Shown: in pieces, positions 1 to 64,000 of the stretch
Position numbering within the stretch: the first letter of the stretch is position 1
Layout: the number at the start of each line of letters is the position of its first letter
DNA from: Kiritimatiellia bacterium
GTDB taxonomy: Bacteria > Verrucomicrobiota > Kiritimatiellia > RFP12 > UBA1067
Assembly: GCA_051884805.1 (NCBI GenBank)
Contig: JBJEWA010000110.1
Location: forward strand, 11,204 to 75,203
DNA length: 64,000 bases
Reading direction: 5' to 3'
Position numbers and translations under genes: made by a program
Notes under the pieces: model-generated
What the model was told of the DNA's origin: nothing
The model's database searches: none
The model's input: only the letters and a program-made list of their open reading frames with translations

Positions 1-282
1 CCCTCTGCCCGGCGGGGCGCTCGCCCCTTGACCTCGCTGGTCGAGTGCCGCATCGAGACGGGGCGCACGCACCAGATTCGCGTGCACATGGCCGCGCTCG
101 GCTGCCCGGTCGTCGGCGACAGGACCTACGGCAAGCCGGCGCTGGACAAGCGGCTGTCGCCCGTGCCTGCGCGACAGCTGCTGCACGCCTGGAAACTGCG
201 GCTGTGGCATCCGGTAAAAGGCGTTGAAATGCGCTTCGAGGCTCCGCTTCCGGCCGATTTCCGGGCTTATCTCGCGAATTGA
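1..282 (+). CDS. RluA/RluD-family pseudouridine synthase, C-terminal fragment (5' end outside the window)
   Basis: Frame-1 ORF open to the window edge. It contains GRTHQIRVH followed by GDRTYG, typical of this family. Stop TGA at 280-282. Confidence 0.8.
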   Translation, partial: PSARRGARPLTSLVECRIETGRTHQIRVHMAALGCPVVGDRTYGKPALDKRLSPVPARQLLHAWKLRLWHPVKGVEMRFEAPLPADFRAYLAN

Positions 283-309
283 CGAACAGTCTCCGTTTTT
301 TGATATAAT
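279..309 (+). promoter_or_regulatory. Putative sigma70-type promoter of carB (near-leaderless)
   Basis: TTGACG 279-284, 19-nt spacer, extended -10 TGaTATAAT 301-309. Predicted TSS is near 316, about 5 nt before the carB ATG, with no Shine-Dalgarno. Confidence 0.5.
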
Positions 310-320
310 ACCTGCCCGGT

Positions 321-3518
<3,198 letters not shown>

Positions 3519-3533
<15 letters not shown>

Positions 3534-3688
3534 CCGGCGGCGCGGTCGCGGTCCGGCTTGCGCCGTCCGAGCGGCTTGGCCAGCTGAGTACCCGCAGCGC
3601 CGCCGCCATCGCCTGACCGGCGGGCGGCGCGGTCGCGGCCCGGCTTGCGCCGTCCGAGCGGCTTGGCCAGCTGAGTACCCGCAGCGCC
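3519..3688. repeat. Tandem duplication (83 nt + 87 nt) that includes the last 12 nt and the stop codon of carB
   Basis: Unit 1 is 3519-3601 and unit 2 is 3602-3688. They differ by 1 substitution and a 4-nt indel. Both begin gccgccatcgccTGA and end in cccgcagcgcc. Confidence 0.9.
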
Positions 3689-3758
3689 CTCGCTGCGGGG
3701 CGTGGTAACCGCCAACGGGGGTGCGCCGGGTCCGGCCCCGGCGTGAGGTCACGCCGGG
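3678..3758. repeat. REP-like palindromic elements (type A 3678-3699, type B 3737-3758), opposite orientation to the copies at 30.2-30.6 kb
   Basis: CCCGCAGCG-CCCT-CGCTGCGGG and CCCGGCGTG-aggt-CACGCCGGG. With their flanks, both are reverse complements of elements repeated at 30160-30645. Confidence 0.85.
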
Positions 3759-3903
3759 TACTATGCAGGACGGCTTCCGAGGGAGCCTTCAGGCAAGCGG
3801 TGCGTCAGCCGCAGCGGTAGCGGAGTCCCTTGGCCAACCATCGGGGTGGCTACACCCCGCCGTTCAGTGACCCATTACCGCACGGTAGGCTTTTCCTCCA
3901 GTT

Positions 3904-3938
3904 GGGTAGTTGCAGTCCGGCTTCGGGTTTGGTAGGAT
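3904..3938 (+). promoter_or_regulatory. Conserved GGGTAGTTG-box promoter (leaderless type), copy 1
   Basis: GGGTAGTTG 3904-3912 (TTGCAG 3910-3915) and TAGGAT 3933-3938. The GTG start at 3946 is exactly 42 nt from the first G of the box, as in copies 2-4. Confidence 0.5.
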
Positions 3939-3945
3939 TGAACCC

Positions 3946-6900
3946 GTGAAGACGGAAAAGCTCGCGGTGGCCGCGCTGGCGGCCGGGTATCTGTTCGTGT
4001 CCGCTGCCGACGACCGGGGGCTGCCCGTGTTCGGCGACTCCTTCGACGCGGTCGGCACCTTCGCCGAGAACTGGGTGGCGAAGAACTGTATGCCGACCGG
4101 CGGCGTCGTCCGGATCCAGAACGGCGGCAGAATGCGCATGCGCCGCGCGACGCCGCTCGAGTTCGTCGCCGAGCTGGACGCGACGGTGACGGTCGCGAAG
4201 AGCCAGGAGCGGCGCGGTCAGAACTGGGGCGGCTTCTCCATCGAGGGCTTCCACTTCGAGGTGCAGCCGAGCGGGTACGGCTTCTGCGTGTGGCGCCTGC
4301 CCGAGGATCGGCATTCGAGCGGCAAGTACGCGAAGATTCCCGATTTCACGCCCGGCCGGAGCGTCCGTCTGCGTCTCGTGCGCAAGGCGGTGCCGGGCGG
4401 CGTCAAGTACACCTACCACCTGAACGGCGCTCTGGCGGGCGAGTTCATCTCGCCGGTGCCCAAGCCGGAGAAGGTCGTGAACGGCGTCGAGGAGTATTCC
4501 CCGCTCAGCATCGGCGCAACCTGCGTCGACATCGTCGCCGACAACTTCCTCCTCTCCACCGTACGCCATGACGACGATTCGCCGAACATGGTCTTCAACT
4601 CGGGCTTCGAGCACGGCGAGGACGGCGTGCCGACCTACTACGGGCTCTACGGCGCCTTCAACTACGCCGAGCGTCCCGCCGGCGAATACGAGACGCGCTA
4701 CCTGCAGCGCTTCGCCCAGGACGCGACCGAGCGGCACTCCGGCAAATACTCGCTGCGCGTCGCCGTCAACAACGCGTCTTCGGATCTCGTGATCGCGCCG
4801 TGGCAGACGGGTACGGTGAAGGGGCGTCCTGGCGTCTTCTCCGTCTGGATGAAGGCGTCGACAAACGGGCTGCCGGTCGAGATTGCGTTTTCGTCGAAGG
4901 GGGATGACGGCCGCAAGGTCGTGCAGGTGACGACGGAATGGGCGCGCTACGAGGTGACGCGCATGGAGCTCTCCGGCAAGGGCGTCTACTCGCCGGTGCG
5001 CATTCGGCCGCTCAGACCGCGCCAGCAGGACGCGGTGCTCTGGCTCGACGACCTGCAGGCCGAGATCGTCGCGCTGTCGCCGGAAGGCAAGTTCGATCCG
5101 GCGCAGACGTATGCGACGCCCTATAAGCCGAGCGAACTCGACCGGGACCGCTTAGGCGCGAAGCCCGTGCCCGAGCCGCCCGCGACGCTCGTCGCGAAGA
5201 AGCTCCCGCAGGGCGTGAAGCCGACGGCCGACCTCGATGCGTGGAAGCGGTACGCCTTCGCGGTGACCGACTTCTGGATGGACGCGAAGACGCCGCGGAT
5301 CCCGACTGCGGCCTATCTCGCGTGCGACGACGACCACCTCTATCTCGGCTTCCGCAACTTCCGCGAGAATCCCGCCTCGCTGACGCGCGCCCGCCAGCCG
5401 CACGATGCGATGATCGACCGTTTCGACGGGCTTGAACTCTTCTTCAAGCCGGATCCGGACGCGGGGCACTATCATCTCATGGCGGCGGCGAACGGCGACC
5501 GCTTCGACTGCTTCGCGAACGACATCAAGTGGAACGGCGAGTGGACGACGTCCGCGCGCGAGAACCGGGACAAGGGGGCGGTCGACTACCTCGTCACGAT
5601 TCCCTTCGCCGACTTTGCGCCGAACGGCTGCTCCGGACGCTGGCGCGTGAACCTCTGCCGCAACGACTGGTCGCGGCCGGGCGAGGCGGTGAACGCCTCG
5701 ACGGCGAAGCACCGCAAGGTCAACTACCGGCTGGAGGACCGGTGGCCGTACATCGAGCTTCCCTCCGGCGTCGCGGCGAAGTGGACGGGGAAAGCCGTCC
5801 GCCGCGCCGCGTCCGGTGCGGATGCCGTGCTCGGGCGCCTCGACTTCTACATGAACGAGCCGGAGGCCGCCTGGCGCGTCACCGGCGCGGACGGGCGGGT
5901 TGCCGTCGTGACGAAGCCGCTGGCCGAGATTCCGCTGGGAACGAACGCGGTCGTTTTCACGGCGAACGGCAAGACCTACTCCGACACGGTCGTGAAGCTG
6001 CCCTTCCGGCGGGGCGCGACGCAGGTGAACCGGTGGGTGCGCTGCGTCGTCAAGGACGGCGAGAAGGTGCTGTTCACCGGTCCCGGCATCGGCTCCACCG
6101 GATTCCTCGGTCGGAGGCCGGGCAAGCGGAAGTACGAGACGCTGATGGACATCGTCGCGCTGGGCGGTTTCGGACATTGCCTGGGCAACGTCCAGCCGCA
6201 CGGTCCGCTTGTGGACGAGCTGCGCATGCTGCTGGACGTCGTCCGTTCGCACCACATCCGCTACGCGAACTGGTGCGACTACGGCATGGCGCTCTGGGAG
6301 GGCTATCCGGCCGACCGGAAGCGGGACCCGAGCGCCACGGTGAAGCCCGCCGAGGTGGTGGCGCTGCTGCGTCCCTACGAGGACATCATCGTCACCAACC
6401 TTGCGATCGACGAGCCCGAGCTCTACAACACGAGCGAGTGGACCCGCAGCTGGCTCGAGTACGTAAAGTCGTTCTATCCCTACCTGCCCGTCCAGATGAA
6501 CAACTCCGTGCTGGGCATTCCGAGCCGGTTCGCGGACCTCAAGACCGACATTCTGATGCTCGACGACTACCTGACGAACCAGGAGGGCAGGACGGTTGAG
6601 TCGGTCGTCCGGCAGGTCGACGTGATGCAGGCGGTGCCAGGCGGCAAGCCCTGCTGGTTCTTCATCGTCGCGAACAACCCGACGCTGCATTACCGGCTCC
6701 CGACCTATGCCGAGCAGCTCGCCCAGAGCTGGGGCTGCATCTGCGCCGGCTGTTCGGGGCTCGCGTGGTACTGGGAGCTGCCGGTCGCGGAGGGCAGCTG
6801 GCGGGCGATGAAGCAGGTCAACCGCGAGGCGCAGGCGCTCAAGGAAGTCATCCTCTCCGAGGAGCTCTGCGACGCGGCGAAGGCCGACCAGCCCAAGTCG

Positions 6901-7149
6901 AAGCTCCGCCACCTGACGCGCACCCTGAACGGAGAGTGGTACGTCCTTTCCTGCAACCTCGACGCCGCGCCGCTGTCGGCCTCGTTCGCGTTGCCGGCGG
7001 CCGCGCCGAAGGACGGCACGGTCGAAGTGCTCTTCGAGCACCGGACGCTGCCCTTGAAGGACGGCGCCTTCCGCGACGACTACGCGGGGCACTCGCGTCA
7101 CCTCTACAAGCTCCGGCCGGCGACCGGGGCGGCGGAGCCGGGACGCTAA
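3946..7149 (+). CDS. Secreted multidomain carbohydrate-active protein (LamG/DUF1080-like, CBM4_9-like, CBM9-like, C-terminal TIM-barrel-like region)
   Basis: The ORF track calls 3910-7149. The signal peptide VKTEKLAVAALAAGYLFVSA begins at GTG 3946. CBM9-like stretch: HLYLGFRNF...LELFFKPD...WRVNLCRNDW. Confidence 0.8.
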   Translation: MKTEKLAVAALAAGYLFVSAADDRGLPVFGDSFDAVGTFAENWVAKNCMPTGGVVRIQNGGRMRMRRATPLEFVAELDATVTVAKSQERRGQNWGGFSIEGFHFEVQPSGYGFCVWRLPEDRHSSGKYAKIPDFTPGRSVRLRLVRKAVPGGVKYTYHLNGALAGEFISPVPKPEKVVNGVEEYSPLSIGATCVDIVADNFLLSTVRHDDDSPNMVFNSGFEHGEDGVPTYYGLYGAFNYAERPAGEYETRYLQRFAQDATERHSGKYSLRVAVNNASSDLVIAPWQTGTVKGRPGVFSVWMKASTNGLPVEIAFSSKGDDGRKVVQVTTEWARYEVTRMELSGKGVYSPVRIRPLRPRQQDAVLWLDDLQAEIVALSPEGKFDPAQTYATPYKPSELDRDRLGAKPVPEPPATLVAKKLPQGVKPTADLDAWKRYAFAVTDFWMDAKTPRIPTAAYLACDDDHLYLGFRNFRENPASLTRARQPHDAMIDRFDGLELFFKPDPDAGHYHLMAAANGDRFDCFANDIKWNGEWTTSARENRDKGAVDYLVTIPFADFAPNGCSGRWRVNLCRNDWSRPGEAVNASTAKHRKVNYRLEDRWPYIELPSGVAAKWTGKAVRRAASGADAVLGRLDFYMNEPEAAWRVTGADGRVAVVTKPLAEIPLGTNAVVFTANGKTYSDTVVKLPFRRGATQVNRWVRCVVKDGEKVLFTGPGIGSTGFLGRRPGKRKYETLMDIVALGGFGHCLGNVQPHGPLVDELRMLLDVVRSHHIRYANWCDYGMALWEGYPADRKRDPSATVKPAEVVALLRPYEDIIVTNLAIDEPELYNTSEWTRSWLEYVKSFYPYLPVQMNNSVLGIPSRFADLKTDILMLDDYLTNQEGRTVESVVRQVDVMQAVPGGKPCWFFIVANNPTLHYRLPTYAEQLAQSWGCICAGCSGLAWYWELPVAEGSWRAMKQVNREAQALKEVILSEELCDAAKADQPKSKLRHLTRTLNGEWYVLSCNLDAAPLSASFALPAAAPKDGTVEVLFEHRTLPLKDGAFRDDYAGHSRHLYKLRPATGAAEPGR

Positions 7150-7252
7150 CGCGACCCTAACGTACTTTTATTCCAATCGCAATCCGAATCTGACGGCGGG
7201 CTAACGCAAGCGGTGCATAATAATCGGCGGAATTTCTACTGGGGAACGGAGG

Positions 7253-7282
7253 CTTGCGCTTTCTGCCGGATTATGGGATAAT
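7253..7282 (+). promoter_or_regulatory. Putative promoter of the 7321 gene (leadered, SD-containing mRNA)
   Basis: TTGCGC 7253-7258, 18-nt spacer, TGgGATAAT 7274-7282. GAGGAG at 7306-7311 precedes ATG 7321. Confidence 0.4.
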
Positions 7283-7320
7283 GGCATAGGCGTAGGCGCT
7301 GACACGAGGAGAAGACCGGA

Positions 7321-7800
7321 ATGAAAAAGTTTGGCGCGTTGCTGGTTGCGGCCTTTGCGGCTGTTGCAGGGTTTCCGTATGTGTCGGAAACCCTGCCCAA
7401 TGGCGATACGCTCCTCAAGTTCACCACGGTCGGCGACGAGGTCTGGACGCCGATACGCGATTACGAGCGCGTGACGGTGCTCATTGTCGGCGGCGGTGGC
7501 GGCGGCGGCTACGGTTGCGCGGCCGGTGGTGGCGGCGGCGGCGAGGTCGTCGTCCTTTCCAACCAGACCTGTCTGGCCGGAAAGGAGTATGCGGCGGTGA
7601 ACGGCGACTATACGTTGAGGCGCAGGAGTCCGTGCCGCGACCAGGGCCTCCGGCTCGGCTGGATGACCGAAGCGGCGACCGACCTCGCCGGGAATCCGCG
7701 CGTCCTGAAGGACGGCAAGCCTGCGGTTGACGCGCTCCCCGACCTCGGCTGCTACGAGAACTGCATGGCCGTGCCGGGGGCGTGGCTCCTCCTGCGGTGA
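7321..7800 (+). CDS. Mini-paralog of the glycine-rich / beta-helix surface protein family (signal peptide + Gly-run N-module + conserved C-terminal module only)
   Basis: Signal peptide MKKFGALLVAAFAAVAG. VLIVGGGGGGG matches LLVVGGGGGGG of the next gene. The C-terminus DLAGNPRV...LPDLGCYEN...GAWLLLR matches the end of the 10439-12031 ORF. Confidence 0.75.
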   Translation: MKKFGALLVAAFAAVAGFPYVSETLPNGDTLLKFTTVGDEVWTPIRDYERVTVLIVGGGGGGGYGCAAGGGGGGEVVVLSNQTCLAGKEYAAVNGDYTLRRRSPCRDQGLRLGWMTEAATDLAGNPRVLKDGKPAVDALPDLGCYENCMAVPGAWLLLR

Positions 7801-7865
7801 GCCGGCAGGCCCATTTCGTTGTGTTGCGTCGGCAAGTCATGTACGGAAAACCAAAGACAGTCATC

Positions 7866-10640
7866 ATGATGAAGCGTCTGGCATTGGCGGGGTTGGCGGC
7901 GGCAGGTGCGGCGGTTGCCTGCGCGAACGAAACCAGGGTGCTTGCGAACGGCGAGATCGTCGAGATTTTCGACACGGTCGGGGATTTCGCCTGGACGGCG
8001 CCGTTCGATGCGAACGTCGAACTGCTCGTAGTGGGCGGCGGCGGTGGCGGCGGCTGCGGCGGTGGCGGCGGCGGTGGCGGCGGCGGGCAGGTCTATCACA
8101 CGACGGCCTTTCCCGTGCGGCAGGGCACGACGTATTTCGGCTCGGTCGGCGAAGGCGGCCGGGGCGGAACGAACGGCGGCGCCTCGGTCGGCCGCTGGCA
8201 GGGCGCCAACGGCGAGGATTCGGTCTTCGCCTCCATCACCTGCCCTGGCGGCGGCGGTGGCGGCGGTCATGCCGGGTCCGCCGTCATGACCGGCGTCGCC
8301 GGCGGCAACTCGGGCGGCGCGTCGTCGCCCGGCGGCACGAAGACTTCGCCCGACGCGACCGGCACGGACGATGCGGCAAACGGCTGGTACGGCGGGCACA
8401 AGGGTGGCGATTCCGTTCGTCTGGCTTATGCCGGCGGCGGTGGCGGCGCGATGGGCGAGGGCGGCTATGGCTTTGCGGACGCGGAGGGCCTCAACCATTC
8501 CGGCAACGGCGCCGACGGCTTCGAGTGCGCCATCACCGGCACGGCGGCCTTCTACGGCTGCGGTGGCGGCGGCGGCTGCAACGGCGACATCACCTCGCCC
8601 TATGCGCTGACGATCGCCGGCGGCGATGCGGGCAGCGGCAACGCCTCGGGCGGCGCCGGCGCGAAGGAGCACCGGGCGGCGGGTTCCGCCGCGACGGACG
8701 GCACCGGGTCGGGCGGCGGTGGCGGCGGCTGGCTGATGTCGTCGCCGACGGAAGGCGGCAAGGGCGGCAGCGGCATCGTCGTCATCCGCTATGTCGCGAC
8801 GGGGCCAGTCGTCAGGCTGACGGCCTACGACGGCTTTGCCGACGGGCAGGCGCACAGCGTGGCGGTCGAAGTCCTTTGGCCGGCTTCGGGAGCGCAGGTC
8901 GAGCATTCGACGGACGGCGAGACTTGGGGCGAACGCCCCGCGGCGTTCGCCACCTTCGGCAATCACGCCGGCTGGGTGCGCGTGACGGCGCCGGGAACGG
9001 AACTCGAGCCGTGCGTGCTGACGTATTCGATTCGCATCAAGGACCCGTCCGCCGAAAACGACGGCACCTTCCGCTTCGTGGCGCCCGCAGGCGAGTCGAC
9101 GCCGGAGGCGCCGTATGCGACCTGGGCGACCGCCGCGAACGACCTGGCGACGGCGCTGGCCGCCGCGGACGCCGCCGGCGATACCGTCCTCGTCGCGCCC
9201 GGCACGTATGCGCCGGACGCGGCGCTGCTCGTCCCCGCGGACGACGTCACCATCCGCAGCTGCCGTCCGGCGGACGGCGCGACGGACACGGCGAACACGA
9301 TTCTCGACGGTTCGCGGCTGACCGGCGTCTCGCTGCTCGGGAACGACGCGAAGCTTCGCCCGGTCGTCGCGGGCCTGACCTTCCGGAACTGCGCGACTGG
9401 TGCGGAGAAGGGCGGCGCGATCAACTTCAGCTCGGCCGGCGCCTACCGGATCCGCGACTGCGTCTTCGCGGACAACACCGTGACCGCGTCGGGCGGCGCG
9501 ATCTGCAGCACCAGTTCGAACGGGGGCCTGATCTCCGGCTGCGTGTTCTGCGGCAATTCCGCGACGAACACGGCCAACGACGCGAGCGGTGGCGGTGCGC
9601 TTTTCGCGTCGCAGAGCGCAAGCTCGTCGTCGAACTTCATCACGCTCCAGAACTGCACGTTCTCCAACAACTTCGCCGCCGGCGCCGGGCCGTACGGCGG
9701 CGCCGTCCAGGCCAGGCATTGCATCCGCATCTTCGACTGCCTCTTTGCGACGAACGGCCTGACGGTCCGGGCCAACACCGGACACGGCGGGTCGGCGAAC
9801 GTCGGGCAGTATTCGCTCGTTTCCAACACGACGTTTGTCGGCTGGCACAGCGCCACCTACGGCGTGGTGCTGCGGGTGGGCGAAATGAGCCATGTCGTCG
9901 ACTGCCGTTTCGAGCGCCTGTGGGGGTCGGGGTCCTACGGCGTCGTCCACCTGGGCGCGAAGACGGTCGCCGAGCGCTGCCGCTTCACGGGCTGCGAGCG
10001 CTTTGACATGTTCATGACCGAGGCTTCGGGTTCGGTGGTCCGCAACTGCCTGATGGGCGGCTGCACGGGCGGCAACTTCCTGCGCGCACACGGCAAGGCG
10101 ACGCTGCGCAGCGAGCACTGCACCTTTGCCGGCAACGCCAGCGGCTGCCGGATCTTCAACAATTCGGGCAGCGGCACGACCAACGTCGTCGTCAACTGCA
10201 TTTACGTGGGCAATGGCGGTCCGGGCAATTCCGCGAGCCATACCTGCTTCGTCACCAATTCGGCCGTTTCCCTGGCGCCGGCGGGGACGGCGGACAGCGG
10301 CGTCATCGTGACCACCGATCCCGGATTCCGCTCGGTGGCGCGCCAGGACTACCGGCTGAAGGCCGATTCCGTCGGCGTGGACGCTGGTCTGGCGCTCGAC
10401 TGGTCGGCGCAGGGCCGCGACCTGGTGCACGACGCGCGGTGGACGGGGGCGGCGCCGGACCTCGGCTGCTATGTGAACGCCAGCCCGGCGAGACCGATCC
10501 GTTCTACGGCGTCAGGGTCGTCGCGACGGAGGCCGAGAAGGCGGGCGAATGGGCGGATGCGACGACGGACGTCGCCGCGGCGATCGCGTCCTGCCTCGAC
10601 GGCGAGACGGTGCTCTTCAAGTCCGGGACCTATGCGCTGA
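7866..10640 (+). CDS. Glycine-rich + Pmp-like (GGA[ILV]/FxxN) parallel beta-helix surface protein; the reading frame probably leaves the true frame near 10480
   Basis: Start MMKRLALAGLAAAGAAVA at 7866. Long Gly-rich region ends in GSGIVVIRYV. Beta-helix repeats GGAINFSS, GGAICSTS, FADN, FCGN, FSNN. After PDLGCYV the frame reads Arg-rich nonsense. Confidence 0.7.
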   Translation: MMKRLALAGLAAAGAAVACANETRVLANGEIVEIFDTVGDFAWTAPFDANVELLVVGGGGGGGCGGGGGGGGGGQVYHTTAFPVRQGTTYFGSVGEGGRGGTNGGASVGRWQGANGEDSVFASITCPGGGGGGGHAGSAVMTGVAGGNSGGASSPGGTKTSPDATGTDDAANGWYGGHKGGDSVRLAYAGGGGGAMGEGGYGFADAEGLNHSGNGADGFECAITGTAAFYGCGGGGGCNGDITSPYALTIAGGDAGSGNASGGAGAKEHRAAGSAATDGTGSGGGGGGWLMSSPTEGGKGGSGIVVIRYVATGPVVRLTAYDGFADGQAHSVAVEVLWPASGAQVEHSTDGETWGERPAAFATFGNHAGWVRVTAPGTELEPCVLTYSIRIKDPSAENDGTFRFVAPAGESTPEAPYATWATAANDLATALAAADAAGDTVLVAPGTYAPDAALLVPADDVTIRSCRPADGATDTANTILDGSRLTGVSLLGNDAKLRPVVAGLTFRNCATGAEKGGAINFSSAGAYRIRDCVFADNTVTASGGAICSTSSNGGLISGCVFCGNSATNTANDASGGGALFASQSASSSSNFITLQNCTFSNNFAAGAGPYGGAVQARHCIRIFDCLFATNGLTVRANTGHGGSANVGQYSLVSNTTFVGWHSATYGVVLRVGEMSHVVDCRFERLWGSGSYGVVHLGAKTVAERCRFTGCERFDMFMTEASGSVVRNCLMGGCTGGNFLRAHGKATLRSEHCTFAGNASGCRIFNNSGSGTTNVVVNCIYVGNGGPGNSASHTCFVTNSAVSLAPAGTADSGVIVTTDPGFRSVARQDYRLKADSVGVDAGLALDWSAQGRDLVHDARWTGAAPDLGCYVNASPARPIRSTASGSSRRRPRRRANGRMRRRTSPRRSRPASTARRCSSSPGPMR

Positions 10641-12031
10641 CGGCGCCGCTCGCGCTCGACGACCGCTCGCTGCTGCTGCGGGCGGACGTCCCCGGCGCGG
10701 TCGTCTTCGACGCCCGGGACGCCGGACGTTGCGTGGACGCGACGCTTGCGGGCGGCAACCTCACGCTGACCCTCGACGGGTTCGTCTTCCGGAACGGCTT
10801 CTCGGGGCTTGACTATTCGGACGCCAACCATCAGGCCTGCGGCGGCGGGCTCTATCTCAAGTGCCCGGACCAGACGAGCCGCATCGTCTGCCGGAACTGT
10901 CGCGTCGAGCGCTGCCGCACGGTCTACGACTGGTCGAACGGGCTGTCGCAGAATTATGCCCGCGGCGCCGGCGCGTACGCCTACGGCAGCTGCACCTTCG
11001 AGAACTGCACCTTCGACTCGTGCGTGGCGACGAACGGCATTGGCGGCGGCGTCTGCACCGGCGCCGGCATCACGACGTCGGAACGGGGCTTGGGTCCAGT
11101 CTTCGCGGGCTGCACGATCACCAACTGCCAGTCCGTCGGAATGGGCGGCGTGAGCGGCCCCGGTGCGCATGCCGCGGGCATGCACAACGACAACCACTGC
11201 TGGATCGAGAACTGCGTGTTTGCCGACAACGCCGCGATCGTCACGAACGGTTCGGGCTATGCGGGCGGACTTCAGCTCGGCACCGGCGGGGTGGTCGTCA
11301 ATTCGGCCTTTGTCGGCAACAAGACGGCCCATTACGGCGGCGCCGTCTATCTGCCCGTCGGCGGCATGATCTCGAACTGCACGTTCCGCGGGAACTCGGG
11401 CAACTTCGGTGCCCTTTTCGGCGGCTCCGAGACGACGAAGATCCGCAATTGCGCGTTCGTGGACGAAGGCAGCACGGTCTACTTCACGACCGGGGCCGCT
11501 CCGGAGTTCCGGAACTGTCTCTTTGCCAGCCCGGGTCGCGTGGCGTTGGCCCTGCATCAGAATGCGGGCGTCGCCCTCGCCGAGAACTGCACCTTCGCCG
11601 ACTGCGGCACGGCGGTCTACCTCGGGTCGTCGGATCAGCGGGCCACGCTCGTCAACTGCCTTTTCGCGAACAACGCGGAGGACTTCGCCACGGCCAAGCT
11701 GACGTTTGCGGCGCCTCCCCTTGCGCTGACGAACTGCTTCTTCGCGGCGTATCCTGCGGTCGGCTACACCGCCGAGGGCTGCGTGCTCGGCGCCAACGCG
11801 CGTTTCCGCGCTGCGGCGCGCGGCGACTATTCGCTCCGGCACGGTTCGCGCTGCCGCGACCGGGCGAAGCTCCTGGACTGGATGACGTCCGCCGGCGCGA
11901 TCGACCTCGCGGGCAATCCGCGGGTCGTGACCGAAGCCAAGCCGCTCGCGGAGAATCCCGCCGCCCTGCCCGACATCGGCTGCTACGAGAACCTCGACGT
12001 CGCTCAGGGCTTCCTGCTGCTGGTGCGGTAG
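10439..12031 (+). CDS. Pmp-like beta-helix segment with the family C-terminal tail; no signal peptide of its own, probably a continuation of the upstream ORF across a -1 frame change
   Basis: FYGVRVVATEAEKAGEWADATTDVAAAIASCLDGETVLFKSGTYAL parallels the start of the mid-domain of the upstream ORF. Motifs GGGLYL, GGAVYL, FRNG, FADN, FVGN, FRGN, FANN. Ends LPDIGCYENLDVAQGFLLLVR. Confidence 0.6.
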   Translation: MDGGGAGPRLLCERQPGETDPFYGVRVVATEAEKAGEWADATTDVAAAIASCLDGETVLFKSGTYALTAPLALDDRSLLLRADVPGAVVFDARDAGRCVDATLAGGNLTLTLDGFVFRNGFSGLDYSDANHQACGGGLYLKCPDQTSRIVCRNCRVERCRTVYDWSNGLSQNYARGAGAYAYGSCTFENCTFDSCVATNGIGGGVCTGAGITTSERGLGPVFAGCTITNCQSVGMGGVSGPGAHAAGMHNDNHCWIENCVFADNAAIVTNGSGYAGGLQLGTGGVVVNSAFVGNKTAHYGGAVYLPVGGMISNCTFRGNSGNFGALFGGSETTKIRNCAFVDEGSTVYFTTGAAPEFRNCLFASPGRVALALHQNAGVALAENCTFADCGTAVYLGSSDQRATLVNCLFANNAEDFATAKLTFAAPPLALTNCFFAAYPAVGYTAEGCVLGANARFRAAARGDYSLRHGSRCRDRAKLLDWMTSAGAIDLAGNPRVVTEAKPLAENPAALPDIGCYENLDVAQGFLLLVR

Positions 12032-12044
12032 CCGTCCGCCGCCC

Positions 12045-12080
12045 GGGTAGTTGCCGCGTCGCGAGCCGATTCGGTATAAT
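12045..12080 (+). promoter_or_regulatory. Conserved GGGTAGTTG-box promoter (leaderless type), copy 2
   Basis: GGGTAGTTG 12045-12053 (TTGCCG 12051-12056), 18-nt spacer, TATAAT 12075-12080. ATG 12087 is 7 nt after the last T of the -10, so the predicted TSS falls on the start codon. Confidence 0.6.
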
Positions 12081-12086
12081 ACGGCC

Positions 12087-15000
12087 ATGCGATCGATTGC
12101 CTTCATGGCGGCGGCGCTGGCCTTGTCGGCCGCGGCTGCGCCGCAGGAACCGGCCGACCGGAACCTGGTCCCGAACGCCGGGTTCGAGCTCGGCGCGGTC
12201 GGCTGGCATGTGCGGACGACGCGGCAGCGGACGGATCCGTGGACGTGCGCGGCGGTTTCGTTTCCGGCGGAAGGGGCGTGGCGCGGGCGTTCGCTGCGGG
12301 TTGACGTGCCGGAACGGAGCAGCGTCCGCATCGCGTCCGAATGCCTTCGCCTCGAACCGGGCGTCACCTATTTCGTGAGCGCGCGCGTGAAGGCCGCGAC
12401 GCCCGGCCGCACCAGTCTCGTGCTCGCCAGCCCCATGCTGAACCGCTGGTGGTCGGCGGGCACGAAGGGGACGGAGGTCTCGAACGCCTGGCAGCGCCTG
12501 TCGGGCGCGATCACGGTCGCCGAGGGGCATCACGAGGCGCTGCTGACCGTCGAGTGGAAGCAACCGGGCGCATTCTGGGTGGACGAGGTGCAGGTCTGCC
12601 GGGCGGCGAACGCCGGCTTCGCGCCGCGCGACCGGTTCGAGGCGGGCTTCGACCTGGACGACACCTATGGCTCGCCGGGTCCCCGCCGGCTGCGCTTCCG
12701 CGCGTTCCGCTGCGACGGGGACGGGGCGCGCGACATCGTGCTCCGGGCCGAGCATCCCGCGACCGGATGGCGGCAGACGCGGACGATGCGGATGAGTCTC
12801 GTGCGCGGCGTCGCGGCCGAGCAGGAGGTCGAGTTCGACTGCTCGCACTGCGGCGAACTGCTGCTTTCCTCCGACGTGCCCGGCGACGTCCCCGTCCGCT
12901 TCGCCGTCCTGCCGACAATCGCCGGACCGCTGCCGAAGCTCGGCGACGAGTTCTCGGTGGGCGTCAACGAGACGGGCGTCTTCCCGCCGATCGGCAGCTG
13001 GGAGCAGTGCTACCAGGGCGCCGGACGCAGCTTCGCCGAACACCTGGCGCTGCTGCGCGCGTGCGGCGTCCAGCACGTCCGCGCGTTCGGCGAGGACTAC
13101 CTGCAGCTGCCGGTCTTCAATCCCGACCGCGGCGTCTACGACGATTCGCGCCTGCAGCCGTGGCTGGACGCGATGGAGGCGTCCGGCCTGCCGTTTTACC
13201 TCGTGCTCGGCTTCGACCTGCACCGCCGCAAGGATTACGCCGGCTGGAACCACTGGAGCGCCGCGCGCAAGAAGGCGTGGTACCTGTTTCGCGAGAGCCG
13301 GCCGACGGGGCGGGACAGCCCGACGTGGCCGGACCAGTGCATCGAGTGCCTGCCGGACGTCGCCGACGTCGCGGCGGTGTGCGGCGAGCTCGCGAAGCGG
13401 TGCCGGGGACGGGTGGCCTGGTACGAGCTGTTCAACGAGCCGAACCTGAGCCTGTGCGACCCGCAGGACTGCGTCCGCTACCAGCAGGCGGTCTGCGCGG
13501 CGATGAAGCGGGCCGATCCGGCCTGCCGCCTCGCCGGCGTCTGCACGACGCAGGACTTCGGGGTGACCGGCGCGGCGGACTTCGCCGGCGGCTGCTTCCG
13601 GAACGGCATCGCACCCTATCTGGACGCGCTCTCGTTCCATCCCTATTCGGCGGCGCTCGACAACGGCCTCCAGCCGGCGGCGCCATTCCTGCGCGCGCTG
13701 GGGGAGCTCGTGCGTCCGTATCCGCACGTCGCGCTCTGGAACACCGAGTGCTTCTATCTCCTCAATCGCCGCGACGTGTCCGTCTGGCGCAAGCGGGACC
13801 CGATGTTCCTCCGGCCGCAGAACCTCGTGCGGCGCGCGCTCATTGACCTCACGGAAGGCGTCCGGGTCTCCTCGTCGATTCACGTGATGCAGCTGTTCCG
13901 CCCCCACTTCGCCGAGCTGACGCAACATACGGGCGAGCACTCGGGCTATCGGCTGACGCCGACGGATGCGGCGGTGGGGCTTGCGGCGTTTGCGCGGCTG
14001 ATGACGCGCGCGACGCCGGTCCGCTCGCTCGCGACCTCGCTGCCGGACGGCCTGTGCGGTTCGCTCTTCCGGCTGGCGGACGGGCGTCCCGCCGCCGTCC
14101 TGTGGGCATACGAGGACCGGCGCAAGTTCGTCGTGCGGACGGAGGGAGTCGCGTACGACATGTACGGAAACCGGTGCGGGCCGGAGGTCCTGATCGACGA
14201 GCGCCCCGTCTACCTCGTCGGCACGGGCGATCCGGAGCCGTTCTTCCGCTCGCTTGCGTTCCGGCACGAGCAGCCGGTCGTCGAAAACGGCCGTCGCCGC
14301 CTGGATGCGGACACTGTCGCGGTCGAGATCCTCGACCTGGTCGCGAAGACGGCCCGGACCGAGTTCCGCCGTCCGGTCGCGGGCGATCCGGAGCGCTTCG
14401 GGAAGACGCTGCGGTCGGGCGAGCGGGCTCAGGTCGGGCCGCTCGGCTTTTCGGTGTCGCTGGCGGAGGAGGGCGTCGTCGTCGAGGCGCACACGGTGGA
14501 CACGAACCGGTTTGTCGGCACCTGGCAGCAGCCGTGGACGGGCGACACGATCGAGCTCTTCTTCGACGCGAATCCCCATTCCGGGTTCGACCGGACGCGC
14601 GATGCGCCGGGGACGTTCCGGCTGTTCGTGCTGCCGCCGACGCCCGATCCGGCGGATGCGCCGGGACATCGCGCGCGGGGCCTCGCGACGAACACGCGCA
14701 AGCTCGACGTCCGCGGCATTGCGCAGCGCATCGACGCGGACGAGCAGGGCTTCGGCTGCCGGCTGACGATCCCGTGGTCGTATTTTGGCGGCAAGCGGCT
14801 GGACGCGATCGGCTTCGACATCATCGCCGACGACTTCGATCCCGTGACCCGGCGGCGGACGGCGGCCCACGTCTGGAGCGGCGACGACGCCAACTACGAG
14901 TCGCGCTTCAAGTGGGGCCGCGTCCTCGCGGACCGGCAGCCCGGCGCGGGCGCAAAGGCGGCGGACTGGCCCGTGCTGAAGACGTATGCGGGGGCGGCGC

Positions 15001-17252
15001 TCCGGCAGGTGAAGTTGCCGCTCGGGGGCATCGGCACGGGGACGGTTTCGCTGTCGGGGCGCGGCGGGCTCGTCGACTGGGAGGTGCAGAACCGGCCGGC
15101 GAAGGGCTACACGCCCAGGAGTTCCCCCTGGGCGCCCAGCTTCAATCCGTCCTTCGTGCTGCGGACGGAGACGGCGGACGGCCGGCAGTCGGCGCGGCTC
15201 CTGGAAGGTCCGCTTTATCCGGACGAGTACGAGGGCGACATGGGCTGCCGCGCGCCGAATCAGGGGTTTCCGCGTTTCGCCAAGACGGTCTTCAAGGCGG
15301 CGTATCCGCTGGGAATCGTCGAGTTCGACGACCCGAAGGTGCCGCTTGCGGTGAAGCTGGAGGCGATGAATCCGCTGATTCCCGGGGACGCGGACGCCAG
15401 CGGCATCCCCGCCGTCCTCCTGCGGTGGCGGCTCCGGAATCCGACGGACCGCGCCGTGCGGGCCTCGATCGCGGCGACGGTGGTCAATTTCGCGGGGATC
15501 AGCCCGGGGCGCAACCCGCGCGCCGGGCTGGCGGACCTCCGGGAGCTGGTCTGCCGCACGAACGGGCTTGCCGGCGTGGTGCTGGCGGGCAAGAATCGGC
15601 AGAGCGCGGTGCATCCGTCGGATGGCGAATGCGCCATCTTCGCGCCCGAGGCGGCGGGGTCGGTGACGGTGGCGGCCGACCTCCGCGAGCCGGGCTGGGG
15701 CGTGGCGATGGACCGCGCCTGGTCGCGTCTGGTCGCGCGGGGCGACGTCGGCGACACGGCGCAGGACGACACGACGGCGACGCAGCCGACGCATCTCGCG
15801 CAGCTGTGCGTCGCGGTCGGGCTGAATCCCGGCGAGGAGAAGGAAGTGCCGTTTGTCCTCGCCTGGCGTTTCCCGAACCGCATGAAATGGCACTGGGACG
15901 AAGCGAATCCGCGGCCGGAGGACTGCGTCGGCAATTGGTATGCGACGCGCTATCCGACGGCGGCGTCCGCCGCCGTGCGCCTGTGGTCCGCGCTGCCGGC
16001 GCTGGAGGCCGGGACGGTCGCCTTCGTGAAGGCGGTGCTGGCGCGGGCGGCGCCCGACGTCGTGAAGGAAGCGGCGCTCTTCAACCTCTCGACCCTGCGC
16101 ACCGAAACCTGCTTCCGGACGCCGGACGGGCATTTCTTCGGCTGGGAGGGCTGCGCGGACCGTTTCGGCAGCTGCTTCGGCAACTGCTCGCACGTGTGGG
16201 GCTACGAGCATTGCCTCGTCGATCTGTGGCCGGATCTCGCGCGCTCGATGCTCGACAACGCCTTCGGTCCGCAGCTCAAGCCGAACGGCCATATGCGCTT
16301 CCGCGTCCTGCTGCCGCTCGCGGCGAACACGAACGACCTCGGGGTCGCGTGCGCGGACGGGCAGATGCAGACGATCGTCAAGGCCTACGAGTACTGGCGG
16401 AAGTCCGGCGACGACGGCTGGCTGCGGCGCACGGGCCCGGCGATTCGCCGCGCGCTCGCCTTCGCCTGGATCGACGGCGGGTGGGACGCCGACCGCGACG
16501 GTGTGATGGAAGGCTGCCAGCACAACACGATGGACGTCGAGTACTACGGGCCGAATCCGCAGATGGAGTTCCTCTACCTTGCGGCGTTGAAGGCGTCCGC
16601 CGCGATGGCGGACGCCTGTGGCGAGACGGCCTTTGCCGCCGACTGCCGGGCGCTGGCGGCGCAGGGATCGGCGTGGACGGAGCGGAACCTCTTCAACGGC
16701 AGCTACTACGAACACCGCATCGTGCCGCCGCAGGGGAAGGTCGCGGACGGCCTGCGGCACCGCTCCATGGGCGCGAAAGACCTTGCCGACCCCGACTTCC
16801 AGCTCGGGGCGGGCTGTCTCGTCGATCAGCTCGTCGGCGACTACGCATCGCGGGCGGTCGGCCTCGGGCCGGTCGCCGACGAGGACCATGCGCGGACGAC
16901 CCTCCGGACGATTCTCGGGCAATGCCGCCGGGCGCCGGACGACGAGTCGTTCAACCCGATGCGCTCCTACGCGCTCGCGGGCGAGACCTCGCTCCGGATG
17001 GCGTGGTATCCGCCCGGGCGTTTCCCGCGTTCGCCGTTCCCGTACTACCGGGAGACGATGACGGGCTTCGAGTACGTGGTCGCGGCGAATCTCGCCCAGC
17101 GCGGACAGTTCGCGGCGGCGGAGCGGGTGGTCCGCGACATCCGCGACCGTTACGACGGCCGCAAGCGCAACCCGTTCGACGAGGCCGAGTGCGGGCACCA
17201 CTATGCCCGCGCCCTCGACGCCTGGAGCGTCCTGCAGGCCTGGCGGAAGTAG
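12087..17252 (+). CDS. Giant secreted glycoside hydrolase: CBM-like N-terminus, clan GH-A-like TIM barrel, CBM9-like module, C-terminal GH116 (GBA2-type beta-glucosidase) region
   Basis: Signal peptide MRSIAFMAAALALSAAAA at 12087. WYELFNEPN (clan GH-A NEP motif). TIELFFDANP (CBM9-like). LPLGGIGTGTVSLSGRGGLVDWEVQNRP (GH116 N-terminal signature). Confidence 0.85.
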   Translation: MRSIAFMAAALALSAAAAPQEPADRNLVPNAGFELGAVGWHVRTTRQRTDPWTCAAVSFPAEGAWRGRSLRVDVPERSSVRIASECLRLEPGVTYFVSARVKAATPGRTSLVLASPMLNRWWSAGTKGTEVSNAWQRLSGAITVAEGHHEALLTVEWKQPGAFWVDEVQVCRAANAGFAPRDRFEAGFDLDDTYGSPGPRRLRFRAFRCDGDGARDIVLRAEHPATGWRQTRTMRMSLVRGVAAEQEVEFDCSHCGELLLSSDVPGDVPVRFAVLPTIAGPLPKLGDEFSVGVNETGVFPPIGSWEQCYQGAGRSFAEHLALLRACGVQHVRAFGEDYLQLPVFNPDRGVYDDSRLQPWLDAMEASGLPFYLVLGFDLHRRKDYAGWNHWSAARKKAWYLFRESRPTGRDSPTWPDQCIECLPDVADVAAVCGELAKRCRGRVAWYELFNEPNLSLCDPQDCVRYQQAVCAAMKRADPACRLAGVCTTQDFGVTGAADFAGGCFRNGIAPYLDALSFHPYSAALDNGLQPAAPFLRALGELVRPYPHVALWNTECFYLLNRRDVSVWRKRDPMFLRPQNLVRRALIDLTEGVRVSSSIHVMQLFRPHFAELTQHTGEHSGYRLTPTDAAVGLAAFARLMTRATPVRSLATSLPDGLCGSLFRLADGRPAAVLWAYEDRRKFVVRTEGVAYDMYGNRCGPEVLIDERPVYLVGTGDPEPFFRSLAFRHEQPVVENGRRRLDADTVAVEILDLVAKTARTEFRRPVAGDPERFGKTLRSGERAQVGPLGFSVSLAEEGVVVEAHTVDTNRFVGTWQQPWTGDTIELFFDANPHSGFDRTRDAPGTFRLFVLPPTPDPADAPGHRARGLATNTRKLDVRGIAQRIDADEQGFGCRLTIPWSYFGGKRLDAIGFDIIADDFDPVTRRRTAAHVWSGDDANYESRFKWGRVLADRQPGAGAKAADWPVLKTYAGAALRQVKLPLGGIGTGTVSLSGRGGLVDWEVQNRPAKGYTPRSSPWAPSFNPSFVLRTETADGRQSARLLEGPLYPDEYEGDMGCRAPNQGFPRFAKTVFKAAYPLGIVEFDDPKVPLAVKLEAMNPLIPGDADASGIPAVLLRWRLRNPTDRAVRASIAATVVNFAGISPGRNPRAGLADLRELVCRTNGLAGVVLAGKNRQSAVHPSDGECAIFAPEAAGSVTVAADLREPGWGVAMDRAWSRLVARGDVGDTAQDDTTATQPTHLAQLCVAVGLNPGEEKEVPFVLAWRFPNRMKWHWDEANPRPEDCVGNWYATRYPTAASAAVRLWSALPALEAGTVAFVKAVLARAAPDVVKEAALFNLSTLRTETCFRTPDGHFFGWEGCADRFGSCFGNCSHVWGYEHCLVDLWPDLARSMLDNAFGPQLKPNGHMRFRVLLPLAANTNDLGVACADGQMQTIVKAYEYWRKSGDDGWLRRTGPAIRRALAFAWIDGGWDADRDGVMEGCQHNTMDVEYYGPNPQMEFLYLAALKASAAMADACGETAFAADCRALAAQGSAWTERNLFNGSYYEHRIVPPQGKVADGLRHRSMGAKDLADPDFQLGAGCLVDQLVGDYASRAVGLGPVADEDHARTTLRTILGQCRRAPDDESFNPMRSYALAGETSLRMAWYPPGRFPRSPFPYYRETMTGFEYVVAANLAQRGQFAAAERVVRDIRDRYDGRKRNPFDEAECGHHYARALDAWSVLQAWRK

Positions 17253-17282
17253 CGGTGCGCGCGCTCCGTCCCGCCGCCGGTC

Positions 17283-17318
17283 GGGTAGTTGCCGCGGTTG
17301 TCTCCATTTCGGTATAAT
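17283..17318 (+). promoter_or_regulatory. Conserved GGGTAGTTG-box promoter (leaderless type), copy 3
   Basis: GGGTAGTTG 17283-17291 (TTGCCG 17289-17294), 18-nt spacer, TATAAT 17313-17318, ATG 17325. Geometry is identical to copy 2. Confidence 0.6.
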
Positions 17319-17324
17319 CCCGGC

Positions 17325-19670
17325 ATGCGCGCGAAGTCATTGTCGGTTTTCTGCCTGTTTCTCGCCGGAACGGCGCAGGCGTCGTTCATTTCGGTTCCAG
17401 GGGGGCGGAACGCGGCGTTCGAGACGGCGTGCTTCGTCCGGACGGTGACGAACCGCGCGGCGGTCGTGCGGGCGGTCTGGCGCACGACGGGGCTGGGCGT
17501 CTACGAGGCGTTCGTGAACGGTGCGCGGAGCGGGACGGACGTGCTCAAGCCCGGCTTCACCTCGCGCACGAAATGCCGGCAGGTGACGACCGAGGACGTG
17601 ACGGCGCTCGTGAAGCGCGAGGCGGGGGCGGTCAACGTCCTCTCGGCCTGGGTGACCTCCGGCTGGTGGCGCGACGCCATCATGGCGACGCAGGACCGGA
17701 CGAGCGCCTTCTGGGGCGAACTTGAACTCGCCTTTGCGGACGGCTCGTCCGCGACCGTCGTGACGGACGCCGCATGGCGCGCGGCATACGCGGGACCGGT
17801 GACGGAGGCGTCGATCTACACCGGCGAGGACTACGACGCGCGCGCGGACGTCGCCTGGATGACGACGGGCGCGGTCAGTTGGCCGGCCGCCGTCACCAAC
17901 GGGGAGTTTCGCGGCGAACTGCGCCCGATGGGCAAGGCGCGGGTCGTAGCGCGCGAGGACCTGGCGCTCGCGCCGCAGCGGGCGTACGTCTGGCTGGGAA
18001 CGCAGCACGAGGCGACGGACCGCTTCGGCGCGGTGTTCGTCCGCCGCGAATGTGCGGACGGGGAGGCCGTCTGGCTCAAGGGGTCCCCGGCGATGCGCGA
18101 AACGCTGGTCGTCGATTTCGGGCAGAACCACGCGGGCGTCCCCGAGTTCGAGTTCGAGGCGGAGCGCGGCGTGACGCTCACGTGCCTGCCGGGCGAGATG
18201 CTGAACGACGGCGAGGGCATCCGCAGCCGTGGCAACGACGGCCCGGGCGGATCGGTCTATCGTGCGAACGTCTGCCGTCAGGGCGGCGGGCGCATCGCCG
18301 AGATCCGCTATCGCTTCGCGGGCGGCGGTGTCGAGACGTACCGTCCGCGGTTCAGCTTCTTCGGCTACCGCTACCTGCAGCTTTCGGCGACGGGTCCGGT
18401 GAAGATTCGCCGCGTGCGCTCGATTCCGCTGTCGTCAATCGCGCAGGCGGACGAGACCCTGACCATCGAGACCGGCAATCCGGCGGTGAACCGCCTCGTC
18501 CGGAACGCCCGCTGGGGGATGCTCTCCAACTACCTCTCCGTTCCGACCGACTGTCCCCAGCGCAACGAGCGGCTGGGCTGGACGGCCGACACGCAGGTCT
18601 TTTCCGGCGCCGGGGCCTACCTTGCCGACACCTGCGGCTTCCTGCGCAAGTGGATGCGGGACGTCGCCGACTCGCAGCGGAAGGACGGCGCCATTCCCTC
18701 CGTCGCTCCGGAGGGGATGGGCGGCGGCTCGACCGGGCGCGTCGGCTGGGGCGACGCGGCGGTGATCGTGCCGTACCGGATGTGGCGGCACTTCGGACGC
18801 ACGGCGATCGTCGAGGAGTCGTGGCCGATGATGGAACGCTATCTCCAGTGGGTGTCGGCCCGCGAATACCGGACGTTCGAGAACGAGGGCCAGTTCGCGG
18901 ACTGGCTGTCCTTCGAGGACTACATGACGATTGACCTGCCGGCGGACTGGATGAATCAGCCCGAGATCAAGGCGAATGTCTTCGCCTACTGGAACTACCT
19001 CGGCGGCTGCTACTGGCTGTGGGACGCGCGGATGATGCGGGAGATGGCCGCCGCGATCGGGAAGGACGCGGCGAAGTACGCGGCGGAGGAGACGCGTGCG
19101 CTCGCGTACCTGCGCGGCAACTTCCTCGCCGACGGCGACCTGCTGCCGTTCATGCGCAAGATGCAGACGCCGCAGCTCTTTGCGATGAAGCTCGGGCTCT
19201 TCGCCGACGCGGCGAAGCGCCGAAACTGCCGCGACCGGCTGCTCAGGAACTTTGCGGACAACGGCAACCGGCTCAAGACCGGCTTTCTCGGCACCTCGAT
19301 TCTGCTGGAGACGCTTTCGGAGGAGATGGACGCGCCCGAAATGGCGTACAGCCTCCTGCTGCAGCGCGACTTCCCGGGCTGGCTCTATTCTGTCGACCAG
19401 GGGGCGACGACGATCTGGGAGCGGTGGAACAGCTACACCCGGGAGCAGGGCTTCGGCCCGGTCGGGATGAACAGCTTCAACCACTACGCCTACGGGGCGG
19501 TCGTCGAGTGGATCGCCTCGACCGTCGCGGGATTCCGCCGCGATCCGGAGCGTCCGGGGAAGTTTCTCGTGAAGCCGGTGAAGGACCGGCGCCTCGGCTG
19601 GGTCAAGGCAACGTACCGGACGCCGTCCGGCGAGGTGCTGGTCAGCGAATGGCGGGAACCGGCGCGGTGA
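17325..19670 (+). CDS. Alpha-L-rhamnosidase-like glycoside hydrolase (GH78)
   Basis: Signal peptide MRAKSLSVFCLFLAGTAQA. PTDCPQRNERLGWTADTQVF matches the GH78 DCPQR(D/N)ERLGWTGD signature. Confidence 0.88.
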   Translation: MRAKSLSVFCLFLAGTAQASFISVPGGRNAAFETACFVRTVTNRAAVVRAVWRTTGLGVYEAFVNGARSGTDVLKPGFTSRTKCRQVTTEDVTALVKREAGAVNVLSAWVTSGWWRDAIMATQDRTSAFWGELELAFADGSSATVVTDAAWRAAYAGPVTEASIYTGEDYDARADVAWMTTGAVSWPAAVTNGEFRGELRPMGKARVVAREDLALAPQRAYVWLGTQHEATDRFGAVFVRRECADGEAVWLKGSPAMRETLVVDFGQNHAGVPEFEFEAERGVTLTCLPGEMLNDGEGIRSRGNDGPGGSVYRANVCRQGGGRIAEIRYRFAGGGVETYRPRFSFFGYRYLQLSATGPVKIRRVRSIPLSSIAQADETLTIETGNPAVNRLVRNARWGMLSNYLSVPTDCPQRNERLGWTADTQVFSGAGAYLADTCGFLRKWMRDVADSQRKDGAIPSVAPEGMGGGSTGRVGWGDAAVIVPYRMWRHFGRTAIVEESWPMMERYLQWVSAREYRTFENEGQFADWLSFEDYMTIDLPADWMNQPEIKANVFAYWNYLGGCYWLWDARMMREMAAAIGKDAAKYAAEETRALAYLRGNFLADGDLLPFMRKMQTPQLFAMKLGLFADAAKRRNCRDRLLRNFADNGNRLKTGFLGTSILLETLSEEMDAPEMAYSLLLQRDFPGWLYSVDQGATTIWERWNSYTREQGFGPVGMNSFNHYAYGAVVEWIASTVAGFRRDPERPGKFLVKPVKDRRLGWVKATYRTPSGEVLVSEWREPAR

Positions 19671-21403
19671 TTGCGGGGCTGCTCCTCGCGGTGGCGACCG
19701 TCGCCACCGCGCCCCAGATCAACTCGGGCGAGCTGGTGGACCGAGGCGTCGTGCGCTTCACGGGCGTCGTGTCGTCCGTCATGCGCGACGACACCGACGA
19801 GAACTACAATTGGATGATCGTCCGCACGCCGCAGGGCAAGGCCTGCGCGGCGGTGGCGGAGCGCATCTGGCCGATCGTCCGCCTCCGGGAGCTGTGCGAC
19901 GCGGAAGTCGAGCTGACCGGGTACGTGTGCCCGATGGTCAGCTGGCGCAAGTTCCTCGGCTGCCTCCTGGTCCTCGGCAGTGCGGACGCGCTGCGCGTGA
20001 TCAGGCCGGCGCCGGACGATCCGTTTGCGGGCGCGGCGCTGAAGACGGCTGCGGAGCCGCACCGGCAGACGGCCGTGGGGGCGGTGCTCGCGCGGACGTC
20101 GCGGCGCTTCTTCCTCCGCCGCACCGACGGCGAGTTCCTGCCGGTGACGCCGCTGGCGGGCGTGCCGATGCCGGCGGTCGGCACGGGCATCGCCGTGGCC
20201 GGGTTCGCCGACCGCGACAACCGCAACCTGCAGCTCGTCGAGGCCGTGTGGAAGCCGGCGCCGGAGGCCGCCGAGCCGCTTGAGCCCTGTGCGGCCGTGG
20301 GCATGGGGACGCTCTTCTGGGAGCACGGGCACCGGATGGCGAACACCAGCGCCTACGGACAGGCGATCTGCGTCGAGGGCAAGGTCGTCCGGACGGAGGC
20401 GGGCGGCCGGGTGTTCCGCCTGGCCGACGGCCGGGAAACCGTCGACGTCGATCTGTCAGGCTTCGGCGACGAGGTCCGGATGCCGGCGATCGGCGCGCGC
20501 GTCGAGGTTCAGGGCGTCTGCTACGCCGACTTCGAGAGCGACAAGTCGACCATCGTCTTTCCCCGCTTCCGCGGCTTCATCGTCATCCCCCGCGTCGCGG
20601 ATGACCTCCGCATCGTCGCGTCCGCGCCGTGGTGGACCGCCGAACGGCTGCTGGTTGTCGCCGCCGTGCTGCTTTTTCTCGTCGTCTTCTTCGTCGTCTG
20701 GTCCGTCCTGCTCCGGCGTCTCGCGGCGAAGCGCGCCCGCGAGCTCGCGGACGAGCGGATCGTGAGCGCCCGGGCCGAACTGCGGGTCGCGGAGCGCACG
20801 CGGCTCGCGGTCGAGCTGCACGATTCGCTCTCGCAGACCCTGACCGGCGTCGCGCTGCAGATCGATGCCGCGGAAAGCGCCCAGTCCGGGGGCGCGGCGC
20901 CGGACGCCTTCCTCGCGCGGGCGCGGCGGTTGCTCGACGCCTGCCGTCAGGAGCTGCGCGGCTGTCTCTGGGACTTGCGGGTCCGGACCTTCGACGAGCA
21001 GGATCTGACGGAGGCCATCGTCCGGAGCGTTTCGCCGCAGGTCGGCACGGCCGCGCTGACGGTCCGGTTCAACGTGCCGCGGGCGGAGCTCTCCGAGGAG
21101 AAGGTGCACGCGATCCTCAAGATCGTCCGCGAGCTGACGTCCAACGCGATGACCCACGGAAGGGCGACGCACGTGCGCGTGGCGGGCGAACGGCATGGCG
21201 ACGTCGTGACCTTCGCGGTGACGGACGACGGCGACGGATTCGATCCGGCGACGGCGCCGGGCCCGCAGGACGGGCATTTCGGGCTGCAGTGCGTCCGCGA
21301 GCGTCTCGGGGACTTCGACGGCGCGCTGTCCGTCGAGAGCGCTCCGGGCCGCGGAACGCGGGTCGTGGCGAAACTCAGGGTGAAGGATGCGGTGACGGAA
21401 TGA
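19649..21403 (+). CDS. Sensor histidine kinase (HisKA_3 / NarX-type) with periplasmic OB-fold-like repeats
   Basis: The start overlaps the GH78 stop (ATG 19649; alternative GTG 19667). TM segments AVIAGLLLAVATVA and LLVVAAVLLFLVVFFVVWSVLL. H-box LAVELHDSLSQTL. HATPase_c with DDGDGF and GLQCVRERL. Confidence 0.85.
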   Translation: MAGTGAVIAGLLLAVATVATAPQINSGELVDRGVVRFTGVVSSVMRDDTDENYNWMIVRTPQGKACAAVAERIWPIVRLRELCDAEVELTGYVCPMVSWRKFLGCLLVLGSADALRVIRPAPDDPFAGAALKTAAEPHRQTAVGAVLARTSRRFFLRRTDGEFLPVTPLAGVPMPAVGTGIAVAGFADRDNRNLQLVEAVWKPAPEAAEPLEPCAAVGMGTLFWEHGHRMANTSAYGQAICVEGKVVRTEAGGRVFRLADGRETVDVDLSGFGDEVRMPAIGARVEVQGVCYADFESDKSTIVFPRFRGFIVIPRVADDLRIVASAPWWTAERLLVVAAVLLFLVVFFVVWSVLLRRLAAKRARELADERIVSARAELRVAERTRLAVELHDSLSQTLTGVALQIDAAESAQSGGAAPDAFLARARRLLDACRQELRGCLWDLRVRTFDEQDLTEAIVRSVSPQVGTAALTVRFNVPRAELSEEKVHAILKIVRELTSNAMTHGRATHVRVAGERHGDVVTFAVTDDGDGFDPATAPGPQDGHFGLQCVRERLGDFDGALSVESAPGRGTRVVAKLRVKDAVTE

Positions 21404-22026
21404 AAAGCGGCAGAAAGATTCGGGTATTGCTGGCGGACGACCATCTGGTCGTGCGGATCGGGCTTTCGGACATCCTCTCCTTCGAGCCGGACATCGAGGT
21501 CGTCGGCGAGGCGTCGGACGGTGCGGAGGCGGTCCGGAAGGCGATGGCGCTCAAGCCGGACGTGGTCGTCATGGACCTCATGATGCCGAAGCTGGACGGG
21601 GCGGCGGCGACGGAGCAGATCCGCGCGGTCAACCCGGCGACGCGGATTCTCGTGCTGACGACGTTCGGCGGTTCCGAAGAGATGCGCCGGGCGCTGGCGG
21701 TCGGGGCGGCGGGCGCGCTCGTGAAGGGGGCTTCGAAGCCGGAGCTTCTCGGGGCGATCCGGCGGCTGGCCTCCGGCGGGACGGTGATCAGCCCGGAAAT
21801 CGCCCGTTCGCTCGAACTGCAGCCGGCGGCGGCGCTCTCGGACCGGCAGCTTGAGGTGCTGGGCTTGGCGGCGAAGGGCCTCAGCAACCGGGAGATCGCC
21901 GGACTGCTCGGCGTCTCGCTCGACTGCGTCAAGGAGCATCTGAAGCTCGTCTTCTCCCGCCTGGACGCCACGACGCGCACCGAGGCCGTGGCCATTGCCG
22001 TCGCCCGCGGGCTCATCCGGCTCTGA
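21400..22026 (+). CDS. NarL/LuxR-family response regulator
   Basis: ATGA overlap with the kinase stop. Receiver domain (LLADDH, VVVMDLMMPKLDG) plus a LuxR HTH (LSDRQLEVLGLAAKGLSNREIAGLLGVS). Confidence 0.93.
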   Translation: MKSGRKIRVLLADDHLVVRIGLSDILSFEPDIEVVGEASDGAEAVRKAMALKPDVVVMDLMMPKLDGAAATEQIRAVNPATRILVLTTFGGSEEMRRALAVGAAGALVKGASKPELLGAIRRLASGGTVISPEIARSLELQPAAALSDRQLEVLGLAAKGLSNREIAGLLGVSLDCVKEHLKLVFSRLDATTRTEAVAIAVARGLIRL

Positions 22027-22037
22027 TTCCGCCACCT

Positions 22038-22073
22038 GGGTAGTTGTCCGGGTCGGGACGCATGCGCTATAAT
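22038..22073 (+). promoter_or_regulatory. Conserved GGGTAGTTG-box promoter (leaderless type), copy 4
   Basis: GGGTAGTTG 22038-22046 (TTGTCC 22044-22049), 18-nt spacer, TATAAT 22068-22073, ATG 22080. Confidence 0.6.
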
Positions 22074-22079
22074 GGGCGC

Positions 22080-25000
22080 ATGAACACGGGACTTTTCTGC
22101 AGGCGGGTGGTCGCGGCGGTGGCCGCAGCGTGGATGACGGGCGCCTTTGCCGCGGCGACGCGCGGCGAGGTCAGGCGCGGGACGGCGCAGGACCGGCTCG
22201 TCTCCTTCCGCGAATCCGGTTCCGTCGGCTACACGGTGACCGACCCGGCGGGGCCGTGCGAAATCTCCTATCGGTTCAGGGTGCTGGAGCGCAACCAGTC
22301 CAAGCAGGGCTATGCCTTCATGCTGCACCTCTACGGCGGCGACGCGTCCGCGCTCGTCAGCATGCGCGACGCGAAGACGCTCGAGTCCTACTTCTACCGC
22401 AACGGCAAGAAATGCGGCTACATCCGGCATACGGGCGACGCGGCGCATCCGGACGGCGCCTGGCACGAGGTCAGGGTCTCCGTGCGGGCGAAGACGATCG
22501 TCGTGACGCTGGACGGGCACGAGATCGGCAACGGCCAGCATTCCGGCTTCTGCCCCGTCGAGAGGTTCGACTTCTGGTCGTACGGACTCAAGACGGAGCT
22601 CGCGGACGTCACGCACCGTACGCTGGCGGTCGAAAAGCCCGTCCTGGTCGAGCGGCCGACTTACGCGCTCGAGCGCCTGCCGGACGACCTGACGGCGGCG
22701 AAGCTCGACCGGCCCTTTGACGCGAAGGTCGGCGGCATCATGTTCTGGGCGCGCTTCACCGGCGCGCACGGCAGGCTCTTTTCGCTTTGCCGCGGCAAGG
22801 AGACGGTCGTCCGCGCCGACGTCGGCGGCGAGGCGGGGAACCGCGCGAACGTCTGGGTGCGGCGGACGGACGACGAGAAAGGCCTCGTCTACACGCGTTC
22901 CTACCCGAACCGGAAGGGCGACTGGGTGCTGGTGACGCTGACCTGGAACGAGGACGGCGAGGCGAAGTACTTCATCAACACGCTGCCCTATCTCGTCTGC
23001 TTTAATCCCGGCCAGCGCATGCCCGACTTCCTCCACGCCGACGTGGACGGCGTCGACGGCATCGTCTTCCCCGAGCTCGGAAAGCGCGGCGCCGAGATCC
23101 GCCGGCTCAAGCTCTTCCACCGTCCGATCGCCAACACCGAGGTCTGGAACGAGTACCGTGCGTTCGTGCCGGTTGACATGGTCATGAACGAGACGATCGT
23201 GCCGGAAAACGAGCTGGCGTCCGTCACGCTGCAGGTCGGCCCGGCGGGGCTATACACCCGTCCCTGCCCCGTGCAGCTCGACGGTTTCCGCCCGGCCGAC
23301 AAGGTCGCGTTCGCTCTCGTCGTGCGCGACGGGCGCGGCGAGGTCCTCGCGACCGACCGCCAGGAGGTCGAGGTGGACGGCGCGGTCGATCTCAGGTTCC
23401 CCGCACGCGCGTACGCGAAGGGCAACTACACGCTTGAGGTGACGGTGAACGGCTTCTACCGCCGCACCTTCGGCTTCGCGGCCTTCACCTCCGACTACCG
23501 CCCCGACTGCTCGGCGGAGGACCGCGTGCGCGGCGAGCTCCTCTACCTGCGCGAGCCGCAGGCGGACGACGGGGATCTCCTGCGCCAGGGCGCGGTCTCG
23601 ATGCGCACGACGCCGCTTGGCCGTTATCTCGAATGCGGCGACGACCAGACCGACCGCATCTCGTTCGAGATCGGATTCCCGCCGGATGTCTGCGGCCAGC
23701 CCGTCGAGCTCGAGATCGAGTGGCCGGACGACAAGCCGCGCCTGGCGGGCTTCTACATGTACGCGCCGCAGGGCGCCAACCGCGACTACCTGCAGCAGGC
23801 GGTTTCGAGCGGCTATGAGATTCCGCTTTCGCGGCAGCTGCAGCGGTCGGTCTTCCTATTCTTCCCGGGCGTCACCAACTACCTCTTCGAGGCCCGCACG
23901 CTGGCGCCGCATATGCCTGCGGCGGTGAAGGCGGTCCGCGTCTACCGCGTGAAGGACGGGCTCCTGCCGGCCAACCGCATCGAGACGCCGCAGGGGATGC
24001 CGGGACGGCACTTCGGCTTCTACGACGAGGACCAGACGTTCCACAACAACCTCAACGCCCAGGCGATGGCCAGGAACGCGCCGTGCCGCGAGGCCTACCG
24101 GGCCAAGTATCCGACCGCCATCACCTGGGCGACGGACGAGCTTTACCGCTACTTCGACTACATCGGCATGGACACCGTCTCCGAACCGACCTGGCGCTAC
24201 CACGTCTCCTACTTCCCCCTTGAGGGGCAGACTGGCGCCGGCCTCTGGCCGGGACGCGACCTCGCGTGGATCTGGCGGGACTTCCCGAAGCACGGCAAGC
24301 GCTTCATCGCCTCGCTCAACTTCGGCAACCTGCCCGACGTCAAGTGGGCGGAAAAGATCGACGGCGACTACCTGGAGCGCGGCATGGAGATGCTCGACCG
24401 GTCGGGCGACCCGATTCCCGGCTATCTCGAAGGCCCGCGCACGGCGAATCCGTGCCATCCGAAGTGCGTGGAGCTCTTCCTGAACTACCTGCGCGATCCC
24501 GTGCGCCGCTACGCGAAGTCGGGCCTCGCAGGCATCCAGTACGAGATCGTGACCTGGGGCACGTGGGGCAAGCTCGAAAACGGCTACGACGACTACACGA
24601 CCGGCAAGTTCGCGAAGGAGACGGGGATCCGCGTCCCGGAGCAGCTCAGGGAGCGCTACGCCTATCTCACCGGCGAGCAGCGCGAGGCGTGGCTCAAGTG
24701 GCGCGCCGGGCAGGTCACGAACCTCGTGCGGGCGATGCGCACGATGCTGGACGAAATCAACCCCGAACTCGTCCTCGAACTGATCGTCCCGGCCTCCGGC
24801 CGCTACGTCGAGCGCGGAATCGACGTCGACGCGATCAAGCGGATTCCGAACGTCGTCTTCTGCGTGACGCGCAACGCCACGCACTACCGCCACGACATGC
24901 ACTGGTCGAAGCCGGAATCGACGCTCAACGAGGACCTCTACGACTTCGCCAAGGCCGACGCGGCGGATCTCGCCGTCAACGGCGCGGTCGCCTCGGTGCG

Positions 25001-26204
25001 GAGCGCCTACAGCTACTTCGAGACGTTCGTGAAGCCGCTCCGGCCGCAGCCGTACAACTGCTACTTCGAGAATGCGGACGCGAAGCCGTGGGGACGCCAC
25101 TTCCTGCGCGAGGCGGCCTACTCGCTCGCCGCCTACGACATGCTCGAGTACACCGCCGGCGGACAGCCGCTGCCGTCCGTCGGCTTCGAGTCCGAGAGCC
25201 GCGAGTTCGCGCGCGCGTTCCGCTTCCTGCCGGCGCAGCCGTTCAAGGACGTGGGCGGCATCCGCGATCCGGCGGTCGCACGCAGCCTGAAGACGGCGAA
25301 CGGGACCTACTGGTACGTCGTCAACGTCTTCCACGCGCCGATCACCGTGCGGCTCGATCTCGGCGGACCGCAGCCGGAGCGGCTGACGCTCAAGGCCTAC
25401 GAGGTCCGCAGCGGACTCGTCGCGGACAGGCAGGTCGATGTCCGGAACCTCGAGCTCGTTGCGGTCGATCCGGCGGCGGAGGCGCTCTACGCGGAGCGCC
25501 TCGCCGAGCTGGCGGCGTCCGTCGCCGAACTCGAGCGCGCCGGCGTCGAGGTGCGGGACGAGCAGGCCTGCGTCGGGACGCTCGCGCGGCTCCAGGCGCA
25601 GCGGCGCTGGGCGGAGCTCCACCGCGTCGCGTTCTCGCGGCTCATGAACCGGCTGGTCGCGAAGCGGGCGAACGTGCAGGACGTCCTCGCCGAACAGCGG
25701 ATGGCGAAGACCGGCGCCTGGAAGGTGAACTGCGGCTCGAACGGCTACTACCACGCGCCGAACGGGGCGCTTTTCCTGCCCGACGTCGCGTTCAACGGCA
25801 GCTACGGCCATCTCGGCGGCGACCATCACTGCGCGTCGCGCGAAGTGACCGGCATCCACGGCACGGACCTTCCCGAAATCTACAAGTCCGAGGCGTACTG
25901 GCTCGGCGCCTACCGGTTCAAGGTGCCGAACGGCCGGTATCGCGTGACGCTGCACATGAAGTACGGCTTCGAACGCGGCTTCACCGGCACGCAGCCGCTT
26001 GCCTCGACGGTCCAGGTGAACGGCGCGGCCGTCTGGGACAACGTCGACTTCTATACGGCGCAGGACAAGGACTTCCGCAAGGCGCTCCAGTGCGTGTCCG
26101 AAACAGAGGCGAAGGACGGCGAAATCGTCATCCGGCTGCGTCCAGAACGCAAGACCCATCCCTCCGTGCCGCTCTTGAACGGCATCGAAATCGAACCCCT
26201 CTGA
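22080..26204 (+). CDS. Large secreted carbohydrate-active protein with LamG-like N-terminal region and C-terminal malectin-like domain
   Basis: Signal peptide MNTGLFCRRVVAAVAAAWMTGAFAAA. The C-terminus WKVNCGSNGYYHAPNGALFLPD...IYKSEAYW...YRVTLHMKY...PLLNGIEIEP resembles malectin domains. Confidence 0.8.
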   Translation: MNTGLFCRRVVAAVAAAWMTGAFAAATRGEVRRGTAQDRLVSFRESGSVGYTVTDPAGPCEISYRFRVLERNQSKQGYAFMLHLYGGDASALVSMRDAKTLESYFYRNGKKCGYIRHTGDAAHPDGAWHEVRVSVRAKTIVVTLDGHEIGNGQHSGFCPVERFDFWSYGLKTELADVTHRTLAVEKPVLVERPTYALERLPDDLTAAKLDRPFDAKVGGIMFWARFTGAHGRLFSLCRGKETVVRADVGGEAGNRANVWVRRTDDEKGLVYTRSYPNRKGDWVLVTLTWNEDGEAKYFINTLPYLVCFNPGQRMPDFLHADVDGVDGIVFPELGKRGAEIRRLKLFHRPIANTEVWNEYRAFVPVDMVMNETIVPENELASVTLQVGPAGLYTRPCPVQLDGFRPADKVAFALVVRDGRGEVLATDRQEVEVDGAVDLRFPARAYAKGNYTLEVTVNGFYRRTFGFAAFTSDYRPDCSAEDRVRGELLYLREPQADDGDLLRQGAVSMRTTPLGRYLECGDDQTDRISFEIGFPPDVCGQPVELEIEWPDDKPRLAGFYMYAPQGANRDYLQQAVSSGYEIPLSRQLQRSVFLFFPGVTNYLFEARTLAPHMPAAVKAVRVYRVKDGLLPANRIETPQGMPGRHFGFYDEDQTFHNNLNAQAMARNAPCREAYRAKYPTAITWATDELYRYFDYIGMDTVSEPTWRYHVSYFPLEGQTGAGLWPGRDLAWIWRDFPKHGKRFIASLNFGNLPDVKWAEKIDGDYLERGMEMLDRSGDPIPGYLEGPRTANPCHPKCVELFLNYLRDPVRRYAKSGLAGIQYEIVTWGTWGKLENGYDDYTTGKFAKETGIRVPEQLRERYAYLTGEQREAWLKWRAGQVTNLVRAMRTMLDEINPELVLELIVPASGRYVERGIDVDAIKRIPNVVFCVTRNATHYRHDMHWSKPESTLNEDLYDFAKADAADLAVNGAVASVRSAYSYFETFVKPLRPQPYNCYFENADAKPWGRHFLREAAYSLAAYDMLEYTAGGQPLPSVGFESESREFARAFRFLPAQPFKDVGGIRDPAVARSLKTANGTYWYVVNVFHAPITVRLDLGGPQPERLTLKAYEVRSGLVADRQVDVRNLELVAVDPAAEALYAERLAELAASVAELERAGVEVRDEQACVGTLARLQAQRRWAELHRVAFSRLMNRLVAKRANVQDVLAEQRMAKTGAWKVNCGSNGYYHAPNGALFLPDVAFNGSYGHLGGDHHCASREVTGIHGTDLPEIYKSEAYWLGAYRFKVPNGRYRVTLHMKYGFERGFTGTQPLASTVQVNGAAVWDNVDFYTAQDKDFRKALQCVSETEAKDGEIVIRLRPERKTHPSVPLLNGIEIEPL

Positions 26205-26217
26205 GGATCCAGTCACC

Positions 26218-29200
26218 ATGACTTTCCCGCTCCTGCTGGCCGTCGCCGCGTTCGAAACCTGCCGCGTCTCCGCCTTTCCCTTCAACCGCGAGTGGCCCGG
26301 ACACGAGCGCGAGCTGGCGCAGACGCGCGAGGCGAAGTTCGTGCGCGTCGAGGCGGACGGACGCGAACAGGAACTCGACGTCGGCCCTGCGGCGCTGCCG
26401 GCGACGCTCCTGCCGATGTCCGCGGCGAATCGCCTGACCGCACGGGACGGCCGCTGGCGTCTCCGGCTCGACGCGCCCGCCGACTACGTGGTCGATTTCG
26501 GCGAGGCGGCGCCGGCCGTGCACGTCTTCGGCCAGCCGCCGTGGTCGTACGCGCCGCAGGCGGGCGACCTCTACTTCGGCCCGGGCGAGCACGACGTCGG
26601 GACGCTCGCGATCTCCAACTCGAACTGCCGCGTGGTGATCGACCGCGGGGCGGTCTTCTTCGGGACGCTCCGCGTGACCGGCGCGACGAACGTGACGGTG
26701 TGCGGACGCGGCACGGTCGACGGGTCGCGCTGCCGGCGGCGCAACGGCGGACTGCTCCGCTTCGCGAAGTGCCGCGGCGCGCGGATCGAGGGCCTGGTGC
26801 TCAGGGATTCGGGCGGCTTCAACCTGACGCTGGACGACTGCGACGACACGGTCGTCGACGGCGTCAAGATCATCGGCGCGTGGCGGTACAACTCGGACGG
26901 CATCGACGTCTGCGCCAGCCGCGACACGGTCGTGCGGAACTGCTTCGTCCGCAGCTACGACGACTGCGTGGTCGCGCGCGGGGCGTGTCCCTGGGTGGCG
27001 GACGCGCCGCTGTCGCGGATGATGGTCTCGAACAACGTCCTCTGGTGCGACTGGGGCAAGAACTGCGAGGTCTGGGCGGGCTCGCGCCCGGGCGTCGTCG
27101 AGGACGTCACGTACTGCGGCAACCGGCTCGTGCGGACGGCCGGCGTCGCGATGGACGTGACGACGTGGTTCGGCTCCTCGAACACGGTCGTCCGCAACAT
27201 CCGCTTCGAGGACCAGGAGCTCGACCTCGAGAACGACCGCTGGGCGCTCAAGCTGCAGGCCTTCGACGGCGAGGAATTCGTCCGCACGCGGCAACCCGAA
27301 TGCGTCTTCGGCAACGTCGACTGCACGGGAATCGGCCCCGAGGGCGGCAACGAGATCGACGGCGATTCGGATGCCGACTGTTCAAACTACCGCCTCGTCT
27401 ATTCGAATGTCGTCTATTCGAACATCCGCGCCTACAACGTGCGCGAGCCGCTGGTCCTGCGCGTCGTCGCGGATCCGCGCTATCACCTCCTCGAAGGCTT
27501 CTCGGCCGAGGGCCTGCCGGAGGGGACGGTCATCCGGCGCCAGGGGCCGGCGAGCAACAATCCGGTCTTCCAGACGGACCGGGTGCGCTCCCTGGCGGGA
27601 CGCTGGCGGCTGACGCTGGACGGCAATGACGCCGGCTTCATCCACCTGCCCTCGACGACGGACATCGCCGGGAAGGGGGACGGCCTGGTCGGCGGGCAGC
27701 CGGTGGAGCGCATCCATCCGCAGCTCCTCGGGGCGAAGATGACGCAGGCGCTGACGATGCGCCTGACGCGGCGCCATCCGTTCGTCGGGGTCGCGGCATA
27801 CGAGAAGGAGGTCGTCATCCCCGCGTCCTGGACGAACCGTCACGTCACGCTGACGCTCGAACGCACCAAGATCGTGCGCGCCTTTGTCGACGGCATTGCG
27901 CTCGGCCGCCGCGAGACGCTGACGACGCCGGCGGTCTTCGCGTTGCCGGCGGAAATCGGCCACGGGCGGCACGTGATCCGCCTGGAGGTGGACAACCGCC
28001 TCGACGCGCTTCCGGTCTCGGGACACCAGGTCTCGGACGACACCCAGACGAACTGGAACGGCGTAATGGGGCGGATCGAGCTCCGGGCGGAGGATGCGCG
28101 GGCGATTGCGCGCGTCGACGCCTATCCGGACGCCGCGACGGGGCGCGTCCGCTTCCGCGCGATCGTGCGCGACGGCGGGACGGTGCGGACGAACTGGACG
28201 GAGAAGTCCTATCCGCCGTCCGCGCCGCGCTGGAGCGAGTTTTCGCCGACGCTGATCGCGGACGAGATCGAGGTTGACGGACTGAAGGCGAAGGTGCGGT
28301 TCGGATTCCGCGATTTCGCGACGAAGGGGACGCAGTTCACGGTCAACGGGCGGGTGACGTTCCTGCGCGGACGCCATGACGCCTGCGTGTGGCCGCTGAC
28401 GGGCGCCGCGCCGATGGACCTCGACACCTGGCGCGGCTATTTCCGGACGCTCCGCGAATACGGGCTCAATCATGTGCGCTGCCATTCCTGGTGCCCGCCC
28501 GAGGCGGCGTTCGCCGCGGCCGACGAGGCGGGTTTCTATCTCCAGCCGGAGTTCCCGTGCTTCGGCGGCGATTTCGAAAACGATGCGCGGCTGCGCGACT
28601 ACTGCCTGGCGGAGTCGAAGCGCATCCTCGACGCCTACGGCAACCATCCCTCCTTCGTGATGTACACGCTCGCCAACGAGCCGCTGAAGGGCCGCGAGGC
28701 GCGGCGGCGGATCGTGCGCGAGCTCAAGGCCTACGACTCGCGCCACCTTTACGCCCAGGGCTCGAACGGGGACTTCATCCGGCCTTCCTTTTGTGCGGGC
28801 GACGGATTCTGGAGCACCTTCCGGAGCGTCGCCGGCGAAGCGGGCAACGTGCGCGGCTCCTACGCCCATGCCAATTGTCCGCTCGGGGGCGTCCAGCTGC
28901 CCGGCGGCGGAACGCTGCGCGACTTCTCCGCCGCGCTCCGGCATTCGCCGGTGCCGCTTGTCGGGCATGAGGTCGGCCAGTATCAGGCCTATCCGGACTT
29001 CGACGAAATGGCCAAGTACACGGGCGTGCTCAAGCCGGTCAATTATGCGATCTTCCGCTCGCGGCTCGCGCAGGCGGGGATGCTCGGACTGGCCAAGGAC
29101 TTCTTCCGCGCGTCCGGTGCGCTGATGGCGATCAACTACCGCGAAGACATCGAGGAGGCGCTGCGCACGCCGGGCTTCGGCGGTTTTCAGCTCCTGGACC

Positions 29201-30135
29201 TGCAGGACTTTCCGGGGCAGGGCACGGCGCTCGTCGGCATCCTCGACGCCTTCATGGAGTCGAAGGGCTTCGTCACGCCCGAAGCCTGGCGCGGCTTCTG
29301 CGCGCCGACCGTGCTGCTGGCGCGCTTCCCGAGCCACACCCTCTTCGAGGGCGGGCGGCTGCAGGCGCAGCTCCAGCTCGCGCATTACGGCCGCGAAGAC
29401 GTCTTGGAGGGTACGCTCGTCTGGCGGCTGGCGGACGGCGAAACGACGGTCGAAACCGGCTCCTGCCCGGTCGCGGCCCGCGTCGGCGCGGTGACGGATC
29501 TGGCGCAGGTTGACATCGCTCTCCGGCAAACGGGCCGGGCGCGAAAGCTGTCGCTGGAACTCGCGCTGGCCGGAACGGCAGTCCGCAACCGCTATCCGAT
29601 TTGGGTGTACCCGCAGGTGGGCGACGAAATCCCGGCGGGGGTCGAGGTGGTGCGCGACCTGAGCTCCGCCGAGCGGCTGCTGGACGAAGGCCGGCGCGTC
29701 CTCTGCGTTCTCGATGCGGCGCAGGCGCCGGCTGGTTCGGTGCCGGGGGCTTTCGCGTCCGACTTCTGGAACTGGGAGATGTTCTGCCACATCTGCAAGT
29801 CGGGCGGGAAGCCGCCCGCGCCGGGGACGCTCGGACTGCTCGTCCGGAACGGACATCCCGCGCTGGCCGGGTTCCCGTCCTCCTTCCATTCCGATTGGCA
29901 GTGGCGCGAACTGATCCTGAACGGCGTCAACGTCGTCCTGGACGACGATCCCGAGGCGGACATCATCGTGCAGGGAATCGACAACGTGAGCCGCAACCAT
30001 CGTCTCGGCGTCATCTGGGAGAAGCGCCGCGGCGCGGGACGGCTGCTGGTCTCGGCCATCGACTTCGAGCGCTGTGCGGGACGTCCGGAAGCCGCTGCGC
30101 TCCGGCGCTCGCTGCTCGACTGCCTGGGCCAGTGA
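26218..30135 (+). CDS. Fusion glycoside hydrolase: GH28-like beta-helix N-terminal part + GH2-like (sugar-binding + TIM barrel) C-terminal part
   Basis: GH28-like: YNSDGIDVCASRDTVVRNCFVRSYDDCVV. GH2-like: GLNHVRCHSWCPPEAAFAAADEAGFYLQPEF and HPSFVMYTLANEP. It starts 14 nt after the upstream stop. Confidence 0.8.
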   Translation: MTFPLLLAVAAFETCRVSAFPFNREWPGHERELAQTREAKFVRVEADGREQELDVGPAALPATLLPMSAANRLTARDGRWRLRLDAPADYVVDFGEAAPAVHVFGQPPWSYAPQAGDLYFGPGEHDVGTLAISNSNCRVVIDRGAVFFGTLRVTGATNVTVCGRGTVDGSRCRRRNGGLLRFAKCRGARIEGLVLRDSGGFNLTLDDCDDTVVDGVKIIGAWRYNSDGIDVCASRDTVVRNCFVRSYDDCVVARGACPWVADAPLSRMMVSNNVLWCDWGKNCEVWAGSRPGVVEDVTYCGNRLVRTAGVAMDVTTWFGSSNTVVRNIRFEDQELDLENDRWALKLQAFDGEEFVRTRQPECVFGNVDCTGIGPEGGNEIDGDSDADCSNYRLVYSNVVYSNIRAYNVREPLVLRVVADPRYHLLEGFSAEGLPEGTVIRRQGPASNNPVFQTDRVRSLAGRWRLTLDGNDAGFIHLPSTTDIAGKGDGLVGGQPVERIHPQLLGAKMTQALTMRLTRRHPFVGVAAYEKEVVIPASWTNRHVTLTLERTKIVRAFVDGIALGRRETLTTPAVFALPAEIGHGRHVIRLEVDNRLDALPVSGHQVSDDTQTNWNGVMGRIELRAEDARAIARVDAYPDAATGRVRFRAIVRDGGTVRTNWTEKSYPPSAPRWSEFSPTLIADEIEVDGLKAKVRFGFRDFATKGTQFTVNGRVTFLRGRHDACVWPLTGAAPMDLDTWRGYFRTLREYGLNHVRCHSWCPPEAAFAAADEAGFYLQPEFPCFGGDFENDARLRDYCLAESKRILDAYGNHPSFVMYTLANEPLKGREARRRIVRELKAYDSRHLYAQGSNGDFIRPSFCAGDGFWSTFRSVAGEAGNVRGSYAHANCPLGGVQLPGGGTLRDFSAALRHSPVPLVGHEVGQYQAYPDFDEMAKYTGVLKPVNYAIFRSRLAQAGMLGLAKDFFRASGALMAINYREDIEEALRTPGFGGFQLLDLQDFPGQGTALVGILDAFMESKGFVTPEAWRGFCAPTVLLARFPSHTLFEGGRLQAQLQLAHYGREDVLEGTLVWRLADGETTVETGSCPVAARVGAVTDLAQVDIALRQTGRARKLSLELALAGTAVRNRYPIWVYPQVGDEIPAGVEVVRDLSSAERLLDEGRRVLCVLDAAQAPAGSVPGAFASDFWNWEMFCHICKSGGKPPAPGTLGLLVRNGHPALAGFPSSFHSDWQWRELILNGVNVVLDDDPEADIIVQGIDNVSRNHRLGVIWEKRRGAGRLLVSAIDFERCAGRPEAAALRRSLLDCLGQ

Positions 30136-30159
30136 ACCCGACCTGGCGCTTGCCCAGCC

Positions 30160-30645
30160 CCAGTACCCGGGCGACCGTTGCCACGCCCCGCAGCGAGGGC
30201 GCTGCGGGTACTCTGCCGCCCAGAACCACCCCCACCCCCATTAGTACCCGGCGTGCCCCCACGCCGTGGCGCTGACCAGTCCATCCCCACCCCCGCTACC
30301 CGGCGACCATTACCTCGCCCCGCAGCGAGGGCGCTGCGGGTACTCTGCTGCCCATCCCCAACCCCCAGCCCAAGTACCCGGCGTGCCCAGCCCAAGTACC
30401 CGGCGTGCCCTCACGCCGTGGCGCTGACCAGCCCAATCCCAGCCCAACCCCATTAGGGGCCATCGGGGTCTGTCCCCACGATTCTTTGCGTCCTTTGCGT
30501 TCTTTGCGGCTAAGAACTTCTCTGTGACCCTGCGCCTCGGCGCGGGTCATGCGGGGTCTGTCCCCACAATTCGTCATCCCAGCCCCACTAACCAGCGACC
30601 ATTACCTCGCCCCGCAGCGAGGGCGCTGCGGGTACTCTGCTGGCC
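30160..30645. repeat. Cluster of REP-like palindromic elements (types A, B, C) upstream of tRNA-Leu
   Basis: Type A (CCCGCAGCG-AGGG-CGCTGCGGG with ~48-nt conserved flanks) at 30187-30208, 30319-30340 and 30611-30632. Type B (CGGCGTG-n4/5-CACGCCG) at 30249-30266 and 30401-30418. Type C (GGGGTCTGTCCCC) at 30465-30477 and 30553-30565. Additional hairpin at 30526-30548. Confidence 0.85.
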
Positions 30646-30680
30646 AGCCCGATCTGCCCGGCGCAAGACGCCGCTTGATT

Positions 30681-30689
30681 TGTTATAAT
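30681..30689 (+). promoter_or_regulatory. Extended -10 promoter element for tRNA-Leu
   Basis: TGtTATAAT at 30681-30689. Predicted TSS is near 30696, 6 nt before the mature tRNA 5' end. No clear -35. Confidence 0.45.
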
Positions 30690-30701
30690 ACGCCTCGCTC
30701 C

Positions 30702-30789
30702 GCCGGAGTGGTGGAATGGCAGACACCAGGGACTTAAAATCCCTTGTCAAGTATTTGACGTACGGGTTCGAGTCCCGTCTCCGGCACCA
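30702..30789 (+). tRNA. tRNA-Leu (anticodon UAA), type II with long variable arm, CCA encoded
   Basis: Manual fold. Acceptor GCCGGAG/CTCCGGC. D stem GTG/CAC. Anticodon stem AGGGA/TCCCT with loop CT-TAA-AA. Variable arm GTCAA-gtat-TTGAC. T arm ACGGG-TTCGAGT-CCCGT. Discriminator A plus CCA. Confidence 0.97.
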
Positions 30790-30817
30790 GTATTGCCTGC
30801 GGGCGTGAGGAGGTTGC

Positions 30818-31375
30818 GTGAGATTGTCGGCGGCCATGGGTTCGGCGGTGATCGCCTTGTGCGGATGCGGCGGTGTGCGGACTGCCGCACCGACCGGCGG
30901 CTTGGCAGAGTACGTCGACTTCGTGCGGGAACTGGCCGCGAAGCCGGACGATCCGTGCTTTCCCGTCGAAAGTTTGGTCGGCTCGGGATTTGCGACGCGG
31001 GAATGCAAGTGCGAATACCGGCTCGTCTTCGCCGACAGCCGGTACGTGAGCTTCTACGCCAGGGAGTACCGGTATGCCGGCGGCGCGCACGGCAATACGA
31101 CGATAACGGTCGGAACGTTCGACCGCCGGACGGGCAGGCGGGTGGCGCTTGACGATGCGTTCCCGGCGGAAGCCCGGCCCGGCCTGGCGGCGCAGTTGCG
31201 CCAGCTGGTGGTCGAGAAGCTCGGCGGCGAGGAGCATTTGCAGGCGGAAGTCGTCCCGACGGAGAACTTCTGCCTGATGTCGGACGGCTGGCATTTCGTC
31301 TACAACGAGTATGAGGTCGCCTGTTATGCCGATGGTGCGGTCGAGGTCGTGATCGGCAGGGAGCGGAGCCGGTGA
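30818..31375 (+). CDS. DUF3298 (RsiV/PdaC C-terminal-like) lipoprotein
   Basis: GAGGAGG at 30807-30813 before GTG 30818. Lipobox-like IALCGCGG. YRYAGGAHG and SDGWHFVYNEYEVACYADG are typical of DUF3298. Confidence 0.75.
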   Translation: MRLSAAMGSAVIALCGCGGVRTAAPTGGLAEYVDFVRELAAKPDDPCFPVESLVGSGFATRECKCEYRLVFADSRYVSFYAREYRYAGGAHGNTTITVGTFDRRTGRRVALDDAFPAEARPGLAAQLRQLVVEKLGGEEHLQAEVVPTENFCLMSDGWHFVYNEYEVACYADGAVEVVIGRERSR

Positions 31376-32367
31376 CGAGACTTGCCCGTCGCTTCGTGGT
31401 GCGGCTTTGTCCGCTGCTCGTCTGCGCGCACGTGTTGCTGCCGCTGCCCCTCGCCGCCGAGGGAACGGTTGCCGTCGATCCGCAGGCGGTGATGTAGCTG
31501 CTGCCGCTGGCGCTGCGCGCGGCGGAGATCTTCGAGCGAGCGTCCGCGCGCGAAGCGAGGCACCGGGCCGAACTGCAGCGGCGTGGCATCGCCGAAGTGC
31601 CGCCCAGCTGGAGCGAACGCCATGCAATTGATCTCGCCGGGCTGGGTCCGCTGGCCTTTGACGACTGGGGCGAGCTGTATGTCGATCGGCGTTTCGTCAC
31701 GGATGAGGAGCTGGCGACGGTTCGGGCCATCGAACGCTGGATCGCCAAGTGGTTTCCGTCGGAGGTCCGGCGCAGGGAAACGCCGCGAAAGGCGGCCGGA
31801 CGCTCGGGCCTGCCCGTGTTTCGCGGGTTCGAGTCCCCTCGCTATCAGCAGCATGACGAACTCATCGCCAGACTGACGGCGGCGTTCAATGCGGACAAGG
31901 CGGCGTGGTGCGGCGGCACGGCCGAACAGGCGGCGCAGATCGCCGACATCACTCCGGCCATGGTCAAGTCGCACATGATCGAAGAGTCGGGCGGCAACGA
32001 CCCCCGCTCCCTGGCGGCGTGGGCGGTCGATCCGCTGCAGGTCAACGTTCCCGGCGACTGGGGGGCGGAAAAGGAACTGGTCGGACTTGCGCGTCCGCGG
32101 CAACGCAACGAGGGCACGGCGGAGCAGAACGTGCGCGCGGCGATCAGCTATCTGTCGCGCAAGGGCTTCTCGGCCTCCGCCCGGCCGGCGCGGGAGCGTC
32201 CCAACGGCTGCTTCGACGGCTGGCCCAAGGCATACCGCCGCTACAACGGCCGCCGCGACCGTACCGACACCGACCGCTACTATTCCGACGAGTACGCCGA
32301 CAAGATTCTCCGTCGCGCCTCCAACCCCGACGAGTTCGTCCCCATCGAGATCCGCCTCGCCAAGTGA
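31372..32367 (+). pseudogene. Lytic transglycosylase (SLT)-like gene interrupted by an in-frame TAG (31495-31497) right after its signal peptide
   Basis: GTG 31372 (GTGA overlap with the upstream stop) encodes VTRLARRFVVRLCPLLVCAHVLLPLPLAAEG..., then TAG. The same frame continues into the track ORF 31597-32367, which contains MIEESGGNDP (SLT-like E-S motif). Confidence 0.6.
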
Positions 32368-32416
32368 CGGCTCGGCGGGTTCACCGGAAAAGGGGAGGGC
32401 GGGCCGGTTCGCATTT

Positions 32417-32425
32417 TGCTATAAT
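32417..32425 (+). promoter_or_regulatory. Extended -10 promoter (leaderless type) of the GH97-like gene
   Basis: TGcTATAAT at 32417-32425. ATG 32432 is exactly 7 nt after the -10. No SD. Confidence 0.5.
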
Positions 32426-32431
32426 CACGAC

Positions 32432-34231
32432 ATGAAAACATCGCTTTGCTTTTGCTGTCTGGCCTTGGCCGGCTCCTCCCTGGCGTTCACCCTCTCGTCG
32501 CCGGACGGGCGACTTTCGGCGGATCTGGCGACCGACGGCGGTTCGCTGCGGATTTCGCTCGACGGCCAGCCGGTCGTGTCCGTCACCGGCCTGCCCGCAG
32601 TCGCCGGCGAGGCCGCCCGGAGCCGGATCGACCGCACCTGGGAGAATCCGCTGGGCGAGCGGCGTACGGTGCGCGACCATGCGAACCTTGCGTCATGGCG
32701 CGGGCTGGAGCTGCGGGTGTATGACGCCGGCGTCGCCTGGAAGGCGGCGGACGACCGGGGCGAGTACGTCTTTGCCTTCGCGGAGGACGCGCGCTGCTGG
32801 CCGGTCTCCCACGCGCAGGGCAAGTACGAGCCGTTCCCGCTCTCGCGCCTCGGCGAGCAGCGCGAGATGCCCGGCTGGGCGCCCGTGGCCGCGGGCTTCG
32901 GCAAGATGTTCAACTACGATCAGCGCTACATCGTGGCGGGCAGCTGCGAGTCGCCGCTGGTCGTCGAGCCTGCGGGCGCGGTCGTCGCGCTCGGCGATGC
33001 GGCCGTCTACGGCGGCGCCCGGCTCCGTTTCGTGAAGGGCGACGCCCCGCATGCGGTGAAGAGCTATCTGGAAGGTCCGCGCGCCGGCGACGCGTCGAGC
33101 TGGAAGTACGTGCGCGTCGCGAAGACGCCCGCCGAGCTGTACGCGGGCAACGACCTGCCGCTGAACCTGTCGCAGCCCGCCGACGCGACGACCTTGGCGC
33201 GGCTGCGGCATGGCCCGGGCAAGGTCCTCCGCCTCGCGAAGCTCGACACGCAGGTCGGGCACGAGGCCGTCGATTTCATCGTGTCGCACGGGATGCAGTA
33301 CCTGGAGATCGACTGCGGCTGGTACGGTCAGGAGCATACGGGCGATCCGCTCCGGCCCGGGCTGGCGCCCGAACGGGTCGCGCGGGGCGAGCAGTTCGAT
33401 CTGCTCGACATCCTCGCGTACGCGAAGTCGAAGCGCGTGCCGGTCATTCTCTACGTGAACCGTGCGCCGCTCATGAAGAACCACGTGGCGATTCTCGACC
33501 AGCTCGCGGCCTGGGGGGTCGCGGGCGTGAAGTACGGCTTTCTCCACGTCGGCAGCGCCGAGGCGCGCGAGTGGGCGTTTACGCTCGTCCGGGCGGCGGC
33601 GGAGCGCGGGCTGCTCGTTGACATCCACGACGAGATGCGCTGCACCGGCGAGCAGCGCACCTATCCGAACCTGATGACGGTCGAGGGCATCTGCGGCAAC
33701 GAGGAGATGCCGACGGCGGACCATGACGCCGCGCTCGTCTTCACGCGTTATCTGACCGGTCCCGGCGACTACACCCCGTGCTGGCGTGTCAACCGCGTCA
33801 AGAACACCTACGCGCATCAGCTCGCGCTGCCGATCGCGTATTTCAGCCCCTGGCAGTTCCTCTACTGGTACTCGAAGCCGTCGGACATTCCGGACGATCC
33901 GGCGCTGCAGGTCTGGCGGGAGATTCCGACCGTGTGGGACGAGACGAAGGCGCTTGCGGGCGAGATCGGCCGGTATGCCGTCGTCGCGCGGCGGAGCGGC
34001 CGGCTGTGGTACGTCGGCGGCGTGAACGGCCTCGACCGCCGGACGCTTGCGGTCGATCCCGCCTTCCTCGGCGGCGGCGAATGGAAGGCGCGGATCTTTG
34101 CCGATGCCGATGCGACGCTTGCGCAGGGGCTGGGCGCGGTGGCGATTCGCGAGGTGGATGTCGCCGGACCGCTGACGATCGACTGCGCCGCCCGCGGCGG
34201 TTTCGTCATCCGCTTCGAGCCGGTTCGGTAG
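32432..34231 (+). CDS. GH97-like glycoside hydrolase
   Basis: Signal peptide MKTSLCFCCLALAGSSLA at 32432. MQYLEIDCGWYG, GVAGVKYGF and RTYPNLMTVEGICGNEE resemble GH97 (RTYPN..EG..G.E). The last 47 nt plus the stop are part of the 50-nt direct repeat. Confidence 0.8.
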   Translation: MKTSLCFCCLALAGSSLAFTLSSPDGRLSADLATDGGSLRISLDGQPVVSVTGLPAVAGEAARSRIDRTWENPLGERRTVRDHANLASWRGLELRVYDAGVAWKAADDRGEYVFAFAEDARCWPVSHAQGKYEPFPLSRLGEQREMPGWAPVAAGFGKMFNYDQRYIVAGSCESPLVVEPAGAVVALGDAAVYGGARLRFVKGDAPHAVKSYLEGPRAGDASSWKYVRVAKTPAELYAGNDLPLNLSQPADATTLARLRHGPGKVLRLAKLDTQVGHEAVDFIVSHGMQYLEIDCGWYGQEHTGDPLRPGLAPERVARGEQFDLLDILAYAKSKRVPVILYVNRAPLMKNHVAILDQLAAWGVAGVKYGFLHVGSAEAREWAFTLVRAAAERGLLVDIHDEMRCTGEQRTYPNLMTVEGICGNEEMPTADHDAALVFTRYLTGPGDYTPCWRVNRVKNTYAHQLALPIAYFSPWQFLYWYSKPSDIPDDPALQVWREIPTVWDETKALAGEIGRYAVVARRSGRLWYVGGVNGLDRRTLAVDPAFLGGGEWKARIFADADATLAQGLGAVAIREVDVAGPLTIDCAARGGFVIRFEPVR

Positions 34232-34233
34232 GG
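34184..34233. repeat. Left copy of a perfect 50-nt direct repeat (putative attL)
   Basis: tgcgccgcccgcggcggtttcgtcatccgcttcgagccggttcggtaggg is identical base-for-base to 62592-62641. Confidence 0.95.
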
Positions 34234-34272
34234 AGGAGCGCGCAACCGTCGTGCCCTCCCTCATGCGTTGGG

Positions 34273-34302
34273 TTGACAGGGTTTCCCGTTTTATGCTACA
34301 AT
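34273..34302 (+). promoter_or_regulatory. Strong sigma70-type promoter at the island's left end, reading inward
   Basis: Consensus TTGACA 34273-34278, 18-nt spacer, extended -10 TGcTACAAT 34294-34302. Predicted TSS is near 34309. Confidence 0.6.
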
Positions 34303-34330
34303 GAGGGCAAAGCGAATACGAGGATTTGGA

Positions 34331-34639
34331 ATGACGATAGCAGCTGAATATTGCAAGTCCAGCTCTACCCCCCGGGGGGGGGGGGGGGGGTATCAGCCTA
34401 AGCGCCTTTTAGACGCGCTGAAGGCTGACAGGTTTGAGTCGTCGGCGCAGGATGCTGGCGAAAGCTGCTGGTTAACGTTTTCTGATTCTGACCGGGGAAA
34501 CCGGTGGCAACGGCAAGGGGGCTGTTGGAATAAGGACGCCCGCCTTGGCGCGATTGCCTTTGCTTTTTATGTCATGGACGGGTTTCGCCATGGCATTTCC
34601 GGCGTCGGCGATTTTCATGCCGGCGATGTGCGAAGCTGA
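34331..34639 (+). CDS. Hypothetical 102-aa ORF containing the G17 tract (possible phase-variable small ORF; may be non-coding)
   Basis: GAGGA 34320-34324, then 6 nt, then ATG 34331. The G17 tract spans codons 15-20 (RGGGGG). Adding or removing 1 G gives a stop within 3-7 codons. No recognisable domain, and the composition is atypical. Confidence 0.3.
   Translation: MTIAAEYCKSSSTPRGGGGGYQPKRLLDALKADRFESSAQDAGESCWLTFSDSDRGNRWQRQGGCWNKDARLGAIAFAFYVMDGFRHGISGVGDFHAGDVRS
34368..34390. repeat. Homopolymer C6 immediately followed by G17
   Basis: Counted directly: C at 34368-34373 and G at 34374-34390. Confidence 0.95.
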
Positions 34640-34819
34640 CCCAACGCTCCCGTATGTCCGATGGCGGCAAGCGGCGGCACTCGATTTGCGGGCGCGACTG
34701 TTGCCCGGCGAACGGGTCCTCGACATCCGCCGCAAGGCCGTCACCCTGGACTGTCCGTGTTGATTACCGATTCAAACCACGACGAATAATCTCGGCGTAA
34801 GCTGCAGCAGAGGAGGAAA

Positions 34820-35506
34820 ATGAAGGTCAAAGCGACAAAAGCCCTGGGTGTTTTCACGGTTGCAACCATGTCACTCTTGTGTCTCTCGGCACAGGAAGTG
34901 CAGGTCCGCACCTACTCTGCGGCCGGCTCGGGCTCGCCGACTGGGAATCGGGTTGAGTCCAGGTTGATCGTTCCGCCGGATTCGCCGGCATTCGTCGGCG
35001 AACAGCCGTTTGCCTTTGCCGTGATGCCGATGCTGGAGGCGCCGGATCGTTCGATGGACTCGGTTCTGTTTCGGTTCAACCTTTTTGTCGGCGCCCACCG
35101 TTGCACCTACATTTTCGACCTGGGGTTGATCGGCGGCATTACGGATTACGAGATGAACGGCCTCGCGATTTCCGGCATCTTCAATCGGATTGGCACCTCT
35201 GGGGGCGCGTTTCAATTTGCCGGCATCTGCAACTGTTCGAGCCTGGACATGAACGGATGCCAGCTTGCGGCGGCCTGGAACTGGACGGGCGGTCGGTTTG
35301 CCGGGCTTCAGCTCGGGCTCATGAACAGGGGCGGGAGCCTGGACGGGCTTCAGCTCGGCGGACTCAATCTGGCCGAGCAGGGGTCTGGCGTGCAAATTGG
35401 CGTCGTCAACGTTTCCGAACGTCTTGAGGGGCTGCAGATCGGCGCTTTGAACGTCAATCGCGATTCTGCCGTGCCGGTGATGCCCGTGCTCAACTTTGCG
35501 TTCTAA
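34820..35506 (+). CDS. Secreted repeat protein with G(L/V)Q(L/I)G-x-(L/V)N repeats and aromatic C-terminus (possible outer-membrane/surface protein)
   Basis: AGGAGG at 34811-34816. Signal peptide MKVKATKALGVFTVATMSLLCLSAQE. Repeats GLQLGLMN, GLQLGGLN, GVQIGVVN, GLQIGALN. Ends VLNFAF. Confidence 0.75.
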   Translation: MKVKATKALGVFTVATMSLLCLSAQEVQVRTYSAAGSGSPTGNRVESRLIVPPDSPAFVGEQPFAFAVMPMLEAPDRSMDSVLFRFNLFVGAHRCTYIFDLGLIGGITDYEMNGLAISGIFNRIGTSGGAFQFAGICNCSSLDMNGCQLAAAWNWTGGRFAGLQLGLMNRGGSLDGLQLGGLNLAEQGSGVQIGVVNVSERLEGLQIGALNVNRDSAVPVMPVLNFAF

Positions 35507-35518
35507 AGGGGAGGTAAA

Positions 35519-35911
35519 ATGAAGTTGCGATTGCTGATGTGCGTCGCCGCATCATGTCTTGCGGGCGGATGTCTTTCGCCGAAGACGAGCGGCATGGTGG
35601 TCGAGAAGGGCAGGCTGTTCGTGCACGACCCTTCCTTCGCGCTCAATCTCGAAACCGTGCAGGACGTCCGCGAACGCACGCCGGAGGGCTTCTTGCACGT
35701 TCAGGTCACGGTCCGCAACACGAATCAGACCGATTTCCGGTGCCAGTATCGTTTCGAGTGGAAGACGAAGCAGGGGCTTGCGCAGACGCAGGCCATGACG
35801 CCGTGGCGTCCGACGGTCCTGCACGGCAAGGACGAAACCGTATTTGAGGCAACCTCGACGTTGCAGGGGGCGGAGGATTTTCGCCTGGCCATTCGCAGGG
35901 CCGCACCCTGA
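35519..35911 (+). CDS. YcfL-like (DUF1425) lipoprotein
   Basis: GGGGAGG RBS. Lipobox LAGGC. HVQVTVRNTN...QYRFEWKTKQGL parallels the YcfL core (YRFYWYD..GL). Confidence 0.7.
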   Translation: MKLRLLMCVAASCLAGGCLSPKTSGMVVEKGRLFVHDPSFALNLETVQDVRERTPEGFLHVQVTVRNTNQTDFRCQYRFEWKTKQGLAQTQAMTPWRPTVLHGKDETVFEATSTLQGAEDFRLAIRRAAP

Positions 35912-35944
35912 ACGCGGGTAAGGAAAAGCTGAAAGCAGGTCAAA

Positions 35945-37024
35945 ATGAAAAAGTCCCCAATTGCTCTCGCTGCTGTTCTCGTGGCCTTGTCGGCTTTTGC
36001 CGATCCGGTCAAGGCATTGCTGGTAGTTCAGAATCACACCGGCGCCGAATGCCTGCTCAAGCTGCCGAATCTTGCCACGCGCCTGTCGGCGGCTTTGAGC
36101 GGTGATGTCCTTGAAGTCATAGATCCGAACGATGTCATCGGTGAAGATCAGAACCGCAGTGTCAAGGGCGAGAACATGCCGCTCTCGTCCGCGACGCGAC
36201 TGGCGGAAAACCTCGGTGCGGCGGCGCTCGTTACGGCTTCGATCGACGACATTTCCGAGGTGACCGTCGGTTCGCCGGCGATTGCCCGGCAACTGACGGT
36301 CACCATGACGTTGCAGGCGAAGCGCGTCCCGTCGGGAGGCGGCACCGGCGGCGTCGAGGTGATGGCGCTCTCGCGCAAGTACACGCCGGACGACATGCGG
36401 CAGAATCAGCGCGCGATTTACGCCCAGCTCATGTCGCAGATCTGCAAGAATGCGGCGCAGCAGCTTTTGCCGCAGGTTGCGAAGGTCTCGTGGACGGCGC
36501 CGGCCCAGAAGGTCATGGTCGCTTTCGGCTGCAACTATCCCGGTGCGGACGTTTCGATTGACGGCGTGTCGTACGGCACGGCGGGCACGATCGGCGAGGC
36601 CCCGCTCCAGGTTCCCGTCTCGCCGGGGATCCACAATCTGACGGTCTCCTATCCCTTTGCGGAGCCCTATCGGGTGCAGGCGCACTTCATGCCGAACTCG
36701 ACCTATGTGATTTCCCTGCAGCCGACGGAAGAAGGCCGCCGCCGCCGCAAGGACGACGCCTACTTCGCGCAGCTTCTCGACCGCGCCGCGAAGAGCGGAG
36801 CGACGGACGATTTTTGCCGCACGGAGCGGGCCAAGGGCTACGCCAGGTATCTTGCGAGCTCGCATACGCGCATCGAAGGCATGCCCCAGGTGCTTGCGAA
36901 GTGGAATTGGGGCAATGCGAACCAGTCGCCGGAGCTTGGCCTTAAGCCGGAGCAGGGCGACGAGCAGGTCGAATCGACGGAAACGGTCCTGAAGAAGGCG
37001 GCCGAACAGGTTGAGAGGAAGTGA
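35945..37024 (+). CDS. Secreted PEGA-domain protein with LpoB/CsgG-like N-terminal region
   Basis: Signal peptide MKKSPIALAAVLVALSAFA. N-terminus ALLVVQNHTG. PEGA-like GADVSIDGVSYGTAG...GIHNLTVSYPFAEPY. Confidence 0.7.
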   Translation: MKKSPIALAAVLVALSAFADPVKALLVVQNHTGAECLLKLPNLATRLSAALSGDVLEVIDPNDVIGEDQNRSVKGENMPLSSATRLAENLGAAALVTASIDDISEVTVGSPAIARQLTVTMTLQAKRVPSGGGTGGVEVMALSRKYTPDDMRQNQRAIYAQLMSQICKNAAQQLLPQVAKVSWTAPAQKVMVAFGCNYPGADVSIDGVSYGTAGTIGEAPLQVPVSPGIHNLTVSYPFAEPYRVQAHFMPNSTYVISLQPTEEGRRRRKDDAYFAQLLDRAAKSGATDDFCRTERAKGYARYLASSHTRIEGMPQVLAKWNWGNANQSPELGLKPEQGDEQVESTETVLKKAAEQVERK

Positions 37025-37034
37025 AAGGATCAAA

Positions 37035-37652
37035 ATGAAAAAACTGCTGTTTGTCGCTGTTGCCGCCGCGCTTGCGGGGTGTGCGACGGGTCCGGGGCGC
37101 GGCTACCTCGACACTGAGGAGGACGTGTACGGCAAGTCGTCCAGGATGGAGTATTCGCAGAAGCACCGCAAGGTCGCGGAGTCGGTCGAACGGCTCCTGA
37201 CCGATCCGATGTTCACGACGAACTACGATAAGGCGCGGAAACGGGCTGCCGATGCCGGACGTGCGCTGCCGACGATATCCATCAATCCGATCGAGAACAA
37301 CACGGGTGATGGCCGTTCGGATTCGGAGGCTGCCGGTCAGCTCTATCGTGAACTGCTGACGGCCATCCGCAAGACGGGCAAGTTCGCGATGATCGACAGG
37401 ATGCGGCGCAAGCAGATGACCGCCGCCACGATTGCGGGAAACAATGCCGGGGAGGATGCCTCGGCGCTGCAGAGCGCCGGCAACTACGTCTCTGCCGATT
37501 TTGTCATGACCGGCGAGCTTCGCCGCGAGGCGACGGACGACGGACGCCGCCAGGTGTTTCATCATTTCCTCAATCTCGAGCTGATAGACTCTGCTTCCGG
37601 CGTCGTGTTCTGGAGCGATTCGATGCCGGTCGCGAAGTTTGACGCTCGCTAA
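37035..37652 (+). CDS. LpoB-like (COG3417-type) lipoprotein
   Basis: Lipobox LAGC. ISINPIENNTGDG...LLTAIRKTGKFAMIDR...SADFVMTGEL...ELIDSASGVVFW follows the LpoB/CsgG-fold pattern. Confidence 0.7.
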   Translation: MKKLLFVAVAAALAGCATGPGRGYLDTEEDVYGKSSRMEYSQKHRKVAESVERLLTDPMFTTNYDKARKRAADAGRALPTISINPIENNTGDGRSDSEAAGQLYRELLTAIRKTGKFAMIDRMRRKQMTAATIAGNNAGEDASALQSAGNYVSADFVMTGELRREATDDGRRQVFHHFLNLELIDSASGVVFWSDSMPVAKFDAR

Positions 37653-37672
37653 CCATTCCTTGGAGAACGACA

Positions 37673-38836
37673 GTGAAAATGACGGCAAAACTGCGTGCGG
37701 TGGGCGTTGTGACTCTCGGAGCCGCCCTTTGCGGATGCGAAAGCATGAAGCCCGAGGGCTTCACCTGGGAGGGCACGGGCTTCTCGTTTGACAGCAAGCG
37801 GCAGTTGAGCGAGCCGGTGCGTGCGGGCGAATTCGCAACCTTCTCGTTCCCGGAGTTGCGCCGCATCGAGGAGGTGCCCGCCCAGATCGTGTTTTCGGAC
37901 GACATTGAGAACGTCTTCATCAACAAGCGCATGCTGTGGGGCACGTCCGAGACGGTCGCGTCGGTTCCGGTGTCGACGCTGGTGCGCCGGCAGTTCACGC
38001 AGGCGGTTTCCGAGCACTTCCATCCGCTTGTCGGCGATCAGCAGCCGGCCATCCGCGTCTTTGTCGACATCCTCGGCATCATCCTGACGAGGGAAGAGGG
38101 CACGGTCAAGAGCCAGGCCACGATGCGCATCACGATTCGGGACGTGGCCAAGGACGCGATTTGCCACGAGAAGATCTACCGCGGCAAGTCGGAAATGCCG
38201 TGGGACGGAGGGGCCCTGATTCCCGACTCCGTGTACAGGTGCATTCAGGAAGTCGCGGCGGAGTTCCTGCGGGATATTGCGAAGGACCGGACGCTGATTG
38301 CGCGACTGGAGGGCGTGACCCCCGATGCGAAGACGATCCGGAAGCCCTCCTTCCGGCGGCTGGACATCAAGCCGAAGAACGACGCCGGAGTCATTCAGGG
38401 CGCCTGCGTTCTCGCCTGTAACGATTGGGACGAGTGCCGTGCGGCGAACTGGATGCGCGCGCAGCTCGAACGCCGTTCCGAGAACCAGCTGGGCATAGAG
38501 GCGTCGCGGGTGCGGGTAATCTACGAGTCCAGTTCGTACGACGGCGAAAAGAAGGAGTGGAGCGTTTCCTTCTCGGCGTTCGCGCGTTCGGAAATGGTGC
38601 TTGATTACGACGCGACGACCAAATCCGGCACGTGCATCGTGGACTTCGGGCTGATGGGCACGACTGCGGAGAAGGCGGCCGAGGCGCTTAAGAATTATGT
38701 GATGCAGGAGATGGACAAGCGGGCGGGCGCCCAGCAGACCGGGACGGAGGGCGCCAAGGCACAGGTGCGCTTCGACGACTTCAAGACCGATCAGCGCTAT
38801 TCGCTGTCCTACTGCGCGTTCCATGCCGTTTACTGA
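37673..38836 (+). CDS. Lipoprotein of unknown function
   Basis: GGAG at 37662-37665 before GTG 37673 (alternative ATG 37679). Lipobox GAALCGC. 387 aa with no recognisable domain. Confidence 0.7.
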   Translation: MKMTAKLRAVGVVTLGAALCGCESMKPEGFTWEGTGFSFDSKRQLSEPVRAGEFATFSFPELRRIEEVPAQIVFSDDIENVFINKRMLWGTSETVASVPVSTLVRRQFTQAVSEHFHPLVGDQQPAIRVFVDILGIILTREEGTVKSQATMRITIRDVAKDAICHEKIYRGKSEMPWDGGALIPDSVYRCIQEVAAEFLRDIAKDRTLIARLEGVTPDAKTIRKPSFRRLDIKPKNDAGVIQGACVLACNDWDECRAANWMRAQLERRSENQLGIEASRVRVIYESSSYDGEKKEWSVSFSAFARSEMVLDYDATTKSGTCIVDFGLMGTTAEKAAEALKNYVMQEMDKRAGAQQTGTEGAKAQVRFDDFKTDQRYSLSYCAFHAVY

Positions 38837-38877
38837 TTTCTCCCGATTTGGCGGGAGAACACAAAAGGAGACACAAA

Positions 38878-39228
38878 ATGAAGAAAATCATTGGCTTCGC
38901 GGCGGTTGCCGCAGCCGCGATGGTAATGACAGGCTGCACGACGTCACCTCAGAACTTTTCTGAAGCATCGTTGCCCGTTGAACAAGGGAAATACACTGTG
39001 GTTGGCGAGGAGGTTGAGGGCACTGATTCGCAGCTGATGGTCTTGGGTTATGGTGTTGGTCTGCCGGGTTCGCCGCAGCGTCGCGCACTCAAGAATGCGT
39101 TGGACAAGGCATCAGGAGCCGATGGCTTGGTCAGCATGGCCGTCGATTATCAGTTGCTCAACCTGTATATCGTACAGGTTTTGACTACGCGCATCACGGG
39201 CACGCCCATCAAGACGAACAACAAGTGA
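38878..39228 (+). CDS. Small lipoprotein (possibly TRL-like)
   Basis: AAGGAG at 38864-38869. MKKIIGFAAVAAAAMVMTGC lipobox. 116 aa. Confidence 0.7.
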   Translation: MKKIIGFAAVAAAAMVMTGCTTSPQNFSEASLPVEQGKYTVVGEEVEGTDSQLMVLGYGVGLPGSPQRRALKNALDKASGADGLVSMAVDYQLLNLYIVQVLTTRITGTPIKTNNK

Positions 39229-39238
39229 TGTGCGTTAA

Positions 39239-39272
39239 GCCCCGCCGGATCGATTTCCTCATCTGGCGGGGC
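39239..39272 (+). terminator. Hairpin after the small lipoprotein gene (possible intrinsic terminator/attenuator, no U-tract)
   Basis: GCCCCGCC 39239-39246 pairs with GGCGGGGC 39265-39272, with inner GAT/ATC pairing. Confidence 0.35.
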
Positions 39273-39310
39273 GTGCCTGCACGGACAATGATCGAGGGGA
39301 GAAAAGCAGC

Positions 39311-40789
39311 ATGGACAAAATTCGCGGATGCCTCTTGTTGATTATGATGACGGGAACCTTCCCCGCCTTGGCTGCGGATGTCGCGGAAGCGTCGACAGCT
39401 GGGAATCGTCCGCGTATTTACGTCCATGCGTTTAAGACGTCCGAGTCTTTTGTTCTTCCGGAGAAGCGTCAGTCCGCTTCCGACTCGCGTTCGGTGGCCC
39501 TCGGAAAATCCTATCTGACCGGCAGGCTCGTCAAGCCGGGACGTCCTTTCTCGGTCGTGGACGACGAGAAGGCCGCGACCCATGATCTCGTTCCCGTAGT
39601 TTCGTTCCTGCGTTCCCGTGAAAACTCCTTCAGGGGGGCGACATACGGCGTGGAGACCAAGACGACGAAATGGCTCTTGGATGTGATCCTTACGCTGAAG
39701 CAGCGCGCGACCGGCGAAATCGTCTGGGCGAAGACCGTGTGCGGCACGTGCGACGAACAGCGACCGATCAGCGCCTCGCAGTTTGACGACAATGTTTTCC
39801 ATTCGCTGATGATTTCCGCCGTCGAGGAGGCAGCCGATGCCTTGGTCGAGCACTTCGAACCGCAGCCGGACGAATCCGGACCGGCGGGCGGCGGCGTTGT
39901 CCCGCATTCTGCCGGGCCGGTCGGCAGGGCGGCGGGCTCCTGCGCCTCCATGGCGGCGCCTGTCAAGCCGTCGTTGGCGATTCTTCGTCCTGATTTCCGG
40001 GATGGCGTGACGGAGAACGAGGCCGTGATGCTTTGGGGCTACATGGAGAGCTGTGTGGACGGTTCGGCCTACCGGGTGATTTCCCGCGCCGACGTGGTGC
40101 GGATGATGGAAGAGGTTGCGATCACTACCTCTTCCTATCTCACCGATCCGGCCTGCCGGGAGAAGGCCCGCGTGGGCAAGCTCGCGACGGTCTCGAAACT
40201 CCTGGCCGCGTCCGTCGGCCGCGTGGGGACGAAATACGTCATGACCTTCAAGGTCTTTGACGCTTCGACCGGCGAAATCGAAGCGGCGCGCACGGACAGC
40301 GCGACCTCCGATGCGATCGAGGATCTTCTGCCCGTCATCAGGGGGAAGGTGGCGAAGGCGCTCGCCCCCGCGCCGTCGGGAACGGTGCTGGCGCCTGTCG
40401 TCATGCGGGTGGGAAATCCGCCGAAATACCTGGCGAACGAGTTCGGTGCGCGGCTTGAGGCGGCTCTTGCCGGGGCTGGCGTCGCCTTCAAGACCAACGG
40501 CGAGGGCTCCCGCCGGCTGACGCCGTGCGTCACGGCGTTTTCCGTCCGCGCCGTGCAGGACGGCGACGGCTGCGTCTATCGCGGCACTATCGCCTTTTCG
40601 CTCGTTCTCGCCGATGCGGCCGGGACGCCTGTCGCCGCGCCCGTCACGGTGTCGCTCGATGACGTCGAACTCGGTCGCGAAACCGGAGCCGCGCCGTCGT
40701 GGCTGACGGAGCGATACGGGAAGAAGCTCATCGACGCCGCATTCGGGAAGGTGTCGCTCGCCGCCCTGTCGGCGGCTTCGGACAAATAA
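39311..40789 (+). CDS. Secreted protein with two LpoB/CsgG-fold-like halves, unknown function
   Basis: Signal peptide MDKIRGCLLLIMMTGTFPALA. RPRIYVHAFKTSE and SLAILRPDFRDGVTENEA...YRVISRADV...SKLLAASVGRVGTKYVMTFKVFDASTGEI. Confidence 0.65.
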   Translation: MDKIRGCLLLIMMTGTFPALAADVAEASTAGNRPRIYVHAFKTSESFVLPEKRQSASDSRSVALGKSYLTGRLVKPGRPFSVVDDEKAATHDLVPVVSFLRSRENSFRGATYGVETKTTKWLLDVILTLKQRATGEIVWAKTVCGTCDEQRPISASQFDDNVFHSLMISAVEEAADALVEHFEPQPDESGPAGGGVVPHSAGPVGRAAGSCASMAAPVKPSLAILRPDFRDGVTENEAVMLWGYMESCVDGSAYRVISRADVVRMMEEVAITTSSYLTDPACREKARVGKLATVSKLLAASVGRVGTKYVMTFKVFDASTGEIEAARTDSATSDAIEDLLPVIRGKVAKALAPAPSGTVLAPVVMRVGNPPKYLANEFGARLEAALAGAGVAFKTNGEGSRRLTPCVTAFSVRAVQDGDGCVYRGTIAFSLVLADAAGTPVAAPVTVSLDDVELGRETGAAPSWLTERYGKKLIDAAFGKVSLAALSAASDK

Positions 40790-40799
40790 GGGTACAGAT

Positions 40800-41561
40800 A
40801 TGAAAAACGTCATACCACTCATAGTCGCTGTCGTTCTGGGTCTGGTCGCTGTTCTTGCCGTCAACCGGACGCTGGCCAAGTCGGACAAGGGGCATTCCGG
40901 GAACAAGATCGTGGTCTTGGTGGCGAACGGAAACCTGAAGAGCGGGCATGTCGTCGGCAAGGAGAGCTTTCGCAGTGTCGAGGTTCCGCTGGCATATGCC
41001 CCGAAGCAGCACGTCCTCGGCGACCAGCGGATGTCCATCGTCGGGCAGATGCTCACACGGGACGTCGCCGCCGGCGACTACATCCAGTGGAATGACCTCG
41101 GTCAGTCCCGCGGAACCGGCGAATCGGTCGGCGAAGGCGAGTGGGCGGTCTCGGTCGGCTTTCAGAATGCGGATCTGGTCAAGATGCTCAAGCCCGGGGA
41201 CGAGATCGCCATCGTCGGGATGTTTGATGTCGCCGTCGAGAAGGCGGCGAAGTCGGCGGACGTCGACGCGGAGAAGACGATCGAGCACAAGAAGGTTACG
41301 ACCGTGCTGTTCCCGCAGATGCGCATCATGGAGCTGACCGATGCGGGCACCGTGCTCTTTTCCGTCCCGCCGCAGCAGGCCATGACGCTGCTGGCGGCGC
41401 AAGAGCAGGCGACGCTTTATGCGGCGTTGCGCCGTCCGCATGACGAAAAGGCGACGAATCGCAAGGACAGTGGCGTGTTCGACGGCACGGCGTTTGCGAA
41501 AATGCTTTCCGGGTGTCCGGAGATTACGATACCTGACAAGCCGTTTAACAAGATCAAGTGA
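40800..41561 (+). CDS. cpaB: Flp pilus assembly protein CpaB/RcpC
   Basis: N-terminal TM IPLIVAVVLGLVAVLAV. SAF-like KIVVLVANGNLKSGHVV...MLTRDVAAGDYI. Positioned directly before the secretin gene. Confidence 0.85.
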   Translation: MKNVIPLIVAVVLGLVAVLAVNRTLAKSDKGHSGNKIVVLVANGNLKSGHVVGKESFRSVEVPLAYAPKQHVLGDQRMSIVGQMLTRDVAAGDYIQWNDLGQSRGTGESVGEGEWAVSVGFQNADLVKMLKPGDEIAIVGMFDVAVEKAAKSADVDAEKTIEHKKVTTVLFPQMRIMELTDAGTVLFSVPPQQAMTLLAAQEQATLYAALRRPHDEKATNRKDSGVFDGTAFAKMLSGCPEITIPDKPFNKIK

Positions 41562-41571
41562 GGGGGGAGAG

Positions 41572-43131
41572 ATGAGGAACTTGCTTGCCGTTCTGCTTGC
41601 CTTGTCTGCCGGAGTGCTGTCTGCCGTGCAGAGGGTGACCATCGAAAAAGGCGGTGCCAAGGTGTTGGACCCGGGGTTCCGGGTCACGGCCTACAAGACC
41701 GGAATGAAGGGGATTGTGGGCGTGGAGGAGCTCGAGGGCGGCTCGCTCCGGGTGACGGGGCTGGGTGAGGGCGTGTGCAGTCTCAAGCTGATGGGCGACG
41801 GATCGATGGAGGAGACGTATGAAATCGACGTCGGCAGCGACCTGGCCCAGATTCAACGCAATCTGCAGGCCGAATTGGAGGATGTCGGGGGCATTGAGGT
41901 CGTGCGCATCGGGCGATCGCTTGTCCTGCGAGGGGAGATCAACGATCCCCGCGGGTGGCAGTTGCTGAAGACGACGGTGAAGGGCGCGGAGTACCGTGAG
42001 ATCGTCAGGGATCAGACGGTCTTTCGCGTGCAGGCTGACACTTTGAAGGACTTCCGCCAGCAGCTGAAGGATGCCGGATTCGTCATTACGGACAAGGTCG
42101 ATGACGCCAGTGCGGGCAAGCTCTTTGTCAAGTACGAGGGCAATCTGCTTATCGTCGCGGGCGTGGTTCACTCCCCGGGGGAGAAGGACCGGCTTGAGCG
42201 CATCGTCAGGTCCCAGGGAACCTGGCTCCGGATCGAGGGCGCGTCGTCGTCTGGACAGGAGGACTGGAAGACGGTTTGCCGGATGGACATCTCGGTGGAC
42301 AATTCGCAATTGCGGATGGATGTCGTATTGATCGGCTATGCCGAGACGGACGTCTCGAAATACGGTTCGTCCGACACTTTGCAGCTCGGCGGAGTGTTCC
42401 AGGGGCTGATCGACCTGTATTCCGGCCGGACGCGCCATGATAATTTCACCGTCAACGCCAGTTTGAACAGCACGTTGGGGTTTCTCAAGGAGAACGGAAT
42501 CGCCCGACACTCCATCGGGGGCCACATCTTCTTCAAGAACAACGATCCGGAGGTCCGCAAGCTCAAAATCGGGGGCACGCTGAAGGTCAAGATGCAGGGT
42601 GCGACTGCGGAAGGTGCGCCGACTCAGGATTTCGAGGACATCGAATACGGTTTCTTCATCGACAAGAAGCGGGCGGTCTTGATCGACGGGAAAAGCGTGG
42701 ACGTGGACCTGACAATCAAGCAGAAGACGCCGGAGGCGATGCCGGGAGGCTACGAAGAGGGATACGAGATCCACGAAAACGAGTACAATCCGTCCGTTGT
42801 CTGCCCGTTGGGCAAGACCGTCGTTCTCGCGGGTTACAGGAGCATGCTCGAGGAGAGCTCTCCGCCCTCTGGATTTCCGATTCTCCGGCATATTCCGATC
42901 GTCAACTGGTTCGTGTCTCAAGAGGGGAACCGGATTGAAAACATGAAGCTGATGATGCTGGTGAGCGTCAGGATCGCCGCCGGCGACGAGCCGGAGGCGC
43001 AGCAGGCCGTCTTGCCCTACGAAGATACGAAGAATCTGCCCGCAGAGGTCGAAATACCGAACGACAGACGTTTGGAAGGCCGCCGGAAGTGGCACGGCAT
43101 CATGTATTTCATGAACTGGTTTACCCCCTGA
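41572..43131 (+). CDS. cpaC: Tad-type secretin CpaC/RcpA
   Basis: Signal peptide MRNLLAVLLALSAGVLSA. BON/N-domains. C-terminal secretin motif GFPILRHIPIVNWFVSQ...KLMMLVSVRI. Confidence 0.88.
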   Translation: MRNLLAVLLALSAGVLSAVQRVTIEKGGAKVLDPGFRVTAYKTGMKGIVGVEELEGGSLRVTGLGEGVCSLKLMGDGSMEETYEIDVGSDLAQIQRNLQAELEDVGGIEVVRIGRSLVLRGEINDPRGWQLLKTTVKGAEYREIVRDQTVFRVQADTLKDFRQQLKDAGFVITDKVDDASAGKLFVKYEGNLLIVAGVVHSPGEKDRLERIVRSQGTWLRIEGASSSGQEDWKTVCRMDISVDNSQLRMDVVLIGYAETDVSKYGSSDTLQLGGVFQGLIDLYSGRTRHDNFTVNASLNSTLGFLKENGIARHSIGGHIFFKNNDPEVRKLKIGGTLKVKMQGATAEGAPTQDFEDIEYGFFIDKKRAVLIDGKSVDVDLTIKQKTPEAMPGGYEEGYEIHENEYNPSVVCPLGKTVVLAGYRSMLEESSPPSGFPILRHIPIVNWFVSQEGNRIENMKLMMLVSVRIAAGDEPEAQQAVLPYEDTKNLPAEVEIPNDRRLEGRRKWHGIMYFMNWFTP

Positions 43132-44804
43132 TGATGACGCTGGTTCTGCAGTTTCCGGACGGGCGGACTGAATGTCGCGAACTGCCGGATTCGGACTTCG
43201 CCTGGAACCTCGGCCGGGCCGACGGCTCCGATCTCGTGCTGGCCGCCGGAGACGTATCGCGCCGTCATGCGACGCTGTCGCGAATGTCCGGCACGCTCGT
43301 GCTGGCGGATGCGGAAAGCCGCGGCGGCACGTGGATGAACGGCGAACGCCTCGTCGCCCCGCAGGTGCTCGCTGCGGGTGATGAGTTTCGCGTGGGATCG
43401 TTCCGGCTGAGAATTGAGTCGCGGGTGTCGGCGGCGCATCCCGAACCCCCTCCGCCGGCCCCCTCCCCCGCCCCCGTTCCCGATTCCGTTCCCGACGACG
43501 ACTTCTCCGCCGCCGACATTCTCTACACGGACGAGTGCATGGTGCTGAAGCGCCGTCTGCACGAGCATATCCTTGGCGAGATGAACCTGACCGAGGACGC
43601 CCTCAAGGAGTTCGCCGACGAAACGACGCGCGCCAAGCTGGACGCGTGCGTGGACAGCGCCTTGCGGCAGTTTCGCCACGAATTGCCGGCACAGGTGACG
43701 TTGCCGGACTTCCGGCAGGCGCTGATGGACGAACTGGTCGGCTATGGCCCGCTTTCGCCGATTCTCCGGGACAAGGGCGTTTCGGAGATCATGGTCAACG
43801 GTCCCGAACGCATATTCATCGAGCGCAAGGGCCGTCTTAGGGAAACGGGCGTCCGATTCTACAACGAGCGTCATCTTATTCAGATCATCCAGCGGATTGT
43901 CGAGCCGCTCGGCCGTCACGTCGACGAGGCGAGCCCGATGGTGGACGCTCGCCTGCCTGACGGCAGCCGCGTCAACGCCGTCATCCCGCCGCTGGCCCTG
44001 GACGGCGCGTCGATGACGATCAGAAAGTTCGCCGACAAGAAACTGACGACGGAAGACCTCGTCGGCTTCGGATCGATGACGGAAGAGATGGCGGCGTTCC
44101 TTAAGGAGGCCGTGCGCGTCCGCAAGAACATTCTGGTCTCCGGCGGCACCGGCTCGGGCAAGACGACCCTGCTGAACGTTCTTTCCCAGTTCATTCCGGG
44201 TGGCGAGCGTGTCGTCACGGTCGAGGATTCGGCCGAATTGAAGCTCTCGCACCGGAATATAGTCCGGCTTGAGGCGCGCCCGGCGAACATCGAGGGCAAA
44301 GGGCGAATCGCCATTCGCGATCTCGTGATCAACTGCCTCCGCATGCGTCCGGACCGCATCATCGTCGGCGAATGCCGCGGCGCAGAGGCGCTTGACATGC
44401 TCCAGGCCATGAACACGGGGCATGACGGTTCGCTTACGACGGCGCACGCCAACAATCCGCGAGACGCGCTCTCGCGTCTCGAGAACATGGTGATGATGGC
44501 CGGTTTCGAGCTGCCGAGCTCGGCCATCCGCGAACAGATCGCTTCGGCCATTGACCTGATCGTGCAGCAGACGCGGCTCCCCGACGGATCGCGCAAGATC
44601 GTGAAGATAACGGAGGTGACGGGGCGTGAAGCGGACATGATTCTCCTGCAGGACATCTTCGTTTTCGAACAGGACGGATTCGATTCCGCCGGCAAGGTCC
44701 GGGGACGTCACACGGCTACGGGCAACATTCCCTGTTTCGTCGACGAACTGCGGAAAAGCGGCGACCTTCGCCTTGACATGTCGGTGTTCGTTCCGAAAAC
44801 ATGA
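43131..44804 (+). CDS. cpaF: CpaF/TadA secretion ATPase with N-terminal FHA domain
   Basis: TGATG overlap with the secretin stop. FHA: WNLGRADGSDLVLAAGDVSRRHATL...GGTWMNGERL. Pro-rich linker. Walker A GGTGSGKTT. VEDSAEL. TGHDGSLTTAHAN. Confidence 0.92.
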   Translation: MMTLVLQFPDGRTECRELPDSDFAWNLGRADGSDLVLAAGDVSRRHATLSRMSGTLVLADAESRGGTWMNGERLVAPQVLAAGDEFRVGSFRLRIESRVSAAHPEPPPPAPSPAPVPDSVPDDDFSAADILYTDECMVLKRRLHEHILGEMNLTEDALKEFADETTRAKLDACVDSALRQFRHELPAQVTLPDFRQALMDELVGYGPLSPILRDKGVSEIMVNGPERIFIERKGRLRETGVRFYNERHLIQIIQRIVEPLGRHVDEASPMVDARLPDGSRVNAVIPPLALDGASMTIRKFADKKLTTEDLVGFGSMTEEMAAFLKEAVRVRKNILVSGGTGSGKTTLLNVLSQFIPGGERVVTVEDSAELKLSHRNIVRLEARPANIEGKGRIAIRDLVINCLRMRPDRIIVGECRGAEALDMLQAMNTGHDGSLTTAHANNPRDALSRLENMVMMAGFELPSSAIREQIASAIDLIVQQTRLPDGSRKIVKITEVTGREADMILLQDIFVFEQDGFDSAGKVRGRHTATGNIPCFVDELRKSGDLRLDMSVFVPKT

Positions 44805-44817
44805 GGTGGCGGAAAAC

Positions 44818-45687
44818 ATGAGCGTATCCCTCACGGCACTGGTCTTTGCGGCGACATTCCTGGCGGCTTTCGTCTTCCTCGTCTCGGTGTATCGGACGCT
44901 GATCGGCCGGGCTTTGGCGGAACGGTCGGACTTCCAGGTCCTGACGCCGCTTCGGCGGCTGGTTTCGCCGGTGGCGCTGGTCCGTATCCGGTTCGCGACC
45001 GCCGGCGTCTTGGCCTGTACGGCCGTTCTGGCGCTGCTTTGGGGGCGGGTCGTGTCTCCCTGGGCCGTTGTCGCGCTGGGTGGCGTCGGCGCGGCTGTCG
45101 GTTATCGGCTGCCCATGGTTTGGTTCGCCTGGAAGCTCAAGAAGCGCCGGGAGGCGTTTGACGGGCAGGTGCTGAACCTGACGATGGGGCTTTTCGGCGG
45201 ACTGCGCTCCGGGCAGGCGTTGCCGCAGGCCCTGGCCGCCGTGGCCCAGCGCGTACCCGATCCGATGCGGGAAGAACTCGCCGTCGTCCTGCGCGAGAAC
45301 AAGCTCGGGCTCGAACTGTCCGAGTCGCTCGAACGGCTTCACGCGCGCATGCCCGGCGAGGACCTGCGGCTTCTGGTCACTTCGGTCCGGCTCACGCTGC
45401 AGACGGGCGGCAGCCTGTCGGAGGTGCTGGAACGCATGGTGGAAATGATCCGCTCGCGGACGGAATTCTACGAGAAGCTGAAGACGATGACGGCCCAGGG
45501 ACGCTTCGAGGCGATTGCGATGTCCCTTGCGCCGCTTGTCGTCTACGCGCTCCTGAGGGTTATCGATCCGGAGTTGATGAAGCCGCTGACGTCGACGGCT
45601 GCCGGCTGGTGCGCGATCGGCGGCATCGTCCTGCTCGTTTCCATCGGCTTCTTCATAATCAACAAGATTGTGACGATCGAGGTGTGA
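44818..45687 (+). CDS. tadB: Tad inner-membrane platform protein TadB (T2SSF family)
   Basis: GAGGTGG RBS. Multi-TM T2SSF-like protein directly after cpaF. Confidence 0.85.
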   Translation: MSVSLTALVFAATFLAAFVFLVSVYRTLIGRALAERSDFQVLTPLRRLVSPVALVRIRFATAGVLACTAVLALLWGRVVSPWAVVALGGVGAAVGYRLPMVWFAWKLKKRREAFDGQVLNLTMGLFGGLRSGQALPQALAAVAQRVPDPMREELAVVLRENKLGLELSESLERLHARMPGEDLRLLVTSVRLTLQTGGSLSEVLERMVEMIRSRTEFYEKLKTMTAQGRFEAIAMSLAPLVVYALLRVIDPELMKPLTSTAAGWCAIGGIVLLVSIGFFIINKIVTIEV

Positions 45688-45688
45688 C

Positions 45689-46582
45689 ATGGACGAGATG
45701 TCGTTCTGGACCTATCCGCTCGTTTTCCTGACGGTGTTCGCCTCGTATCTGATGGTGTCCGGCGCGCTGTCCGTGCCGCGTGCGCTGCGCGGTCCGGGCT
45801 GGGAGCGACTGCCGCTTTTCTACCGTCTCTTCCACCGCTATTTCGAGGCCGCGGCATTCGGAATCGGCGCGACCTTGGAGCAGGGCGATCCGGCGCAGGC
45901 CAGGCGCATTCAGGCGACGATTCTCAGAAGCGGCCTGCCCCTGACCGCAGCCAAGGTGCTGGGGGCGCGGGTGGTGGCGGCTCTCTCGGGCGGCATCGTC
46001 GCCTGTCTCGCCGTGTTTCTGCTGAGCGGAGCCGCCGACGTCGCCGTCGGCATCGGGCTGCTGGCCGCATTCCTCGGCTGGGTCTATCCGACGATGGTCG
46101 TCGAGCAGGTCGCCCAGGCGCGCCAGGTCGAGATCATCCGGTCGCTGCCGTTCGCCATCGATCTCATCGTCTCGGCCATGCGCGCTGGCCTTGATTTCGT
46201 GGCGGCCATACGCTACTACGTCTCCCTTGGCGAGCGCGGGGCGCTGTCGGTCGAGTTCGGCCTGATGCTGCGGCAGATGGAGCTCGGGAAGAGCCGCGTC
46301 GAGGCGCTGTCGGAAATGGCGACGCATGTGCAGACCGACGAGTTCACGGCCTTCGTCGGATCGGTTGCGCACGGCACCGAAATCGGCGCTTCGCTCATCG
46401 ACACGCTGAAGATCCAGGGCGAGGACATGCGCCGGGCAAGGTTCAATCTGGCCGAGCGCAAGGCCGCACGGGCGCCCTCGATCATGATCTTTCCCATTGC
46501 GCTCTTCATCCTGCCGGCCGTCGGCATCGTCGTCCTTGTGCCGGTGCTGATGCGTTTCAAGGCGGCGAAGGGGGGTGCGTAA
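45689..46582 (+). CDS. tadC: Tad inner-membrane platform protein TadC (T2SSF family)
   Basis: Starts 1 nt after the tadB stop. T2SSF-like LPFAIDLIVSAMRAGLDF with TM segments. Confidence 0.85.
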   Translation: MDEMSFWTYPLVFLTVFASYLMVSGALSVPRALRGPGWERLPLFYRLFHRYFEAAAFGIGATLEQGDPAQARRIQATILRSGLPLTAAKVLGARVVAALSGGIVACLAVFLLSGAADVAVGIGLLAAFLGWVYPTMVVEQVAQARQVEIIRSLPFAIDLIVSAMRAGLDFVAAIRYYVSLGERGALSVEFGLMLRQMELGKSRVEALSEMATHVQTDEFTAFVGSVAHGTEIGASLIDTLKIQGEDMRRARFNLAERKAARAPSIMIFPIALFILPAVGIVVLVPVLMRFKAAKGGA

Positions 46583-46583
46583 G

Positions 46584-48101
46584 ATGTCCTTTTCCCTCGT
46601 CTTCGCGGTCGGCGGGCCGACGGACGCCCCCGTGCCGGTTGTCGGCGAGCTCTCCGTGCTCGGGCGTTCGCGCAGCTGCGACATCAGGACGGCGCCTGAC
46701 AATCTTTCCATATCCGGTCGCCACCTGTCATTTGCCGCCGTCGCGGACGGCTTGGAGATGACGAATCTCAGTGCGCATCGCACGCTGGCGGACGGACATC
46801 CCCTCGCGCAGGGGGCGAAGGTCGTCTTGCGGGGCGGGGAACGCGTCGAGATCGGCAACGGCTGCGTTTTCGTGGTTCGGGTCGATGGTCTCGCCCCTGC
46901 TCAGGCTGTGCCGGAAGCGCAGGGCGACGAGACCGTGTTGCCGGAGGCGGAACCTCCGGCTGCGGCGCCGGCGGACGAGCCCGGACGCAACAGCCCGCCA
47001 GCGTCCGCAGGAGGGGCTTCCGCGGTCTCCGAGACGGTTTGGCAGCAGACGCAACTGGCGGGCTCCGAGGAAATCGAAAAGCTCAAGGAGCAGCATGCCA
47101 GGGCGCGGACGCGCAGGATGATGATGAAGGTCATGGGCGCGGCGCTGGTCTTCCTCGGCGTGGCGGCTTCGTATTATTTCTTCGTCCGCAAGATACCCGA
47201 GCGGGTCCTCTCGTGGCCATGCAAGGCGGACGGACAGTACGATCGGCAGCGGCAGCTCTTTGACGTCCCGTTCGGCAAGGGTGCGGTCGGCCTGGAATAT
47301 CCTGGCGATCCGTCCTGCCGCGTCGACCGCCAGACGAACGGCACGACGACGGTGACCACGCGTCTCGGCAAGTATCGGGACGTTCCCTATCGGCTGACGT
47401 TCTCCTGCCGTCAGGACGCGGACTTCCTGCACAAGGACCGTGCGCGGCTCTTCGCAGAGCTTCGCGAGCGCCTGGAGGAGCGCGGCGGGTGGAATTTTCA
47501 GGCCGTTTCTCCGGTCCAGTTCCTGGGTCCGGACAACGGCATACCGGCGATGGACGTCCAGTACTACCGGGCGGAACGCCAGGTGGATGACACGCAGCAG
47601 TGGTTTGGGCATCTCCTTTTCGTCGTGCATGGCGACTGCGCCATCACGGTCGCCCGTGAGATTCCTGCCGCGGAGGAATGGCGCGGAGGGCCGTTGCTCG
47701 CAGCCAACGTGCCGCTGCTCTTCACGAGCGCCGTCGTTAGCGGGCACTGGGAAGGGTCGCCCGCGGTCCGGGTCGAGTCGCCGACGCGGCTTCTTGCCGA
47801 GGCGGAGGGCCTGATGTCGGGCAAGGCCGTGTTCCAGTGGCAGGAGATCTCGTTTCTCATCCAGAGTGCGCTTGTCTCCAGTTCGGGACGCGGGCACGAT
47901 GGCGAAAGGGCGCTGGCGCTTCTGCGCCAGTTGCGGCTGCGCCAATCCCGCGAGTTCACGCGCCTGCGCATTCTCTGGGAGCAGCACCGCCGGCTGGGCG
48001 AGTCCGATGCCTGCAAGCGGACGATTGCCGAGGCGTTGAAGATCTTTTCGTCGCCGGACGACCATCGCAACCTGCTTCTGCGGAAAGGAGTCTGGGAATG
48101 A
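46584..48101 (+). CDS. FHA-domain membrane protein (N-terminal FHA, one TM, ~300-aa uncharacterised C-terminal domain)
   Basis: FHA: LSVLGRSRSCDIRTAPDNLSISGRHLSF...GCVFVV. TM: VMGAALVFLGVAASYYFFV. Starts 1 nt after the tadC stop. Confidence 0.85.
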   Translation: MSFSLVFAVGGPTDAPVPVVGELSVLGRSRSCDIRTAPDNLSISGRHLSFAAVADGLEMTNLSAHRTLADGHPLAQGAKVVLRGGERVEIGNGCVFVVRVDGLAPAQAVPEAQGDETVLPEAEPPAAAPADEPGRNSPPASAGGASAVSETVWQQTQLAGSEEIEKLKEQHARARTRRMMMKVMGAALVFLGVAASYYFFVRKIPERVLSWPCKADGQYDRQRQLFDVPFGKGAVGLEYPGDPSCRVDRQTNGTTTVTTRLGKYRDVPYRLTFSCRQDADFLHKDRARLFAELRERLEERGGWNFQAVSPVQFLGPDNGIPAMDVQYYRAERQVDDTQQWFGHLLFVVHGDCAITVAREIPAAEEWRGGPLLAANVPLLFTSAVVSGHWEGSPAVRVESPTRLLAEAEGLMSGKAVFQWQEISFLIQSALVSSSGRGHDGERALALLRQLRLRQSREFTRLRILWEQHRRLGESDACKRTIAEALKIFSSPDDHRNLLLRKGVWE

Positions 48102-50536
48102 GCCTTCTGTCGCGAAAGGCGACGGCGGACGAGCTTTCGATTCGCCTGGAGCGCGATGGCGTCGTCCTCTACGAGTCGACGTCTTCGGCCTTGCCGCTGC
48201 CGCTGAAGATCGGACGGGGAGCGGACTGCGCCTGGCGCGTGCCGGACGACGAGCGGTCGGTGAGTTCGCGCCACGCGGAGATCTTTCTCCGGCGCAAGGG
48301 CCTTTTCGTCAAGGATCTCGGCAGTCGCAACGGACTTTACGTGATGGGCGCACGCGTCGTCGAACGGCGGCTTGCGAGCGGCCTTCAGGTGAGCCTCGGG
48401 TCCTGCCGCCTGCTGGTCGAGAAAAGCCGCGCCGGCACCGGCGCGCGTGCGCGGCCCTTTCATCGGCTCGAACGGCTCAACGGCGAATCGGCAGGCGTCT
48501 TCTACGACCTCGTGAAGGCATCGACGGTCATCGGGTCCGGTGTGACGGATGGAATCCTGTGCTCGGACCTGCTCGTCTCCAAACGTCATGCGGAGATCGT
48601 CCGCAAGAGTGACGACACCTGCTGGATCCGGGACCTTGGCAGCCGCAACGGCACGCAGGTGAACAAGGTCGCGCTCAAGGACGCCGACCGCATGCTCCGG
48701 GACGGCGACGTGGTCTCGGTGGCGGACGTGGAGTTCAAGTTCAGGGACCGGCATTTCGAGCATGCGGGCGGACATCTCCTCGCCAAGCTTTGCGTGGCGC
48801 TTGTGACGGCGGCCGTCTGCGGCTCGGCGTACTTCGTGTGGCAGACGCTCTCGCCTTCGGCGACGTCGGTCATCCGGAACGCCACGCGCTGCGAAAGCGC
48901 GGGTTTGTTCGACGAGGCGCTGAAGATTCTCGAAACGGCGTCCGTTGCCCGCGGCGGCGAGTACTACCGTGACGAGGTCGCCCGCAAGCGCGGGGAAATC
49001 GAAATCTGGAAGAACACGGTCGACACCTGGCGGAAAGTGCGCCAACAGGTCGCGGGACGCGCCTGGGTTTCCGCAAGCAAGAATCTCGGTGCGCTCCTGA
49101 ACGCCAGCACCGAACGCTGGGGCTGGAATACGATGGACGCCCAGCAGGAGAAGCTCAAGGCCCGCAAGCTCAAGGAGCTGGTCGATGTCTTTCTGGCGGC
49201 GCGAACGGCGCTTGGCGGCACGTTCGCCGAAGACGAGGAGGGCGATGAACGGGCCGCGCTGAATCGGCTTCTGGTCGAAATGGACCGCGCGTTGCGCGAC
49301 CCGGCCTGGACGGATGCCATTCCCGCGGGTCCCTTGCGCGGCGACATGGCCGAACAGGCGGATGCCGTTCGCGAGGTGATTGCCGATCTTGACAGGATCG
49401 CCCGGACGCTCGTTCAGGTGCGGGTGAGCGGCCGGCAGGACCTGGACGGACTGCTCAAGCTCAATGAGAGCCTGCCGGTGCGCATCGGCGAGCTGGAGGC
49501 CGTCATCAGGCGCAATTCGGCCCGGGACGCGGAGCGGCGTGCGGCGGCCGAAAGGTCGGGACGCGTGTTCGTGACTTCTCCGATCGTCAGCCGGAACTGC
49601 GAGAAGTACCTGCCGACGCTCCGCGCCTTCCTCGTCTCCGGAGAAACGCTGGCGGAGAACGTCCGCCGGCTGGCGTCCGGGAGCTACGGTCTGACGCGCG
49701 AGATGCCCCTGCCGTCCGAAGGGCAGTGCGCCATTCATCCGGAGTTCGGTGAGATCCGGCGCAGCTACCAGATCGTCAACGCGCGGCTGTGCGGCGAGGT
49801 CGAGTCGTCCGTACGCGACCAGCTGTCCCGTCTCAGGGACGTCGGCCTGGACGCGAACGGACCGCTGCCGGCGTGCCTTGCCGACTTCCTTGACGAGGGC
49901 TTCCGCAATGCGGCGCTCGACTGCGACGCGTTCTCGCATCCTCGTCCGCATCTCCCCCGCACCGAACCGTGCGGACGATATGACGCCCTGCTCGGACTCG
50001 AGACTTTTGCCGACTATCTGCGGGAAATCGACGGCTCGCGGGAACTGCGCTGTGCGATGGACGGGTCGAGGCCCGTGCCGTCCGTCGTCCGCGCGACCGC
50101 GCTCCTGCGGCAGGCGGAGCGCTTCTCCCGTTTCGCGGCCTCCTCCTATGTCCGCCGGCTGATCGCCGAACCGACGGCAACGAACGTCCTGCGGGAGGCG
50201 GCCCGCATGACCTCCGACATCGACTCGAAACGCGCGTTGCTCGTCGAACTCCTCTGGAACGACGATTCCCCGGCGCTGCGGCGTCGGATTGTCGCCCGCG
50301 CACTGGCGATGGCGTTTGACGACAAGGGCTCGCTTGGCGACGATGCGCCGCTCGGCGTGCTCGACGACCTGCGGGCGCTCGGCCGCTCGGTCGCTGCGCT
50401 TAGGCGCAAGATCGAGCAGGATCCGGACCGCGTGGACGAATACCGGGCCGAAATTCTCAAAATCGCCATTCCAGGCCTGAACGGGGCGAACGCCATCTGG
50501 GAACAGGTGTCGAAAAAACGGGGGGGCTCGCGTTGA
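48098..50536 (+). CDS. Tandem-FHA membrane protein (two FHA domains, one TM, ~560-aa helical C-terminal region)
   Basis: ATGA overlap. FHA1: LKIGRGADCAWRVPDDERSVSSRHAEIF...GSRNGLYV. FHA2: TVIGSGVTDGILCSDLLVSKRHAEIV...GSRNGTQVN. TM: LCVALVTAAVCGSAYFVW. Confidence 0.85.
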   Translation: MSLLSRKATADELSIRLERDGVVLYESTSSALPLPLKIGRGADCAWRVPDDERSVSSRHAEIFLRRKGLFVKDLGSRNGLYVMGARVVERRLASGLQVSLGSCRLLVEKSRAGTGARARPFHRLERLNGESAGVFYDLVKASTVIGSGVTDGILCSDLLVSKRHAEIVRKSDDTCWIRDLGSRNGTQVNKVALKDADRMLRDGDVVSVADVEFKFRDRHFEHAGGHLLAKLCVALVTAAVCGSAYFVWQTLSPSATSVIRNATRCESAGLFDEALKILETASVARGGEYYRDEVARKRGEIEIWKNTVDTWRKVRQQVAGRAWVSASKNLGALLNASTERWGWNTMDAQQEKLKARKLKELVDVFLAARTALGGTFAEDEEGDERAALNRLLVEMDRALRDPAWTDAIPAGPLRGDMAEQADAVREVIADLDRIARTLVQVRVSGRQDLDGLLKLNESLPVRIGELEAVIRRNSARDAERRAAAERSGRVFVTSPIVSRNCEKYLPTLRAFLVSGETLAENVRRLASGSYGLTREMPLPSEGQCAIHPEFGEIRRSYQIVNARLCGEVESSVRDQLSRLRDVGLDANGPLPACLADFLDEGFRNAALDCDAFSHPRPHLPRTEPCGRYDALLGLETFADYLREIDGSRELRCAMDGSRPVPSVVRATALLRQAERFSRFAASSYVRRLIAEPTATNVLREAARMTSDIDSKRALLVELLWNDDSPALRRRIVARALAMAFDDKGSLGDDAPLGVLDDLRALGRSVAALRRKIEQDPDRVDEYRAEILKIAIPGLNGANAIWEQVSKKRGGSR

Positions 50537-50736
50537 AGGACGACGGTCGCAACGAAGGCGGATCCGTGCTCATGGAGTACCTCGTCGTCACGATGGCGGT
50601 GGCGCTTCCGCTTGTCGTCCTCTGGCATACGCAGATTTACGACTCGACGGAGGGTTGCTACCGCGGCGAGATAGGATTGGGGTTGCAGGCGATGTTTCAG
50701 CGGGTGCTGGCACACGTCGCCCTGCCGATTCCGTAA
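50533..50736 (+). CDS. Small Flp/TadE-like prepilin (67 aa)
   Basis: TTG start overlapping the upstream stop (TTGA). The leader, then G-SVLM-EY-LVVTMAVAL, fits the Flp G/xxxxEY processing motif. Confidence 0.6.
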   Translation: MKDDGRNEGGSVLMEYLVVTMAVALPLVVLWHTQIYDSTEGCYRGEIGLGLQAMFQRVLAHVALPIP

Positions 50737-50752
50737 ACAAGAAGGGAAACCG

Positions 50753-51106
50753 ATGAAAAAAGACCGCAAGATGAAATGTCGAATTCAACGGGCCAAGCGT
50801 TCCGCGCTCGGCCGTGTCCTCTGTCGCCTGGCGGGCGACGCGGCCGGCGCCGTGATGATGGAGTACATCGTTCTCGCCGTGCTGCTCGTCGCCGCGACCG
50901 TCGGCATCGTCGTCCTCTTCGGGCGCTACATGCGCGCCGAATGGTACACGGCCATGCTCGCGATGATGGGCAAGACCGACTCCGCCGCCGCGAACCAGGA
51001 GACGATGCAGGGCAATGTCAAGCAGAATGCCGAAACTGTCAACAACCAGGGCAACACGATTGACGGCGGCAGCAATTCGGGCACGCAGCATACGATGGCC
51101 GAATGA
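50753..51106 (+). CDS. flp: Flp-family pilin with long leader and Asn/Gln/Thr-rich C-terminal tail (117 aa)
   Basis: AG-AVMM-EY-IVLAVLLVAATVGIVVLFG matches the Flp motif. Tail: NQETMQGNVKQNAETVNNQGNTIDGGSNSGTQ. Confidence 0.8.
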   Translation: MKKDRKMKCRIQRAKRSALGRVLCRLAGDAAGAVMMEYIVLAVLLVAATVGIVVLFGRYMRAEWYTAMLAMMGKTDSAAANQETMQGNVKQNAETVNNQGNTIDGGSNSGTQHTMAE

Positions 51107-51636
51107 AGCCCGCCGTTCTTCTCCTCTGCCTGCTCGTGCCGTGGCTTGCGCTGCTGGCCTGGCGGGACTGCCGTGACCGTTGCCTGCCGAACGTCCTGAC
51201 GCTCGGCGGCGCGACGGCCGCGCTGGTCTGCCGCTACGCCTTCGGAGGGGGAGCGGTCGGGAATGCCGGCTTGCTGGGAGGCGTGTTCTGCGGACTGTTC
51301 CTCCTGTTGCCGTTCATCCTTCGTGCGGCTGGCGGCGGCGACGTCAAGATGCTCTTTGCCGTCGGTTGCGCGACGGGCGTGACGCGGACGATGGACGTCA
51401 TCCTCTTCACCTCGCTGGCCGGACTTGGACTGATGGCGTTCATGCTTTTCTGGGGAGCGGCGGACGGACGGCGCCTGAAGCATTTTCTGCGTTCGCTCTT
51501 CGACTGGCGCTACGACCGTGCCGCCGGACGGGCCGCCTTGCCGCCGAAGGATCACGAGCGGAGCCGAGTCCCGTTCGGCGTGGCAATCGCCGCCGGAACG
51601 GTCTTTGCTCTGGCATGGGAGGCGTCGGTCGGATGA
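51103..51636 (+). CDS. cpaA: Prepilin peptidase TadV/CpaA (A24 family)
   Basis: ATGA overlap. Multi-TM protein. Catalytic-type Asp contexts WRDCRDRCLPN and AAGGGDVKML. Confidence 0.85.
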   Translation: MKPAVLLLCLLVPWLALLAWRDCRDRCLPNVLTLGGATAALVCRYAFGGGAVGNAGLLGGVFCGLFLLLPFILRAAGGGDVKMLFAVGCATGVTRTMDVILFTSLAGLGLMAFMLFWGAADGRRLKHFLRSLFDWRYDRAAGRAALPPKDHERSRVPFGVAIAAGTVFALAWEASVG

Positions 51637-52388
51637 GTCGCCGCGGAACCGTGCTGATGGAAACGCTGCTGACGCTGCCGCTTCTGGCGGCGTTGGCCTT
51701 CGCCATTGTGCAGTTCTCGCTGGTCTGGTATGCGCAGCTGATGACGCATTACGCCGCCTTCAACGCCGCGCGTGCCGCGCTCGTCTACAACCCGTCGGAA
51801 TACCGGACCAACGTCAACGGCGTGGTCGTCTTCAAGACCTCCTCCGGACCCTGCTGGCAGGCGGCCGTACGGACGCTTGCCCCCGTGAGCTTCAGTCCTG
51901 CCGGCGGCAGCTCGAAGCTGACGGCCGGAGGCTGGTTCTTCCCGGATGCGGACGGAAACCCAACCCACCTTTTGCCGTACGCCTCGCACATTGGCGCGCA
52001 AGTGCGCCTGCTCGCGCACGACACGGACGCGTCCTACGGGGAAGACGGCGACACGCAATCGCTGGCCTGCGAGGAGGGAGGAGGGTATGTGAAGGTCTGC
52101 GTCGAGTTCGACTTTCCGCTCGTCGTGCCCGTAATCGGCAAGATGCTTGCCTATTTCCAGCACGTGGGCGATCCGGGCTATGGCGGAGCGACGCCAGCCG
52201 ACGACTGGCAGGTCACGGGCTGGCACGCGCCGTCGACGGGGAATGAAAAGCTCGCCGAAATCCGGTCGGCACATCGGCTCGGCACGGACTACCTGACGCT
52301 GCACGCATTCTGCGTCCTGCCGAAGCCCTACTTGACGAATGGCTTTGCCGTCCGCGACACCAAGGCCGACGAGGAGGCGCTCCAATGA
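51633..52388 (+). CDS. tadE: TadE-like pseudopilin
   Basis: ATGA overlap. N-terminus RRGTVLMETLLTLPLLAALAFAIVQF is the TadE-type motif. Confidence 0.75.
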   Translation: MSRRGTVLMETLLTLPLLAALAFAIVQFSLVWYAQLMTHYAAFNAARAALVYNPSEYRTNVNGVVVFKTSSGPCWQAAVRTLAPVSFSPAGGSSKLTAGGWFFPDADGNPTHLLPYASHIGAQVRLLAHDTDASYGEDGDTQSLACEEGGGYVKVCVEFDFPLVVPVIGKMLAYFQHVGDPGYGGATPADDWQVTGWHAPSTGNEKLAEIRSAHRLGTDYLTLHAFCVLPKPYLTNGFAVRDTKADEEALQ

Positions 52389-54865
52389 ACGGAATCCTGC
52401 GCGAATTCGTTCGGACGGTCGTGCGGCTCCGCCGCGACGAAAGCGGCGTCGTGCTCATGTTTACGCTTTCCGTGATCCTCATCCTGTATGTGCTCTGCTC
52501 CGGCGTCTATGCCGTCGGGGAAACCATTCGTGAGAAGATCGAGCTTCAGGCGGCCTGCGATTCCGCCGCCTATTCCGCTGCGCTCGCCCAGGCCGACGGC
52601 CTCTCCCGCATGGCGATGATCAACCGTGCCCTGTCATGGGTCTACGTCCAGCTGTCCAACATGGAGATGGACTACATCACGCACAAGTGGCTGAAGCTGA
52701 CGCTGAAGAGATTTGACGAAGACCGGGCGGCTTGCAGGAAATGGGCTGATCCGGTTACGGTGTGTATTGGCTGCAGCGACTGCGATGGCTATTTCAAGTC
52801 AGCGGGAAAAGGGTGGTTCTGCGGCTCCCACAACGGGGTGACGTTCCAGGACAATTACATCAAGATCAACGGCGCTTCGATTTCCACCAACGACATTAGT
52901 GACGCCGTCGCCGCGACGGAGAGCATGATCGCGGCTTACGAGCAGGCGATTCCCAGGATGAAGGCCCTGATCGAAACCCTGAACGGGATGCTGGCGGTCG
53001 TCAACGGACAGATGCATAATGCCATTGGCGGCACGGCCCAAGCCGTGCTTTATGCCAATCTGCCGCGGCGGATCAGTCCAACCGTTCCCGGCGTGACCGA
53101 AGTCGATGTCGACGTGGCGCGCGACTTCATCTGGCGAATCTGGCGAACGACGCCGCCCAATCCCTATCCCGAAGACGATGCGGACGAGGTGAGCGGCTAT
53201 TTCAGCGCCCTGCAGAACACCGAGAAGGACGAACGAATGTTCCTCGCCATGGGCGATGGTGCGGCGCATGCGGACCTGTTTTCGTTCTTCCGGGCAAAGG
53301 GGCAGGACAAGAACGGCGGACTGGATCAGTGGTACGTGAGGGGCAATCCTAAGGAAATCGAGCGGGATGAGCCGGAGATTGATTATGACTATTCGGCTCA
53401 GATCATGCGCGGAATCTGCCGCGTCTACAAGAACGCCAATCATAAAGGCATCAACAAGAAGTCGAAGGTGATGCGGGGGCGGCATACGGGCGTAATCTTT
53501 GATACGGCGCCTTCCTGCATCAACACCCAGGATTTCAACCCGGAGAAATGCCGGAGCATCGGCGACTCCGTTGCGCTGTACGCCGATTACGAATGGCGTT
53601 CGACGAAGCACTTGTGCGTCTGCCATCCGAAGTCGTGGGGGCGTGTCAGGCATAACAGTATCAATCTTCCAATGCCGAGCTTCGAAGGGCGCCACATAGG
53701 GGAGCATGGATATGGGATTGATGGAATTGCCTATTCGGCAAAGTCCAATTCGCGCAGTGCTTATGGCGCTGACAGTTGCTATTTCGATCAGGCCAAGTTT
53801 GCGCTCCACAGTCTGCTCCTGACAACGCCGTGCGATGAGATCAAGTCTTGGCTGCTCTTGCCGCCCTTTTCTTATCCCTATGGCTTCGGGCGCATCTATG
53901 GCGATGACCGGGAGATCTGCAACGAAACGACGTATCAGTATTATGCCGGCGAGGTCGCCAAGCCGTGGGTGCTGAATGAGCGTTTCTACGGGCAGGACGG
54001 ATCGATCGTCGTCGGTCTGGCGCGCAAGCAGCGCAACCCCTGGGCGGTGCTTTTGCGCCGTGCGGCGAATGCCGTGGGGATGGACGGTGTCATGAGCGCT
54101 TTCAATCCGACATCATATCGGGAAAAGACGTATGCGTCGGGCAATCCGGGTGCGGCCCCGATGACGGAGAACTACATAACGGCGTTTTCGGCGGCACGGG
54201 CGGCGCACCGCTACCATCCGTCTCCCGAGGCGGCGGAACTGATCGGCGGCGAGCATCCCGGCTGGGACGACGTGCGCTATTACGAGACGCGACACGATGC
54301 CGTCTGCAAGCATGTGGTCGTGCACGAATCGCCTGAGTTTTCCGACACCGGCGTCGGTTGCGTGTGCGATGCGGCGAGTGGCGCGACCAAGGACAACAGC
54401 AAGCGCTACGCCCGCTGCTGGAATCTGTGCGAAACGGACTGGGATGCGACACTGCTGCCGTTGCGTTTCGCCGCCTCAAGCGCTGGGGATTACGACAGTT
54501 TCGTCCGCAAGCAGGTCAAGTACTCCAGTGCCGTGAAGGACGACGACACCTTCCGGTCGGCGCTGGTTTCGACGAACGCTTACAATGCCGCGCTGGGTTG
54601 GTTGCCGTTCTATGATTCCGACGGGAGACTGCTCATGGACATGTCCGTCGACCTGTCGGATTATGTGCTGCAGTCGCCGGAAAGCAGGTTTCTCGCGATG
54701 CCGCAGCCGTTGCTCGTGCTGACAGCCCAGTCGCAGCCGGGCGCCCAGACGGACAGGCGCGGCTTCCTATGGTCATTTGACGTCAAGTCCCGCTCCTCTG
54801 AACAGCGTCAGCCGGGAAGGTGGCTGGACGAGTCGAAAGAAAACATCCGGCAACGGATACTTTGA
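52385..54865 (+). CDS. tadG: Giant Cys-rich TadG-like protein (826 aa)
   Basis: ATGA overlap. N-terminus DESGVVLMFTLSVILILYVLCSGVYAVGE...LQAACDSAAYSAALAQA resembles the TadG/Tad N-terminal domain. No MIDAS/vWA motif seen. Locally low GC. Confidence 0.65.
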   Translation: MNGILREFVRTVVRLRRDESGVVLMFTLSVILILYVLCSGVYAVGETIREKIELQAACDSAAYSAALAQADGLSRMAMINRALSWVYVQLSNMEMDYITHKWLKLTLKRFDEDRAACRKWADPVTVCIGCSDCDGYFKSAGKGWFCGSHNGVTFQDNYIKINGASISTNDISDAVAATESMIAAYEQAIPRMKALIETLNGMLAVVNGQMHNAIGGTAQAVLYANLPRRISPTVPGVTEVDVDVARDFIWRIWRTTPPNPYPEDDADEVSGYFSALQNTEKDERMFLAMGDGAAHADLFSFFRAKGQDKNGGLDQWYVRGNPKEIERDEPEIDYDYSAQIMRGICRVYKNANHKGINKKSKVMRGRHTGVIFDTAPSCINTQDFNPEKCRSIGDSVALYADYEWRSTKHLCVCHPKSWGRVRHNSINLPMPSFEGRHIGEHGYGIDGIAYSAKSNSRSAYGADSCYFDQAKFALHSLLLTTPCDEIKSWLLLPPFSYPYGFGRIYGDDREICNETTYQYYAGEVAKPWVLNERFYGQDGSIVVGLARKQRNPWAVLLRRAANAVGMDGVMSAFNPTSYREKTYASGNPGAAPMTENYITAFSAARAAHRYHPSPEAAELIGGEHPGWDDVRYYETRHDAVCKHVVVHESPEFSDTGVGCVCDAASGATKDNSKRYARCWNLCETDWDATLLPLRFAASSAGDYDSFVRKQVKYSSAVKDDDTFRSALVSTNAYNAALGWLPFYDSDGRLLMDMSVDLSDYVLQSPESRFLAMPQPLLVLTAQSQPGAQTDRRGFLWSFDVKSRSSEQRQPGRWLDESKENIRQRIL

Positions 54866-54886
54866 GGTTACAGCGAAAGGAATGAC

Positions 54887-55951
54887 ATGCGAAAGACAGT
54901 CAGGTGGAGTTGGGCCGTGGCGGCGGTGAGCGCCTGTGTGGCGGGCGCGGCGTTTGCGGCGAGCGAGCCGACGGGCGTCAGACCGTCGTTCAGACAGGAT
55001 CTCGGCGATGCCGACGGGCGCATGGCGGCCTACCTGTGCGCGTTGGGCGATTTCCGAAATGCCGCCGTCGAGAAGGCGTCGGCCGTAGTCGCCCGGCAGT
55101 TCGTCCCCGCCGCACAGACGAAGTGGAACGCCGACGTGGCGGCTGAGATGGACGATCGGCTGCTGGCGGACTTTTTCCGTGGCGCCATCGCGATGACCGG
55201 CCCCCAGACACCGGACGGCGGCATCGGAGGCCTGTACAACCCCTGGTGGGATGCGCTGCTGGTGATGCGTCTCAAGCCCAAGGAGAACGGTCCGGAAGCG
55301 TCCTTTGCGGTGACGGAGTTCCATTTCCTGAGCGGCGAGACCTTCCGCGGCGAACCCGTAGAGCGCGATCCGAAGGAGATTTCCTGCCGGACGGTCGTGC
55401 CGGAGGGCGATCCGCTTTCGGTCGAGCTGTGGCGCGTCGTCGCGGCAACGCGGCGGAAGTTCGAGCAGGCGTTTCCGATGGACGGAAAGGTCGGTTGGGG
55501 CGGATTTGCGTCCAAGCTGCTGGCGCTGGACCGCGTCCGCGAACATCAGCGCATCGTGGCGAGGGCGGCCTTGCGTCTCAAGCTCCGCCAGACGATTCTG
55601 CGCGATCCTGCGGCGCTGGGCAAGTCCAAGGTGTTCGAGAATCTCGTCAGGACTGGCAATCACTATCAGCTCTTCACCTACTTTCGCGATCCGAACTGTT
55701 TCGGCGTCATGCGGACGCTTTCGGAGCTGCCGGCGGTCTTCCGCCAGGATTTCACGCTTTATGGCTACGTGCCGACGACGGAGGGCGCCCAGTATCTTTA
55801 TGTGAACGCCAAGGTGCCGCGGCTTTACGCAACGATTGCGGTTCCGAAGGACGTCGGGAAAAGGCCGGCGTCGCTGGAATGGTTCGACCTGGCCCAGGCC
55901 GACGACCTGCTGCGCGTTTGGAATGCCCGTGACGACAAGGAGGCGAAATGA
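54887..55951 (+). CDS. Secreted protein of unknown function within the Tad operon
   Basis: Signal peptide MRKTVRWSWAVAAVSACVAGAAFA. 354 aa with no recognisable domain. Confidence 0.7.
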   Translation: MRKTVRWSWAVAAVSACVAGAAFAASEPTGVRPSFRQDLGDADGRMAAYLCALGDFRNAAVEKASAVVARQFVPAAQTKWNADVAAEMDDRLLADFFRGAIAMTGPQTPDGGIGGLYNPWWDALLVMRLKPKENGPEASFAVTEFHFLSGETFRGEPVERDPKEISCRTVVPEGDPLSVELWRVVAATRRKFEQAFPMDGKVGWGGFASKLLALDRVREHQRIVARAALRLKLRQTILRDPAALGKSKVFENLVRTGNHYQLFTYFRDPNCFGVMRTLSELPAVFRQDFTLYGYVPTTEGAQYLYVNAKVPRLYATIAVPKDVGKRPASLEWFDLAQADDLLRVWNARDDKEAK

Positions 55952-57714
55952 AAATGCAGAACTTGCGGTCTTCGGCCGTATCGGTCGTCCTGCTGTCGCT
56001 GTCCGTGTTTTCGCACGCTCCGGCACTGGCGCTGGAAGGCGGGAACTCGGGCGCTTCCTCGACGGGGTCCGGTTCCCTGTCGGCGGACGTCGCGACCCTG
56101 GTGACGGACAAGTTCGGGGAGGTCGTCGGCAGGACCGTCGCCGACGAGGGCCTGGCGCAGATGGTGACGGAAGCCGTCAAGACGAAAATCGACGAGGCGC
56201 TCCAAAAGGGCGAGAAGTGGGTTGAGGATGGCGGCATCCGCAAGACCGTCCAGGAGCAGTTGGAGAAGCAGCTTGACGGCAAGGTTTCCGACGCGGACAA
56301 GCAGCGCATCCTCAATCTTGCGGACACGCTCTGCAACGTCGGCGCCGACGGCGGCGTGAGCTTCGTCCAGACGCTTGGAAGCGACGGCAAGGACCTGGCC
56401 GTCTCGCTCGCGGTGAAGGAAATCGAGCGGCAGATCTCCTCCGCGCTGCCCAAAGACGTCGCGGACAACGTCAACGCCATGGTCGAGGTGCTGGCCGCTA
56501 CGGGGAACGTCAACGATCCGTCCGTCAGGGCGGAGATGATCAACGCGATCCAGTCGGCCGTCTCCGAATACGTGCCGTATGCGAATTCCGCCACGACGAT
56601 CAACGATCTCGTCCGGCAGATTGCGGACGGCCAGGCCGTGGACGTGATGACTGCGGCCAAGGACCTCGGCAAGAGCATCGGCGTGGACGCGCTCAAGGAG
56701 GCCGTTTCGGCGAATCTGGACAAGGCGGCTGCCGAGCGGGTGAACGCGCTGATCGACGCCTATACGAAGGATGGCGTTGGGGGCCTGACGGACGCCGCGA
56801 TCGCGGAGATCGTCGCGGCCATCGACAAGTATGCGCCCGGGACGGATTCCTCCAATGCGCTCAAGGACGTCGTCGGCAAGCTGAAGGACGGCACGATCCA
56901 GGCGTCCGACCTGAAGAAAGCCGCCACCGCACTCGGCGTGGACGGCACGAAGAAGCTGATCGATTCGAGCAATCTCACGGACGAGCAGAAGAATGCGGCC
57001 AAGGAGGCGGTTGATGCGATCGCTGAGAACGGCTGGTCCGGACTTACCGACTGCGTTCAGGAATACATCCGGCAGAATGTCACGGACAGGTTGGGTCAGG
57101 AGGCTGGCGATGCCGTCGCCAACATCTTTGAAGCCGTCGTCAATCCGGGCGTGGACGTCTGGGACGCGCTGAACACGAATGCGCCGATTATCGGCAAGGC
57201 GCTGGTCGATACGGCGCTGGTGAGAGTGGAGCAGTGGACGGCCGATCAGCTCGACCGGCTGATCGCCAAGAATCCCTTTATCGCCGAATTGTTCGGCAGA
57301 TTGGGCATCGACGGCAGTGGCATCGTCGCGGGCGTGAAGAACATCTGGAACGTTCTCAGCACCAAGGACATGGCGGAGGCCTTCGCCGAACTGTCGCAGA
57401 TGGCGGTTGATTTCCTGAAGGACATCGCCGCCAAGCTGATTGACTGGGGGGTCGAGGCGCTTATGAACTGGGCCAATTCGATCATCGGCAAGGTCATCGA
57501 TTGGCTTGCCCAGATGATCGGCAATGCCGCACAGGCGGTTGGCGACGTGCCGGCGATACGAAGCGCCTTGCAGAAGCTGCAGTGCGCGTTGTGCGCCGCC
57601 AAGACGAACGGCACGCTGACGGTGTCCGCCTGTGGCGTAGGTTCGAATGTCGTCAACTGGATCGAGGGCAAGGTCAATTCGAAAAAGAAGACGGAAGGCA
57701 AGATCGACAAGTGA
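55948..57714 (+). CDS. Secreted Ala/Asp/Lys-rich, predicted all-helical protein of unknown function (588 aa)
   Basis: ATGA overlap (alternative ATG 55954). Signal peptide LRSSAVSVVLLSLSVFSHAPALA. Low-complexity helical sequence throughout. Confidence 0.7.
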   Translation: MKMQNLRSSAVSVVLLSLSVFSHAPALALEGGNSGASSTGSGSLSADVATLVTDKFGEVVGRTVADEGLAQMVTEAVKTKIDEALQKGEKWVEDGGIRKTVQEQLEKQLDGKVSDADKQRILNLADTLCNVGADGGVSFVQTLGSDGKDLAVSLAVKEIERQISSALPKDVADNVNAMVEVLAATGNVNDPSVRAEMINAIQSAVSEYVPYANSATTINDLVRQIADGQAVDVMTAAKDLGKSIGVDALKEAVSANLDKAAAERVNALIDAYTKDGVGGLTDAAIAEIVAAIDKYAPGTDSSNALKDVVGKLKDGTIQASDLKKAATALGVDGTKKLIDSSNLTDEQKNAAKEAVDAIAENGWSGLTDCVQEYIRQNVTDRLGQEAGDAVANIFEAVVNPGVDVWDALNTNAPIIGKALVDTALVRVEQWTADQLDRLIAKNPFIAELFGRLGIDGSGIVAGVKNIWNVLSTKDMAEAFAELSQMAVDFLKDIAAKLIDWGVEALMNWANSIIGKVIDWLAQMIGNAAQAVGDVPAIRSALQKLQCALCAAKTNGTLTVSACGVGSNVVNWIEGKVNSKKKTEGKIDK

Positions 57715-58496
57715 AGTCGGTGCGGACAGGCGTATCGCAGGGCAGCGTGCTCATGGAGTGCATAGTTGTCCTGCCGCTTTACCTGGCGCTGTTCGGCGGC
57801 CTGTTCTTTCTCGGGGAGGTTGCGGTCAACCGCCTGCGGATGAAGGTCGGCGACTTCTCCGTGACGTGGATGGGCGGTGACCGGCACGGCGTCGAAGTGT
57901 CGGGCGATGACCGATTCGGGATGGAGTACCTCTTCCAGGAGCGTTTCGACTCCAAGGGCTCGTACAGCGTCTGGGAGGCGCAGTATGCGAACGGCAGCGG
58001 CACGGCCGTCAACAAGATCAACTACCACTCCGCACTCTATCAGGGATGCGTCGATTTCACCGTCGGCATCCCCGATTGGATTCGCGGCCTGCTCTTTGCC
58101 CAGACCGCCATGACGGGCGCGGAAGACGGGTTGCCGGATGTGGACGGACCGCCCGGCGTTCGTGAGTGGGATGCCGTGAATGAGGTCGCGATCTTCGGGG
58201 GCGATTCCTATCCGCGTTCCGTCTCGATACACCGCATCCGCCCGGCGACGCTCCAGGATCCGTCCTTTGCCGCGGTGCTGAGGACAAACTACAACCGCGC
58301 CCGCACGGGAGGGGATGCGGAAATGGACTGGCCGGCCAAACGCGCACAGGTCATGCTGGCGGACAACACGCTGCTCAATGTCATTGCCGACAGTTGGATC
58401 GTGTCGGTCCAAGACGTAGGTGCGAACAACGTGCAGGCGATCAGCCAGGTGACTGCCGCCGATGTTCCGCGGGCGCTCGCACAGTTTGGAGAGTAG
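57711..58496 (+). CDS. Second TadE-like pseudopilin
   Basis: GTGA overlap. N-terminus SQGSVLMECIVVLPLYLALFGGLFF is the TadE-type motif. Confidence 0.7.
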   Translation: MKSVRTGVSQGSVLMECIVVLPLYLALFGGLFFLGEVAVNRLRMKVGDFSVTWMGGDRHGVEVSGDDRFGMEYLFQERFDSKGSYSVWEAQYANGSGTAVNKINYHSALYQGCVDFTVGIPDWIRGLLFAQTAMTGAEDGLPDVDGPPGVREWDAVNEVAIFGGDSYPRSVSIHRIRPATLQDPSFAAVLRTNYNRARTGGDAEMDWPAKRAQVMLADNTLLNVIADSWIVSVQDVGANNVQAISQVTAADVPRALAQFGE

Positions 58497-58500
58497 GGAT

Positions 58501-58968
58501 ATGAAAGCGACGATTATGCTGGTTCTGGCGCCGAGCCTCGTCCTCGGCGTGGCGATGGCCGAGACGGGGGGAGCGGCGGGAAACGAGCCACCGCGTTCGT
58601 GCGGGTGCGCACGCCCTGCTCCGTCCGAAGCGGACACCGGGGTGACGGCGGAGCAGCTGGATGCGGCGATTGCCGAACTGCAGCTGCTCAAGACGCGGAT
58701 TCCGCCGGGCGGATCGCTCAAGCCGCCGACCCCGAAGGAAATCGTCGCGCAGCTGGAGGCGTTCAGAAGCGAACCGGAATTTGCGCAGCTGCCGGAGGAG
58801 CAGCGACGGAAGTTCGAGGAGGGGGTGGCGCAGTTGCGCCGAGAATTGTTGCACAAGCCGGCGGCCGCCCGTCCTGCGCACGGCTGGACGTCAGCCAGTC
58901 CTTCGCCCTATGTCGTTCGCGAAAACGGACGGAGCGTTTACTTCATTCCGAAAGGACGCCGGCGGTGA
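58501..58968 (+). CDS. Small secreted protein of unknown function
   Basis: Signal peptide MKATIMLVLAPSLVLGVAMA. Helical middle region AEQLDAAIAELQLLK. Confidence 0.65.
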   Translation: MKATIMLVLAPSLVLGVAMAETGGAAGNEPPRSCGCARPAPSEADTGVTAEQLDAAIAELQLLKTRIPPGGSLKPPTPKEIVAQLEAFRSEPEFAQLPEEQRRKFEEGVAQLRRELLHKPAAARPAHGWTSASPSPYVVRENGRSVYFIPKGRRR

Positions 58969-59792
58969 GCGGGCGTTTCGAACACGTTTCGTTCGCGGCG
59001 AAAAGCGACCCCGGCCTGCAGCGCACCCGGAACGAGGACGCCTTCGGCGCGTTTCCCGCCTACGGCGTCTGGTGTGTCGCGGACGGCATGGGCGGCGGCC
59101 AGGACGGGGCTCTCGCTTCTGCGACGGCAGTCCGGTTCGTTGAGAACTATCTCCGGTCGTTTCCGCCGCTCGACCGCGCGAGCTATGCCATCGACGACGT
59201 CCTGGACAATGTGCGGGATGCGGTCAACGAAGCGTCGGAGTTCCTTTTTGATCACACGAAAAGGCTCGGACTCAAGGGGTGCGCCACGACGTTTGCCTGC
59301 ATTTGCCTGGACGGGGCCCGTCCGACGGCGGCGTTCGTCCTGCATGCGGGAGACAGCCGCGTTTATCGCCTGCGGGACGGCGTGTTGCGGCAGGTCACCA
59401 AGGACCATTCGCTCTCCGAGGCGATGGGGGTGGACGAGTCGCGCCTCAGCTGCGATCTGCGGTCGATTATCACGCGCGGCGTTGGCGTGGAAAGCGAAGT
59501 CGTGCTTGAAACGTCGCCTGTCGATCTGGCCGAAGGGGATTCGATTCTCCTCTGTACCGACGGATTGACGCGGATGGTTCCCGCTGACACGATACGGGCC
59601 GTCCTGTCGTCGGATGGGGCCTGCGACGAACAGGTGGCCTCGCTCGTTGCCGCGGCCAACGGGGCCGGGGGCGTGGACAACGTGACGGTGGAGGTGCTGA
59701 AGCTCGGGAAGCTGCCGCCGGAAAGCGACACGGTGGAAATGCGGGACGAAGATAGAATGAATACCGTCCATGTGTCGGATCGCGTCCGATGA
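58965..59792 (+). CDS. PP2C-family Ser/Thr phosphatase
   Basis: GTGA overlap. RTRNEDAF, CVADGMGG, CTDGLTRMV and GGVDNVTV are the PP2C metal-binding motifs. Confidence 0.9.
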   Translation: MSGRFEHVSFAAKSDPGLQRTRNEDAFGAFPAYGVWCVADGMGGGQDGALASATAVRFVENYLRSFPPLDRASYAIDDVLDNVRDAVNEASEFLFDHTKRLGLKGCATTFACICLDGARPTAAFVLHAGDSRVYRLRDGVLRQVTKDHSLSEAMGVDESRLSCDLRSIITRGVGVESEVVLETSPVDLAEGDSILLCTDGLTRMVPADTIRAVLSSDGACDEQVASLVAAANGAGGVDNVTVEVLKLGKLPPESDTVEMRDEDRMNTVHVSDRVR

Positions 59793-59852
59793 GGGATCCA
59801 GTGTGGCTGTCTCGTGTAACCCTAACTCCAACTAAGATCAATCAGAACTGAC

Positions 59853-60914
59853 ATGCAGGACAACAATTCGTTTCTGACGCTGTTCCTTCAACCGGTGGCG
59901 GAATATCTCGGTGACGACACCGTCAGCGAGATCCTGATCAACGGGCCCGCATGCGTGTACGTCGAACGCAAAGGCAAGCTGGAGGAGGCGCCGGCGAAGT
60001 TCGTGAGCGAACCGGCCCTGAAGGCGGCGGCCGCGAACATCGCCAAGTCGGTCGGACGAATCCTCGACGAGATGCATCCGCAGCTTGACGCTCGTCTCCC
60101 GGATGGCAGCCGCGTTCATGCGGTAATTCCGCCGCTCTCGCGGGTCGGAACGGTCATTGCGATCCGCAAATTCAAGAAGGATACGCTCACCGTCGACAAG
60201 ATGCTGGCTTTCGGCAGCATGGACGAAAAGCTGCGGCGGCTCGTCCGCGCCCTGGTTCTCCTGCACAAGAACGTGATCGTGTCGGGGGCGACTAGCTCCG
60301 GCAAGACCTCCGTTCTCAATGCCTTGAGCTCCTTCATTCCCGGGAACGAGCGCGTGCTGGTCATCGAGGACGCCAGCGAGCTTCAGCTTCAGCAACGGCA
60401 CGTCGTGCCGTTCGAGACGCGCAAGGCGGACAAGAACGGACAGGGCGAGGTGACGATTCGCGATCTCATCCGTTCGGCGTTGCGGCTCCGCCCCGACCGT
60501 ATTGTCATCGGCGAGATTCGCGGCGGCGAAGCGCTCGATCTGCTGCAGGCGCTCAATACGGGCCACGCCGGCTCGATGAGCACGATTCACGCGAACTCGC
60601 CGCTGGATGCCTTGAGCCGCATTGAGACCTGCGCGCTCCTGAGCGGCATCGACATCCCCCTGGCGGCCCTTCGCGCTCAGGTCGCGAGCGCCATCGGCGC
60701 GGTCGTCCATACGGCGCGGCTTGCCGACGGTTCGCGCAAGGTCGTGTCGGTTTCCGAAGTGCTTCCGCTCGACGGCGGCGACTATCGCGTCCGGGAGCTG
60801 CGCCGTTGGAAAACGGAGTCCATTTCGCCTGACGGCACCGTCTGCGGCGTTTTTGCAACCGGCGACGCGCCCTCGTTCGCCGAAGATGCCCGCATTGCCG
60901 GCATCGAACTGTAA
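59853..60914 (+). CDS. Second, short CpaF/VirB11-like secretion ATPase (no FHA domain)
   Basis: ILINGPACVYVERKGKL. Walker A GATSSGKTS. VIEDASEL. DRIVIGEIRGGEALDLLQALNTGHAGSMSTIHAN. Confidence 0.88.
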   Translation: MQDNNSFLTLFLQPVAEYLGDDTVSEILINGPACVYVERKGKLEEAPAKFVSEPALKAAAANIAKSVGRILDEMHPQLDARLPDGSRVHAVIPPLSRVGTVIAIRKFKKDTLTVDKMLAFGSMDEKLRRLVRALVLLHKNVIVSGATSSGKTSVLNALSSFIPGNERVLVIEDASELQLQQRHVVPFETRKADKNGQGEVTIRDLIRSALRLRPDRIVIGEIRGGEALDLLQALNTGHAGSMSTIHANSPLDALSRIETCALLSGIDIPLAALRAQVASAIGAVVHTARLADGSRKVVSVSEVLPLDGGDYRVRELRRWKTESISPDGTVCGVFATGDAPSFAEDARIAGIEL

Positions 60915-60925
60915 GGTTGCCGGTT

Positions 60926-62548
60926 ATGGACGTTTCTCGTATGCCCAAGGAGGGCGACCGGTTCGGCAACTGGATTATCGAGCGTACGCTTGATAAGGGC
61001 GGGATGGGACAGGTTTATCTCGCTTATAATCCCGATCTCGGGAAATCCGAGAAGGTTGCGCTGAAAGTCCTTGATCCGACCGTGGCCGAACGGGATGCTG
61101 ATTTTGTCAAGCGATTCTACCAAGAGGCATCCATTGTATTCAAGACGCATTGTCCGCACCTTGTGTCGATTCACGATGCGGGACGTGATGCTTCTTCGGG
61201 TTGCTACTATATCGTCATGGAGCATCTTGGCGGCGGTACGCTGCGCGACCGGATTCGGAGCCGGGGCCGCATTCCGTGGCGGGAGGCGCTGTCCGTCGTC
61301 CGGTCGGTCGCCGTGGCCCTTGCGGCCGTCGCCAAGCGGAACTCCGTCCATCGCGACATCAAGCCGGAGAACATCATGTTCACGGCGGACGGGGTTGTCA
61401 AGCTGGCGGACTTTGGCATCGCCAAGGCGGCGCAGGATGACGTGCCGGACAATGCCGATCCGTTGAAGACCCGCGCCTTGCAGATATTCGGCACGCCGTC
61501 CTATATGTCGCCGGAGCAGATGTCCGACGCTTCCAATGTCGATGCCCGCGCCGACATCTGGAGTTTGGGCGTCGTCCTCTTCGAGATGCTCGCCGGCGCA
61601 AGGCCCTATCCCGCGCAGGATCTCGTTCAGGCCGGGGCGTTTCTGCTCTCGCCGCAGCCTTTCCCCGACATCCGCACGTTTAAGGCCCCCGTCATGGTCG
61701 GTGCGCCGCTACCGGCGGAAGAAGCCATGCAGACTCAGGCTACGGTGGCAACGCTGGCGATGTGCGCGGATGCCGTGGAGGTTCCCGACGAAGTGGCCGA
61801 CCTGTTGGCCCGAATGTGCGACAAGGATCTTGGCCAGCGCATCGCCACGAGCGAAGCGGTGATCGAGGTCATCGACCGACTGCTGAAGGATTCCGATTCG
61901 ACCTCGGCTGAGGCTCCCGCTGCGGCACGGCTCGCGTCCGCGACGCGGCACGCATCCGTTTCGAGGCAGCCGCACACGGGGCGGAAAAGATGGTTGCTCC
62001 GGATTGCCTGTGCCGCTCTTGCCGTGATTTTGGGCGTACTTGGCGCTTTTGTGCTTCGGCAGCCGCATCCGCCTGCCACCTCGGCCCCCGTGTCGCCCAA
62101 TCCGACCAATCGGCCTGCGTCTAAGGTCCAGGGGACGGCGGCAAACGCGAAAACGGCCGTCTCGGGTAATGTCATGGCGAAGCCCCCGCAGCCGCTCCCG
62201 CCGGTCGCACCGACCGTCTCTCCCGCTCCTCCGTCAGGCCCGACGACGGCGGTTCTCCGGACGGTGTCGCAAGTTTCGGTATTCCAGCCGCAGCGCGGAA
62301 GCATCGCTTCGGTCCTTTCGCAGTTGGATGCGGAGATTGGCAAAAAGCCCGTCCGTCTCAAGGTGTCGCTGTCGGCCTTGGCGCAGCTAAAGGACTTGTC
62401 GGTCGAGCGCTACGAACAGCAGCTGCTGGTTCCGGCGATAGAACGTTTGCAGATGTCCGGAGTGAGCTTTTCTCTCGTGCCTGGTCCGGGGAAATATGGC
62501 TCGGTTGTCCGAGAGCTGGCCAGACGATTCGGTTGTGACCTTGATTGA
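60926..62548 (+). CDS. Hanks-type Ser/Thr protein kinase, single TM, Pro-rich linker and small extracytoplasmic C-terminal domain
   Basis: GGMGQVY, ALKVL, HRDIKPENIMF, DFGIAK, GTPSYMSPEQ. TM: LLRIACAALAVILGVLGAFVL. Confidence 0.92.
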   Translation: MDVSRMPKEGDRFGNWIIERTLDKGGMGQVYLAYNPDLGKSEKVALKVLDPTVAERDADFVKRFYQEASIVFKTHCPHLVSIHDAGRDASSGCYYIVMEHLGGGTLRDRIRSRGRIPWREALSVVRSVAVALAAVAKRNSVHRDIKPENIMFTADGVVKLADFGIAKAAQDDVPDNADPLKTRALQIFGTPSYMSPEQMSDASNVDARADIWSLGVVLFEMLAGARPYPAQDLVQAGAFLLSPQPFPDIRTFKAPVMVGAPLPAEEAMQTQATVATLAMCADAVEVPDEVADLLARMCDKDLGQRIATSEAVIEVIDRLLKDSDSTSAEAPAAARLASATRHASVSRQPHTGRKRWLLRIACAALAVILGVLGAFVLRQPHPPATSAPVSPNPTNRPASKVQGTAANAKTAVSGNVMAKPPQPLPPVAPTVSPAPPSGPTTAVLRTVSQVSVFQPQRGSIASVLSQLDAEIGKKPVRLKVSLSALAQLKDLSVERYEQQLLVPAIERLQMSGVSFSLVPGPGKYGSVVRELARRFGCDLD

Positions 62549-62549
62549 C

Positions 62550-62565
62550 AGTGACCGCCGTCACT
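62550..62565 (+). terminator. Short hairpin directly after the kinase stop (weak terminator candidate)
   Basis: AGTGAC-cgcc-GTCACT: a 6-bp stem with no clear U-tract. Confidence 0.25.
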
Positions 62566-62591
62566 CGGTCTTCCTGCCGTGCGGACCGATG

Positions 62592-62641
62592 TGCGCCGCC
62601 CGCGGCGGTTTCGTCATCCGCTTCGAGCCGGTTCGGTAGGG
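62592..62641. repeat. Right copy of the perfect 50-nt direct repeat (putative attR)
   Basis: Identical to 34184-34233. It lies 43 nt after the kinase stop and 82 nt before the GH39-like start. Confidence 0.95.
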
Positions 62642-62708
62642 CCTGCGTCCACCGGCCGTTCGGCGTCCGCCCTCCCCTGATGAAGGGATTGGGGGAAGCG
62701 CATTCCTG

Positions 62709-62717
62709 TGATAGGAT
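62709..62717 (+). promoter_or_regulatory. Extended -10 promoter (leaderless type) of the GH39-like gene
   Basis: TGaTAGGAT at 62709-62717. ATG 62724 is exactly 7 nt after the -10. No SD. Confidence 0.45.
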
Positions 62718-62723
62718 ATGGGC

Positions 62724-64000
62724 ATGAAAACCACTGTCCTTTTCCTGTCGGTTCTGGCGCTGATGCCGGTCGGGGCCGTTTCGGTTGACGTGACGGCGTC
62801 GGGTACGCCTTTCCGGCACTACTGGAGCTTTGGCGTCGGCGCCGGTCGGGTCAACGAGGGCCTTCGCGCCGCGTGGCACGAACAGCTTGTCCGCGCCCGG
62901 AAGGAGTGCGGCTTCCGCTATGTGCGCATGCACGACACCTTCAACGACGATATGTTCGTCTACCTGCAGGACGCGAAGTCGGGCAAGGTCACGCTCAACT
63001 TCCAGTACGTCGACGAGGTCTACGACCGCATGCTGGCCGAGGGCGTGCGCCCGTTCGTCGAGCTCTCGTTCTTCCCGAGCGCGCTGGCGAAGGCTGGCGG
63101 TGCGCGTCGCCAGATGTGGTATCGCAACTGCGTCGAGCCGGATCGCGCGCATTATCCCGAGTGGGGACGCCTCTGCGAGGAGTTCGCCCGTCACCTCGTC
63201 GGCCGCTACGGCATCGAGGAGATCGCGACGTGGTACTTCGAGGTCTGGAACGAGCCCAATCTCTACCATGGCTTTTTTCACGGCACGAAGAGCGATTATT
63301 TCGAGCTCTATCGGGTCTCGGCCACCGCCTTGAAGCGCGTGGATGCGCGGCTCCGGGTGGGCGGGCCGGCGACTTCGAACTTCATTCCCGATGCGCGCCA
63401 TGACGGCGAGATCCAGGACAACACGATGAGCCGTTTCTATCCGCAGGCGACGATCAACCGGCAGCAGTGGAAGGGCGTGTGGATCGAGGAGTTCCTCGCC
63501 TGGTGCGCCCGGGAGCGGCTTCCGGTCGATTTCGTCAGCTGCCATCCGTATCCGACGGACTACGCGCTCGATCCCGAGTCGGGTCGCTCCAAGGATGCGA
63601 TTCGCCATGTCCACTCGCTCCGCGACGACCTGGACTGGCTCCGGGCCGCGCTTGCGCGGAGCGCGTATCCGCAGGCGGAGATTCATCTGACGGAATGGTC
63701 CACCTCGCCGAACTCCCGCGACCCGATGCACGACCGCCTGCCGCCGTGCGCGTACCTCGCGAAGGCGATCTTCGCGAACCTCAACAAGGTCGATTCGCTC
63801 ATGTACTGGACCTTCTCCGACATCTTCGAGGAGAAGGGCGGCGGCGGCGAAATCTTCCACGGCTCGTTCGGACTGCTCAACTTCCAGGGCATCCCGAAGC
63901 CGACGTATCATGCCTTCCGCATGTTCCATCAGCTCGGCGACGTGGCGATCTGCAATGCGGACCCCGTCTTGGTGACGCGCAACTCCAAGACCGGCAAGAC
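62724..64000 (+). CDS. GH39-like glycoside hydrolase (beta-xylosidase / alpha-L-iduronidase family), 3' end outside the window
   Basis: Not in the ORF track because it runs off the window. My translation from ATG 62724 gives MKTTVLFLSVLALMPVGA..., WYFEVWNEPN (acid/base motif), IHLTEWSTSPN (nucleophile region) and FGLLNFQGIPKPTYHAF. Confidence 0.85.
   Translation, partial: MKTTVLFLSVLALMPVGAVSVDVTASGTPFRHYWSFGVGAGRVNEGLRAAWHEQLVRARKECGFRYVRMHDTFNDDMFVYLQDAKSGKVTLNFQYVDEVYDRMLAEGVRPFVELSFFPSALAKAGGARRQMWYRNCVEPDRAHYPEWGRLCEEFARHLVGRYGIEEIATWYFEVWNEPNLYHGFFHGTKSDYFELYRVSATALKRVDARLRVGGPATSNFIPDARHDGEIQDNTMSRFYPQATINRQQWKGVWIEEFLAWCARERLPVDFVSCHPYPTDYALDPESGRSKDAIRHVHSLRDDLDWLRAALARSAYPQAEIHLTEWSTSPNSRDPMHDRLPPCAYLAKAIFANLNKVDSLMYWTFSDIFEEKGGGGEIFHGSFGLLNFQGIPKPTYHAFRMFHQLGDVAICNADPVLVTRNSKTGK

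Follow-up and report, generated by a model that had tools for sequence, protein, structure and literature searches.

The Tad gene cluster and the two FHA-domain genes

The window (the whole stretch of 64,000 nucleotides of DNA that was analysed) carries a Tad (type IVc) pilus locus, as judged from the presence of genes for CpaB, a secretin, a CpaF-type ATPase, TadB, TadC, Flp pilin, an A24 peptidase and TadE/TadG-like pseudopilins. Two further genes, ORF1 and ORF2, are located between tadC and the pilin genes:

40800–41561, + strand, CpaB/RcpC homologue
41419–43131, + strand, secretin (ORF as listed, overlapping cpaB)
43089–44804, + strand, FHA::CpaF motor ATPase of class III architecture
44773–45687, + strand, TadB platform protein
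45689–46582, + strand, TadC platform protein
46584–48101, + strand, ORF1, 505 aa, ATG start; FHA, disordered linker, TM, 304-aa C-domain
48098–50536, + strand, ORF2, 812 aa, ATG start; FHA1, FHA2, TM, 564-aa helical C-domain
50533–51106, + strand, two Flp-type prepilin ORFs (67 aa and 117 aa)
51103–54865, + strand, A24 prepilin peptidase, TadE-like protein (51633–52388) and TadG-like 826-aa protein
58599–59792, + strand, PP2C phosphatase
59853–60914, + strand, second CpaF/VirB11-type ATPase, lacking FHA
60917–62548, + strand, Hanks Ser/Thr kinase

The true start of the secretin probably lies later than listed, because of the overlap with cpaB. The first-pass annotation had described two FHA-domain membrane proteins after tadC, translationally coupled to tadC and to the pilin genes, and our gene calls, domain assignments, transmembrane segments and C-domains bear out this description. 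The TadC stop codon ends at 46582 and the ATG of ORF1 is at 46584; the end of ORF1 and the start of ORF2 have in common the ATGA at 48098–48101, and the 67-aa Flp-type ORF begins with a TTG (50533) that overlaps the TGA of ORF2 (50534–50536); this pilin gene lies directly 3' of the ORF2 homologue in most related loci. Given such closely adjoining or overlapping start and stop codons, translational coupling of both ORFs with tadC and the pilin gene is probable. ORF1 and ORF2 are not chance ORFs, given that their sequence and order are conserved across many other genomes.

Domain architecture and membrane topology

The features recognised within the two proteins are the following:

46656–46856, + strand, ORF1 FHA domain (residues 25–91; Pfam), signature G27-R28...S44-x-x-H47 kept in 96–105 of 105 relatives
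47034–47075, + strand, ORF1 juxtamembrane motif T151-x4-T156-R-x-A-S-x-E-E-I, at the end of the low-confidence linker
47130–47186, + strand, ORF1 transmembrane helix (residues 183–201; Kyte-Doolittle 1.98)
47187–48098, + strand, ORF1 C-domain (residues 202–505, 304 aa), a beta-rich part and a helical bundle, with a conserved FSSPDDxR end motif
48206–48400, + strand, ORF2 FHA1 (residues 37–101), canonical G39-R40, S56, H59 and N78
48476–48751, + strand, ORF2 FHA2 (about residues 127–218), conserved S161, H164, S182, N184 and T186
48788–48841, + strand, ORF2 transmembrane helix (residues 231–248, model helix 227–251; Kyte-Doolittle 1.83 over about 227–248)
48842–50533, + strand, ORF2 C-domain (residues 249–812, 564 aa), all-helical, with conserved W-x-W-N, G-x-YD-x-x-LGIE and IPGDP motifs

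Pfam profile matches to PF00498 (cut-off 20.7 bits) place one FHA domain in ORF1 (25.7 bits) and two in ORF2 (100.5 bits, over the stretches 37–101 and about 127–218), the same numbers that had been counted by eye. The phosphothreonine-binding residues are well conserved in ORF1 (G27 in 105/105 relatives, R28 in 99/105, S44 in 96/105 and H47 in 98/105) and in FHA1 of ORF2 (G39 and R40 in 35/35, S56 in 31/35, H59 in 32/35 and N78 in 33/35). In FHA2, the canonical arginine that follows the invariant G146 was found in none of the 35 relatives, 27 of which have a serine in its place; one or more of the FHA modules may therefore function independently of phosphothreonine. Likewise, the FHA domain is missing altogether from the ORF1 protein of one relative (L012), which indicates that this head can be dispensed with in some cases. 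Within the otherwise variable linker of ORF1, T156 is present without exception in the 104 aligned sequences and T151 in 90 of 105, and the motif that contains them is a candidate phospho-acceptor or FHA-docking site.

Each protein has a single strongly hydrophobic segment, precisely at the position previously indicated. The mean Kyte-Doolittle value over 19 residues was 2.37 for 105 relatives of ORF1 and 2.10 for 35 relatives of ORF2, and a second hydrophobic segment was detected in none of the former and in three of the latter. In the ORF1 family, the flank before the segment contains on average 5.87 K and R residues and the flank after it 2.13, with an N-side excess in 101 of 105 proteins; the corresponding values for the ORF2 family are 2.94 and 1.94, with an excess on the N side in 22 of the 35 relatives and on the C side in 7. 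The positive-inside bias is thus strong for ORF1 and only moderate for ORF2. These statistics support a single membrane pass for both proteins, with the FHA domains in the cytoplasm and the C-domain outside it, as the earlier proposal of bitopic proteins predicted. Two cysteines of the ORF2 C-domain, Cys544 (97%) and Cys609 (86%), are conserved, and their presence would fit an oxidising compartment.

The C-domains were said to belong to no recognisable family, and indeed neither of them gave a match in Pfam, NCBIfam or the PDB sequences. In high-confidence AlphaFold models (pLDDT of 90.7 for ORF1 and 88.7 for ORF2), the ORF1 C-domain is predicted to have a beta-rich part (residues 221–361), with two five-stranded beta units accompanied by helices, followed by a helical bundle (residues 400–500), and that of ORF2 to consist of helices throughout. 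Since FHA structures took up the Foldseek lists against the PDB, the C-domains may still adopt some known periplasmic fold that serves another function. The ORF1 C-domain family comprises 272 clusters at 50% identity.

Conservation and co-inheritance with one CpaF subclade

In 22 of the 24 loci examined, which were taken from metagenomic data and from 20 genomes across the phylum, the gene order is CpaB, secretin, FHA::CpaF, TadB, TadC, ORF1 and ORF2; this fixed place after tadC agrees with the assignment of both proteins to the Tad apparatus. The PP2C phosphatase, the second ATPase and the Hanks kinase also recur beside the module in related loci, and in one relative the kinase gene comes directly after ORF2. 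The presence of a kinase and a phosphatase in the same cluster is in line with the suggested link to phosphothreonine signalling.

Of the 401 genomes of the phylum, 49, distributed in 31 of 184 genera, have the ORF2 C-domain, and it was found in all 46 genomes that carry a CpaF at least 55% identical to that of the window, the limit used to define the matching CpaF subclade. The co-occurrence with FHA::CpaF that had been anticipated therefore holds for one subclade; the fusion alone is not diagnostic, being present in about 190 of the 401 genomes, mostly without the ORF1/ORF2 pair. From the sequence comparisons, ORF1 and ORF2 are a conserved module and a fixed part of one Tad pilus subtype in PVC-group bacteria.

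Relationship with the Kil system of Myxococcus xanthus

The closest known relative, absent from the first-pass annotation, is the Kil system, a Tad-like killing apparatus of Myxococcus xanthus with FHA proteins in the same position. Its cluster II encodes two uncharacterised proteins, MXAN_4649 (FHA, listed as 'PrgH-like') and MXAN_4648 (FHA and TPR) (PMC8460266, supplementary file 1), which adjoin KilH, KilG and KilB (Seef et al. 2021, PMC8460266). Both systems share an FHA::CpaF fusion motor and two FHA-domain proteins encoded after the TadB/TadC homologues, although the host here is a gut PVC-group bacterium not known as a predator, in contrast with the predatory Myxococcus.

The gene that follows the TadC/KilH homologue encodes an FHA-TM protein in the Myxococcota loci L194, L195, L197, L198, L199 and L222. 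In the last of these, from a 9.8-Mb genome, CpaB, TadB and TadC are followed by a 1092-aa FHA protein and then by a 588-aa FHA-TM-TPR protein (P0161), a layout that matches the published Kil cluster II, the equivalence to MXAN_4648/4649 resting on gene order and domain content. Full-length ORF1 aligned with the Myxococcota post-TadC family with an hhalign probability of 99.5% (E 7.5e-23), a value helped by the FHA domain; the C-domain by itself gave 91% (E 1e-6), over its last 63 residues only. ORF1 and this family are both organised as FHA, TM and C-domain, and both finish with a helical hairpin that terminates in an F(S/P)xxDDxR motif, whereas the beta-rich periplasmic part of ORF1 does not align. 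It appears, from these profile alignments, that the tail of ORF1 has a distant relationship with the FHA-TM proteins encoded after TadC in Myxococcota.

ORF2 and P0161, the MXAN_4648-type protein, are both the product of the second FHA gene after TadC, and both show an FHA, TM and helical domain organization; nevertheless, ORF2 has two FHA domains and P0161 one, no similarity was detectable between the ORF2 C-domain and the 588-aa protein (hhalign probability 2.7%), and a search with this C-domain in 301 Myxococcota genomes gave coiled-coil-level matches only (E between 2.6e-4 and 0.01). ORF2 would thus be a positional and architectural analogue only of the Kil FHA-TM-TPR protein.

A possible role for ORF1 and ORF2

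On balance, we lean towards the idea that ORF1 and ORF2 act as a scaffold in the inner membrane, gated by phosphothreonine, in a Kil-like Tad (type IVc) machine whose CpaF motor carries an FHA domain. What was observed is the domain architecture of the two proteins, their conservation and place in the gene order, their inheritance together with a single CpaF subclade and the charge bias that marks their topology; from these observations we infer the phosphorylation, the binding partners and the scaffold role. The Hanks kinase of the cluster would add phosphothreonine marks, with T151 and T156 of ORF1 as the prime candidate sites, and the PP2C phosphatase would remove them; the marks would be read by the canonical FHA domains of ORF1, ORF2 (FHA1) and CpaF, so that the ATPase or ATPases would be assembled at, or released from, the TadB/TadC platform. 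The two periplasmic domains may surround the platform as a scaffold and extend in the direction of CpaB and the secretin. If these steps occur, the pair would take on, coupled to a phosphorylation switch, the type of job carried out by GspL/GspM in the T2SS and PilN/PilO in type IVa pili, which connect the cytoplasmic ATPase with periplasmic parts of the machine. These are also bitopic inner-membrane proteins encoded beside platform genes; however, they have no sequence or predicted-fold kinship with ORF1 and ORF2, and they lack FHA domains or a link to phosphorylation.

Much more tentatively, the pair might be a previously undescribed phosphothreonine-gated alignment complex, or 'clutch', of Tad pili, in which two periplasmic domains of new fold, anchored by their FHA heads, would dock FHA::CpaF and the second ATPase on the platform only once the kinase has marked the juxtamembrane threonines of ORF1. 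If true, the same principle would also account for the FHA proteins of the Kil apparatus of Myxococcus, which so far lack an explanation.

Alternatively, and with a lower but still appreciable likelihood, ORF1 and ORF2 could be envelope sensors or regulators, whose periplasmic domains perceive a cue arising from a surface, from contact or from the envelope and signal inward to the kinase/phosphatase and the ATPases; they would then be dispensable for pilus assembly and would resemble the T6SS TagQRST-PpkA-Fha1 pathway. The kinase and phosphatase genes of the cluster are compatible with this role, as are the large, fast-evolving periplasmic domains (20–45% identity across the phylum), typical of sensors, and a signalling role has been proposed for the Kil FHA proteins (PMC8460266, PMC12428579). 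Moreover, in L054 an ORF2-like gene adjoins a PP2C gene alone; this locus and L061, in both of which the ORF2-like gene is away from any Tad genes, speak against the scaffold role. On the contrary, the location between tadC and the pilin gene, where codons overlap, and the co-inheritance with the CpaF subclade in 46 of 46 genomes, look more like stoichiometric machine subunits. The sensor and scaffold roles are not mutually exclusive.

It seems unlikely that, as suggested in the first-pass annotation, ORF1 and ORF2 functionally replace TadZ/CpaE, the hub for recruitment or localisation, and/or TadD/RcpB. Such a replacement is favoured by the absence of TadG, RcpB and TadD from Kil systems according to the Kil literature, by the remaining uncharacterised genes of the cluster, for which no Pfam family was found, and by the lack of TadZ_N matches in 20 genomes, including that of the window and 18 other carriers of the module; this last result shows little, because the search had no positive control. 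Furthermore, neither a P-loop ATPase domain of the ParA/MinD type nor a receiver-like TadZ_N domain was found in ORF1 or ORF2 with Pfam and NCBIfam, and TadD and RcpB are outer-membrane proteins, for which a protein anchored in the inner membrane is not a probable direct substitute.

Even less probable is true homology between ORF1 and YscD/PrgH (SctD), the inner-ring protein of the T3SS, in which case ORF1 would encircle the Tad platform as a closed ring. ORF1 and ORF2 share with these proteins an N-terminal cytoplasmic FHA fold, a single TM, a large periplasmic domain and a nanomachine setting; ORF2 and the Myxococcota post-TadC proteins match Pfam Yop-YscD_cpl above the cut-off, MXAN_4649 is listed as PrgH-like, and the Foldseek matches against the PDB, filled by FHA matches for both proteins, include one YscD and one T3SS FHA structure. 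However, the similarity lies entirely within the FHA fold, and ORF1 itself does not match Yop-YscD_cpl. The ORF1 C-domain has no Pfam or PDB-sequence match, and its predicted secondary structure does not correspond to the three alpha-beta-beta-alpha-beta units of the SctD ring-building motifs. In addition, the ORF1 FHA domain and FHA1 of ORF2 keep the GR/SxxH phosphothreonine-binding residues, which YscD/PrgH are not known to have. Finally, the view that the hydrophobic segments do not span the membrane or have a reversed orientation, both proteins being essentially cytoplasmic adaptors, is hardly credible, since the only moderate flank-charge bias of the ORF2 family is outweighed by the high and almost always single hydrophobic peak in both families, the strong bias of ORF1 and the dependence of FHA ligands on cytoplasmic kinases.

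Comparison with other FHA-containing systems

In the T6SS threonine-phosphorylation pathway, phosphothreonine controls assembly or firing, and as in the window a Hanks kinase, a PP2C phosphatase and one or more FHA proteins (PpkA, PppA and Fha1/TagH) are encoded with a membrane nanomachine. Matches to TIGR03354 (Fha1/TagH) scored 25.5 and 59.6 bits, far below the cut-off of 120.25 and in the FHA region only, which places ORF1 and ORF2 outside this family. T6SS Fha1 is soluble, whereas the FHA proteins described here are anchored in the membrane and have large periplasmic domains, and an FHA domain is also part of the motor ATPase.

The CpaF of the window has the class III architecture (FHA-IDR-CpaF), reported mostly in Betaproteobacteria, where partner FHA membrane proteins were not described (PMC12019362). 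By comparison with that report, FHA::CpaF is common in a PVC-group phylum, and the ORF1/ORF2 pair accompanies only one subclade of it.

The Tad gene cluster and the two proteins after tadC

One Tad (type IVc pilus) gene cluster spans about 40.8-62.5 kb of the window on the + strand, in a genome assembly of 2.86 Mb (142 contigs, 89% complete). It includes the two FHA proteins considered here, ORF1 and ORF2:

40800-41561, +, CpaB
ends 43131, +, secretin
43089-44804, +, CpaF ATPase with an N-terminal FHA domain
44773-46582, +, TadB and TadC
46584 (ATG) to 48101 (stop), +, ORF1, 505 aa
48098 (ATG) to 50536 (stop), +, ORF2, 812 aa
50533-51106, +, two Flp-type prepilin ORFs
after the prepilin ORFs, +, A24 prepilin peptidase, TadE-like protein and TadG-like protein
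between the TadG-like protein and PP2C, +, two genes without assignment
58599-59792, +, PP2C phosphatase
59853-60914, +, second ATPase, CpaF/VirB11-type, FHA-less
60917-62548, +, Hanks Ser/Thr kinase

A single base separates the tadC stop from the ATG of ORF1; ORF1 and ORF2 overlap in the sequence ATGA, and the first pilin ORF starts at a TTG that shares bases with the ORF2 stop. The longest ORF of the secretin shares ~140 nt with the end of cpaB (window 41419-41561), and the real start of this gene is probably further downstream.

Domain architecture and topology

ORF1 has one FHA domain (residues 25-91) and ORF2 has two (37-101 and about 127-218), as detected with Pfam. Each protein shows a single strongly hydrophobic segment of 19 residues, at 183-201 in ORF1 and about 227-248 in ORF2, followed by a large C-terminal part (hereafter the C-domain) of 304 residues in ORF1 (202-505) and 564 in ORF2 (249-812). 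The first-pass annotation had described these FHA domains, single transmembrane segments (TM), large C-domains and tight gene junctions, and the gene calls, the junctions, the Pfam domains and the hydrophobic segments prove it correct in every particular.

In the AlphaFold2 model of ORF1, built on an alignment of 105 sequences (mean pLDDT 90.7), an FHA sandwich (1-101) is joined by a linker of low confidence (109-154) to a single long helix (161-201) containing the TM; a beta-rich region of ten strands and three helices (221-386) comes next, and then a five-helix bundle (400-500) at pLDDT 95-99. The model of ORF2, with 35 sequences in the alignment (pLDDT 88.7), begins with two FHA sandwiches; a helix follows at 227-251, and residues 255-810 form an all-helical region of some twenty helices.

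The positive-inside signal was measured across the families instead of in one sequence, by counting Lys and Arg in the 15 residues flanking the TM. In the ORF1 family (n=105) the mean is 5.87 on the N-terminal side versus 2.13 on the C-terminal side; the N side exceeds the C side in 101/105 members, and a second hydrophobic segment was found in 0/105. For ORF2 (n=35) the corresponding means are 2.94 and 1.94, with the N side higher in 22 members and the C side higher in 7. Two cysteines of the ORF2 C-domain are conserved as well, C544 (kept in 97% of relatives) and C609 (86%), which would suit an oxidising compartment. Since FHA domains need cytoplasmic kinases, these residues and the charge bias point to FHA domains inside and C-domains outside, strongly for ORF1 and moderately for ORF2; the bitopic topology with cytoplasmic FHA domains proposed earlier is thus backed by these statistics.

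Searches for a known family or fold

No family was found for either C-domain when the window proteins were compared with Pfam, and the same search on every family member gave no consistent C-domain match; what appeared was a weak TPR_14 match in 4/31 ORF2 relatives and an Lpp-LpqN match at E 0.06 in one ORF1 relative. With NCBIfam, both proteins were matched in their FHA regions only. Searches of PDB sequences with profiles of 3, 22 and 31 sequences returned for the C-domains only coiled-coil or chance matches, the best being a designed coiled coil (E 1.9e-4). When the full-length models were compared with the PDB using Foldseek, only FHA domains were recovered among the 50 matches listed for each, and the longest alignment among these was <=133 columns for both models. 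The inability of the first-pass annotation to match either C-domain by eye therefore extends to Pfam, NCBIfam and PDB sequences; as judged by these searches, both C-domains are unannotated families that are new here.

Some further candidates were discarded. Against viral structures, Foldseek gave nothing but weak phage 'lipoprotein' matches (E 1.4e-4 with an rmsd of 14.5; E 8.6e-4 with a TM-score of 0.52 over 169 columns), deemed uninformative; an ESX-1_EspG match in one relative was weak and within a low-complexity N-terminal stretch.

Conservation of the module in the phylum

Word-indexed searches with single C-domains gave just one relative each, and profiles were needed; a first scan of genome contigs for related loci found no relative. 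Two metagenome contigs carry at least eleven genes in the order of the window, with ORF1 and ORF2 35-47% identical. Using profiles on an even sample of the phylum, the ORF2 C-domain was detected in 49/401 genomes (12%) and 31/184 genera. Twenty of these loci were fetched, about 20 kb apiece, and 18 of them show the order CpaB, secretin, CpaF, TadB, TadC, ORF1-like and ORF2-like, followed by pilin, peptidase and pseudopilin genes or by PP2C, a second ATPase and sometimes a kinase; in the other two the ORF2-like gene stands alone. When 1.84 billion representative proteins were searched exhaustively by HMMER with the ORF1 C-domain, 272 clusters at 50% identity were recovered, of which 246 had E <= 1e-10. 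In full-length matches the domain is C-terminal and preceded by 180-660 residues. Two matches were spot-checked and both are after TadC; in the sole locus long enough, the ORF1-like gene is followed by a two-FHA gene.

Within the genus of the window, the ORF2 C-domain profile matched 4/37 genomes. This patchiness, together with a G+C content of about 0.59-0.67 in the Tad region (window 34000-64000) versus 0.67-0.72 in the preceding 8-34 kb, is compatible with an acquired island and lateral spread of the module. In another genome of the genus (locus L011:13927-16008) the pilin/peptidase block is replaced by a Hanks kinase with BspA-type leucine-rich repeats fused to it, immediately downstream of the ORF2 homologue and of a pilin-like ORF of 78 aa.

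Co-inheritance with a subclade of FHA-bearing CpaF

The CpaF of the window has matches in about 190/401 genomes of the phylum. Most of these start at query residues 13-40 and hence include the FHA head, so the FHA::CpaF fusion is common in this phylum. FHA-bearing CpaF proteins have already been published as class III, mostly from Betaproteobacteria in that survey (PMC12019362); here, in contrast, they were found in Verrucomicrobiota, the PVC-group phylum that includes Lentisphaeria. The matches form two groups, 55-79% identical (E <= 1e-184) versus 45-51%. When the two match tables were tallied, the ORF2 domain was present in 46/46 genomes of the 55-79% group, and only 3/49 ORF2-positive genomes lacked such a CpaF (a weak match, a solitary gene and a contig-end fragment). 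These counts indicate that the pair is co-inherited with one CpaF subclade; the expected co-occurrence with FHA::CpaF holds in this subclade, but not for the fusion as such. Architecture, synteny, co-inheritance and the topology statistics all support the core of the earlier proposal, namely bitopic FHA adaptors that belong to the Tad machine and are connected with Ser/Thr phosphorylation. It had also been suggested that the pair might replace TadZ and/or TadD/RcpB; a search for TadZ_N, run without a positive control, gave no match in any of the 20 genomes searched.

Phosphothreonine-binding residues and candidate sites

The FHA signature of ORF1 is well conserved (n=105: G27 in 105, R28 in 99, S44 in 96 and H47 in 98), as is that of the first FHA domain of ORF2 (n=35: G39 and R40 in 35, S56 in 31, H59 in 32 and N78 in 33). 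In the second FHA domain of ORF2 the Ser, His and Asn are kept; the Arg position is Ser in 27/35 and Arg in 0/35, and for this reason the domain may bind differently.

The linker of ORF1 is disordered and variable apart from its end, where the motif T-x4-T-R-x-A-S-x-E-E-I is found about 27 residues N-terminal of the TM. T156 is present in 104/104 aligned sequences and T151 in 90/105. Met or Leu occupies position +3 relative to T151 in 66/105, which fits the hydrophobic +3 residue that FHA domains usually prefer; T151 and T156 are the best candidates for a kinase target and FHA docking site. In a genome of the same genus (G020), the ORF1 homologue is a protein of only 404 aa (L012:12597-13811, -) in which FHA is missing but juxtamembrane segment, TM and C-domain are retained. 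From this relative, these three parts appear to be the indispensable portion of ORF1.

Relatives in Myxococcota and the Kil system

The Myxococcota sample was a phylum-wide draw centred on an Anaeromyxobacter record, which was reached by a scan with an MglA peptide. The ORF1 C-domain profile gave weak matches in 7/301 genomes (E 8e-6 to 8e-3), and six of these loci were fetched. In four of the six the match is an FHA protein of 429-481 aa immediately after CpaB-TadB-TadC; in L195 it follows TadB-TadC with no CpaB match, and in L196 no Tad gene was detected near it. Profile-profile comparison of the full-length ORF1 and Myxococcota families, FHA included, gave a probability of 99.5% (E 7.5e-23, 435 columns); with the ORF1 C-domain alone the probability was 91% (E 1e-6), over the last 63 residues only. 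This C-terminal match is a helical hairpin closing with a common F(S/P)xxDDxR motif. The Myxococcota C-domain is present in 9/9 large Myxococcota genomes tested (8.4-13.4 Mb). In a genome of 9.8 Mb, CpaB-TadB-TadC is followed first by an FHA protein of 1092 aa that carries it and next by a 588-aa FHA-TM-TPR protein.

The same gene order has been published for cluster II of Kil, the Tad-like killing apparatus of Myxococcus xanthus, where MXAN_4649 (FHA, 'PrgH-like') and MXAN_4648 (FHA and TPR) lie beside KilH, KilG and KilB (PMC8460266). The motor of this system, KilF, is an FHA::CpaF fusion, and the function of its FHA proteins is given as unknown (PMC8460266, PMC12428579).

The genome of the window has a second Tad-like system, divided over contigs C124 (about 16-19.6 kb) and C65 (1.3-4.4 kb; loci L208 and L209). 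One contig has CpaB, TadB and a second FHA::CpaF, 48% identical to that of the window; the other has a TadC-like gene and then a 428-aa FHA-TM protein, P0160, which matches the Myxococcota family with a probability of 99.2% (E 9e-20, 371 columns; profile-profile).

Profile comparison suggests that ORF1 belongs, as a divergent member, to a post-TadC FHA-TM family in Kil-like Tad systems of two phyla. The ORF2 helical domain had no detectable relative in Myxococcota, either by profile search, which returned coiled-coil-level matches only, or by comparison with the FHA-TM-TPR protein. ORF2 is a positional and architectural analogue of that protein, from which it differs in having one FHA domain more and a distinct, larger helical domain. 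Gene order and domain content are the basis for the putative equivalence of ORF1- and ORF2-type genes to MXAN_4649 and MXAN_4648. FHA::CpaF-type Tad systems of two distant phyla have in common an FHA-TM protein encoded after TadC.

The pair is not new in kind: FHA proteins of Kil-type Tad clusters and class III CpaF (PMC12019362) have been published. New here are the putative PVC-Myxococcota protein link, the candidate phospho-sites and the ORF2 domain, found in this phylum only, with Myxococcota as the sole other phylum searched. The pair bears on two questions, what switches Tad pili on and what keeps their single motor at the platform when PilMNOP or GspLM, which related machines have, are lacking; the literature repeatedly flags the Kil FHA proteins of Myxococcus as unexplained. 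Besides two defined families of unannotated domains, of 272 clusters for ORF1 and in 12% of the genomes of one phylum for ORF2, there are testable residues (T151 and T156 of ORF1, the Arg-less second FHA domain of ORF2, and Cys544/Cys609) and constructs for work on Kil and class III CpaF.

Variant loci in Myxococcota

Several mid-sized Myxococcota genomes have a family-2 glycosyltransferase, and no second FHA gene, behind the FHA-TM gene that follows TadC (L194:10507-12066, L197:10228-11730). Large genomes have an extra copy of a ~535-aa FHA protein with a C-domain of the type described by the profile A13 (G605:C1:3560461-3561183 and G653:C1:8324203-8324922; loci L220 and L221), with no Tad genes within 10 kb on either side.
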